DNA of 32,000 bases from Candidatus Micrarchaeum sp. (GTDB lineage Archaea > Micrarchaeota > Micrarchaeia > Micrarchaeales > Micrarchaeaceae): contig NZ_CP060530.1 of NCBI RefSeq assembly GCF_016806735.1, positions 600,001 to 632,000 on the forward strand. The letters are read 5' to 3'. A program made the position numbers and the translations under genes. Below are positions 1 to 32,000 of the stretch, piece by piece; within the stretch, counting starts at the first letter, position 1; every line of letters begins with the position of its first letter. The notes beneath the pieces are model-generated. The model saw only the letters and a program-made list of their open reading frames with translations. It was not told the DNA's origin and ran no database searches.

Positions 1-58
1 CCATAAGCTTTTCGCACAGCTCTTTGTTGGCCTTTGAACTGCCAAGGTTGGATCGCAT
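1..58 (-). CDS. 5' end of an unidentified CDS running off the left edge (MRSNLGSSKANKELCEKLM...)
   Basis: ATG at 58-56 on the minus strand, with the frame open to position 1. An AT-rich TATA-like stretch (plus-strand 71-90; minus strand reads AAATTTAAGAATTATAAAAG) lies about 13-32 nt upstream. It is not in the ORF track because it is truncated. Product not recognisable. Confidence 0.3.
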   Translation of the reverse strand, partial: MRSNLGSSKANKELCEKLM

Positions 59-105
59 AATGCTATTGCTCTTTTATAATTCTTAAATTTTTGCTTTGAG
101 GATTT

Positions 106-2220
106 TCATAACTGGGCAAAAACCTTTGCAGCTATTTCCTTTCCAAGCAGCATTTCCACTTCGCCCCTGTGGCTGCGGATGTCGTTTACGGTACGTATCC
201 CATTGTCGAAAAGCTTCCTTGCCCTTACTCTGCCTATCTGCTCTAGCCTGACCAGGTCCAGCAGCTCAGCCTTTATGCCATACTTGAGCCTTACCCTTAC
301 GTCGACAAGATTCCTGGCCGAAATATGCGATAGCTTGGCAAGCTCTATTGCAGAGTATATGACCCAATCGGCATTTGACAGTTTTGCGTACAGGGCACCA
401 GGGGTTATGTGGTATTTCTTTATTATGGATTCCTCGTCTATCTCACTCATCCAGTCACGCAACATAAGAGCCGATGTGAACGGCTCTACGGGATTGTAAT
501 AGCCGAAGGAAAGCTCTTCGTATTTGTAAAGAAGGTCGCTTCCGAACCTGTCTTTGTAGAATACGTATTCTGCCTCGGCCTCTTCCGTTGGCCTTAGATA
601 TGGCTTCATCTCTACAGTATTTGATATCAGGTACAGCATCGACACTTCGTCCTTTGCCCCGGGCATGAATTCGAGCATCCATTTGGCCGAAAGAGGATCT
701 ATGTAAAGTTCGCTAACTCTTTTGCCTATCTTTGTAGCAAGGAGCTTTCCATAATCTTCTATTATAAAGCCCCAATCATAGAGCTCCCTAAGCACCTGCT
801 TGACCGCTGCCTTTATGTGCGAATCATTCCCGTAGATGAAGCCATAGAAGCTCTTTTTGATGAAGTCTTCTATGTCCTCCAAGGCGTTTAGGAAATCCTC
901 AGCTATGAAAGCGAGTATGTGCATTCTCAATACGGAAGCTACTCCAAGCGCAGAGTCTATGGGCTCCGGCGTGCCTATGATATAGCGCATGTAGAGCTCC
1001 TGGACTTCGTAGCGCTGGTTTGATGCTATAAGTGCCCTGCCCTCAGTATCATATTTTGGCCTGCCTGCCCTTCCAAAAAGCTGAAGCACCTCGTTTACGC
1101 TTATCCTCTCCGAAGTGACGCCGTTGTGCCTGCTAAGGTCCCTTACGAGCACAGTATGCGCCGGAAGATTCACGCCATATCCAAGGGTCGTTGTGGCGCA
1201 TATTACTTTTATTAGCCCTTTTTTGAATGTGTCTTCGACTATGGCTCTCTGTATGTTGACAAGCCCTGAATGATGGAATGCAACTCCTGCAGAAACACAG
1301 AGCGCTAGCTTGGCGCACTGGCTTGTGGGCTTTTCCAGTGCATTCAGTATCGATTGGCTTGCCGCTTCCAGCTGCTTTTTCTCTTCTGCTTTCAAAAGCC
1401 CGTTGAGCAGCGAGGCCAGTTTTGCAGCCCCGGCCTCTGCGTTCCTTCTGGTGGAATAGAATATTATCGCCTGCTTGTTCTGCGAAAGCGTATCCTCAAC
1501 CAGCCTGAACTCTGGGATTTTGCTTTTCCCATTCATCTGCGCCTCGCTTATCTCGTCGTTGTCCCAGTAGAATATCTTGCTGCCCTCAACAACACCCTTG
1601 TGCAGCTTTACGGGCCTGTAATCGCTCTTGACGAGCTTTGCCTTGAGCCATGCGGCAAGCTCCTCATCGTTGCCTATCGTAGCGCTCAGGGCTATTATCT
1701 GGGCATCGCTTATCCTCATCAGCTTTGTTATCAGCAGCTCAAGCGTAGGGCCCCTGCTTATGTCCGAAAGCATGTGTATCTCGTCAAACACTATGCAGCC
1801 CACGGAGCTTATCCATGGTGCCCCGTGCCTTATAAGGCTGTCCAGCTTCTCTGTGGATACGAAAAGCATCTCGTATTCGGAGAGCCACTGATCCGAAGAG
1901 TCAAGATCACCCATTGATATTGCCGCTTTTATGTACGGATACGCAGAATGGAATTCCTCGAATTTTTCAGCGACTATTGCGCGCATGGGCGCTATGTAGA
2001 TGGCCTTCCTCCCTTTTGCTATTATCGAGTTGGCACATGCCATTTCTGCCACAAGTGTCTTGCCGCTTGCTGTTGGTGAAGCCACAAGTATGTTGCTGCC
2101 GGAAAAAAGCCCAGCATTTATGGCCATTTCCTGTGGAGGGGTAAGAGTAGTAATGCCCCTTGAGATTATAGATTCCAGTATTTCGTTGGGCAGTCTTCCC
2201 TTCAAATCCCTTAGCTCCAT
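106..2220 (-). CDS. hel308: Ski2-like DNA helicase Hel308
   Basis: Walker A SPTASGKT, DEIH box (FDEIHML), SAT motif (LSATIGN), and a C-terminal helix-hairpin-helix-like tail. ATG at 2220 gives MELRDLKGRLPNEI..., a typical Hel308 N-terminus. The ORF-track maximum (2283) begins with TTG. Confidence 0.9.
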   Translation of the reverse strand: MELRDLKGRLPNEILESIISRGITTLTPPQEMAINAGLFSGSNILVASPTASGKTLVAEMACANSIIAKGRKAIYIAPMRAIVAEKFEEFHSAYPYIKAAISMGDLDSSDQWLSEYEMLFVSTEKLDSLIRHGAPWISSVGCIVFDEIHMLSDISRGPTLELLITKLMRISDAQIIALSATIGNDEELAAWLKAKLVKSDYRPVKLHKGVVEGSKIFYWDNDEISEAQMNGKSKIPEFRLVEDTLSQNKQAIIFYSTRRNAEAGAAKLASLLNGLLKAEEKKQLEAASQSILNALEKPTSQCAKLALCVSAGVAFHHSGLVNIQRAIVEDTFKKGLIKVICATTTLGYGVNLPAHTVLVRDLSRHNGVTSERISVNEVLQLFGRAGRPKYDTEGRALIASNQRYEVQELYMRYIIGTPEPIDSALGVASVLRMHILAFIAEDFLNALEDIEDFIKKSFYGFIYGNDSHIKAAVKQVLRELYDWGFIIEDYGKLLATKIGKRVSELYIDPLSAKWMLEFMPGAKDEVSMLYLISNTVEMKPYLRPTEEAEAEYVFYKDRFGSDLLYKYEELSFGYYNPVEPFTSALMLRDWMSEIDEESIIKKYHITPGALYAKLSNADWVIYSAIELAKLSHISARNLVDVRVRLKYGIKAELLDLVRLEQIGRVRARKLFDNGIRTVNDIRSHRGEVEMLLGKEIAAKVFAQL

Positions 2221-2279
2221 TCCAATCAACACAGTGCAGTTGCATATTCCGGAAATGCATATGCTTAATGATTTCTCAG

Positions 2280-3371
2280 TCAATCTTTAAGCTCGTATTG
2301 GTTCCCGCGCCAGGTTATGGCCTTCATTCTGCTCGCCACTATCAAGTTCGCAAGGTACACAAAGTTTATGAATAAGTATATCAGCCACAGGTCGGTACTC
2401 CTTTCGGTTCCGGCCCTTTTGTAAGTTTTTATTATGCCTATCACAAACGGGGCTAGAAGCACAGCATACAGGTATGAGATTGCAACCGACAGCACAATTG
2501 ATGATACGAGCATGGTTATATCGAGCACATATATTACGACGCCAAAGCGGAATACCCTTCTGCTTCCCATTATTGAAAGGGCAGCCTGCCTGTTGGACCA
2601 CTCCCAGAATTTTCCAAAGCTGTCATCGCTGTTCACGACTGCTATCCTTTCCGGAACGTAGCCTATCTTCAGGTTTCTTTTTCGCGAAGCCCTGGTTATG
2701 GCTATGTCATCGGACAAAGACCGCTTGAAATTTTCATAAGCTTCTCCATTGAGCAGGTCTTTCCTGAATGCGAGAGAGCCGCCCCAGCCGAATCTTGTCA
2801 GCTCAGATTCCATCATGCCGTCTCCTACAAAACCCCAAGCCATCTTCACCCTTGACCAGAATCCAGACTTGGGCCTGAAAAGCGGAAAAGTTGTCGATAT
2901 CCCAACGGAAGGGTCTGCAAGCTTGGCAACCATCTTCGAAAGCCAGTCGGCTCTCGCTTCTACGTCGGAATCGGCGATTACATAAACGTCGTAGTCGCTG
3001 TATGTTTCGTACGCAGTAGCTATTGCGCGAACCTTGCCGCTGCACTCGGTGCATAATTCTTTCGCAAATATATAATCGACCATATTTTCGTTTAGCGCCT
3101 TGATTGCAGGATCATTCTTGTCATCGACAACAGCAACAAGCATGAAGTTTTGGTAATCCTGGGCTTTTAGCGATTTTATGTTAGAATCCAGTGTAACGTC
3201 GGTCCCCTTGCACGGGAGTATGACCAGAACCCTGGGCTTGTAGTCTTTAGGAGGTTCCGTGCTTTTTTCAGATTTCCTCTTTAGCCCGGATAGATTTATC
3301 AGCATTAGGCCTAGCCACACCAGTGAAAGGAATATGGTAAATAGGTCCAATGCAATATTCATCCAGTTCAC
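2280..3371 (-). CDS. Membrane-anchored family 2 glycosyltransferase (GT-A fold, ceramide-glucosyltransferase/HpnI-like)
   Basis: N-terminal TM helix, then VLVILPCKGTD...VAVVDD...IADSD motifs typical of GT2, followed by C-terminal TM helices. Position 3371 is GTG; an ATG lies at 3362. Confidence 0.8.
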   Translation of the reverse strand: MNWMNIALDLFTIFLSLVWLGLMLINLSGLKRKSEKSTEPPKDYKPRVLVILPCKGTDVTLDSNIKSLKAQDYQNFMLVAVVDDKNDPAIKALNENMVDYIFAKELCTECSGKVRAIATAYETYSDYDVYVIADSDVEARADWLSKMVAKLADPSVGISTTFPLFRPKSGFWSRVKMAWGFVGDGMMESELTRFGWGGSLAFRKDLLNGEAYENFKRSLSDDIAITRASRKRNLKIGYVPERIAVVNSDDSFGKFWEWSNRQAALSIMGSRRVFRFGVVIYVLDITMLVSSIVLSVAISYLYAVLLAPFVIGIIKTYKRAGTERSTDLWLIYLFINFVYLANLIVASRMKAITWRGNQYELKD

Positions 3372-3375
3372 GCTT

Positions 3376-5943
3376 TCAAATCCCGTTTTTTGAGCGGAAC
3401 GTGGAATTGGCCTTTATGCGCTCAAGCGTTTTTTGGAGTGATATCTTTATGTCCCCCCTGAAATTGCCCTTAGCCCTGAAGAAGCTCTCGACCTTTGAAT
3501 ACTGCTTTTTGCTGCTGCACATGGAAAGGTTGTCTATATAGCGCGGCAGCATGTGGGTGCCTATCTCATATTTTTCCATGAGCTTGGGCCAGCTGTCGTA
3601 TGTCCATTGCTCTAGCGCGTTGAATGCCGCTGGATTCCCGGACATCACTGCAGGTATTACGAAAGAATCTTGCAGCCTCACTTCAGGAGACATGCAGAAC
3701 TTGAGCGCTTTGCTTATCTCCTCTCTGCCCGCAAAATAGCCAAAAGTCTGCAACAAGCGCCTTTTTTCTTCCGGATTTTTTGCTTTTTTGTACATGCTTA
3801 ATACCGTTTCAAAAAGCTTTTGACCCCCGTTTGCTGCGCAAGTCGCATAGATTGAAGAGCGCAGGTCTGGATCTATGCCCTCCTTGCCTGAAGCAGATTT
3901 GGAGAAAATCGAATTTGCTTTTTTGATTACATCCGGATTTCCGAGTTGGCCAAGAAGCCTTATTGAATGGGAACGAATCAGTGAGTCTATGTTCTTCTCG
4001 TTCTTTTTCTTGCTCCAGCCTTTAGTTTTCAGTATTTCCCCAGCAAAGGCAAGACCAAGCGATTTTACCGCGTCGTACAGCTTGGTGCCATAAAGCATGA
4101 AGTCGAGCCAGTCTATGTGCGAGAGTATCGATGCAATGGCCGGATAGCCCACGCCCATGCAATAGCCTTTTACAAATTCGATATAATCTATTGCCTTTAC
4201 GTTGCCAGAACGCATTAGGGCGAAGAGATCATTTTCGATACCCCACGCATCCAAGCCGGAAAGCTTGCCAGACTTTATTGCATGGCCCAGCTTCTCCAGC
4301 CCTTGCTTTTCGTACATTACCCTATACAGGTAATCCTGCTTGTAGTTCAGCTTTAGAATATCGTTTTCAGCATGCGCTATTTCAAGCTTGTCTTTAGTCA
4401 TCAGCTCAAAGCGCTCCTTGCTTCCGCTTAGGTATTTTATTGGGATTATCCATTTTTGCGAGTCGATACTTGAGCCAACAGGCTTTGATATTACAAACCT
4501 TTGCTGGCTAAGCCTTGCCCTTTTCTGCCCATCGTTCACCTTTATGATTGGATAGCCGGTGTTGTCGAGCCACGTGTTCGCAAATTTTTTTATGAACTTG
4601 CCGTTTGGCATTGACGATTTGAGTGATTCTTCATATATCGCGTTCCAGAGGTCATATTTTGTCGCGTTGGAGTACGAATGCTCTTTTAGATAGCCGTGCA
4701 GTCCTGCCCTGAACACTTCCGGGGTGGCAAAATCCTCAAGCATGTGCAGGAATGTGCCGCCTTTCTCATAGCTTATTTCATCAAAAATTTCGTTTATTTC
4801 TTCAGGAGTTGAAACATCTACGCTTATTGGATGAGTATGGATCAAAGAATCCGCAGAAAATGCGGTTGCTATCACATCATCAAAATACTGTATGTCCATC
4901 TGCCATTCAGGGAAAACTGCTTCCATAGCCTTAAAGCTCATGTACGTTGCAAAGCTTTCGTTAAGCCAGAGGTCATTCCACCATTCCATCGTGACCAAAT
5001 CTCCAAACCATTGATGGGCAAGTTCGTGCGCTACGGTTTCTGCTATTTGCTGTTTGTACGAAACGGCTGAATCCTTTTCAGTTCCAAGCATTGCGGTTTC
5101 CCTGAATGTTATTGCTCCCCAGTTTTCCATTGCCCCTGCCGCAAAGTCCGGTATTGCTATCAAATCCACTTTTGGCAAAGGGTATTTTATCTTAAAATAG
5201 TCCTCATAAAATGCAATGAATTTCTTTGCATAGCCAAGCGCCAGATAACAAAGCTGCTTTTTGCCAGGAGTTGCCAGCACATTTATCTTTAGCTTGCCCA
5301 GGCTTGTGCTTACGCTTTCGAATTTTCCAACGCCTAAGAAGAGCAGATATGAGGACATTTTAGGCGTTTCCATGAACTTGACTGTCTTCCTGCCATTGCT
5401 TATAGTTTCCGATTTTACCGGCATGTTTGAGATTGCACGCATCTCTTTAGGTATTTCCATCGTGACATCAAACGTTGCCTTAAAGCCAGGTTCGTCAAAG
5501 CACGGAAATGCTGCGCGGGCATCCGCAGCCTCGAATTGCGACGTAAGGATATATTCTTTTGCGCCTTTCTGGTTGGTATATTCGCTTTTGTAAAATCCGT
5601 ACATGTCTTCGTTGTTTATTCCGCTGAAATTTATAATCAGTGTGGCTTTGCCCGAAACTGCTTTATTGAAGCTTAATGTTGTGATTTTATTTTTTTTGTC
5701 GATTTTTACGCTGCAATCCTGTTCTGAACCGCTTGACATTATTTTTGCATGCTTGAACTTTATTTTATTGGAGTTTATTTTTATCGAATTTGTTTGTTTT
5801 GATATTGACACCAGAATTTCTTCCGTCCCTTCATATACGAAGTTCTTGAAGTCAGTATTAAAAAATAATTTGTAGTTAATTGGCTTCACTATGTCCCCTA
5901 GCCTGTTCGCGCTTGCTTTGGTTTTTTGATATTTTGATTGCAT
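3376..5943 (-). CDS. M1-family zinc aminopeptidase (tricorn-interacting-factor F2/F3-like)
   Basis: GAMEN exopeptidase motif (AAGAMENWG) and HELAH-X18-E zinc site (HELAHQWFGDLVTMEWWNDLWLNESFA). ATG start at 5943. Confidence 0.9.
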   Translation of the reverse strand: MQSKYQKTKASANRLGDIVKPINYKLFFNTDFKNFVYEGTEEILVSISKQTNSIKINSNKIKFKHAKIMSSGSEQDCSVKIDKKNKITTLSFNKAVSGKATLIINFSGINNEDMYGFYKSEYTNQKGAKEYILTSQFEAADARAAFPCFDEPGFKATFDVTMEIPKEMRAISNMPVKSETISNGRKTVKFMETPKMSSYLLFLGVGKFESVSTSLGKLKINVLATPGKKQLCYLALGYAKKFIAFYEDYFKIKYPLPKVDLIAIPDFAAGAMENWGAITFRETAMLGTEKDSAVSYKQQIAETVAHELAHQWFGDLVTMEWWNDLWLNESFATYMSFKAMEAVFPEWQMDIQYFDDVIATAFSADSLIHTHPISVDVSTPEEINEIFDEISYEKGGTFLHMLEDFATPEVFRAGLHGYLKEHSYSNATKYDLWNAIYEESLKSSMPNGKFIKKFANTWLDNTGYPIIKVNDGQKRARLSQQRFVISKPVGSSIDSQKWIIPIKYLSGSKERFELMTKDKLEIAHAENDILKLNYKQDYLYRVMYEKQGLEKLGHAIKSGKLSGLDAWGIENDLFALMRSGNVKAIDYIEFVKGYCMGVGYPAIASILSHIDWLDFMLYGTKLYDAVKSLGLAFAGEILKTKGWSKKKNEKNIDSLIRSHSIRLLGQLGNPDVIKKANSIFSKSASGKEGIDPDLRSSIYATCAANGGQKLFETVLSMYKKAKNPEEKRRLLQTFGYFAGREEISKALKFCMSPEVRLQDSFVIPAVMSGNPAAFNALEQWTYDSWPKLMEKYEIGTHMLPRYIDNLSMCSSKKQYSKVESFFRAKGNFRGDIKISLQKTLERIKANSTFRSKNGI

Positions 5944-5981
5944 ATATACACCCTATAAACATGGTTTTAGAATTTTAAACA

Positions 5982-6941
5982 TCAACTGCCTAAGCCCAGC
6001 TGTTCGATGGTTTCCTTTACTGCCTTCCTTACTGCTTCGTCGCTTGAATAAGTGTTTTTCCATCCTTTTGAGTATAGCTTTACAGGAGACAGTTCAGCAA
6101 CTTTTACGTCACCTTTCCAGCCGCCGCCGTCTTCAGTCTTTACCAGCATTTTTTCAACGCCTTTTGCACCCATTTCCTCTATAACCATGTCTGCAATTTT
6201 CATTACGGAAGTGGTGCCTTCATTTGCGATATTGTAAACGTCAAGATCCTTGGTTTTTTCATGCGAGAAAACCATTGCCCTTATGCAATCGGAAACGTGT
6301 AAATACGATTTTCTTTGCGTTCCATCCCCAAGTATTTCAAGTTTTTTGCTATCCTTGACAAGTTTTTTTATGAAATCGAATATTACGCCGTGTGTAGAGT
6401 TCTTGCCAACTATGTTTGCGAACCTGAATATTGTTGACTTTATCCCGTAATAATTTGAATATGCGCTTATCATTGCCTCATCGCTAAGCTTTGAAGCGCC
6501 ATATGATGATATGGGAAGTAGCGGCCCATATTCTTCAGGAGTAGGCAGAACTTTTGCAACCCCAAAAACAGTAGAGCTTGAAGAAAACATCAGATCGCTT
6601 ATCCCGTTCTTTCGCGCTGTTTCCAGGATATTGAAGGTGCCAAGTATATTAGAATCAAAATCCTTTTCAGGGTTTTCAAAACCGTGCCGTACATCTGAAT
6701 TTGCAGCGAAATGTATTATTGAATCGGCTTTCAGCTTTAAGGCTTCCTCTCTTTTTGTTATGTCGATTTTCGTTAATTTTAGGTCTCCAAGTTCGTACAG
6801 AGGTTTTAGAAATCTGTCGTCACCTGTTGATGACAGATTATCCGCAACTTCAACCGAATGGCCTTCCTTTAAAAGCAGCTCAACCATATTCGACCCTATA
6901 AAACCAGCACCACCAGTAACTATTATTTTCTTCGACTCCAT
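5982..6941 (-). CDS. NAD-dependent sugar-nucleotide epimerase/dehydratase (SDR family)
   Basis: Rossmann motif IIVTGGAGFIGSN close to the N-terminus if ATG 6941 (MESKKIIVTGG...) is used. Catalytic YxxxK present (SYGASK). The longer ATG at 6986 overlaps the upstream stop as ATGA. Confidence 0.85.
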   Translation of the reverse strand: MESKKIIVTGGAGFIGSNMVELLLKEGHSVEVADNLSSTGDDRFLKPLYELGDLKLTKIDITKREEALKLKADSIIHFAANSDVRHGFENPEKDFDSNILGTFNILETARKNGISDLMFSSSSTVFGVAKVLPTPEEYGPLLPISSYGASKLSDEAMISAYSNYYGIKSTIFRFANIVGKNSTHGVIFDFIKKLVKDSKKLEILGDGTQRKSYLHVSDCIRAMVFSHEKTKDLDVYNIANEGTTSVMKIADMVIEEMGAKGVEKMLVKTEDGGGWKGDVKVAELSPVKLYSKGWKNTYSSDEAVRKAVKETIEQLGLGS

Positions 6942-6965
6942 TCCAACACGATTTCTTTTAAAAAA

Positions 6966-6979
6966 GAAATTATAAAAAG
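6966..6979 (-). promoter_or_regulatory. Candidate TATA box for the epimerase gene
   Basis: The minus strand reads CTTTTTATAATTTC, centred about 32 nt upstream of ATG 6941. Confidence 0.3.
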
Positions 6980-6982
6980 TGG

Positions 6983-9229
6983 TCATAAATTTAGTTGTAT
7001 TTGCCTGCTTGCCCTAAATTCTATGCTTTTGATCAATTTTTTATGGTCGCTGAGGAATTCCAAGGTATACTCTCTGGATTTTATAAGTGTGTATTCGATA
7101 TTCATCTTGTTTGAAGTTATCCGATCTTCTTTCATAAACGTACCCAGATAACAAAGGCGGACGTAAGCAGGGACTTTTTTCTGCTCCTGCATAGTTATAG
7201 ATACGTTGGCTTTTATCGATTTAGGGCTTCTTTTTGATTTTGAGCCGTTTTCTGGTGAATCCGGAACGCCCTGGATTTTTTGTAGATGGATTTCAGGCTC
7301 TATTTCGTTATACCCGATGGTTTTTATGAATAAAGTGTCTGGAGACAGTTTTAAGCCATCCCTTTCTACCATATAGTTCAACGCGCCGAAACCGGATTCC
7401 AGATGTTTTAGCTTGGCTATTATTCGTTCTTCTTCCACATTGAAAAATACAAGATCTTCTACAGCCTTTTTTGCCACATCGGTAGGCTGCTTGAGATAGA
7501 TTTTGGATTGGCATAGCCTTCTGATATCTTGGTCTATGTCGGTTATGCTGTGGACTAATAGCATTAGACCCACGCCCAATTTCCTGAAATCCTGAATCCT
7601 TGAGCGTATGTCCATAACCGTTGCAGATTTTTGGTCCTTGAAAAGCATTTGGGCTTCCTCAACGCATATGAGCATGCGAAGACTTCCGTCTCCTTTAGTA
7701 TCAAATTTTGAGGTTTCCGAATACAGCTGATTTAATATCAGTGCATAAAAAAAGCTTTTCATCTGGACGCTGACTTCCGAAACATCGAATATTATCCCGT
7801 CTTCCAGCAATTTGCCAATGCTTATTGATTCTCTGCCAGAATATTCCGGAAATTGGAGTATTTCTATTAGGCCTTCCAATGAGGATTTTATGTTCTCGCC
7901 ATGCTTTGTATATTTTACTCCGGTGTTGCTTCTGCTTCCGTGAAGCTCTATTATCGATTCGCTTATTTCCTTGTATATTGATATGGGATCGATCGCTTTA
8001 TTGTTGGAATAATAACGCCTGAATGCGTTTAGCAGGCATTTCTCAAGCGGCTTCTGATAAGGGCCAGACTCTGAAGCTGACGCAAGCAGCATTGATAGAT
8101 CCTGGTAAAATCTTTTAATTTCTACCCCTTCCGGAGGAATGAAAAAGTTTATTGGAACCCCATCGGAGCATATTTTTATTACATGCATGCCATGCGATTT
8201 GCCGAAATTAGCCCATTCGTCGGTTGGAGCTATTACGGCTATTTTAGGTTTTTCTTCCTGCTTGCTTAGCTGCGATATTATGCCCATAGCTTCGCTCGTT
8301 TTGCCTGTCCCTGGAAGGCCGCTTATTATAAAGCCCAGGTTGAAAAGGTTTTTGGGCATCTTTATATCTTTATAGTAATCGGCAGACGAGTATTTTACCG
8401 AACCTACCTTAATTCCGGATTCAGAAAATGAGGGCTTTGAATTAATCACATATTTCAGATCGTAATTGCCATAGGGCTTTAGGAGCTTGGCCGCAGCTAA
8501 GTTTCCAAAAGGTATCATTTTTGTTTTATTGACATAATCGAAGACCTCCGTTATATTATTCGTGTTTATCTCTGCATTCCCCATCACAAGTGCCTTTGAA
8601 TGCACATATTCCGAAATTTTATCCGTGTATTCTTGATCCACGATGTAGAATAGGGCTATTTTATATGATACACCATTGTTCATTATCGCAAAGTTTATTT
8701 GCTCTAGCGCCTCTTTTAGGATTCCTGATTCTTCGGAGTTGTCAAAAATTTCATGTTGAAACGAAGTTGAATCGCTGTTTCCCAAATTTAGAAAATTTCT
8801 CCATGTTGAGTTAAAGCGGTTTGGCATAGAGCTAAGTGTTTTTTCCATCTCTGCCTTTACGTTTCCAAGTTCTGAGGTGACCAAAGGCACAAACACTATG
8901 CCAAAAACTCCGGATCTTACCCCTATGTCAAATACGTCAGAGAATAGATCTTCCCTGATTGATTCTATTGATTTGTAAAAAAGGCACACGGACGCTTTTT
9001 TGAAGGCAAGCTGCTTATTTGCTAGGGAAAACGAGAGCCCGTCCATAGTGCTTGATATTAAATTTATTTTTTCAGACGGGTTTTCACAGTTTAGTTTGAT
9101 GAATGTGCTTTTTGATTCGAAATCGTATAAAACCGCAAAACCGTCTGCGTATATGCGTTCCAACAACAATTGGCCATTGAATCCGTCGCTTGGGACGCCA
9201 TCGAATTTGAATAAGTTTGATTCAGGCAT
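6983..9229 (-). CDS. Large HerA/FtsK/VirB4-superfamily P-loop ATPase (748 aa), last gene of the cluster
   Basis: Walker A GLPGTGKT (aa 304-311, nt about 8297-8320). Walker-B-like hydrophobic strand LICVEEAQ (aa 520-527). An FRKLGVGLMLLVHS block occupies the position of the (R/K)K.G.G....TQ motif. It has a roughly 300 aa N-terminal domain, a roughly 100 aa C-terminal extension, and no TM helices. Confidence 0.8.
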   Translation of the reverse strand: MPESNLFKFDGVPSDGFNGQLLLERIYADGFAVLYDFESKSTFIKLNCENPSEKINLISSTMDGLSFSLANKQLAFKKASVCLFYKSIESIREDLFSDVFDIGVRSGVFGIVFVPLVTSELGNVKAEMEKTLSSMPNRFNSTWRNFLNLGNSDSTSFQHEIFDNSEESGILKEALEQINFAIMNNGVSYKIALFYIVDQEYTDKISEYVHSKALVMGNAEINTNNITEVFDYVNKTKMIPFGNLAAAKLLKPYGNYDLKYVINSKPSFSESGIKVGSVKYSSADYYKDIKMPKNLFNLGFIISGLPGTGKTSEAMGIISQLSKQEEKPKIAVIAPTDEWANFGKSHGMHVIKICSDGVPINFFIPPEGVEIKRFYQDLSMLLASASESGPYQKPLEKCLLNAFRRYYSNNKAIDPISIYKEISESIIELHGSRSNTGVKYTKHGENIKSSLEGLIEILQFPEYSGRESISIGKLLEDGIIFDVSEVSVQMKSFFYALILNQLYSETSKFDTKGDGSLRMLICVEEAQMLFKDQKSATVMDIRSRIQDFRKLGVGLMLLVHSITDIDQDIRRLCQSKIYLKQPTDVAKKAVEDLVFFNVEEERIIAKLKHLESGFGALNYMVERDGLKLSPDTLFIKTIGYNEIEPEIHLQKIQGVPDSPENGSKSKRSPKSIKANVSITMQEQKKVPAYVRLCYLGTFMKEDRITSNKMNIEYTLIKSREYTLEFLSDHKKLIKSIEFRASRQIQLNL

Positions 9230-9500
9230 GCAGAATCACTACCAAAAGTTGCAATGAAAGCATTAATACCAAAAGCGATGTACTGGCGGCCCGCAAGTAT
9301 TTTTCCCTTAGAATTGCGTTAGAGCATAAGGCAGAAATCAGAATCAAAACTACGATTGGTACCGCAAATGCCTTAATCCCTGAGAATATTGAAAGGGTGG
9401 ATAGAAGCCAACAGGAAAAAATTGATAGAGCCAGTGTAACCCTTACCGTATGCGTGCCCTTTTTCGAACCCCCATATAACCGTGATATGTTTGCGAGCAT
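9222..9500 (-). CDS. Small integral membrane protein (92 aa from ATG 9500, about 3 TM helices)
   Basis: ATG 9500 follows the upstream stop as TAA-A-ATG. Its stop overlaps the ATPase start by 8 nt (ATGCCTGA). It has three hydrophobic segments. The ORF-track start at 9509 is GTG. Confidence 0.55.
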   Translation of the reverse strand: MLANISRLYGGSKKGTHTVRVTLALSIFSCWLLSTLSIFSGIKAFAVPIVVLILISALCSNAILREKYLRAASTSLLVLMLSLQLLVVILHA

Positions 9501-9501
9501 T

Positions 9502-9672
9502 TTAGGCACCTATGAGCATCCAAATGCCGAATAGTATTATCAACAGCGATACGATCATTTCCTTTATTTGACGTTTCTCAGTATATCCGTAAAGCACTGA
9601 AGCTATCGCCACCAAAAAACAGACTGAATCGGCAAGCGTATACAGTAATGACGTGTTAGGTTTCAGCATCAT
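9502..9672 (-). CDS. Unlisted 56-aa two-helix membrane protein (MMLKPNTSLLYTLADSVCFLVAIASVLYGYTEKRQIKEMIVSLLIILFGIWMLIGA)
   Basis: Hand translation of the minus strand gives an ATG-ATG start at 9672 and a TAA stop at 9504-9502. The start overlaps the upstream gene end by 17 nt, and the stop lies 1 nt before the next ATG. The protein is two hydrophobic helices joined by a basic loop (TEKRQIKE). It falls below the length cutoff of the ORF track. Confidence 0.45.
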   Translation of the reverse strand: MMLKPNTSLLYTLADSVCFLVAIASVLYGYTEKRQIKEMIVSLLIILFGIWMLIGA

Positions 9673-10357
9673 GAAGTATCAACCTTTGAGATTCGAACAT
9701 AAGCGAGCATAAGGCCCCCTTTCTTGAAAATGTAGAGATAAGCGAGTCAAATTCTGCATAGTCTGATTTTCTGCATGCAACGATATTTAGCAAACCATTT
9801 TTGAATTTGTTTGAAAGTATCCTTGACGTAGTGCAGTTCAAAAAAGAGCTAAAGTCCATATAGGAGGCAATTTCTAATATTTTCTTGGGATTTTTTTTGT
9901 TAATGTATACGCCAGAAGCCAGGTTTTTTTCATATGCAAGCCTTGAAGCTACAGATTTTCTGAAGTTTTTTGAACAGCTTATGAAATTGCCACATATTAC
10001 TGTAGTGAAATCAGAATATGTTGCTGCTCCAAATGCAGGCACATGGCTTTCAAATGGCAGCATGTTGTAAGTTGCATTGATGCCATATGCCTCTTCCTTG
10101 AGTATCGCCATGCTTCGCTCTTCAAAACTTGAAGTCTTTCCCTCGCCAAATTGCAAGTAACATCCTACTTTGTCCAAATCAGAATACAGCTTAACCGAGT
10201 CCTTTGCGTTTATCTTGGATGAAATAAAAAATAGCATGAACAGTCCAGATAGCCCAATGAAAAGCAATCCCTGCACCATGCCATATTGGAGCAAAATGAA
10301 TCCAGATGCCGTAAAAAGCAATGCAAACGACAACAATTCATTGCTAGATAGATTCAT
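9656..10357 (-). CDS. Membrane-anchored protein of unknown function (2 N-terminal TM helices plus a roughly 170 aa domain)
   Basis: ATG 10357 (MNLSSNELLSFALLF...) overlaps the upstream stop by 14 nt. Hydrophobic segments are at aa about 10-50. No recognisable motif. Confidence 0.6.
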   Translation of the reverse strand: MNLSSNELLSFALLFTASGFILLQYGMVQGLLFIGLSGLFMLFFISSKINAKDSVKLYSDLDKVGCYLQFGEGKTSSFEERSMAILKEEAYGINATYNMLPFESHVPAFGAATYSDFTTVICGNFISCSKNFRKSVASRLAYEKNLASGVYINKKNPKKILEIASYMDFSSFLNCTTSRILSNKFKNGLLNIVACRKSDYAEFDSLISTFSRKGALCSLMFESQRLILHDAET

Positions 10358-10979
10358 CGATAAGCACCCTTTTATAGCCAATGGCCCATTTTACCGTTTC
10401 AATCTCGACTCCTGAAGAGGTGCAAAACCTGCTTATGGCGTTGTCATCGTTCCAGTATGCCTTTGATATTGACTGAAAAAGATTCGAGAATTTTGACAAG
10501 TCCGTTGATTTTATTGCGTTCTCGCGTATCTTTTTGATTGCGATTTCGGATAGTACAATGTTGCTTCTTCGGATTTCTTTATATAATTCAATTGCCGATT
10601 CATTTTCGCTTTCATCGGGATTGTCCTTTTTCACACCTCTTAACGAGTCCATAAGAATCGGGTAAAGCGATTCCAGCTTTGCAGAGTAAGAATCTTTAAG
10701 ATATGCCAGTATTGAAAGGGTAAGAATTGAAATGTCGCACAAACTCAAATCTTCAGCCGATCTTGACTTGAATTCCAGTGAAATGCTGTCACGATATAAA
10801 TCGATCTGCAGTTTTGCAGGTTTTGTGCCCAAATCCAGGTCAAACGAGTAATAGTTCCCTCTTGAAATAAGTTTTGCATTTGGTAGGAAAGACATGACAC
10901 GCATCAATTCATTTCCAGAAACAAGGCGTTCGGCTTTTACGTTTATTTTTCTCTCAGCAACCATACTATCTTTTTTCAT
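10344..10979 (-). CDS. Soluble protein of unknown function (211 aa)
   Basis: ATG 10979 follows the ATPase stop as TGA-A-ATG. The ORF-track start at 10988 is GTG. No TM helices and no recognisable motif. Confidence 0.6.
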   Translation of the reverse strand: MKKDSMVAERKINVKAERLVSGNELMRVMSFLPNAKLISRGNYYSFDLDLGTKPAKLQIDLYRDSISLEFKSRSAEDLSLCDISILTLSILAYLKDSYSAKLESLYPILMDSLRGVKKDNPDESENESAIELYKEIRRSNIVLSEIAIKKIRENAIKSTDLSKFSNLFQSISKAYWNDDNAISRFCTSSGVEIETVKWAIGYKRVLIDESI

Positions 10980-10980
10980 T

Positions 10981-12075
10981 TCAAGCACCAGATTTTTGCA
11001 ATGTGTGTTTAATCGATGCCGCGATAATAATGTCTTTGATTCCCAACTTCCGCATGAAATATATTACTTTTTCCCTGGTGCAGCCATTATCAATGAGCAT
11101 GCGGACAATCTTTTCTATGGAGATGGATCTAAGCTCGCTTTCTATTAAGAAATCGAGTTTTCCGCTTATCTCCTTTCCGAATGCATGTTCGGCAGCTTCC
11201 ATTATCGAACGCTTAGTAAGGGTATATTCCATGGAATCACACTTCACAGTACAGAAACCTATCTCGAATTTTTGTATGTGCTTTATAGCTGACTTTTTTA
11301 CCTTTCCGCCAAGGCTTAGCATTATGCAGTAAAACGATCCCCTTTCCAACTCCGGAAGAGCTATAAGCTCTTTTTCTTCCAACAGCATTGACGATTTAAG
11401 CGAATTCAAGTTATCCGTTCCGTATATCTTGAACAGGAATATAGTACCGGCATTGTAGATTATTTCGTTGTTGACGTCTCCTAAAAGTTGTGTTGCGGCT
11501 ATTATGCCTATCCCGTATTTCCTTCCTTCCCTGAATATTCGTGATATTTGGACTTTGGTATCAGGATTTCCTAAAAAGTGCCATATTTCATCAACAAACA
11601 CTGACATGTCCATGCTGCCTATTGAACCCATACAGTCAAGAATTTGAGATAGCAACAGTGTAGCCTTTGACAGCTTCGCCTCAGCTTCAAATTTTGACAG
11701 GTTAAGGTATTGGCCCTTGGATTTTGAAAATCCTGCTTTCGATTCGGATTCGGATAATGCCAATGCATGTGCTATTCCGGCGTATTCCCCAGACCAATCT
11801 AATATTATAATGCGCTTGCCTGCAATTGATGAGAATTTCATTATCAGGTTTAGCATCAGGTTAGTTTTTCCAGACCCTGAAGTGCCGAGTATTGCAATAT
11901 GCGGATTTATGAGGCTCTTTCTTACATAGAATACCGGATCACGGTATTTTTGGGTTTTGCCTATGTAAACAGCTTCTTCTAACTCTTCTAGGGAATTTTG
12001 CGGCTCCGAAGGCTCAAAGAAGGGGATTTTAGAAACAAGAGATCCAACAGGGATTATATTTTTCATTTTTACCAC
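10981..12075 (-). CDS. Compact HerA/VirB4/FtsK-class P-loop ATPase (364 aa)
   Basis: NPHIAILGTSGSGKT Walker A (aa 57-71), VFVDEIWHFL Walker B (aa 159-168), and REGRKYGIGIIAATQ (aa 182-196). These resemble the DEAW and RK.G....TQ signatures of VirB4/HerA-type ATPases. Position 12075 is GTG sharing 1 nt with the upstream TAG; an ATG lies at 12066. Confidence 0.85.
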   Translation of the reverse strand: MVKMKNIIPVGSLVSKIPFFEPSEPQNSLEELEEAVYIGKTQKYRDPVFYVRKSLINPHIAILGTSGSGKTNLMLNLIMKFSSIAGKRIIILDWSGEYAGIAHALALSESESKAGFSKSKGQYLNLSKFEAEAKLSKATLLLSQILDCMGSIGSMDMSVFVDEIWHFLGNPDTKVQISRIFREGRKYGIGIIAATQLLGDVNNEIIYNAGTIFLFKIYGTDNLNSLKSSMLLEEKELIALPELERGSFYCIMLSLGGKVKKSAIKHIQKFEIGFCTVKCDSMEYTLTKRSIMEAAEHAFGKEISGKLDFLIESELRSISIEKIVRMLIDNGCTREKVIYFMRKLGIKDIIIAASIKHTLQKSGA

Positions 12076-12791
12076 TAATGGATGGCCCGGATTATTTCAG
12101 AAGCCTTCAAAACCTTTGAGGTTGAACCAAGTACCGAATCGAATAGGCTAGACACTTGCTTTATGGCCATTTTTGCAGAATTCTGTGCGGCATAGGCGTT
12201 ATCCCCGTACTCTGACACTATAACGTAATAATGGACGTTTACTGGAGTTCCGCCAGATACGAAGTCTTCTATTTCAGCGCTTAGGTGGCTTATTTCGGCT
12301 CTGAGCCTTGCCTCCACCATTGCGGACTTATGGGAGGATTTGTCAAGGCGCGAAAGCTGTATCTCTTTTATTCTTTTCTGTGTCTGCAGCTTTTCCATGA
12401 AATTTTTTAAATTGACCCTTTCGACAGATGCCATGAACCTGAAAGGAAATTCTGTTTTGGATATTATGCTTTCCATACTATCCCTGTCCAGTTTCCCATT
12501 TCCGGATCCGTTTATAGATGAAGCAGCTATTGCAGTGTATCCATTGTTCGATCTGCTAAGTAGACATAACTTGTCATTTCCTTCAATTATATTGCCATCG
12601 CTGCCGTTAACGCCAAGTAACCGCTCGGAATGAATTATGTTGGCTTTGGTGTCTATTATCAAAAGTGCATAGGCTATGCCGAGCAGTAGTGCCATTGGCC
12701 AGTAATTATGCATAAATGCGATTATAAGCAGAGCGATGCCAGCCTGCATTATCAGGTTCTCGTTTCTTCTTAGTGCATTTTTAATCTTCAT
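12075..12791 (-). CDS. Membrane protein with an N-terminal TM hairpin and a roughly 170 aa soluble domain (238 aa)
   Basis: ATG at 12791. Two hydrophobic helices at aa about 15-47, then a coiled-coil-like segment (QTQKRIKEIQLSRL...RLRAEISHLSAEIED). It directly abuts the 364-aa ATPase. Confidence 0.65.
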   Translation of the reverse strand: MKIKNALRRNENLIMQAGIALLIIAFMHNYWPMALLLGIAYALLIIDTKANIIHSERLLGVNGSDGNIIEGNDKLCLLSRSNNGYTAIAASSINGSGNGKLDRDSMESIISKTEFPFRFMASVERVNLKNFMEKLQTQKRIKEIQLSRLDKSSHKSAMVEARLRAEISHLSAEIEDFVSGGTPVNVHYYVIVSEYGDNAYAAQNSAKMAIKQVSSLFDSVLGSTSKVLKASEIIRAIH

Positions 12792-12800
12792 TTCAAAACC

Positions 12801-13817
12801 TTAAAACACGTCAAACCTTGAAAAGGACACTTCTGTTCCGAGTATCCTAGCAAATTCCCTTGCAGATATTATGGTAAGAATTACGCTGAAGATTGGAAAC
12901 ATTATCACTTCAACCACTATCAGCACCACCTGCCTGAAAACATACAGTATTGAATTTTCAGAGGATGAGAGTATGGAAGACGCATTTGAGAAAATGGAAC
13001 TTATTGATTCTTTGCTTGGCTGCGAAGATTGATTATAGGAATACAGGCCATTCAAGCTAGATTTTGTTGCGGTTATTAATTGTAAAGTAGAAGTTTGCGA
13101 ATAGCTTTGAACCATAGATGCATCAAGCATATAGGACATTGGCAGCACCACGAAAAGGCTTATCGCTATAGCCATTATTGCCCCGCCAAGCCTGCGGGTA
13201 AGATAAAGGGTGCGGAGAACCATGCCCAAAGGCAATAGCACAGGTATAGCTACATATGAAATTACTTTGATTACTGAATATTGCAAGAATATACTGAATA
13301 CTGAAAGCGTGAGGAGTTCTATTATATCCCCCAATTGCATGAGGAACGGCTTGAACAGGTTGTTAAATGATATCGATGCCAAGCCAATGCTCAGATGCAG
13401 CGAGGAAATAAGCCCTGCAACAGCATATAAGCTGCTTATTGCAAGAAGCGACCCGCTCGACAGGTCAAATAACGATGGATATTGATGGCCGTTTATTGTG
13501 ACTCCGGACAACCCCATTAGGTAACCTTCCGAAAAACATATTGCATAGCTATAGTTGTATGGACCTGTGCATGCATTGACAGAATTGCCAGAAACCCCAT
13601 ATGCTATGGAATTGGTAATTTCCGTTACAAAACCACCTGGAAGAAACAGTATTATTAAAATTCCAAGAATTGCGGCATTTATAAACGATTCTATGAGTTC
13701 GTTCCTGCCGAAATCCTTGAGCTTTTTGTTGTCAAATGCGAACCCAAGCCCAAATATGATTCCGCCCACTGCCAGCATTATCGAAACGATTGTAATACCT
13801 ATTTCGTATCCGTACAT
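12801..13817 (-). CDS. Polytopic integral membrane protein (about 6-7 TM helices), VirB6/TrbL/CedA-like by architecture only
   Basis: ATG 13817 (MYGYEIGITIVSIML...). The longer ORF-track start at 13874 would overlap the upstream gene by 44 nt. It has multiple long hydrophobic segments and a Ser/Thr/Asn-rich loop (SYSQTSTLQLITATKSSLNGLYSYNQSSQPSKESISSIFSNASSILSSSENS) before the last TM helix. Confidence 0.65.
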   Translation of the reverse strand: MYGYEIGITIVSIMLAVGGIIFGLGFAFDNKKLKDFGRNELIESFINAAILGILIILFLPGGFVTEITNSIAYGVSGNSVNACTGPYNYSYAICFSEGYLMGLSGVTINGHQYPSLFDLSSGSLLAISSLYAVAGLISSLHLSIGLASISFNNLFKPFLMQLGDIIELLTLSVFSIFLQYSVIKVISYVAIPVLLPLGMVLRTLYLTRRLGGAIMAIAISLFVVLPMSYMLDASMVQSYSQTSTLQLITATKSSLNGLYSYNQSSQPSKESISSIFSNASSILSSSENSILYVFRQVVLIVVEVIMFPIFSVILTIISAREFARILGTEVSFSRFDVF

Positions 13818-13830
13818 TCGGCCGCACGCT

Positions 13831-14235
13831 TTATGTTGTAGACACGGAATTGGCGAGCAGATGCGAAGATGCAACTGCGAGAGAGGTTGATGCCACGCTT
13901 AGAAGGCTTATTATTATTGCCCCGATTATGATATTTATCGAAGCTGTATGGAAATTGGCCCTCTTGTCCGGAGGCATTACCTGGCCTACGGCATAGAATA
14001 CCCCAGCAACTATGAAAAGAACCGCGCCAAGGATAGGGCCTACCTGCGAAAGCACAGATTTGATGTATGTCAATTCAGATACGATGCCTATCGTATTCGA
14101 ATTCAGGAGCATTGGAGAAGCACCGTTGCTTATCGAAAACAGGTATATCTGCAGTACGAAAAGCAGGATAAGCAGATGCTTGATCCTGAGCAATTTGCTA
14201 GCTAGTGCTTTTACATATCTAGGAATTTTTGGCAT
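13831..14235 (-). CDS. Secreted/membrane two-helix protein; candidate VirB2/TrbC/CedA1-like pilin (134 aa)
   Basis: ATG 14235 is preceded by GGTG at -9 to -6. A long basic n-region and hydrophobic core form a signal peptide (MPKIPRYVKALASKLLRIKHLLILLFVLQIYLFSISNGA). Two hydrophobic helices follow (aa about 65-86 and 99-122), joined by a basic loop (MPPDKRANFHTA). Confidence 0.6.
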   Translation of the reverse strand: MPKIPRYVKALASKLLRIKHLLILLFVLQIYLFSISNGASPMLLNSNTIGIVSELTYIKSVLSQVGPILGAVLFIVAGVFYAVGQVMPPDKRANFHTASINIIIGAIIISLLSVASTSLAVASSHLLANSVSTT

Positions 14236-14333
14236 GTCTACACCTTTTACTTTTATACAAGTATTTTATTTAGATAAATATTTAAATACTTTTATACAAG
14301 TAAGGCGTAGGAAATAGGCATTAGATTTCTGAA
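14236..14333 (-). promoter_or_regulatory. Only sizeable intergenic gap inside the cluster; AT-rich candidate internal promoter/operator for the pilin-like gene
   Basis: The 98-nt gap contains two perfect 16-nt repeats and a central inverted repeat (see the repeat feature), several TATA-like stretches, and a GGTG Shine-Dalgarno-like element. Confidence 0.45.
14248..14302. repeat. Two perfect 16-nt direct repeats TACTTTTATACAAGTA (14248-14263 and 14287-14302) flanking the inverted repeat TATTTA-GA-TAAATA
   Basis: Read directly from the sequence. Each 16-mer is itself a near-palindrome (TACTT-nTATAn-AAGTA; 14 of 16 positions are self-complementary). Spacing between copies is 39 nt. Confidence 0.9.
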
Positions 14334-15854
14334 TTATTTGGATTTATTCGCAGAATAGTTAAGGTATTCGGAATTTAGATAGGATAAACCTCCCTGGAGA
14401 AAAGTGTATTTGTTTGATATGTAATGCGAAATGTTCATGTACAGGTTCGGGAGCTCTACGCTTGCGTTTCTGTATCTAAGTACTCTGTGGGATACATACG
14501 ATATGTGTCCGTTTACATTCGTAGTTCCGTTTGTCAATACAATGTAGAACATGCAACTTTTGTTCGTATAAAAGCTTATATTTACTTCTTTAGTATTCAT
14601 GAACTTCCCAAAGCTGTATTTCGAAATGCTTTTTTTATAATTCGAATAGTTTGATTGGCCGCTTATGCTTATGCCATTTATGAAATCCGAAGCGTTTCTG
14701 AGTTCGAAAAAGCTTGCATTCGAGCTGAACGATAGCGATGCTTTGTAGGTTATATTAAAGCCGGGAGCGCAGAAAGAATCGAACGTGTAATATGGAAATG
14801 CGTACATCTTTACTTTTTTTGTACCGTTTTCTACTGAGGTGACAGGAATTTCGACATTACTTTTTACATAGTCTCCGGAATAGCTGATTGGACCGAAGGC
14901 AGATTTTGCCACTGCAGAAGTATTGCTCAACGGGATCGCTCTTACTGTAGTGTAGTTGGAATAGTTAAAAGGCATAAAATAAGCATATATGCCTTTGGTG
15001 AATTCTGGTGAAGCAATATTCAGGGAAAGATTGGCAACATAGTCGTTCGTTTCGTTTATCTGGCTTAATGTTGAATTTATCTCTTGCCCGTTCCCATAGA
15101 AGAACTGAATGTTTGACAGGTTTGCTGTAGTATAGCTAGAAAGCCCAGAATAATTTACTTCGACAGGATAGTAAACGGTTGAAGAATTGGGCTGATGCTC
15201 AAAAAGAGAGTCATTGATGCTTATCCTTGCATGCGGAAACATGCCCAGAGACAGCGAGGGCCCTGTAGGCCATATTGGCGCTATGATAAGAACCATGGCA
15301 ACAACCATGGCAGCATAAAGCATCATTTGTACGGTTTTTTTTGATGGTGAAAATCTTTTGCGTATTTTATGAAGTTTAGACTCTCCAAAAGCAGTACTTA
15401 TAAATATTGATATGACTGCGCCTATGAGCAGATAGTATCCAACTATTGCGGTGTTTATTGCAAAATTCAGGTTTGCAAAAAATCCCAGCAAATACAGCAG
15501 ATCTGGAAGCGCAAGGACGAAATAGGAATATATCTTGTATTCTCTTTTCATGTCAATTATATATACTGCAAAAAAGGCAGCGATGGAAAATATGCCGTAG
15601 TACTCCGAGATGCTCTTTCCCATATAGAGAAGAGAGCCAGCGATTATGAAAGCCAGAGCACCTACGATTTCGTAGGTGGAGAGCTTATCGCTGAATGCTG
15701 ACAGTACTCCCAAGATTACGAATAAGGGAAACGCGTACAGTATTAAGTACGCGTTGTTGGTAATGGTAAAGTATGCCAGGAACATTGCAGCCAGAAAAAG
15801 CCACAGTGCAAGGGCGACAGGTTTTAACGCCCTTTCTACATCCCTGTTTGGCAT
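14334..15854 (-). CDS. 7-TM membrane protein with a large Asn/Ser/Tyr-rich, sequon-dense extracellular domain (506 aa); first gene of the cluster
   Basis: ATG 15854 lies 15 nt after the aCPSF1 stop. There are seven hydrophobic segments in aa about 11-193. Within aa about 195-506 I count about 22 N-X-S/T sequons. Confidence 0.7.
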   Translation of the reverse strand: MPNRDVERALKPVALALWLFLAAMFLAYFTITNNAYLILYAFPLFVILGVLSAFSDKLSTYEIVGALAFIIAGSLLYMGKSISEYYGIFSIAAFFAVYIIDMKREYKIYSYFVLALPDLLYLLGFFANLNFAINTAIVGYYLLIGAVISIFISTAFGESKLHKIRKRFSPSKKTVQMMLYAAMVVAMVLIIAPIWPTGPSLSLGMFPHARISINDSLFEHQPNSSTVYYPVEVNYSGLSSYTTANLSNIQFFYGNGQEINSTLSQINETNDYVANLSLNIASPEFTKGIYAYFMPFNYSNYTTVRAIPLSNTSAVAKSAFGPISYSGDYVKSNVEIPVTSVENGTKKVKMYAFPYYTFDSFCAPGFNITYKASLSFSSNASFFELRNASDFINGISISGQSNYSNYKKSISKYSFGKFMNTKEVNISFYTNKSCMFYIVLTNGTTNVNGHISYVSHRVLRYRNASVELPNLYMNISHYISNKYTFLQGGLSYLNSEYLNYSANKSK

Positions 15855-15869
15855 CCATACCAGCCATTT

Positions 15870-17834
15870 TTATTTTAACCTTATGGAATCAAGGTTCATT
15901 GGAGCCCTTGCATCTGCATGTACCAATCTTCCGAGAGTCCTTGCGAGATCCTCGCATTTCTGCTCTTCTCCGTGCATTGTGAATATGTTCTTCGGCTTTG
16001 CGCTCAGCTTCTGCACGAAGCTCATGAGCTGGTGCCTGTCGCTGTGTCCGGAAAAACCTTCAACTGTTTTTATGTTCATGTTGACCTTTATTGGCACAAG
16101 CTTTCCGTTTTCGTCCGGAAGAGGCACTTCGCTGACCCCGTTCTGTATCCTGCGGCCCATGGAGCCTGCGCTGTTGTATCCGACGAATACAAGGGTGTTT
16201 TTAGGATCGTCTGCCAGCCTCTTGAAATATTCCACGCTAGCTCCTCCGTTCATCATTCCTCCGCTAGCGAGTATTATGGAAGGCCCCTTTTCGAAGACCT
16301 CCTCCCTCTCTCCTTTTATAACCTCGAATATGTCGCTTTCGAACGGCGACCTGTTGCTCAGTATCCTGTTCTTGAGGTTCTCCTTCAGGTATTCCGGATA
16401 AGCGGTGTGTATGGCGCTTGCCTCGAGTATCATTCCGTCAAGAAACACCGGAACGTCAAGCTTGTAAGGGCTGTTTTCCCCGGTCAGGTAGCTTTCCAGC
16501 ACCAGCTGCAGCTCTTGGCTTCTTCCGACTGCGAACAGCGGCACCAGAACCTTGCCTCCACCGTCTATGGTCCTCTTTATCGTATCCATAAGGTTCTTTT
16601 CGGCATCGTGCCTGTTTGGGGTTATATCGCTTGGCCCTCCGTATGTGCTCTCTATGAAAAGAGAGTCTATGCGCGGGTAGCGCGTCGATGTCGGGTCGAA
16701 AAGCCTTGTGAAGCCATACTTCATGTCCCCGGTATGCACTATGTTGTACATTCCTTCCCCGACATGCATGTGAACCGTTGAGCTTCCGAGTATGTGGCCT
16801 GCATTGTGGTATGTAAGCTTGAGCTCGTCGGTTATGTTCGTTACCTCATTATAGTCCCTTGTTATTATGTGCGTAAGCATTTTGCGAACGTCCTTCTCCG
16901 AATACAGTGGAGTGGCTCCGCTTCTCTGGACCAGCTTTATGTAGTCATTGAGCAGCAGCGCTGCAAGATCCCTGGTTGGAGGTGTACAGTATACCGGGCC
17001 CTCGTAACCGTACTTGAACAGATACGGTATGAAGCCCATATGGTCCATGTGCCCGTGGGTTACGACTACGGCATCTAGCTCGTTTATCGAGAAGTTGGCG
17101 CTGTCAAGATACGGAAAAGCCTTGTTGTTTTCCGAATTGGCGTTGGCGTCCAGGCCTTTTATTCCAGGCTCAGGGCTTATTCCGCAGTCTATTATTACCT
17201 TCGAATGGGGCGTTTCAAGCAGCAGGCTGCTCCTGCCAACCTCCCTGAAGCCGCCAAGGGCAGTTGCCTTCAGCCATTCGCTTTTCGTTATAACGCGATT
17301 TATGTTCTTTCCTATTGTATTCAGGAACTTTTTCCTAAAATCGCTTTCGTTGAACATGAGCTGTCTGACTCCCTTTATGGTCTCGCTGTCCATAGTTGGG
17401 GTCCTGAGCACTCTGGGAACCCAGCTCGTCTCAGTGGCTATGGCCTTCAGCGTGGAGCCGCCCTTGCCTATGACAAGTCCAGGCTTAAGGGCTTCTATGT
17501 AAACCTCGGCAAAATCCGGAACGAACCTTATGTTGGTAACGTTGGCTTCCTTCGGTATGAGCTGCTTTACCACCTCCATGGCCTTCTCAGGAGCCATAAG
17601 GGATGAATTCTCGCTGCGTATTATGAGCTTTTTCTTTATGGCTGATGCTATGTCGCGCACCAGGTTCTCGTCTTGGTAAACCGCTTTTATGTTCTTGACT
17701 ACGACTATGATGTCAGGGCCCTCGAACTCGGCTTTCGAAAATCCGGCCTCGCTAGGCAACAGCGACTGTATCTTTTTGAAAAGCTCTTCTGATCGCTCTT
17801 TTGATGTATCTTTCTCTGTTTTTTTGTCTTCCAA
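15870..17834 (-). CDS. fttA: aCPSF1 / FttA: KH-domain beta-CASP ribonuclease and archaeal transcription termination factor
   Basis: N-terminal KH-like region, metallo-beta-lactamase motif VVTHGHMDHMG, and beta-CASP motifs (ESTYG, SGHSD, MHGE). The ORF-track start at 17834 is TTG; the first in-frame ATG is codon 80. Confidence 0.95.
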   Translation of the reverse strand: MEDKKTEKDTSKERSEELFKKIQSLLPSEAGFSKAEFEGPDIIVVVKNIKAVYQDENLVRDIASAIKKKLIIRSENSSLMAPEKAMEVVKQLIPKEANVTNIRFVPDFAEVYIEALKPGLVIGKGGSTLKAIATETSWVPRVLRTPTMDSETIKGVRQLMFNESDFRKKFLNTIGKNINRVITKSEWLKATALGGFREVGRSSLLLETPHSKVIIDCGISPEPGIKGLDANANSENNKAFPYLDSANFSINELDAVVVTHGHMDHMGFIPYLFKYGYEGPVYCTPPTRDLAALLLNDYIKLVQRSGATPLYSEKDVRKMLTHIITRDYNEVTNITDELKLTYHNAGHILGSSTVHMHVGEGMYNIVHTGDMKYGFTRLFDPTSTRYPRIDSLFIESTYGGPSDITPNRHDAEKNLMDTIKRTIDGGGKVLVPLFAVGRSQELQLVLESYLTGENSPYKLDVPVFLDGMILEASAIHTAYPEYLKENLKNRILSNRSPFESDIFEVIKGEREEVFEKGPSIILASGGMMNGGASVEYFKRLADDPKNTLVFVGYNSAGSMGRRIQNGVSEVPLPDENGKLVPIKVNMNIKTVEGFSGHSDRHQLMSFVQKLSAKPKNIFTMHGEEQKCEDLARTLGRLVHADARAPMNLDSIRLK

Positions 17835-17901
17835 TAAATCACTTCAGTAAAACAAGTAGCACCCTAATTGATTGCATTCCGAAAGGCTGAATCAGCATGG
17901 C

Positions 17902-18543
17902 TCATTTCTGAGCCGTTGCCTTTTCCAGTTCCTTTCCAGTATACTCTACATACCCGTTGGCTTTTGTTATCGAAGCAACGGTTATGTTGTTTCCAGTGGC
18001 CGAATCGCGCCTCATCGCGATGCTAAGAGCCCTGGCTGCTACCTTTATGCCATCCTTTATTGTCAGCGTAGGCTTGTATGTCTCTTCCAAGTACCCAAGC
18101 GCAGTCAATGAGCCGCTTCCCGTGGATGTGAACTTTTCCTCTGTAAAGCCTCCGAGCGCGTCAAGATTGTAGACGTAGCCCTTGTTGTCATCGTCAACTC
18201 CAGCAACTATGAGCTGCACGTAGAACGGCATCATCTTGTTCTCCTGCAGTATTATCGACAGCAGCGTAGCTGCGGACTTTGGAGACATTGGCCTGCTCTC
18301 GTTCATCTTGTATATCTCGTTCTGTATTTTAAGTATCCTTATTATTTCCTGCGCGTCGCCCACTGCGCCGGCTATTGTCATTGCAAGGTTCGAATCTATA
18401 GACCAGACCTTCCTTGCTTCGGTGCTTGCTATGAACGTATCCATAGTAGCCCTAGAATCGGCTCCAACCACAACTCCGTCAGAGCACACTATCCCTACTG
18501 TAGTCGTTCCCTTCATATATCTTTTCATATCTTTTTCATCCAT
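17902..18543 (-). CDS. psmB: Proteasome subunit beta
   Basis: A short propeptide is followed by the catalytic Thr in G/TTTVGIVCSDGVVVGADSRAT. Length is typical of archaeal PsmB. Confidence 0.95.
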   Translation of the reverse strand: MDEKDMKRYMKGTTTVGIVCSDGVVVGADSRATMDTFIASTEARKVWSIDSNLAMTIAGAVGDAQEIIRILKIQNEIYKMNESRPMSPKSAATLLSIILQENKMMPFYVQLIVAGVDDDNKGYVYNLDALGGFTEEKFTSTGSGSLTALGYLEETYKPTLTIKDGIKVAARALSIAMRRDSATGNNITVASITKANGYVEYTGKELEKATAQK

Positions 18544-18756
18544 AAACTCGCCTCGGTTTAACGCAAACAGATGGGCATTACTGCTTATCCTGCAAAATCA
18601 TTGCCTGCAGGTAAACAAACCCATTGCAAAATTCATCCAAACAAACACACTTGCAGTTATTATGTAAAATAATCAAAGCCGAAAAACAAGGCTCACAAAA
18701 AAACTGGCCATTAAATTTTCATAGGTTAACTATAAAAGGCTTGCTGTGTCGATTTT

Positions 18757-18999
18757 TTATAGCTCTATAACGCTGCCGTTCCCTATGAACTTCTCGGCGC
18801 TGCCGGAAAGCTCTGCGTAGCCGAACGTCCTGTGCATCTTCGTTATCTTTACCTTGTATATGTTGCCAATTCTTGTCTTGGCATGGTTGACGAATATCAC
18901 AAAGTCGCCTACCTTTCCTATGCCTTCGCCCCTGGCGCCCTTGGCCTCCACCTTCAGATCCAGTTCCATCCCTTCTTCTATTGCCCTTTCGTCTACCAT
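18757..18999 (-). CDS. Stand-alone TRAM-domain protein
   Basis: 80 aa. GEGIGKVGDFVIFVNHAKTRIGNIYKVKITKMHRTFGYAEL matches the TRAM beta-barrel pattern common in small archaeal proteins. Confidence 0.7.
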   Translation of the reverse strand: MVDERAIEEGMELDLKVEAKGARGEGIGKVGDFVIFVNHAKTRIGNIYKVKITKMHRTFGYAELSGSAEKFIGNGSVIEL

Positions 19000-19117
19000 T
19001 TTTCCACCCAGATTCTTTTCAGGACGGGTAAAGAGTAACCTCTACACGTCACTTATTCCCATCCATAGTGATATGTGCGTAGAAGATTTAAAAGCTTAAT
19101 CTGCAGCTTTTTGTATT

Positions 19118-19636
19118 TCACTCTTTTTTGCGCATGTGCGGCGAGCCCCGGCGCTTGCGGCCGGGCACGGCAGGCTTTGCCTTTGCTTGGCCTGCTTTGC
19201 CTGAAATGTCTTTGTATGTTACTATCTTGTATAGAGCATAGGCGCTTATAAGCGTAAGTATTATCATGACCCACAGGGATCCGTACCTGTAGCTGTTAAG
19301 ATGCGCTATCTGCTGCTGCGTGTCGTTGTCGGCCATTGCCAGCAGCGTTGTCGCCAGGCCAGGATCTTCCTTTGCTATGCTTTTGGCCTTGGCTAAGTAA
19401 GAATACGGCTTTGCAAGATTCGGGTAGAAGATGAGATAGCTGCTCCTGTTGGCTATGCTTAGCAGTGCCTCAGTCTTGTTTATGCTAACGTTTATGCTGT
19501 TGCCGTTTAGAGAGGGCGTAGCCTGCTGCAGGCTTATCCCGAGCCTTGAGTTGTAATACGCCCCGTAGGCCAGCAATACCGCGCCCAGAATAAAAAGGGC
19601 AAGCGATATTGTTGCTACGGTTTTCTTCTCTACCAT
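19118..19636 (-). CDS. Bitopic membrane protein of unknown function with a basic C-terminal tail
   Basis: ATG 19636 lies 4 nt after the TFB stop. TM helices are near both the N- and C-termini, and the tail is KAKPAVPGRKRRGSPHMRKKE. Confidence 0.6.
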   Translation of the reverse strand: MVEKKTVATISLALFILGAVLLAYGAYYNSRLGISLQQATPSLNGNSINVSINKTEALLSIANRSSYLIFYPNLAKPYSYLAKAKSIAKEDPGLATTLLAMADNDTQQQIAHLNSYRYGSLWVMIILTLISAYALYKIVTYKDISGKAGQAKAKPAVPGRKRRGSPHMRKKE

Positions 19637-19640
19637 GGCA

Positions 19641-20756
19641 TCATAGGTTTACGTCTATGTTAAGCTGTTCCTTGAGCTCGCGGTATCTGTTTCTTATCGT
19701 GACTTCCGTGACTCCTGCAACATCCGCCACTTCCTTCTGCGTCCTGCGCTCGCCCGCAAGGGCGCCTGCAATGTATACAGCCGCAGCACTCACGCCTGTT
19801 GGGCTCCTTCCGGAGACCAGGCCCTTCTTCATCGCGTCGTGGAGCAGCTCCACAGCCTTCTCCTGTGCTTCGCCGCTGAGCTTGAGCGCGTTGACATACC
19901 TTGGCACATAGCTGACCGGATCTGTAAGCGGTATCTTCAGGCCGAGCTCGTGCGATATGGCCCTGTAAGCCCTCCCTATCTCCTTCTTAGGCAGCCCGGA
20001 TATGTTTGCTATTTCGTCCAGAGTCCTCGGCATTCCAGCTTTTCTGCATGCTGCGTATATTACAGCCTGCACAACAGTCTCTATAGGCCTTCCCCTTATG
20101 AGGTTGTTCTGCACGCACTTCCTGTACAGAAGCGCTGCGTTCTCCCTTATGTTCTCGGGAAGCCCTAGGTAGCTCGAGACCCTGTTCAGCTCAGGAAGAG
20201 CTATCAGGTAGTTCCTCTCGCTTGAGCTGGCTATGCTTGCCCTCTTGTGCCACTTCCTCATCCTGTAAAGCTGGGCCTGCCTCTTTGACGGGATTCTGAC
20301 TCCCCTTATGTCTTTGTTGTAAAGGTCTATTTCCGTGACAAGGCCCTTGTTAGGCCTGGTATACTTCATTGGCGCTCCAGTCCTTGCCCTGGAGTTTCTC
20401 TGGTCGGAGTCAAATGCCCTCCATTCCGGTCCGGTGTCCGTTATATTTTCCTCTATCACAAGGCCGCAGTTGTTGCATACGAGCTCTCCCCTCTCAGTAT
20501 CGTATATTAAATCGGTGCTTCCGCAGCTCGGGCACACTTTGCTTATCTCCGCCATTGCCGATGAGTGCTGGCTTGGCTGTGCAGGAACTATCTGGTTCTT
20601 TTGCTTCTGCACTTTTGCCTCCTGCGACCCGTTGTCTACATTCAGCTTGTTATTTGTTATCGTTATTTTCTTCACGTTCTGGGACTTGTTCGCACTTCCG
20701 GAATTCTTCTCGGTTTTCTTATTTTTGCTATTTGGCATTCTATCTACCTTGTTCAA
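19641..20756 (-). CDS. tfb: Transcription initiation factor IIB (TFB)
   Basis: Zn-ribbon CPSCGS...CNNCG, followed by two cyclin-like repeats. The ATG at 20555 would give a canonical 304 aa protein. The ATG at 20756 adds a 67-aa K/N/Q-rich extension. Confidence 0.95.
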   Translation of the reverse strand: MNKVDRMPNSKNKKTEKNSGSANKSQNVKKITITNNKLNVDNGSQEAKVQKQKNQIVPAQPSQHSSAMAEISKVCPSCGSTDLIYDTERGELVCNNCGLVIEENITDTGPEWRAFDSDQRNSRARTGAPMKYTRPNKGLVTEIDLYNKDIRGVRIPSKRQAQLYRMRKWHKRASIASSSERNYLIALPELNRVSSYLGLPENIRENAALLYRKCVQNNLIRGRPIETVVQAVIYAACRKAGMPRTLDEIANISGLPKKEIGRAYRAISHELGLKIPLTDPVSYVPRYVNALKLSGEAQEKAVELLHDAMKKGLVSGRSPTGVSAAAVYIAGALAGERRTQKEVADVAGVTEVTIRNRYRELKEQLNIDVNL

Positions 20757-21041
20757 GCGCTTTTGTACTTTTTATCTCGAAAGATTTAACCTCCGTGTCG
20801 TTTCACCATACAAATAGGCTTTTAAAGCTTTCTAAAAAAAGCAATATTATACTGCTAGAATAGATATTTAAATCTTTCTATAAGGTTGCGTAGTCCGGAT
20901 TACATTTTGTTGCGCAGGTAAAAAGCCGTTATAAAGCGTAGCTCAGGATGGGCGCAGCTTATTCGGCAATACGCTTCCATTAAAGGCAGTTTTACGGAAA
21001 CTATTTAAAACTTTAATTGAGAAGGATATCAGGTGATCAGA

Positions 21042-21332
21042 ATGCGTGTTTCGGAAATGTACAACCTCGACATATACAGCGACAACGGGCAGTACCTTGG
21101 CGAAGTCAAGGATGCGATAGTGGACCTTGAGAGGGGAGAGGTAAGCAGAATAATGATGGAGGAATGGAAGAATGCAAGCGAAGACGAAGTCAGGCGCATG
21201 CTCCAGCAAAAAAGCATACTTTTCAAGAACATAAAGAACATAGGCGACGTTGTGCTCGTTTCTGCGGTAAGCGGAGCGGCTAAGAACAGCCCATCTTCAA
21301 GCGTAGAACTTTCGGATTTGGCCAACAGATGA
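21042..21332 (+). CDS. PRC-barrel domain protein
   Basis: MRVSEMYNLDIYSDNGQYLGEVKDAIVDLERGEVSRI fits the PRC-barrel pattern. AGGTGA lies 5 nt upstream of ATG 21042. The ORF-track start at 21033 is the GTG inside that Shine-Dalgarno-like element. Confidence 0.6.
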   Translation: MRVSEMYNLDIYSDNGQYLGEVKDAIVDLERGEVSRIMMEEWKNASEDEVRRMLQQKSILFKNIKNIGDVVLVSAVSGAAKNSPSSSVELSDLANR

Positions 21333-21439
21333 GTTTGGCCGTTTTCCTTTCGGAATTGTGATCTTTTTCTTTTCGATTTTCAGTTTTTGAATTAAATAAA
21401 AATCCCACGCTGTTTATTTGCGGGAGATGCTACAAATCC
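21333..21439. terminator. Convergent intergenic region with oligo-T tracts on both strands
   Basis: The plus strand reads TTTTCCTTTC...CTTTTTCTTTTCGATTTTCAGTTTTTG. The minus strand reads GGGATTTTTATTTAATT. Oligo-T runs are the known archaeal intrinsic termination signal. Confidence 0.4.
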
Positions 21440-22105
21440 TTATTTGTTTGCGAATTTTGCCACTATCTGCTTTACGAGATTGACAACTTTTTCTTCGTTT
21501 TCCTCTTTCGTAACTCCAGGTTTTACCGGATTGTATGAGTGATTAGCATTTGGCACTACGTGTATGGCATAATTGGCAAATATCGGAGGCGTATCCTTTA
21601 CGTTCCACATAGGGTCGGAGTCTCCAATTATAAACTCCACAGGCAGTGACGCCCCCTCAAGATGCTTATGGGAAAATTCGTGCCTTATGTCATTTGGCCT
21701 GTTCATTTCATGCATTGGATAACCCATAGATATGACGCCCTTAACACCAAGATCCTTCCTGCCGGCAAAAAGCGTGGCTATGTAGCCACCGAGGGATTTG
21801 CCAACTATCACGACATCTTTTGATCCCATGTGCCTTATGCATGCTTCAAGTTCTCCTTTGCTCTTATCGAAATCCATTTTCTGCTCATCGGTTCCTCCAA
21901 CAAAAGAAAAATTAAACCTTAAAACAGAGTACTCGGCACTTAATGCATCGAACAGCTTTTGCATGAGGCTGTAGTGCATATCGATACTGCTCCCGTGCGC
22001 CAATATTATGTTAAGTTTTGAGCCTTCCCTTATGGCAGTATCAATTTCTATGTTTTTGTCACCAACTTTTATACTGCCTTCCGTTTCAATCACCAAAGCA
22101 GCCAA
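21440..22105 (-). CDS. Alpha/beta-fold hydrolase (dienelactone-hydrolase/COG3571-like)
   Basis: HG oxyanion motif (IILAHGSS) and nucleophile elbow GKSLGG. Position 22105 is TTG. The first in-frame ATG (codon 43) would delete the HG motif. Confidence 0.75.
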   Translation of the reverse strand: MAALVIETEGSIKVGDKNIEIDTAIREGSKLNIILAHGSSIDMHYSLMQKLFDALSAEYSVLRFNFSFVGGTDEQKMDFDKSKGELEACIRHMGSKDVVIVGKSLGGYIATLFAGRKDLGVKGVISMGYPMHEMNRPNDIRHEFSHKHLEGASLPVEFIIGDSDPMWNVKDTPPIFANYAIHVVPNANHSYNPVKPGVTKEENEEKVVNLVKQIVAKFANK

Positions 22106-22148
22106 ACCATTTTTAATGTGTAATCATGGCATCTGACTATCGCAGCGC

Positions 22149-22688
22149 TTATTTCAGCACCTGCGGGAGCTTTATACCGCGCTGGCCCTTGTAGAAGCCG
22201 GCATAGGTATTGCCAGTCTTGTTCTGCAGCTTGACGAATATTATATGGGCGAATCTCTGTTTTGGCCTCAGCTTTATTGCATATGGGGCGTTGTTTATCA
22301 CTTCGAGCGTTATCGTTCCCTTGAACCCGGCGTCAATTATCGTGGGCGGCATTGAAAGGCCGTGCCTGGCCCATGTGCTTCTCAGCTCGACAAACCCGGC
22401 CACGTCGTCCGGAACTTCCATGTATTCTGAAGTGGTTAGCAGAACCTGCTCCCTTGATGCTATAACCATTTCCTTGACGTTTCGCTTTATCTTGAAGCAT
22501 TTTTTAATATCTTCATTGCTTGACATCGGATCCATGACGAAATCGCTGCCCATGTCCTTGTGGTGCGCTATTTCTGAGGCTAAGCGCATGTCTATCCCGT
22601 TCTCGCGCACCATGTCGTTGTAAAAAGGCCTTATGATGAGCCTTTTCATCTGTATCATGCCGTTTATGTCATAGTCTGAAAGTATCAA
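22149..22688 (-). CDS. dcd: dCTP deaminase (possibly bifunctional DCD-DUT type)
   Basis: A TTG start yields MILSDYDI...KRLIIRPF, which matches the canonical archaeal Dcd N-terminus. Length 179 aa. Confidence 0.9.
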   Translation of the reverse strand: MILSDYDINGMIQMKRLIIRPFYNDMVRENGIDMRLASEIAHHKDMGSDFVMDPMSSNEDIKKCFKIKRNVKEMVIASREQVLLTTSEYMEVPDDVAGFVELRSTWARHGLSMPPTIIDAGFKGTITLEVINNAPYAIKLRPKQRFAHIIFVKLQNKTGNTYAGFYKGQRGIKLPQVLK

Positions 22689-22714
22689 ACAAACACCATG
22701 AAATCTTTTTTAAA

Positions 22715-22746
22715 AAGGCATATATAATTATCTTTATTAAATAATC
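22715..22746. promoter_or_regulatory. Divergent TATA-box region for dcd (minus) and tRNA-Glu (plus)
   Basis: TTTATTAAATAA at 22734-22745 is centred about 27 nt upstream of tRNA position 1. CATATATAATTA at 22720-22731 lies about 35 nt upstream of the dcd start on the other strand. Confidence 0.45.
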
Positions 22747-22766
22747 GCTTGTTAATAGAAAGGCGA

Positions 22767-22841
22767 GCTCCCATCGTCTAGCCCGGCCAAGGACACGGGG
22801 CTTTCAACCCTGTAACACGAGTTCAAATCTCGTTGGGAGCA
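22767..22841 (+). tRNA. tRNA-Glu (anticodon UUC)
   Basis: Hand-folded cloverleaf. Acceptor GCTCCCA/TGGGAGC, D stem GTCT/GGAC, anticodon stem CGGGG/CCCTG with loop CTTTCAA, T stem ACGAG/CTCGT with loop TTCAAAT, and discriminator A. No encoded CCA. Confidence 0.9.
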
Positions 22842-22875
22842 CTTATTTATAATTTCCAGGAGTTAAATATAAGGA

Positions 22876-23484
22876 ATGGAATACGTATATAGCAAGGATA
22901 GGATAAAATATGTAGGCAAAAAGCTAACCGTGCTTGACAAGTTGGTGATTGACTTTTTATCACACATTGATTCTGACTATGTCATAGTAAGCGGTTACAT
23001 TGCAATACTTTTCGGCATGGATAGACATACCGAAGATATAGATATTTTTATAAAGCCCATGAACTTGAAGGATTTCTCAAGTTTATTCAATAAGATAACT
23101 CATTCGGAAAAATATTATTGCATAAACGCCGAAGGTGCTAAGGACGCGTATGAAATCCTTAATGAAAAAAGCTCAATACGATTCGCAGAGAAAGATACCT
23201 TTGATCCGAATTTTGAAATAAAATTCCCCCAAAACGAGCTTAACTGGTACGCTTTAAACAACAGCATAGTTGTTGATATGGGAAAGAGCAGAATAAGAAT
23301 AAGCCCCATAGAACTGCAGATAGCTTACAAACTTTACTTAGGAAGCGACAAGGATTATGAGGATGCGGCACATTTATACACGATATTCAGGGAAAACATA
23401 AACAATAAGGAATTAGAGAACTTCATAAAAAAGTTAGATATAAAAACAGGAGTAGTCAAAAGAGTATTAGGTAATGGGATATGA
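22876..23484 (+). CDS. Putative minimal nucleotidyltransferase-fold protein (AbiEii-like motif)
   Basis: VSGYIAILFGMDRHTEDIDIFI fits the G-x(9-13)-D-x-D NTase signature (compare GGTA..L..g.R.S.DIDF of AbiEii-type proteins). ATG at 22876. Confidence 0.5.
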   Translation: MEYVYSKDRIKYVGKKLTVLDKLVIDFLSHIDSDYVIVSGYIAILFGMDRHTEDIDIFIKPMNLKDFSSLFNKITHSEKYYCINAEGAKDAYEILNEKSSIRFAEKDTFDPNFEIKFPQNELNWYALNNSIVVDMGKSRIRISPIELQIAYKLYLGSDKDYEDAAHLYTIFRENINNKELENFIKKLDIKTGVVKRVLGNGI

Positions 23485-23678
23485 AAAAAAGCAGTCTGCT
23501 TATAGAGTTGGCAAAAGAAAAAAAGCGCAATGCAGACGACAACCTAAAGTTCGTAAAGCTTCGTGCCGAATGGATAAAAAGGAAAAGCAACAAGGACTGG
23601 AGCAAGCGCCAGAAATCTATAATCGACAGTTTATATAAGTCAAACAGGAAACTGAAGCTAAAAAGAGCAAAGGCGTAG
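23481..23678 (+). CDS. Small highly basic protein (65 aa, K/R-rich)
   Basis: The start overlaps the upstream stop as ATGA. The composition is helical and Lys/Arg-rich. No recognisable domain. Confidence 0.4.
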   Translation: MKKSSLLIELAKEKKRNADDNLKFVKLRAEWIKRKSNKDWSKRQKSIIDSLYKSNRKLKLKRAKA

Positions 23679-23859
23679 CGATGGCTACGATACTGTAGAG
23701 CTGGCTTAATCCCGTTGAAAGCATCTGATATTTGGGTTATATAGAAGCATAAATGATCGCTGTATTCGCTTTATCTGCATTGCAATGGCCACCAGATCAG
23801 AAACAGCGTATTATAAATATATCGTATTTTTAAGCTGTATCAAGCCAGAGGGTGGTTTT

Positions 23860-24150
23860 ATGGAAAAGTTTCGTTCGAAAAACACGTCTGCCTTAAATGA
23901 TGATAGCAATGCAGTATCAGCAACTCAGAAACCTGCAGTGCTAACGCTTAGGAAAGAGGGAGTAAAATCAAGGGATTCGGCTTCTACAAGGGTAACCAGC
24001 GGAGTGGTCGCAGGCATTTTATGCACAGCCGGGCTGTTGTCACTTGCGGATGGAGCCCTGGAAGGAACCGGAGGCCTTACGAAAGTTGTCATAGGGGGCA
24101 CTTCCATGCTTTTCGGCCTCGTCATAGCAATTATTCCGCACCATGATTAA
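23860..24150 (+). CDS. Hypothetical small protein with C-terminal hydrophobic helices
   Basis: ATG 23860 is preceded by GAGGGTGG. Two C-terminal hydrophobic segments (GVVAGILCTAGLLSLA and SMLFGLVIAIIP). Confidence 0.4.
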   Translation: MEKFRSKNTSALNDDSNAVSATQKPAVLTLRKEGVKSRDSASTRVTSGVVAGILCTAGLLSLADGALEGTGGLTKVVIGGTSMLFGLVIAIIPHHD

Positions 24151-24265
24151 ACTTGCAATGGCTTTGTGTTCCTTTTTGATGTCCTAAAAGCAGTTGATGG
24201 ATAACTCCTTGGATTGACTGTTGCGTTTAGTAGTGGGCACGATCCCTATTTTGCATTCTTGATAC

Positions 24266-24676
24266 TTATTCGAAATATTCAGGATCTGTCTGCTTCCTCA
24301 AAAGCTTATCATCGTGATTTTTTGAATAAACATCGTCCCAGTGCACGTATTTTATGCTGGCAGACTTGCCGCTCTTTGGGTATTTTATAGAATGCTCGAA
24401 CGTAACGGCACGGTACAGGCCGTCTTTTGTATCTACGACTACGAACCTGAAGTTAACTCCCTCGAATCCCAGCATGAAAGCCCCGCTTGACCCATCCTTG
24501 TATAGTATGCCTTCCGAGAGCTGGGAATTTAGGTTTGACATCACCGAACTTTCGTCAGCCTCACGCAAAAATATGAACCTTTCCCTGAGCCTTTCTATGC
24601 AGTGCATGGTAACTACAAGGGTCATTTCCATTTTGGCAGAAAGCTTTTTCGACGCATTGTTTTGATATTTATCCAT
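24266..24676 (-). CDS. Hypothetical protein (136 aa)
   Basis: Isolated minus-strand ORF with an ATG start. Contains H-x3-R-x-R-E-R (MHCIERLRERF) followed by a beta-rich segment. No confident family assignment. Confidence 0.45.
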   Translation of the reverse strand: MDKYQNNASKKLSAKMEMTLVVTMHCIERLRERFIFLREADESSVMSNLNSQLSEGILYKDGSSGAFMLGFEGVNFRFVVVDTKDGLYRAVTFEHSIKYPKSGKSASIKYVHWDDVYSKNHDDKLLRKQTDPEYFE

Positions 24677-24852
24677 TTTATTGTGCCTCTTGATTGCCGT
24701 TTATTGATTAGCAATCCGAATACATTATATTTATTTGTTTTGGAGTATTTTGGATTGTCTCACGAGGCTGAGCAGGCAAAGATTGTAGGTAGGGTAAATG
24801 CCCGCTTGCAACAGATTTATATTTTAGAAGTTGAATTATTATCGGTGTCAAA

Positions 24853-25308
24853 ATGCTAAAAGAAGGAGACAAGGCCCCGGATTTCAATCTTGAAGGTTCT
24901 GATGGATCGAAGCATGCGCTTAAGGAATTCAATGGAAAGTACCTTGTCCTGTACTTTTATCCTAAGGACAACACGCCGGGCTGCACTATAGAGGCTAATG
25001 AATTCAACAAAAAGCTTTCCGATATAAGGAAGCTTAGTGCCGAGGTTGTCGGAGTCAGCAAGGATGACCTGAAATCGCATGACAAGTTCAAGAAAAAATA
25101 TGACCTGGAATTTCTGCTGCTTTCCGATCCCTCAAGCGAAATGATAAAGAGTTATGGGGCTTATGGAGACAGGGGCATTTTTGGCATGGGAACGCTGAGG
25201 AATACGTACATAATAAGCAAAGACGGCAAAATAGCCAAGATATACGAAAAAGTAAGCCCGAAGGGCCACGCCTCTGAAGTAATAGAGTTTTTAAAATCGG
25301 CAAAGTGA
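24853..25308 (+). CDS. bcp: Thiol peroxidase / peroxiredoxin Bcp
   Basis: FYPKDNTPGCTIEA peroxidatic-Cys motif, 151 aa. Confidence 0.9.
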   Translation: MLKEGDKAPDFNLEGSDGSKHALKEFNGKYLVLYFYPKDNTPGCTIEANEFNKKLSDIRKLSAEVVGVSKDDLKSHDKFKKKYDLEFLLLSDPSSEMIKSYGAYGDRGIFGMGTLRNTYIISKDGKIAKIYEKVSPKGHASEVIEFLKSAK

Positions 25309-25667
25309 TAGAAATGTCGGGAAAAACAACAAAAAGAGCAACAGCAAAAACTGGCACAAGAAAGGCTTCGGTTTCTAGGAAGGAGGAAAAAGATTCCGAT
25401 TCAGTGGTAGAGGCGCTGAATTCCAAGCCCAATGCCGAAAACTGGAAATCTGCGCTTCCGATTATAAAGAAATCAGGAGCCAGATATTACAGGATATTCT
25501 ACGACAGCGGGCTAAAGGACAAAGATAATCTGAAAAAGGCTTATGCAGTTCTCTACGATGGGTTTTACAGGAGGCTTTTCAAGGTGCCTGTAATAGAGAT
25601 GCATGAAGGAAAAGTAGTTGGAGCTACGAAGTACCTGGTAGGATTGAAAATAAACAACAGGCAGTAA
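25305..25667 (+). CDS. Hypothetical protein with a basic N-terminus
   Basis: GTG 25305 overlaps the bcp stop; an ATG lies at 25314. No recognisable motif. Confidence 0.45.
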   Translation: MIEMSGKTTKRATAKTGTRKASVSRKEEKDSDSVVEALNSKPNAENWKSALPIIKKSGARYYRIFYDSGLKDKDNLKKAYAVLYDGFYRRLFKVPVIEMHEGKVVGATKYLVGLKINNRQ

Positions 25668-25676
25668 GATTTGGCT

Positions 25677-27413
25677 TTAGGCTTTTTTTGAGACTAGATA
25701 ATCTCCTATTACCAGCTTGGTAGCCCCGGTGTTTTCCAGAGTCCATATCGCATCCTCCGGGTCAAGGGCTATCGGCCTGCGGTGCTTGTTCAGGCTTGTG
25801 TTCAATACTGCGCCAAAGCCTGTTTCCTTTGCTATGCCGCTTATCAGCTTGAAGTAGAGCTTGTTCTCTTTGGCGCTCACCATCTGCGGCCTGGTCGTAT
25901 AATCTATGTGGGAAGCTGCCACAAGGTCTTTCCTGTGCTCCACCCTTACCGCATTTGCGCTGGTCATAAACCTGTTCGGGCCCACGCAGTCTTCTAGGAG
26001 CCTGTTGGCTTCCCCTTCGAGCATGCTGCTTGCAAATGGCTGGTAGAACGGCCTCTTCTTTATTATGAGATTTAGCTTGTACCTGTTTTCCGGATCGTTA
26101 GGCAGTGCTATCACGCTGCGGTTGCCAAGTGCCCTCGGTCCATATTCCATGCGGCCCTGGAACCACAGCAGTATCTCGTTTTTCTTTGCGACCAGCTCAG
26201 CCGCATGCCCTGCCGGGTCTTTTATGGGCTCGTAAGATATTTTCTTGTTCTTGGATTTTTTTAAGGCGTTGAATATCTGCTCGTTTGTGTAGCCTGGGCC
26301 GAAATATACGTCATCTATCTGCTTGCGGTTGAACTTGCCATGCAAGCTGAAGTCAATGTATGCCGCAGCTCCGAGAGACAGGCCACCATCACCCATCTGG
26401 GGAAACACAAACAGTTTTTCCACTTCGGGCATGTGCTCTATTGCCCTGTTGACCAGCACGTTGGAGAAGAATCCTCCGGCTACCGCAACATTATGTATGC
26501 CGGTCTCTTTTATCCACTGCCTGACAAGAGTCGTGACCTGAAGCTCTGCGTGCTTCTGCACGGCATAGGCAAATGACTCCCTGTCGTATTTCGACAGCAC
26601 GTGGTCCTTGAGATACTCTGCCAGCAGTATCTCATTCCTCGTCTTTATCTTGGAAACGAAATTCTTGGATTTCGGATCGTATACGCTGAACTGCCATAGC
26701 TCAGGTATTTCCGCAGGGTATGAATATGCGGCCAGGCTCATCAGCTTTCCTTCGTCCTCTGAATAGCGCATGTCGCAGGCTACGGTTGCCGCACCGTACA
26801 TTATGCCTAGGCTCGTGCTGGCCCGGAATTCGGCAAGCCTCTTTATTTCGCCATTGTCCCCTGTGGAAACCGTGCCGCTCAGGCCGTCGCCAGAGCCGTC
26901 GAGCGTTATTATAAGCGCCTCGCTGAAACCAGATGTGAAATATGCCGAGGCTGCGTGGGAAAGATGGTGTTCGACTACGTGCATGCGCTTGTGAGCCAAA
27001 TCCCCATCTATGAGTGCCAGCCTTTTTGCAGTCACGCTCTTGCTTATGGGAGTTCCAAAAGCCTTCCAAAGCATGCGAGGCCTCTGGTTCTGTATTAACT
27101 TATACGGCACATTCATCAGGTGCAGCGTTGCCCTGGACGGACGAGGTATTTCACGGCGCCATATTGCGCGCCTTTTCCTGTCCCATGATGGTATGACCCT
27201 TGATATTAAGGCGTTGCCCCCTATCCATGCGAGAGCTATGTCCGTTATCTCTTCTTCCGTGTTTTTTGCGACATATTTTATAGAATTATATGGGAATCCT
27301 ACCTCATTTTTGTTCTTGGTGAAGCGTTCCTCGTTGACCGCGGATATTACGCTGCCGCTCGAAACTGCCGAGCTGCCGCAATCATGGGAATCGTTTATGC
27401 CAAGAACAGCCAT
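25677..27413 (-). CDS. Carbamoyltransferase (NodU/CmcH family)
   Basis: N-terminus MAVLGINDSHDCGSSAV...NEERFTKNK is typical of the family. Length 578 aa. Confidence 0.85.
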   Translation of the reverse strand: MAVLGINDSHDCGSSAVSSGSVISAVNEERFTKNKNEVGFPYNSIKYVAKNTEEEITDIALAWIGGNALISRVIPSWDRKRRAIWRREIPRPSRATLHLMNVPYKLIQNQRPRMLWKAFGTPISKSVTAKRLALIDGDLAHKRMHVVEHHLSHAASAYFTSGFSEALIITLDGSGDGLSGTVSTGDNGEIKRLAEFRASTSLGIMYGAATVACDMRYSEDEGKLMSLAAYSYPAEIPELWQFSVYDPKSKNFVSKIKTRNEILLAEYLKDHVLSKYDRESFAYAVQKHAELQVTTLVRQWIKETGIHNVAVAGGFFSNVLVNRAIEHMPEVEKLFVFPQMGDGGLSLGAAAYIDFSLHGKFNRKQIDDVYFGPGYTNEQIFNALKKSKNKKISYEPIKDPAGHAAELVAKKNEILLWFQGRMEYGPRALGNRSVIALPNDPENRYKLNLIIKKRPFYQPFASSMLEGEANRLLEDCVGPNRFMTSANAVRVEHRKDLVAASHIDYTTRPQMVSAKENKLYFKLISGIAKETGFGAVLNTSLNKHRRPIALDPEDAIWTLENTGATKLVIGDYLVSKKA

Positions 27414-27488
27414 TTTTTCACTTTAAAATACAGTTATACAGATTAAAAATCAAATATTATGCTCTAATTCGTATTAAAAGCTATCGCT

Positions 27489-28301
27489 TCAGAAGAAAGC
27501 GATTGCAGCGTATGCCACGACGCTGGATAAATCTCCGGTCTGTGCCCCTGAATTTGAGTACTTGAGCAAAACCCCCTTTTTTGCCCCGCAGGCTTTTGCA
27601 TAAAGCGCAGCTACTGTTGAAGGGCCATATCCGCAAGCACTGTCGCCGTTAGCTGTCACGCCTTCGTTGAAGCCCTTTGCGTCCATTTTTTCGAGCATCC
27701 CTATAAGAGGCATGTCCTTGTATTTGGCTATGTGCTCGGATTCGTAATGGTTGAAGTCCGAGCTCGCAACAAGAAGTGGTTTTCGCCCAAGCTTTTTTGA
27801 GGCCTTGAGTATCGCTTCGTACATGCATTCTGATGCCCCAAAGTCTTGCACTCCCATGCATACCGCAACCATTGGAATAGATCCGAACATATATTGTATG
27901 AACGGCAGCTGGACTTCCACAGAATGCTCCTCTGCGTGCGATTCCTCATCCATTTCGGCTAGCCTGCACGAATTGCAAATCTCCTTTGCAAATTCCGTAT
28001 CGGAGTGCATTATTCCAAGTGGCGTCTTCCACGCCTCTGCAGATACGCCTATACGAGCCCCAAGGCCGGTGTGGTTGGGCCCTATTATTATGACAGAATC
28101 ATAATCTTTCCTAAAATCATAAACGCACTTGTATGCATATGCAGCTGTTTTTCCCGAGTATATGTATCCAGCATGTGGTGCTATTATCGAATAAGGTTTT
28201 AACTTCGAAGGCTGTGCCTCGTCCATTGAAGCTTTTATGAAACCGCTGAGCTCGGCCTTTTGCTTTGGATAAAAACTGCCTGAAAAAACGCTTTCGCGCA
28301 T
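27489..28301 (-). CDS. MEMO1-family protein (AmmeMemoRadiSam system protein B)
   Basis: FYPKQKAEL...IIAPHAGYIYSG...GPNHTG motifs, 270 aa. Confidence 0.85.
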   Translation of the reverse strand: MRESVFSGSFYPKQKAELSGFIKASMDEAQPSKLKPYSIIAPHAGYIYSGKTAAYAYKCVYDFRKDYDSVIIIGPNHTGLGARIGVSAEAWKTPLGIMHSDTEFAKEICNSCRLAEMDEESHAEEHSVEVQLPFIQYMFGSIPMVAVCMGVQDFGASECMYEAILKASKKLGRKPLLVASSDFNHYESEHIAKYKDMPLIGMLEKMDAKGFNEGVTANGDSACGYGPSTVAALYAKACGAKKGVLLKYSNSGAQTGDLSSVVAYAAIAFF

Positions 28302-28424
28302 TGGTATTGCCCCATTTGCAAGTAAAGATTATTTTAATTGCATAGCAAAGAATAAATTAAGGATTGCAAAGCTCGCAATGGCAATGCATAAAGAAATGGA
28401 ATTAGATACTTTATCGTGCTTTGG

Positions 28425-29477
28425 ATGGTTTTCGTACTTTATGTTGATATGGATTATTTCTTTGCCGCATGCGAAGAGGTAAGGCACCCCGAATTGAAGG
28501 GCAAGCCCCTTGTCGTAGGCACGGCTCCGGTAAACGAAAAATTCAGGGGCGTAGTGCAAACGGCCAATTATGAGGCCAGGAAGTTTGGCATACACAGCGG
28601 GATGCCAAGCATCAAAGCGCTGGATCTTTGCAAGGAGCTCAACTACCTGCATTCCGATGAGGAGCATTATGAAAGCGTGTCAGCGGAGATAATCAAGGTT
28701 CTAAGGTCATACGGCAAGCCTTTGGAGGTTATCAGCGTTGACGAGGCAGCCATGGATATAACGGGCCTTACTGACGAGGAGGCGCTCGAGCTCTCCAGGG
28801 ATATAAAATCGCGAATAAAGAAATCCTTCGGGCTTACGTGCACCATAGGCATAAGCAATGGAAAGGCGTTCGCAAAGATGGCTTCAGACAAAGCGAAGCC
28901 CGACGGCCTGATGCTCGTAAAGGCGCAGGAGCTGAGAAGCTTTCTGGATTCCTGCTCCCTTGATAAGCTGCCAGGAGTAGGCAGCAAGACTCACGAAAAG
29001 CTCAAGGAACTCGGAATAAGCAGCATAAGCGAGCTCTCAAAAAGCGATCCGATGGTACTGATAGACGCGTTCGGCTCTGCTGGAAAGGAGCTTTACATGC
29101 TCGCAAACGGCATAGACGAATCAAAGATAGTCGAGAGCTCAGAAATACTTTCCATAGGCAGGGAAGTAACCCTCAAGAGCCCGGCGACGAGCGTTGACGA
29201 AGTCACGCCTGTGCTGAAGGGCTTGATAGACGAAGTAATGAAGGAAATCGAAAAGAATGGCGTGCTCTTCAGAAATGTTGGCGCCAAGGTAAGATACACT
29301 GATTTTTCCATAAGCGCGAAGAGTTATTCCCTGCACAACTACAGCGATTCCAGGGAGGAGATAGAAAAGCGGGCAGCACCTATGCTAAAGGAGCTCCTAA
29401 AGGCAGGAGCCGCCAGAAAAATAGGCGTCAGGGTATCTAGGCTCATAAAAACAAAGGGCCAGAAGAAATTATTTTGA
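28425..29477 (+). CDS. dinB: Y-family DNA polymerase IV (Dpo4/DinB type)
   Basis: MVFVLYVDMDYFFAACEE, catalytic SVDEAAMDIT, and HhH LPGVGSKTHEKLKELGI. ATG 28425 gives the canonical N-terminus; the ORF-track start at 28416 is GTG. Confidence 0.9.
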   Translation: MVFVLYVDMDYFFAACEEVRHPELKGKPLVVGTAPVNEKFRGVVQTANYEARKFGIHSGMPSIKALDLCKELNYLHSDEEHYESVSAEIIKVLRSYGKPLEVISVDEAAMDITGLTDEEALELSRDIKSRIKKSFGLTCTIGISNGKAFAKMASDKAKPDGLMLVKAQELRSFLDSCSLDKLPGVGSKTHEKLKELGISSISELSKSDPMVLIDAFGSAGKELYMLANGIDESKIVESSEILSIGREVTLKSPATSVDEVTPVLKGLIDEVMKEIEKNGVLFRNVGAKVRYTDFSISAKSYSLHNYSDSREEIEKRAAPMLKELLKAGAARKIGVRVSRLIKTKGQKKLF

Positions 29478-30398
29478 AACGTACTCAAGATTCTGTATGA
29501 ATGCCCTTACCTCAAGCGCAGCCTTTGTTCCGCTTGCTGCAGCGGTTATTGCCTGCCTGTATACGTGGTCGGCCACGTCCCCGGCTACGTATACTCCGGG
29601 TATCTTGGTCTTCACCTCATCCTCGGTTATTATGTATCCTGCCTGATCAAGATCAAGCTTGCCCTTAAGGAAGTCGGTATTGGGCTTGTAGCCTATCGCA
29701 ACGAAAACCCCGTCGAAACTGAGCTGCTTCTGCTCGTTTGTGTTAACGTCCCTTATTTTAACTCCTGTAACCTTTGCATCTCCGAGAACTTCCTCGACTA
29801 CGTTGTTCCATATTATCTTTATTTTCGGGTTGCTTTTTACCCTCTCCTGCATTATTTTGCTTGCCCTGAACGAGTCCCTCCTGTGTATTATTGTGACGCT
29901 GTTGACAAACTTCGTAAGGAAGAGCGAATCTTCCATCGCAGTGTCTCCTCCGCCGACTATGGCTACGTCCTTTTTCTTGAAGAAAGGCGCATCGCACGTT
30001 GCGCAGCTGCTTATTCCCTTGCCTATGAACTGCTTTTCAGATGGTATGCCTAGCCATTTTGCAGATGCGCCAGTTGCTATTATAACGCTGTTTGCAAGGT
30101 ATTCCTGCGAAGGCGTTTTGACCTTGAAGGGCTTCTGGGAGAAGTCTACGCTTTCCACATTCTCCCCTATGAACCTCGCTCCGAATTTCTCAGCCTGCTT
30201 TCGCATCAGGTCTATGAGCTCAGACCCATAGATGCCATCTGGAAAAGCAGGAAAGTTTTCAACCACTGTGGTGAGTAATAGCTGCCCTCCAGCTTCTACA
30301 CCGGTTATTACTAGGGGCTTGAAGTCTTCTCTTGCCGTATACAAGGCCGCACTCAGCCCGGCAGGGCCCGATCCTATTATTATTACGTTTTCAACCAT
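29469..30398 (-). CDS. trxB: Thioredoxin-disulfide reductase
   Basis: GSGPAG FAD motif, redox-active CATC, and GGGDTAMED NADPH motif. 309 aa. Confidence 0.92.
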   Translation of the reverse strand: MVENVIIIGSGPAGLSAALYTAREDFKPLVITGVEAGGQLLLTTVVENFPAFPDGIYGSELIDLMRKQAEKFGARFIGENVESVDFSQKPFKVKTPSQEYLANSVIIATGASAKWLGIPSEKQFIGKGISSCATCDAPFFKKKDVAIVGGGDTAMEDSLFLTKFVNSVTIIHRRDSFRASKIMQERVKSNPKIKIIWNNVVEEVLGDAKVTGVKIRDVNTNEQKQLSFDGVFVAIGYKPNTDFLKGKLDLDQAGYIITEDEVKTKIPGVYVAGDVADHVYRQAITAAASGTKAALEVRAFIQNLEYVSK

Positions 30399-30511
30399 TT
30401 AGACCACTTTGAATGAATTATCAGGGCTGAAAATCCATGATAATGCATATATTACACCATTTTGTTTTTAAGGTATTTAAAGCTTGTTTGATATATTGAT
30501 ATGGCGACCGG

Positions 30512-31465
30512 ATGCATGAAGAAAAGGCAATGACAATATCGCTTGACGCGAAGCTAAAAGGCTCTGACATGGATTTTGTATCTCATGCGCACAGCGACCA
30601 CATAGCCGCAGTCAAGAGCTCGGAATCGATGCTATGCAGCACCCAGACTGCAGAGCTGATAAGCACAGCCTACGGAATTGCACCCAAGCTTGTTGGCTCC
30701 AAACCCGAAGGAGTTGGGCTTTACGATTCAGGCCATATGCTAGGCTCAAAACAGCTGTACATTGAAAACGACGGAGAAGGCCACAGCCTAGTTTATAGCG
30801 GCGACTTTCAGATGATGAAAAGTGTTACTGCAGCACCCATAAGTATAAGGAATGCGGACTGCCTCATAATAGATTCTACCTATCCCGACCCTAGGATAAG
30901 ATTCGACGCAAGAGAGGAAGTTGAAACCGCTTTGGCCAGGTGGGTTGCCAGAGCATTAAAGAGCGGCATAGTGCTTTTCAAGGCTTATGCAATGGGCAAA
31001 GCGCAGGAACTCATAAAAATACTGAACAACGCCGGCATAACCCCCGTTGTGAACAAGAAAATAAGTGCCATAAATAAGATTTATGTAAAGAACAAGATAG
31101 GCCTTGATTATGCCTCTGCGTATGACGAAGGAAGCGACTACGAGAGCATATTAAAGAACAATTTCGTCGGCATAGTAGATTCAAGGAATTTCGGTAACCT
31201 TGTTGAAGCAGTAGGCTACGCACACAGGAAACGGGTTTACACTTCAACTGCCACTGGATTCGCAAAAAGCTTCAGGTTCAATGTTGATGCGCAGTTCTGC
31301 CTCAGCGACCACGCCGATTTCAGGCAAAGCTTGGAATACATAGATGCCGTTTCCCCGAAAAAGATATACACTTACGGTCCGAACAGGGATATATTTGCAG
31401 CCAATCTTTCTGCTCTGGGCTACAACGCAGAACCGTACCAGAAAAAGGCCATAGATGCGTTCTGA
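30512..31465 (+). CDS. Short metallo-beta-lactamase / beta-CASP family nuclease
   Basis: HAHSDH (motif 2), SGHMLGS (motif 3), YSGDF (motif 4), IIDSTY (beta-CASP A) and LSDHADF (beta-CASP B). The position of motif C reads IYTYGPN, with no His. An alternative ATG lies at 30530. Confidence 0.65.
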   Translation: MHEEKAMTISLDAKLKGSDMDFVSHAHSDHIAAVKSSESMLCSTQTAELISTAYGIAPKLVGSKPEGVGLYDSGHMLGSKQLYIENDGEGHSLVYSGDFQMMKSVTAAPISIRNADCLIIDSTYPDPRIRFDAREEVETALARWVARALKSGIVLFKAYAMGKAQELIKILNNAGITPVVNKKISAINKIYVKNKIGLDYASAYDEGSDYESILKNNFVGIVDSRNFGNLVEAVGYAHRKRVYTSTATGFAKSFRFNVDAQFCLSDHADFRQSLEYIDAVSPKKIYTYGPNRDIFAANLSALGYNAEPYQKKAIDAF

Positions 31466-31551
31466 TGTGCACACCAAATAATCGGCAATAGTGGCAGAAG
31501 CGCAATATATATGGCACAGTAGTTGCCCATCCTGTGCAATGTTGCTGAAAT

Positions 31552-31845
31552 TTACTGTGATGCAAGCTTTTCTCTGCAGACTTTCTTTGACTGCTTCCAC
31601 ACATCCCATGCGAGGGCGAACCTTATTATTTCCATTTCACTGCCATTTGTTGCCTTTTCCAGGGTTATTTTATACTTGCTTTCCATGTATTCTAAAAACT
31701 CCTTGTCATATTTTTCCATATCAATCAAACTTATTTTGAACCTAATTGTTAAGAATGTGCATATATCAAATTTGCATACTTGCCACATGCAAAAAGTCGC
31801 AAAATAAGCCAAGTAGATTCTGGCGCTTTCCACAAACATGTGCAA
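31552..31845 (-). CDS. Hypothetical small protein, start uncertain (ATG 31845 or ATG 31719)
   Basis: The open frame is co-directional with msrA. The C-terminal 55 aa (MEKYDKEFLEYMESKYKI...) look protein-like, but the N-terminal part is Cys/Phe-rich and may be non-coding. Confidence 0.25.
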   Translation of the reverse strand: MHMFVESARIYLAYFATFCMWQVCKFDICTFLTIRFKISLIDMEKYDKEFLEYMESKYKITLEKATNGSEMEIIRFALAWDVWKQSKKVCREKLASQ

Positions 31846-31864
31846 CGGATTTTTATGTTTGATA

Positions 31865-32000
31865 TCATGCTTTTATGCCGAACTCCTTGCGTATTTTTGA
31901 AAGCTTAGGGCCTATCACAAACATACAATACGGCTGGAACCTGTTGTTCTCATAATAATTTTTGTGATAATCTTCCGCTTCATAGAATTCATCGAGCTTT
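31865..32000 (-). CDS. msrA: 3' end of peptide-methionine (S)-S-oxide reductase MsrA (5' part lies outside the window)
   Basis: Hand translation of the minus strand (frame from 31999) gives [44 protein letters not shown] followed by a stop at 31867-31865. This matches the conserved MsrA C-terminus (F..AE.YHQ.Y...NP..PYC...I.PKL.K.R). It is absent from the ORF track because no start lies in the window. Confidence 0.75.

What the first reader, a model, noticed from the sequence alone, without database searches (positions are those of the whole stretch)
6983..15854. Ten-gene translationally coupled membrane/ATPase cluster: candidate uncharacterised archaeal conjugative-pilus-like (T4SS / Ced-Ted-like) DNA-transfer or cell-contact machine
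What the sequence shows: ten co-directional minus-strand genes with almost no spacing. In transcription order the junctions are a 98-nt gap, a 13-nt gap, a 9-nt gap, a 1-nt overlap or 8-nt gap, TGA-A-ATG, a 14-nt overlap, a 17-nt overlap, TAA-A-ATG, and an 8-nt overlap. The products in order are:
- a 7-TM protein with a sequon-dense ectodomain;
- a signal-peptide protein with two hydrophobic helices;
- a 6-7 TM polytopic protein;
- a TM-hairpin protein with a soluble domain;
- a 364-aa P-loop ATPase with VirB4/HerA-like motifs (GTSGSGKT, VDEIWHFL, GRKYGIGIIAATQ);
- a soluble unknown protein;
- a bitopic unknown protein;
- two tiny membrane proteins of 56 aa and 92 aa;
- a 748-aa second HerA/FtsK-class ATPase.
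Established knowledge: bacterial conjugative T4SS cores combine a VirB2 pilin, VirB3, a VirB4 ATPase, a polytopic VirB6 and a second (coupling) ATPase. The archaeal Ced (Sulfolobales) and Ted (Thermoproteales) DNA-import systems use a VirB4/HerA-like ATPase, a polytopic CedA-type protein and small VirB2-like pilins.
Inference: this block has that parts list, but none of its proteins is recognisable by eye as a known family member. It lacks a relaxase, an integrase, and type IV pilin or GspE-type components. It carries extra components (glyco-ectodomain protein, second ATPase without TM helices, two unknowns). It sits in the chromosome between housekeeping genes rather than in an obvious mobile element. 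It could therefore be a novel domesticated DNA exchange, DNA uptake or cell-cell contact apparatus.
Basis: partly seen in the sequence, partly recalled or inferred. Interest (0 to 1): 0.9.

Follow-up and report, generated by a model that had tools for sequence, protein, structure and literature searches.

The report
Conjugation-like pilus machine in Micrarchaeota
A tiny symbiotic archaeon (Candidatus Micrarchaeum) carries a tightly packed chromosomal operon, conserved across its whole phylum, that is a stripped-down relative of the bacterial conjugation (type IV secretion) machine, and it gives a concrete candidate for how these cells make thin pili and exchange DNA or other material with other cells.

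Summary
All ten minus-strand genes and every stated junction are present. The window comes from Candidatus Micrarchaeum sp. (locus tags Micr_00642 to Micr_00650).

The conserved unit is nine genes, g2 to g10, not ten. Gene order g2-g3-g4-g5-g6 is invariant in about 80 species-level Micrarchaeota genomes, inside changing housekeeping neighbourhoods. There is a long form that includes g8, g9 and g10, and a six-gene short form. g1 is specific to the genus.

Component evidence:
- **g2** is a VirB2/TrbC-type pilin. 67 of 76 orthologs hit Pfam T4SS_pilin.
- **g4** is a transmembrane hairpin plus a domain whose AlphaFold model matches only VirB4 (TrwK of plasmid R388) in the PDB.
- **g5** is the ATPase half alone, so g4 and g5 together form a split VirB3/VirB4 of CedB-like length.
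- **g10** is a second ATPase whose best match is CedD.
- **g3**, the polytopic protein, sits where VirB6/CedA/TedA would sit, but no homology could be shown.
- **g6 to g9** are lineage-specific.

No relaxase, coupling protein, integrase, or plasmid or virus link was found.

[quoted passage not shown] It probably builds a conjugative-type pilus and moves DNA. Its function is untested.

The parts
14334..15854 (-). g1 (Micr_00650), 506 aa. It has an N-terminal 7-TM block and a sequon-dense ectodomain. It is a genus-specific accessory, probably not a core part.
   Evidence: ORF. It has 7 TM segments and 22 sequons versus 7.2 +/- 2.2 in shuffles. Orthologs occur in only 9 of 90 loci, and it is absent from the distant clusters L007 and L009. 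There is no Pfam, NCBIfam or PADLOC match.
14236..14333 (-). 98-nt gap between g1 and g2, with a duplicated TATA-like 15-mer and GGTG before the ATG. It is a candidate archaeal promoter and ribosome-binding site for the conserved operon, which starts at g2.
   Evidence: Sequence read: ACTTGTATAAAAGTA occurs twice, and AAGGTG lies 7 nt before the ATG. g2 is the first conserved gene in all other lineages. Promoter function is inferred, not shown.
13831..14235 (-). g2 (Micr_00649), 134 aa. It is a VirB2/TrbC-type T4SS pilin precursor: a signal peptide (c-region SNGAS), two hydrophobic helices and an invariant basic loop, PPDK(R/K)ANFH.
   Evidence: Pfam T4SS_pilin matches 67 of 76 orthologs (best E = 4.1e-7) and TrbC/VirB2 matches 42 of 76 (best 4.9e-7). 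The window protein itself scores 18.4 bits, below the gathering cut-off of 26.6. It is the most conserved protein of the cluster, with median pairwise identity 0.52. Alignment. hhalign against R388 TrwL aligns in register at E = 1.3e-3, probability 19%.
12801..13817 (-). g3 (Micr_00648), 338 aa. It is a polytopic (about 7 TM) membrane protein with two invariant ectodomain cysteines and a conserved C-terminal tail. It occupies the position and has the topology expected of a VirB6/CedA/TedA-type channel, but homology is not shown.
   Evidence: It always follows the pilin gene (86 of 90 loci). The model has pLDDT 78 and pTM 0.69. Foldseek against the PDB finds nothing better than E = 0.36. No Pfam, NCBIfam or PDB-sequence hit is consistent across 72 orthologs. 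hhalign against R388 TrwI gives probability 0.1%.
12075..12791 (-). g4 (Micr_00647), 238 aa. An N-terminal TM hairpin (in the position of VirB3) is followed by a cytoplasmic alpha/beta domain that resembles the N-terminal domain of VirB4. It is the N-terminal half of a split VirB3/VirB4.
   Evidence: The model, built with an 80-sequence alignment, has pLDDT 89.4 and pTM 0.72. The top 13 Foldseek PDB hits are all TrwK/VirB4 of R388 (E = 1.4e-4 to 2.4e-2, probability 0.99-1.00), and the next hit has E = 0.16. The NCBIfam CedB model is the only recurrent family (5 of 71 orthologs, best 7.6e-4). An exhaustive search finds 93 relatives, the full-length ones about 240 aa and none fused to an ATPase.
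10981..12066 (-). g5 (Micr_00646), 361 aa. It is a FtsK/HerA/VirB4-superfamily P-loop ATPase domain only (Walker A at residue 61) and forms the C-terminal half of the split VirB4/CedB-like motor.
   Evidence: Pfam DUF87 scores 50.6 bits (cut-off 23.2) and AAA_10 scores 33.5 bits (cut-off 27.5). Best NCBIfam hits are CedB 2.5e-16, CedD 1.1e-14 and VirB4-like CD1110 9.5e-14. The family profile against the PDB gives HerA-clade 2.5e-21 and the VirB4 C-terminal domain 4ag5 2.1e-13. Catalytic residues are invariant.
10344..10979 (-). g6 (Micr_00645), 211 aa. It is a soluble, partly coiled-coil protein of a lineage-specific family, and a conserved member of the operon.
   Evidence: It is present after g5 in 78 of 90 loci. 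PDB profile hits are coiled-coil noise only. A few orthologs give weak HTH or winged-helix Pfam hits.
9656..10357 (-). g7 (Micr_00644), 233 aa. It has an N-terminal membrane anchor and a cysteine-containing domain. The family is lineage-specific and fast-evolving.
   Evidence: It is detected in 59 of 90 loci. Where the HMM fails, a 1-TM ORF of 150-217 aa occupies the same slot. There are no Pfam or PDB hits.
9502..9672 (-). g8 (Micr_00643), 56 aa. It is a 2-TM mini-protein conserved by position in the long form.
   Evidence: In 36 of 42 long-form loci the gap between g7 and g10 holds at least one small multi-TM ORF. In most of them a 2-TM ORF of about 60-67 aa is followed by a 2- to 3-TM ORF of 93-105 aa. 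TM prediction.
9222..9500 (-). g9 (Micr_00642), 92 aa. It is a 3-TM mini-protein conserved by position, and its stop overlaps the g10 start by 8 nt.
   Evidence: Sequence similarity is detectable only to close relatives.
6983..9229 (-). g10 (public gene ID OJT94636.1/QRF74113.1), 748 aa. It is a second VirB4/CedD-like ATPase: an unknown N-terminal domain of about 290 aa, a P-loop domain, and a variable C-terminal domain of about 130 aa. It is present only in the long form of the cluster.
   Evidence: NCBIfam on 40 orthologs: CedD 18 of 40 (best 3e-12), VirB4_plasma 11 (1.2e-8), CedB 7 (2e-7), CD1110 VirB4-like 6 (3.9e-10), TraC 2 and VirB4_CagE 1. The best PDB profile hit is HerA-like 8wiv at 6.4e-6. 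Walker A and Walker B are invariant. It is present in 51 of 90 loci, and at least 10 loci with 5.7 kb or more of downstream sequence lack it.

Best explanation
[quoted passage not shown] It is conserved across the DPANN phylum Micrarchaeota and is a third lineage of the kind represented by the archaeal Ced and Ted systems.

**What is shown**
- g2 belongs to the VirB2/TrbC pilin family and has an N-terminal signal-peptide-like segment.
- g4 (TM hairpin plus VirB4-like N-terminal domain) and g5 (ATPase domain only) together have the parts and total length of one VirB3/VirB4-type or CedB-type motor, split into two translationally coupled genes.
- g10 is a second, CedD-like paralogous ATPase.
- g2 to g7 always occur together in one order. 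g8, g9 and g10 complete a long form.

**Inferred mechanism**
1. The pilin is inserted into the membrane and its signal peptide is removed.
2. The g4/g5 motor is anchored by the g4 hairpin. It docks on a membrane platform made of polytopic g3 (in the VirB6/CedA position) and the small membrane proteins g7 to g9.
3. The motor extracts pilin from the membrane and polymerises it into a thin, hollow conjugative-type pilus.
4. On contact with another cell (a conspecific or the Thermoplasmatales host), the second ATPase g10 drives substrate through the channel.
5. The substrate is most probably DNA and the direction most probably inward, as in Ced. The reasons are the absence of a relaxase or coupling protein, the fixation of the system in reduced genomes, and the fact that the nearest ATPase models are the DNA-import proteins CedB and CedD.

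**My sub-confidences**
- T4SS-derived membrane machine: about 0.85.
- It makes a VirB2-type pilus: about 0.65.
- The substrate is DNA and the direction is import: about 0.35-0.4.
For: - **Pilin.** Pfam T4SS_pilin matches 67 of 76 orthologs and TrbC/VirB2 matches 42 of 76, with best E about 4e-7. The architecture is a signal peptide, a helix, the invariant basic loop PPDK(R/K)ANFH, and a second helix.
- **Split VirB4.** The g4 model has pLDDT 89. Its only significant PDB matches are 13 chains of TrwK/VirB4. No other RecA-fold ATPase appears, and neither does the VirB4 structure 4ag5, which contains only the C-terminal domain. This places the match in the VirB4-specific N-terminal part. In g5 the Walker A lies at residue 61, so g5 has no N-terminal domain of its own. 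g4 plus g5 is 599 aa, against a CedB model length of 590, and g5 residues 12-96 align to CedB positions 228-314. The CedB model also hits 5 of 71 g4 orthologs.
- **ATPase affinities.** g5 matches CedB, CedD and VirB4-like models best. The g10 family matches CedD best, then VirB4 and CedB models.
- **Published precedent.** CedB and CedD are HerA-clade ATPases with VirB4-like N-terminal domains, and both are needed for DNA import (PMC11868833). Ced and Ted are homologs of VirB2, VirB6 and VirB4 (PMC9905601).
- **Co-conservation.** 140 species-level genomes carry the pilin. Gene order is invariant in the 80 loci examined. g8 and g9 are conserved by position.
- **Chromosomal and vertical inheritance.** Flanks are identical in a genome whose ATPase is only 56% identical. 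Distant lineages have different housekeeping flanks. The cluster is present on chromosomes or contigs of 0.85-1.05 Mb.
- **No mobile-element or defence signature.** No recurrent integrase or relaxase was found. There were no plasmid, phage or viral matches. No defence partners were found.
Against: - g3 shows no detectable homology to VirB6, TrbL, CedA or TedA by Pfam, NCBIfam, PDB sequence profile, Foldseek or hhalign.
- The window pilin alone scores below the Pfam gathering threshold, and the pilin profile hits no solved pilin sequence.
- By sequence, the g5 and g10 ATPase domains are closer to HerA than to bacterial VirB4, and PADLOC HerA models score as well as CedB does.
- The VirB4 structural match rests on one protein (TrwK) at moderate TM-score (0.31-0.40), and the tool does not report which TrwK residues align.
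- All NCBIfam hits lie far below the curated cut-offs, so nothing here is an equivalog of a Ced protein.
- g6 to g9 have no known relatives.
- There is no expression, imaging or transfer evidence. The published paper on this organism does not mention the genes.
- The six-gene short form lacks g10 at the locus, so g10 may not be universally required.
Confidence: 0.6

Rival explanations
1. It is the same T4SS-derived machine, but its job is host interaction rather than DNA exchange. It would be a conduit or secretion/uptake device for proteins, lipids, nucleotides or other molecules between the Micrarchaeon and its Thermoplasmatales host. This would be analogous to the chromosomal, relaxase-less T4SS of episymbiotic Patescibacteria.
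For: - Micrarchaeota are host-dependent with reduced genomes, and the system is fixed phylum-wide.
- The Patescibacteria T4SS is chromosomal, mostly lacks a relaxase, includes VirB2-like pilins, and was reported as essential for epibiotic growth (PMC12102498).
- Nanohaloarchaeal giant surface proteins carry VirB4-like ATPase domains proposed to act on hosts (PMC10266531).
- Cryo-ET of a Micrarchaeon co-culture shows an unidentified 21-nm barrel in the symbiont envelope and thin filaments on symbiont cells (PMC11329633).
- The genus-specific glyco-ectodomain protein g1 sits at the head of the cluster.
Against: - No effector-like or adhesin genes are co-conserved with the cluster.
- The nearest ATPase models are DNA-import proteins.
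- The nanotubes seen by cryo-ET were assigned to the host, not the symbiont.
- Nothing here tests the substrate.
Confidence: 0.25
2. It is a pilus-only or adhesion apparatus. The VirB2-like filament would serve attachment or biofilm formation, with no substrate moved through it.
For: - The pilin is by far the most conserved component (median identity 0.52, against 0.30 for the ATPase).
- The short form lacks the second ATPase.
- This organism depends on biofilm growth (PMC8975820).
Against: - Known VirB2-type pili all belong to translocation machines.
- A second CedD-like ATPase is retained in most lineages.
- Archaea normally use type IV pili for adhesion, and such pilin genes lie separately next to some of these clusters.
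Confidence: 0.08
3. It is the transfer module of an integrated conjugative element or a decayed plasmid, that is, selfish mobile DNA rather than a host function.
For: - GC content is 0.39-0.42 across 5-16 kb, against 0.46-0.52 around it.
- One source annotates g5 as 'TraC'.
- Archaeal conjugative elements also lack recognisable relaxases (PMC9905601).
- An integrase fragment lies about 6 kb upstream in L004.
Against: - The cluster occupies the same position, between the same housekeeping genes, in genomes whose ATPases are only 56% identical.
- It is present in 140 species genomes with invariant order but variable housekeeping flanks.
- No recurrent integrase, replication or partition genes were found.
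- No tRNA or repeat boundary flanks the cluster. The nearest tRNA is 7 kb away, beyond the CPSF, proteasome and TFB genes.
- There are no matches in plasmid, phage or viral collections.
- The GC dip also covers the epimerase and part of the aminopeptidase gene.
Confidence: 0.04
4. It is a HerA-type defence or DNA-repair module that happens to lie next to unrelated membrane-protein genes.
For: - By sequence, the best solved relatives of g5 and g10 are HerA proteins of defence systems and Sulfolobus HerA.
- PADLOC HerA models hit g5 at 2.9e-16 and mad8 hits g10 at 8.8e-12.
Against: - No Sir2, DUF4297, NurA, Mre11/Rad50 or other effector partner is present in the cluster.
- g5 lacks the HerA N-terminal barrel, because its Walker A lies at residue 61.
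- The adjacent g4 matches the VirB4-specific domain.
- The ATPases are strictly co-ordered with a VirB2-family pilin and membrane proteins in about 80 genomes.
- CedB and CedD themselves belong to the HerA clade.
Confidence: 0.03

Closest known systems
Ced system of Sulfolobales (CedA, CedA1, CedA2, CedB, plus CedD and CedE)
   Same: - It is chromosomal, has no relaxase, and is a domesticated T4SS derivative.
- It has two paralogous HerA-clade ATPases with VirB4-like N-terminal parts. CedB is the best NCBIfam hit for g5, and CedD is the best for the g10 family.
- It combines a polytopic membrane protein with small two-helix membrane proteins.
- g4 plus g5 has the length of CedB (599 aa against a 590-position model).
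   Different: - All hits lie far below the equivalog cut-offs (59 bits against 700, and 24 bits against 600), so these are not Ced orthologs.
- The motor is split into two genes here.
- The pilin has a cleavable-type signal peptide and matches bacterial T4SS_pilin and TrbC models, whereas CedA1 is reported to be unprocessed (PMC9905601).
- No CedA similarity was detected for g3.
- g6 to g9 have no Ced counterparts.
- The genes form one compact operon.
- The host lineage is DPANN, not Thermoproteota.
Ted system of Thermoproteales (TedC pilin, TedA, TedB)
   Same: - The VirB2-like pilin has a signal-peptidase-I-type signal peptide.
- The pilin gene lies next to a polytopic membrane-protein gene.
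- A VirB4-class ATPase lies nearby.
- It is chromosomal and has no relaxase (PMC9905601).
   Different: - TedB is an intact VirB4, whereas here the motor is split and its ATPase domain is nearer the HerA/CedB clade.
- The neighbours typical of Ted (VirC1/ParA-like, Rad50, HerA) are absent.
- A second CedD-like ATPase is present.
- No sequence link to a solved pilin was found.
Bacterial conjugative T4SS inner-membrane complex (R388 TrwL/VirB2, TrwM/VirB3, TrwK/VirB4, TrwI/VirB6)
   Same: - The pilin family matches.
- The g4 domain matches TrwK structurally.
- The gene logic is the same, with a pilin, a small TM-hairpin protein and an ATPase close together, as in R388 trwL-trwM-trwK.
   Different: - There is no VirB5 or VirB7 to VirB11, no VirD4 and no relaxase.
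- VirB4 is split after its N-terminal domain.
- The TM hairpin is fused to that N-terminal domain.
- The VirB6 relationship is unproven.
- The envelope is archaeal, with a single membrane.
Chromosomal T4SS of Patescibacteria (CPR), derived from MPF-FATA
   Same: - The setting is the same: ultrasmall, host-dependent episymbionts.
- The system is chromosomal, widespread across the lineage, mostly lacks a relaxase, and includes VirB2-like pilins (PMC12102498).
   Different: - The Patescibacteria system has a bacterial origin, an intact VirB4 nested in the MPF-FATA clade, and different accessory proteins.
- No direct sequence relationship was tested here.

Membership tests
T4SS superfamily (conjugation-type mating-pair-formation machinery) | A VirB4-family ATPase, the signature protein of the superfamily | tested here: met
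   The feature is met as a split protein. g5 passes the Pfam cut-offs for DUF87 and AAA_10 and hits VirB4-type NCBIfam models (CD1110 9.5e-14, TraC, VirB4_CagE) below their curated cut-offs. The g4 model matches only TrwK/VirB4 in the PDB. Caveat: by sequence, the ATPase domain is slightly nearer HerA than bacterial VirB4.
T4SS superfamily (conjugation-type mating-pair-formation machinery) | A VirB2/TrbC-type pilin with a signal peptide, two hydrophobic helices and a short loop | tested here: met
   At family level, PF18895 matches 67 of 76 orthologs and PF04956 matches 42 of 76, with best E about 4e-7. The window protein alone is sub-threshold at 18.4 bits against 26.6. The architecture was read from the alignment.
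T4SS superfamily (conjugation-type mating-pair-formation machinery) | A VirB6/TrbL-type polytopic channel protein | tested here: inconclusive
   g3 has the right position and a polytopic topology. It has no Pfam, NCBIfam, PDB-profile, Foldseek or hhalign signal. Comparison with CedA/TedA profiles or the AlphaFold DB was not possible.
T4SS superfamily (conjugation-type mating-pair-formation machinery) | A VirB3-type TM hairpin associated with the VirB4 N-terminus | tested here: inconclusive
   g4 begins with a two-helix hairpin (H2-27 and H30-58 in the model) directly before the VirB4-like domain. No sequence match to VirB3 was found.
Self-transmissible conjugative element (plasmid or ICE) | A relaxase, a type IV coupling protein (VirD4/TraG), and integration or replication functions | tested here: not met
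   None of the ten products is a relaxase or an integrase, and none has a full VirD4/TraG-type coupling-protein match; g5 gives only short P-loop-region hits to TrwB_AAD_bind and coupling-protein models. The recurrent flanking families are housekeeping genes. There are no matches in the plasmid, phage or viral collections.
Ced system (Sulfolobales DNA import) | Orthologs of CedB and CedD (NCBIfam equivalog models) | tested here: not met
   These are the best hits, but they lie far below the cut-offs: CedB scores 59.4 bits against 700, and CedD scores 54.1 and 24.1 bits against 600. The relationship is at clade or superfamily level only.
Ced system (Sulfolobales DNA import) | A CedA polytopic protein and unprocessed CedA1/CedA2 pilins | tested here: not met
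   No NCBIfam hit of any Ced-type membrane protein was found for g3 or for g2, g8 and g9. g2 has a cleavable-type signal peptide, unlike CedA1.
Ced system (Sulfolobales DNA import) | Induction by DNA damage and a demonstrated DNA-import function | not testable with these tools
   This needs transcriptomics and transfer assays in the co-culture.
Ted system (Thermoproteales) | A TedC-like processed pilin next to a TedA-like gene, plus an intact VirB4 (TedB) | tested here: inconclusive
   The processed-type pilin adjacent to a polytopic gene is met by architecture. No sequence link to any solved pilin was found. The ATPase is split and HerA-clade rather than an intact VirB4.
HerA-based defence or repair modules | A HerA ATPase with an N-terminal HAS-barrel, plus a partner effector or nuclease (Sir2, DUF4297, NurA and others) | tested here: not met
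   No partner was found in the cluster. g5 begins about 60 residues before its Walker A, so it has no barrel. The neighbouring g4 matches VirB4.

The most novel reading that the evidence does not exclude
This operon is the DPANN counterpart of the episymbiosis T4SS of Patescibacteria. On this reading it is the core apparatus by which Micrarchaeota physically connect to other cells and take up macromolecules (DNA as a nucleotide and gene source, or other cargo). It would be built from a VirB2-type pilus, a split VirB3/VirB4 motor and a set of entirely new membrane components (g3, g6-g9). It might also account for so-far unassigned envelope structures or filaments seen by cryo-ET on Micrarchaeota. 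If so, T4SS-derived machines would have been recruited independently for the ultrasmall-symbiont lifestyle in both prokaryotic domains.
Probability: 0.3. Interest if true: 0.9.

Novelty: new variant of a known kind. Interest (0 to 1): 0.74.

Why it matters
Domesticated T4SS-like systems in archaea have so far been described only for Thermoproteota (Ced and Ted). How DPANN archaea exchange material with other cells is an open question. The full-text searches found no paper linking Micrarchaeota to a T4SS.

This cluster gives named, testable candidates in a cultivated co-culture organism: a pilin (Micr_00649), a motor (Micr_00647 and Micr_00646) and a second ATPase.

It also shows a natural split of VirB4 between its N-terminal domain and its ATPase domain. 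This bears on how CedB/CedD-type and VirB4-type motors are related. The cluster further defines five protein families (g3, g6, g7, g8, g9) that are strictly linked to a T4SS-type pilin but have no known relatives.

Finally, phylum-wide retention in genomes of about 1 Mb argues that the machine is important for the lifestyle of these cells.

Tried and rejected
1. A concatenated g2|g3|g4 alignment used as one query for the search for homologous proteins returned nothing and cost one search. Single-protein queries worked.
2. Published work reports that the CedA N-terminus resembles CedA1. I tested the same idea for g3 against g2. hhalign gave probability 0.35%. The top alignment is in register (helix plus basic loop) but is not significant.
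3. I compared the g3, g4 and g10 family profiles with single R388 sequences (TrwI and TrwK). There was no signal. g10 against the g4 family also gave no signal.
4. I looked for ATPases that carry g4 as a fused N-terminus. The longer Micrarchaeota ATPases P0032-P0048 also start about 55 residues before Walker A, and P0042 and P0049 do not match g4. An exhaustive search found no g4 relative fused to an ATPase.
5. Foldseek of the g3 model against the PDB returned only generic long-helix proteins (TTYH2 and BAR domains) at E of 0.36 or worse.
6. PDB and Pfam searches for g6 and g7 returned coiled-coil noise or nothing.
7. I looked for expression values for Micr_00642 to Micr_00650. The supplements of the A_DKE paper hold annotation tables only.
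8. The bacterial sigma-70 promoter and terminator scan is not meaningful for an archaeon, and its counts were at the shuffle level.
10. I considered the GC dip as evidence for recent horizontal acquisition and rejected it. The dip extends over neighbouring housekeeping genes, and the locus is syntenic in a divergent relative.

Full report
**1. Observation**

The ten co-directional minus-strand ORFs exist as described. With the start codons used by public gene calls, the junctions are a 98-nt gap, a 13-nt gap, a 9-nt gap, a 1-nt overlap or 8-nt gap, a 1-nt gap, a 14-nt overlap, a 17-nt overlap, a 1-nt gap and an 8-nt overlap. This matches the finding. The g1 ectodomain has 22 sequons, against 7.2 +/- 2.2 in shuffles. 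The window has one tRNA (Glu, 22767-22842), 7 kb away from the cluster, and no other Rfam match.

**2. Source organism and conservation**

Exact-sequence look-up places all ten proteins in Candidatus Micrarchaeum sp., on a 989,838-bp record, with locus tags Micr_00642 to Micr_00650 covering g9 to g1. All are annotated hypothetical except two: g5 ('type-IV secretion system protein TraC' or HerA-like) and g10 ('AAA-like domain protein').

A genome whose ATPase is only 56% identical carries the same cluster between the same neighbours. These are CPSF-KH/beta-CASP, proteasome and TFB on one side, and M1 aminopeptidase, a GT2 glycosyltransferase and a helicase on the other. More distant relatives, with ATPases about 29% identical, carry the cluster in other housekeeping contexts. 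One carries it as a six-gene form, g2 to g7 (L007, next to TCA-cycle and cytochrome bd genes). Another carries a form including g9 and g10 (L009).

A scan of one genome per GTDB species with the pilin alignment found relatives in 140 genomes. The best 80 loci are almost all Micrarchaeota MAGs. They include chromosomes or contigs of 0.85-1.05 Mb.

Iterative HMM searches on the ORFs of 90 loci show the order g2-g3-g4-g5-g6 wherever the contig allows. The counts per gene are:

| Gene | Loci with a detected ortholog (of 90) |
|---|---|
| g2 | 90 |
| g3 | 86 |
| g4 | 85 |
| g5 | 84 |
| g6 | 78 |
| g7 | 59 |
| g10 | 51 |

The sequences of g8 and g9 diverge too fast to detect, but they are conserved by position. 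In 36 of 42 long-form loci, the roughly 450-nt space between g7 and g10 holds at least one small multi-TM ORF. In most of them a 2-TM ORF of 60-67 aa is followed by a 2- to 3-TM ORF of 93-105 aa. g1 is found in only 9 loci.

Flanking gene families are variable and are housekeeping genes: ribosomal protein L10e, Nre, RtcB, an M24 peptidase, diphthamide synthase and OGG. No family recurs in more than 14 loci, and none is an integrase or relaxase. g3 has no match in the plasmid or phage collections, and g2 has none in IMG/VR.

The conserved unit is therefore g2 to g10 (long form) or g2 to g7 (short form). It is chromosomal and inherited vertically.

**3. Components**

**g2.** The protein has an N-terminal signal-peptide-like segment whose c-region ends in small residues (SNGAS, RGAS or DAAS). 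Two hydrophobic helices follow, joined by the nearly invariant loop PPDK(R/K)ANFH. Scanned one by one, 67 of 76 orthologs match Pfam T4SS_pilin and 42 of 76 match TrbC/VirB2, with best E about 4e-7. The window protein alone is sub-threshold. g2 is the most conserved protein of the cluster, with median pairwise identity 0.52, against 0.30 for g5.

**g4.** An alignment of 80 relatives gave a confident model (pLDDT 89.4). The model has a two-helix TM hairpin followed by an alpha/beta domain with a long helical hairpin. The top 13 Foldseek hits in the PDB are all chains of TrwK/VirB4 from the R388 T4SS (E = 1.4e-4 to 2.4e-2, probability 0.99-1.00), and the next hit has E = 0.16.

No other RecA-fold ATPase appears among the hits. 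Absent are HerA, FtsK, TrwB and the VirB4 crystal structure 4ag5, which contains only the C-terminal domain. I therefore infer that the match is to the VirB4-specific N-terminal domain. The tool does not print target coordinates, so this step is inference.

**g5.** The gene starts immediately after g4. Its product has Walker A at residue 61, so it is an ATPase domain without an N-terminal domain. Its best NCBIfam hits are CedB, CedD and a VirB4-like conjugation ATPase. g5 residues 12-96 align to CedB model positions 228-314, and g4 plus g5 totals 599 aa against a 590-position CedB model. CedB is also the only recurrent NCBIfam hit for g4 orthologs (5 of 71).

**g10.** The family matches CedD best (18 of 40 orthologs, best 3e-12), followed by VirB4 and CedB models. 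Its catalytic residues are invariant.

By sequence against solved structures, both ATPases are nearest HerA-clade proteins. The same has been published for CedB and CedD, which combine HerA-clade ATPase domains with VirB4-like N-terminal domains (PMC11868833).

**g3.** This is a conserved protein of about 7 TM segments, with two invariant cysteines in an external loop. The model is reasonable (pLDDT 78). Every homology test was negative.

**g6 and g7.** Neither has informative matches.

**4. Mechanism (inferred)**

The parts fit a minimal T4SS inner-membrane machine adapted to a single-membrane archaeal envelope:
1. A pilin pool sits in the membrane.
2. A VirB3/VirB4-type motor, here split into g4 and g5, extracts and polymerises pilin on a platform made by g3 and the small membrane proteins.
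3. A second ATPase (g10, CedD-like) handles substrate.

I favour Ced-like DNA import for three reasons: there is no relaxase or coupling protein, the system is fixed in reduced genomes, and the nearest models are DNA-import ATPases. Transfer of other cargo during host contact is the main alternative.

**5. Comparison with known systems**

The cluster works like Ced and Ted but is not a member of either. All hits to Ced models lie far below the equivalog cut-offs. The pilin is of the processed, bacterial/Ted type rather than the CedA1 type. The motor is split. Five components are new families. The Ted-associated genes for ParA, Rad50 and HerA are absent.

It also parallels the chromosomal, relaxase-less T4SS of episymbiotic Patescibacteria (PMC12102498) and the VirB4-like domains reported in nanohaloarchaeal surface giants (PMC10266531).

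Full-text searches found no paper that links Micrarchaeota with a T4SS, VirB4 or VirB2. The paper describing this organism does not mention these genes.

**6. Rival explanations**

- **Mobile-element module.** This is contradicted by the synteny, the phylum-wide presence of the cluster and the lack of integration or replication genes.
- **HerA defence or repair module.** This is contradicted by the lack of partner effectors, by the VirB4-like g4, and by strict linkage to a pilin.
- **Host-interaction machine or pilus-only role.** Neither can be excluded with sequence data.

**7. Limits**

- The VirB4 structural match rests on one solved protein at moderate TM-score.
- The VirB6 assignment of g3 is positional only.
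- Signal-peptide cleavage, operon structure and the promoter in the g1-g2 gap are read from sequence, not measured.
- Several MAG labels are unreliable.
- No functional data exist.

Noticed in passing
L076:2586-3161, L077:3756-6069, L083:109-2270, L044:5219-7151, L084:6681-8273 (and others): Genes for archaeal type IV prepilin-like proteins lie upstream of the cluster in 14 of about 75 loci, mostly on the same strand and often in tandem runs of 3-4. They carry a class III signal peptide, for example KA|QSAMEYLMTYGWAILII and G|QSAIEFL. This recalls the pairing of Ups type IV pili with Ced in Sulfolobales. The window itself has none nearby.
   Followed up: partly
L074:4980-6551, L082, L088 (same strand); L056:8056-9459, L058, L068 (opposite strand): Some lineages have a third ATPase of 468-523 aa (DUF87 / TraG P-loop type) just upstream of the pilin gene. 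The one example scanned also gave a weak C-terminal TrmB-like HTH match (E = 6e-4, below the Pfam cut-off).
   Followed up: partly
window 5982-6986: The start of the NAD-dependent epimerase gene overlaps the g10 stop by 4 nt (ATGA), so it looks translationally coupled to the cluster. However, the gene is missing from the same position in the related locus L004, where a 59-aa ORF sits instead.
   Followed up: partly
window 14236-14333 (minus strand): The 98-nt gap between g1 and g2 contains a 15-nt direct repeat, ACTTGTATAAAAGTA, twice about 37 nt apart. Each copy holds a TATA-like box. AAGGTG lies just before the g2 ATG. This may be a tandem promoter or a regulator-binding site.
   Followed up: no
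L011, L023, L042, L070, L074 (record titles): Contigs carrying this Micrarchaeota-type cluster are labelled Methanothrix, Acidoferrum/Acidiferrales or Marsarchaeota in their MAG records. The likely cause is mis-binning or mislabelling. Some database protein names, such as 'MAG: ... [Methanothrix sp.]', inherit this.
   Followed up: no
window 5000-16000 and 23000-24000: GC content is 0.39-0.42 across the cluster, the epimerase gene and the end of the aminopeptidase gene, against 0.46-0.52 around them. A separate GC low of 0.376 lies just beyond tRNA-Glu (22767-22842), among small unknown ORFs. In L004 an integrase gene fragment lies at the corresponding upstream edge.
   Followed up: partly
window 10344-10979 (g6) and its orthologs: A few g6 orthologs give weak Pfam hits to HTH or winged-helix models (PF0610-like_N, HTH_11 and HTH_60; 1-2 of 63 orthologs each). 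The g6 profile also weakly aligns a winged-helix-type PDB entry near its C-terminus. This hints at a DNA-binding tail.
   Followed up: no
PMC11329633 (cryo-ET of Microcaldus variisymbioticus ARM-1 with its Sulfolobales host): The paper reports an unidentified 21-nm barrel complex in the Micrarchaeon envelope, thin filaments on Micrarchaeon cells, and host-derived nanotubes 6.7 nm wide. None of these has a molecular identity. I could not check whether ARM-1 carries this cluster.
   Followed up: no

Follow-up and report, generated by a model that had tools for sequence, protein, structure and literature searches.

The window analyzed here, a stretch of 32,000 nt of Candidatus Micrarchaeum DNA, carries on its minus strand at 13831..14235 the gene for a putative pilin precursor (134 aa plus stop), which sequence, profile comparisons and AlphaFold2 (AF2) modeling place in the VirB2/TrbC/T4SS_pilin superfamily. 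We propose, with a probability of roughly 75%, that the product of this gene serves as the pilin-type subunit of a minimal type IV secretion-like apparatus, which is fixed in the chromosome and conserved among the sampled Micrarchaeota (DPANN). Analogous systems are Ced and Ted of Crenarchaeota and the T4SS of Patescibacteria. The ATG-started open reading frame spans exactly these positions; a 134-aa protein had been called here in the preliminary description of this DNA, and both the frame and the quoted protein sequence were confirmed, the coding strand being the minus strand.

Conservation of the pilin frame is far beyond chance. Relatives were found as single-copy genes in 154 species-representative genomes, almost all of them labelled Micrarchaeota, and the family alignment contains 22 invariant columns. 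On average, relatives are 73% identical to the query in the mature core, compared to 17% in the leader. Most proteins of the family carry the database label "hypothetical protein".

Family membership and architecture of the pilin

A VirB2/TrbC/CedA1-type pilin had initially been proposed from the architecture alone. This reading is supported by Pfam matches of relatives, by the family profile, by a match to TrwL, and by the linked ATPase, all of which point to the window protein being a member of the VirB2/TrbC/T4SS_pilin superfamily. PF18895 (T4SS_pilin) was matched by all 67 aligned relatives at E ≤ 0.01 (best E 4.2e-7) and PF04956 (TrbC/VirB2) by 38 of the 67 at the same threshold (best E 4.8e-7), and some relatives appear to pass the curated Pfam cut-offs. 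The TrbC/VirB2 profile search, which had been named as a check in the preliminary description, was thus positive for the family; the window protein itself remained below the Pfam gathering scores, with 18.4 vs. 26.6 bits for PF18895 (E 0.0023) and 11.8 vs. 27.9 bits for PF04956 (E 0.3). Precomputed annotation already places PF18895 or PF04956 domains on many of the pilin orthologues.

When the family profile was compared with 1.84 billion proteins, 73 matches were obtained at E ≤ 1e-3. Among 60 more distant profile matches, PF18895 was present in 17 (best 4.6e-32) and TrbC in 15 (best 3.2e-24). One protein with a family-profile E of 1.6e-18 (P0189) exceeds the TrbC gathering score (30.7 vs. 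27.9). The top PDB sequence match of the pilin is TrwL (8s6h), the VirB2 protein of plasmid R388, and an hhalign comparison with the aligned TrwL fragment gave a probability of 41% and an E of 2.8e-4, with 30% identity in 37 columns over helix alpha-1. Additionally, the NCBIfam family of the pLS20_p028 conjugation membrane protein was weakly matched by 63 of the 67 members. No Ced pilin family was among the NCBIfam matches of the 67 members, in a library in which the presence of a CedA1 model is uncertain, and none of 72,556 plasmids was matched by the pilin in a tblastn search.

According to Kyte-Doolittle analysis, the protein has hydrophobic segments at residues ~21-36, which form the h-region of the leader, ~65-83 and ~100-121, with the minimum of the profile at residues 85-97, the inter-helix loop. 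For structure prediction, AF2 was fed with the alignment of 67 sequences. The resulting model has a mean pLDDT of 83.4, rising to 91-97 over residues 61-120, and consists of a helix in the leader (residues 6-37), a disordered stretch (38-46), a second helix (47-86), a turn at P88-P89, and a third helix (89-133). The mature pilin is thus predicted with high confidence to form a helical hairpin. This model, together with the hydropathy profile, agrees with the earlier reading of the sequence as a pair of hydrophobic helices with a short K-, R- and H-containing loop between them; the loop reads PPDKRANFH.

Helix alpha-1 of the mature pilin (residues 47-86, 13978..14097, minus strand), which was delimited by the AF2 model, hydropathy and conservation, has its TM core at ~65-83 and contains the motif QVGPxLxAVLFIVAGxFYAxGQ. 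It is followed by the inter-helix loop MPPDKRANFHTA (residues 87-98, 13942..13977, minus strand), recognized by its conservation and the AF2 turn, in which P88, K91, A93, F95 and H96 are invariant in the family. Helix alpha-2 and the C-terminal tail (residues 99-134, 13834..13941, minus strand) were assigned from the model and hydropathy, with a TM core at ~100-121. By the positive-inside rule, the loop is expected to face the cytoplasm as long as the protein resides in the membrane pool. In a filament, it would face the lumen and the lipid head groups, by analogy with the known structures of VirB2, TraA and TedC (PMC9905601). An N-x-S/T sequon occurs in the tail of 107 of 121 family members, the window protein having none, and this prevalence suggests an extracellular C-terminus.

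The leader (residues 1-38, 14122..14235, minus strand) comprises a basic n-region (residues 1-20), the h-region (21-36), and a c-region with the site SNG|AS; it was delimited by conservation, the -3/-1 heuristic and the AF2 disorder at 38-46. We counted six K/R residues and one H in the n-region MPKIPRYVKALASKLLRIKH, in line with the basic n-region and hydrophobic core reported earlier. The c-region reads ISNGAS. The small-residue cleavage context proposed in the preliminary description held, whereas the exact site, SNGA-S, was probably one residue off: the best site according to the -3/-1 heuristic is SNG|AS, after G38, and is preferred because N occupies position -3 in SNGA|S. Each of the 118 homologues analyzed combines a basic n-region with an h-region and, by a permissive heuristic, a -3/-1 site. 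The leader is probably removed by signal peptidase I.

Operon structure and 5' region

The pilin is the first gene of a nine-gene operon that is conserved throughout the examined loci. The synteny sample consisted of 80 loci from Micrarchaeota-type species-level genomes, and the operon was single-copy and collinear in all of them, including chromosome-sized contigs of 0.85-1.05 Mb. It is flanked by housekeeping genes, which differ between lineages. The gene order is pilin, 338-aa polytopic protein, 238-aa membrane/coiled-coil protein, CedB/VirB4/HerA-type ATPase, four small or unknown proteins, and a second HerA-type ATPase.

Ahead of the pilin ATG lies a non-coding stretch of 98 nt (14236..14333, minus strand), while the other eight genes are separated by gaps of at most 13 nt or overlap. 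An SD-like element, AAAGGTG (14241-14247), is located 5 nt ahead of the ATG. The pilin had been described as the only gene of the cluster with its own upstream non-coding region and a GGTG element, which these data bear out. The stretch contains two copies of a 16-nt quasi-palindrome, TACTTGTATAAAAGTA, at 14287-14302 and 14248-14263, 39 nt apart, which flank an A/T-rich, TATA-like TTTAAATA (14279-14286). The quasi-palindrome occurs nowhere else in the window (2 sites per strand vs. 0.02 expected). Across the three closest relatives, a block of ~60 nt hardly varies, and the sequence farther upstream diverges. Taken together, the sequence, the repeat search and the relatives suggest that this block acts as promoter and operator of the pilin operon. 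A search for an RNA hairpin or attenuator 3' of the pilin gene found none, the fold being no better than that of shuffled sequence (z = 0.69).

Directly downstream of the pilin, after a gap of 13 nt, lies the gene of the 338-aa polytopic membrane protein (12801..13817, minus strand), which is present in 79 of 80 loci. By position, it is a candidate channel subunit in the place of VirB6, CedA or TedA. Scanning of 47-52 members revealed no Pfam or NCBIfam match, the PDB profile search returned nothing, and Foldseek found no significant match to the AF2 model (pLDDT 76.7). We therefore considered the label "VirB6-like" (VirB6/TrbL/CedA) unjustified for this protein. Beltran et al. reportedly suggested that the N-terminus of the channel protein resembles the pilin. 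An hhalign comparison of the pilin with the N-terminus of the 338-aa protein, an idea taken from this work, was not significant (probability 1.2%, E 0.044), although the aligned part, a TM segment plus basic loop, is suggestive.

The 238-aa protein (12075..12791, minus strand; 72 of 80 loci) combines a membrane segment at its N-terminus with a coiled coil. As a hypothesis, it may represent the detached N-terminal part of a CedB/VirB4-like ATPase: six of 46 family members weakly matched the NCBIfam CedB model (best E 7.5e-4), and the 364-aa ATPase encoded next to it aligns to positions 228-314 of the 590 positions of that model. The 238-aa family had no Pfam match, its PDB search returned coiled-coil noise only, and no fused homologue was present among 23 matches, nor did these comparisons reveal a VirB4-type N-terminal domain.

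The 364-aa ASCE ATPase (10981..12075, minus strand; Walker A GTSGSGKT), detected in 73 of 80 loci, was identified by NCBIfam, Pfam and PDB profile searches. Its NCBIfam matches are CedB (2.5e-16), CedD (1.1e-14) and VirB4-like CD1110 (9.5e-14), and its Pfam matches are DUF87 (3.5e-13) and AAA_10. In the PDB profile search, HerA (1.3e-22) ranks above VirB4 (4ag5, 3.7e-15). On the basis of these scores we prefer neither a VirB4 nor a HerA assignment and refer to the enzyme as CedB/CedD/VirB4/HerA type, a putative CedB/VirB4/HerA-type ATPase in short. The matches to TrwB_AAD_bind and TraD are confined to the P-loop.

Four overlapping genes follow on the minus strand (9222..10988), which encode a soluble 214-aa protein (10344-10988), a 241-aa protein with an N-terminal TM segment (9656-10381), a 56-aa 2-TM hairpin (9502-9672), and a 95-aa protein with about three TM segments (9222-9509). 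No family match was found for any of them, the small 2-TM and 3-TM proteins being empty against Pfam. In ~44 loci, the genes between both ATPases show the same succession of protein sizes and TM counts, at low sequence identity. The last gene (6983..9229, minus strand) encodes a second P-loop ATPase of 748 aa (Walker A GLPGTGKT) with a HerA/CedD-like C-terminal part, according to NCBIfam (CedD, 1.3e-5), Pfam (Zot, 7.9e-4) and the PDB profile search (HerA, 5.4e-6). It was detected in 45 of 80 loci; many of the others stop short of its position. No homologue of VirB3, VirB8, VirD4 or a relaxase was found above threshold in the operon or the window. The lack of a relaxase and of VirD4 fits domesticated systems of the Ced/Ted-like and Patescibacteria-like kind.

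Proposed mechanism and alternative readings

In the mechanism that we propose, the basic and hydrophobic leader would direct the precursor into the membrane, where signal peptidase I would cut near SNG|AS. The product would be a helical hairpin of ~96 aa with both termini outside and the loop in the cytoplasm, a topology suggested by the positive-inside rule and by the C-terminal N-glycosylation sequons of most homologues. Gene order and family assignments further suggest that the pilin is pulled from the membrane pool and polymerized at the 338-aa polytopic platform, with assembly powered by the CedB/VirB4/HerA-type ATPase, whose parts may be encoded separately as the 238-aa and 364-aa proteins. 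A contribution of the second HerA-type ATPase is possible, in analogy to the pair CedB and CedD of Sulfolobales. This would result in a hollow, probably lipid-associated filament or a short conduit through the S-layer, by which DNA or other macromolecules could pass between the Micrarchaeon and another cell, be it the Thermoplasmatales host or a conspecific. The first-gene position, the promoter-like block and the SD-like element suggest that the pilin would be made in larger amounts than the machinery, as would fit a subunit needed in excess.

The same homology evidence would also fit a VirB2-related membrane subunit that is never extended into a pilus and instead remains within the membrane or just above it, as part of, or a short stub on, a DNA or protein translocon that also comprises the polytopic protein and HerA-type ATPases. 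We consider this unlikely but worth weighing. Across a single membrane and an S-layer a short conduit would suffice, and monoderm bacterial T4SSs have long been assumed to form no extended pilus. However, CedA1 and TedC build long pili on archaeal cells that likewise have a single membrane (PMC9905601). The loci hold one pilin gene each, no pilus-tip or adhesin homologue was found, and the words pili, pilus, pilin and secretion do not occur in the Micrarchaeum harzensis co-culture paper; against this stand the extreme conservation of both helices, which fits tight subunit-subunit packing, and the first-gene position with its strong SD-like element, which suggests high expression.

It is improbable, to a clearly greater degree, that the protein is an unrelated two-helix membrane protein, for example ATP synthase c subunit-like, holin-like or a DUF7541 protein, whose pilin matches would reflect hydrophobic composition bias. 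The window protein is sub-threshold in Pfam, and its E for DUF7541 (0.0026) stands next to that for T4SS_pilin (0.0023), but DUF7541 was matched by only 7 of the 67 members vs. all 67 for T4SS_pilin. A Foldseek search of PDB with the pilin model, a method that discriminates helical hairpins poorly, gave no match at E ≤ 0.001, and generic hairpins (ATP synthase c subunits, toxin helices) led its list without any pilin in the top 50; helix 2, however, lacks the conserved acidic residue that a c subunit would need. Weak matches to P-type ATPase (23 of 67) and SLATT (13 of 67) could also be taken as a sign of such bias, yet the family profile brings in very strong T4SS_pilin/TrbC proteins rather than random membrane proteins, the TrwL alignment over alpha-1 takes in non-hydrophobic positions, and the linkage to the CedB/VirB4-type ATPase is kept.

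Finally, the notion that an integrated conjugative element, and not the host, owns the operon as its transfer module is very improbable and was rejected: although T4SS-like genes typically ride mobile elements and the GC content falls to ~0.39-0.41 over 5-13 kb vs. 0.45-0.52 in the flanks, the operon is collinear and single-copy in all 80 loci with pilin identity declining gradually from 88% to 46%, the window and the operon contain no integrase or relaxase, a repeat-bounded island is likewise absent from the window, whose one tRNA lies 8.5 kb away among housekeeping genes, and the flanking genes vary from lineage to lineage, as expected of an old resident operon.

Beyond the pilin-type subunit of a secretion-like apparatus, a wider scenario may be put forward tentatively and at less than even odds. 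Micrarchaeota, and perhaps other DPANN, could own an ancient, vertically inherited nine-gene T4SS-like machine, with one VirB2-like pilin, a channel protein changed beyond recognition, a split CedB/VirB4-like ATPase and a second HerA-type ATPase, as a third domesticated archaeal lineage beside Ced and Ted, forming a conduit to the Thermoplasmatales host for the uptake of DNA, lipids or other macromolecules, either convergent or shared with Patescibacteria. Our literature search, which covered subscription journals only thinly, turned up no paper that connects T4SS, VirB2 or conjugative pili to Micrarchaeota or DPANN. A T4SS review of December 2025 does not mention such a system, its archaeal section dealing with Sulfolobus plasmids and pT33-3 only, nor does the M. 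harzensis co-culture paper. Within the searched literature, the system thus looks undescribed for Micrarchaeota. With regard to the attachment of DPANN to their hosts and the exchange of material between the two, the operon provides a testable candidate conduit, and cultivated Micrarchaeota such as Ca. Micrarchaeum harzensis and Ca. Mancarchaeum acidiphilum are available for this purpose.

Comparison with known systems

Like VirB2 of A. tumefaciens, TrbC of RP4 and TrwL of R388, the window protein is a small precursor in which a long leader precedes two hydrophobic helices and the short basic loop between them. Its alpha-1 motif L..I...L..v.P...AV..i..Gi.YA.G aligns to TrwL. A further likeness to bacterial conjugative pilins is the linkage of the gene to a putative ATPase of the VirB4 superfamily; VirB4-family ATPases are the only ubiquitous T4SS proteins. 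In contrast to the bacterial pilins, the window protein belongs to an archaeon whose cell has one membrane plus an S-layer, and it is below the family cut-off. No homologue of VirB1, VirB3, VirB5, VirB7 to VirB11, VirD4 or a relaxase was detected here, and the operon is chromosomal and conserved across the sampled phylum instead of being carried on a plasmid or integrated conjugative element. Whereas TrbC is cyclised, no sign of cyclisation was seen here.

Among archaeal systems, Ced and Ted each consist of a VirB2-like pilin, a VirB6-like channel and one or more VirB4-like ATPases, two in the case of Ced (PMC9905601, PMC11868833), and because of this precedent the reading of the operon as a transfer machine gains support. 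The Ced system of Sulfolobales and Desulfurococcales (CedA1, CedA, CedA2, CedB, CedD) has two paralogous HerA-clade ATPases, as may the operon, whose best NCBIfam matches are CedB and CedD (PMC9905601, PMC11868833). Both have a small 2-TM protein accompanying the pilin and an adjoining polytopic protein, and in both the function would be that of the host and not of a plasmid. However, CedA1 is reported to be unprocessed (PMC9905601), whereas the window pilin has a cleavable-looking leader. Gene order and content are not alike, and the scores of 59.4 bits for CedB and 54.1 for CedD fall far short of the equivalog cut-offs of 700 and 600, respectively. The Ted system of Thermoproteales (TedC, TedA, TedB; PMC9905601) is likewise archaeal, chromosomal and domesticated, and parallels to it are architectural only: its pilin has a predicted cleavable signal peptide, a polytopic gene adjoins, and a VirB4-like ATPase is encoded nearby (PMC9905601). 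Here, in contrast, a short ATPase that may be divided over two genes is encoded alongside a second ATPase and four additional conserved genes. If our reading is true, VirB2-type pilins and Ced/Ted-like domesticated T4SSs would extend from Crenarchaeota to DPANN.

PF18895, the best-matching curated family with 67 of 67 members, includes the VirB2-like pilins of Patescibacteria (CPR) (PMC12102498). These bacteria often possess 2-11 divergent pilin genes in arrays, along with the MPF-FATA components VirB3, VirB6, VirB8 and T4CP (PMC12102498), whereas one highly conserved pilin is found here and accessory components are not recognizable. Both groups are ultra-small, genome-reduced, host-dependent cells with a chromosomal, relaxase-less T4SS-like locus. 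If true, our proposal would provide a parallel to the essential T4SS and pilin loci of ultra-small epibiotic Patescibacteria, spanning both nano-sized symbiont radiations.

Architecture and kinship of the probable pilin

The open reading frame at 13831-14235 on the minus strand starts with ATG and encodes 134 aa, identical to the sequence quoted in the preliminary description, which had proposed a two-helix hairpin behind a long leader. This architecture was borne out by Kyte-Doolittle analysis, which placed hydrophobic segments at about residues 21-36, 65-83 and 100-121 with a deep hydropathy minimum at residues 85-97 (loop MPPDKRANFHTA), and by an AlphaFold2 model based on a 67-sequence alignment (mean pLDDT 83.4). 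The model consists of a leader helix (residues 6-37), a low-confidence linker (38-46) and a helical hairpin (helix 47-86, turn P88-P89, helix 89-133), with pLDDT values of 91-97 across residues 61-120. The leader (residues 1-38) has the basic n-region described earlier, comprising six K/R and one H. A small-residue cleavage context was likewise found in the c-region (ISNGAS). The exact site assigned before, SNGA-S, is probably one residue off because it places N at -3; cleavage after G38 (SNG-AS) agrees better with the -3/-1 rule, a permissive heuristic. The mature core (residues 53-128) has a mean identity of 73% to the query compared to 17% for the leader, and 22 columns of the family alignment are invariant. 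A variable leader preceding a conserved mature part is what one would expect if the targeting peptide is discarded and the mature subunit packs tightly. An N-x-S/T sequon is present in the tail of 107 of 121 family members, the window protein being without one, which suggests that the C-terminus is extracellular.

Both Pfam matches of the window protein, T4SS_pilin (PF18895; E = 0.0023, 18.4 bits) and TrbC/VirB2 (PF04956; E = 0.3), are under the curated cut-offs. At the family level, the relation to pilin profiles is consistent, with PF18895 detected in 67/67 members (best E = 4.2e-7) and PF04956 in 38/67 (best E = 4.8e-7); precomputed annotation already assigns these domains to many orthologues. 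A search of 1.84 billion representative proteins with the family profile, without a word filter, retrieved 73 proteins at E ≤ 1e-3. Among the 60 matches beyond the tight family, PF18895 was found in 17 (best E = 4.6e-32) and TrbC in 15 (best E = 3.2e-24), and one of the 60, P0189 (profile E = 1.6e-18), lies above the TrbC gathering score. Among all PDB sequences, TrwL (the VirB2 pilin of plasmid R388) ranked first, though with a weak E of 0.38; hhalign aligned the family profile with the TrwL fragment at 41% probability (E = 2.8e-4, 30% identity over the first mature helix). A weak match to the NCBIfam pLS20 conjugation membrane protein family was present in 63/67 members (best E = 3e-5). Foldseek comparison of the model with the PDB returned only generic hairpins, none significant; this outcome is not informative, since the fold of a two-helix hairpin is barely distinctive.

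On this basis, the protein probably belongs to the VirB2/TrbC/T4SS_pilin superfamily (probability roughly 0.85), though its own score stays under the Pfam threshold. Profile kinship and conserved operon linkage support the conjugative-type reading at the level of superfamily and system type. The same homology evidence would also fit a VirB2-related subunit that does not assemble into an extended pilus at any stage, the assembly formed being the sole difference; we regard this as rather unlikely. That the protein is an unrelated hairpin matching pilin profiles through composition bias is improbable, given the specificity of the matches (67/67 for T4SS_pilin versus 7/67 for the next Pfam family, DUF7541), the strong T4SS_pilin and TrbC matches retrieved by the family profile, and the conserved linkage to ATPases.

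The operon of the probable pilin and its partner proteins

Synteny was assessed by tblastn of the window proteins against the 80 best loci with pilin relatives. Downstream of the pilin follow the 338-aa polytopic membrane protein (79/80 loci), the 238-aa protein (72/80) and the 364-aa ATPase (73/80); the 748-aa ATPase was found about 1.5-2.2 kb further on in 45/80, many loci stopping before that point. The stretch between the ATPases combines poor sequence conservation with a near-constant architecture, encoding a soluble protein of ~215 aa, a protein of ~200-340 aa with one or two TM segments, a 2-TM hairpin of ~62 aa and a 3-TM protein of ~97 aa. Flanking housekeeping genes are common only to the closest relatives. 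This fixed series with lineage-limited flanks identifies the nine genes as a self-contained operon, headed by the pilin and conserved in all loci examined, and the linkage of the pilin to a polytopic membrane protein and two HerA/VirB4-clade ATPases is conserved. No relaxase, VirD4, VirB3, VirB8 or integrase was detected. Collinearity in 80/80 loci and the absence of integrase and relaxase make it highly improbable that the operon is a module of an integrated conjugative element.

The 364-aa ATPase (10981-12075) matched the NCBIfam families CedB (2.5e-16), CedD (1.1e-14) and VirB4-like (9.5e-14), with DUF87/HerA and AAA_10 as best Pfam matches, and its family profile matched HerA structures (1.3e-22) and the VirB4 ATPase domain 4ag5 (3.7e-15) in the PDB. 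By sequence, it is a member of the HerA/VirB4/CedB clade, placed no finer than clade. It aligns with positions 228-314 of 590 of the CedB model. The 238-aa protein encoded just before it combines an N-terminal membrane segment with a coiled coil, and weak CedB matches occur in 6/46 members of its family. The pair may thus represent a CedB/VirB4-like protein in split form, for which Pfam, the PDB and a search for fused forms gave no confirmation. Homologues of the ATPase in the 80 loci fall into two length classes (~350-395 aa and ~435-465 aa), the longer having ~90 extra residues, and the partner is ~240 aa beside both. The 748-aa protein (6983-9229) is another P-loop ATPase, weakly similar to CedD and HerA. 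No similarity of the 338-aa protein to anything was found by sequence or fold, its N-terminus aligning with the pilin at only 1.2% probability. Between the ATPases, a ~60-aa protein (9502-9672 and other loci) has a pair of TM helices and a polar or basic loop but lacks a leader; its position is conserved, its sequence barely. It matched no family and is reminiscent of the small subunits CedA2 or VirB3-type, or of a second pilin-like hairpin.

Upstream region, genomic surroundings and distribution

As previously noted, the pilin gene has its own non-coding region, with 98 nt ahead of the ATG while the eight later genes are spaced by ≤13 nt or overlap, and a GGTG ribosome-binding-like element (AAAGGTG, 5 nt before the ATG). 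Just upstream of the gene, the 16-nt quasi-palindrome TACTTGTATAAAAGTA occurs twice without mismatch (14248-14263 and 14287-14302, minus strand, 39 nt apart), on either side of an A/T-rich, TATA-like TTTAAATA; it is absent elsewhere in the 32-kb window (0.02 sites expected). A ~60-nt upstream block hardly varies in the three closest relatives and sequence farther upstream diverges; neither block nor element was found in more distant loci. We infer that the block is a promoter with paired operator-like sites. The TACTTGTATAAAAGTA pair resembles regulator binding sites, or two TATA-like boxes. No stable RNA hairpin follows the pilin gene, so the case for excess production of the subunit comes down to its first-gene position and the SD-like element.

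The remaining window is ordinary archaeal chromosome, with genes for aCPSF1, proteasome beta subunit, Hel308-like helicase, TFB, dCTP deaminase, Y-family polymerase, thioredoxin reductase and tRNA-Glu. The organism is closely related to Ca. Micrarchaeum, a neighbouring protein being 83% identical to one of 'Ca. Micrarchaeum sp. ARMAN-1'. Directly upstream of the operon, a 506-aa protein (14334-15854, minus strand) carries several membrane helices at its N-terminus and densely spaced N-x-S/T sequons in its C-terminal part. It matches no family, its conservation is limited to the three closest relatives (44-69% identity), and it is possibly a glycosylated surface protein. At the other end, an epimerase/dehydratase-like gene (NAD-dependent; 5982-6986, minus strand) overlaps the stop of the second ATPase gene by 4 nt and may thus be co-transcribed, a linkage seen in close relatives only (L002, one of the 80 loci). 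GC content is ~0.38-0.43 over the operon and neighbours (positions 5000-15000) versus 0.45-0.52 on either side, which may reflect membrane-protein composition. GC skew changes sign near 13-16 kb, and no mobile-element hallmarks were found at 5000-15000.

A search of 5.8 billion proteins returned 156 pilin relatives; those with names nearly all carry the label Micrarchaeota, Micrarchaeia or (mis-binned) 'Marsarchaeota', and all are annotated as hypothetical proteins. In GTDB r232 (one genome per species), 154 genomes encode a relative. The gene is chromosomal and single-copy in 80/80 best loci, which include contigs of 0.85-1.05 Mb, and is a real, strongly constrained gene. Several operon-bearing contigs (L001, JAVYSI010000028.1; L012; L031; those encoding P0054 and P0099) are filed under unrelated names (Methanothrix sp., Candidatus Acidoferrum sp., Acidiferrales bacterium, Aquilonibacter sp.) and are probably mis-binned or mislabelled MAG contigs; L001 also has 98%-identical aCPSF1 and proteasome genes.

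Proposed mechanism and comparison with known systems

We propose that the precursor would be inserted into the membrane by Sec and its leader cut near G38/A39. The mature pilin would then lie N-out/C-out, with the PPDKRANFH loop cytoplasmic and later toward the filament lumen. The ATPases would power the extraction of the pilin and its polymerisation, giving a hollow filament, probably lipid-associated, or a short conduit through the S-layer. This structure might transfer DNA (Ced/Ted-like) or other macromolecules between the Micrarchaeon and either its Thermoplasmatales host or conspecifics.

No publication that connects Micrarchaeota or DPANN with a VirB2-like pilin or T4SS-like operon emerged from a literature search that covered few subscription-journal papers, so an earlier description may exist. 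In a December 2025 T4SS review, the section on archaea is confined to Sulfolobus plasmids and pT33-3, and the Micrarchaeum harzensis co-culture paper does not mention pili or a secretion system. In Nanohaloarchaeota, VirB4-like ATPase domains in giant surface proteins were proposed to be in use (PMC10266531), an arrangement unlike the Micrarchaeum operon. In Patescibacteria, VirB2-like pilins were detected with the same Pfam models, and T4SS genes were reported essential in the single experimental analysis (PMC12102498, PMC12857230). The two HerA-clade ATPases recall CedB and CedD of the Sulfolobales Ced system (PMC11868833). The 338-aa gene occupies the position of VirB6-like tedA/cedA beside tedC/cedA1 (PMC9905601), and a VirB6-like label for its product is a positional analogy. 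The operon proteins are not equivalogs of any Ced component, scoring at about one tenth of the cut-offs. Overall, the Micrarchaeum system would work like Ced, Ted and the relaxase-less T4SS of Patescibacteria, but its gene content differs from that of Ced, Ted and the bacterial classes.
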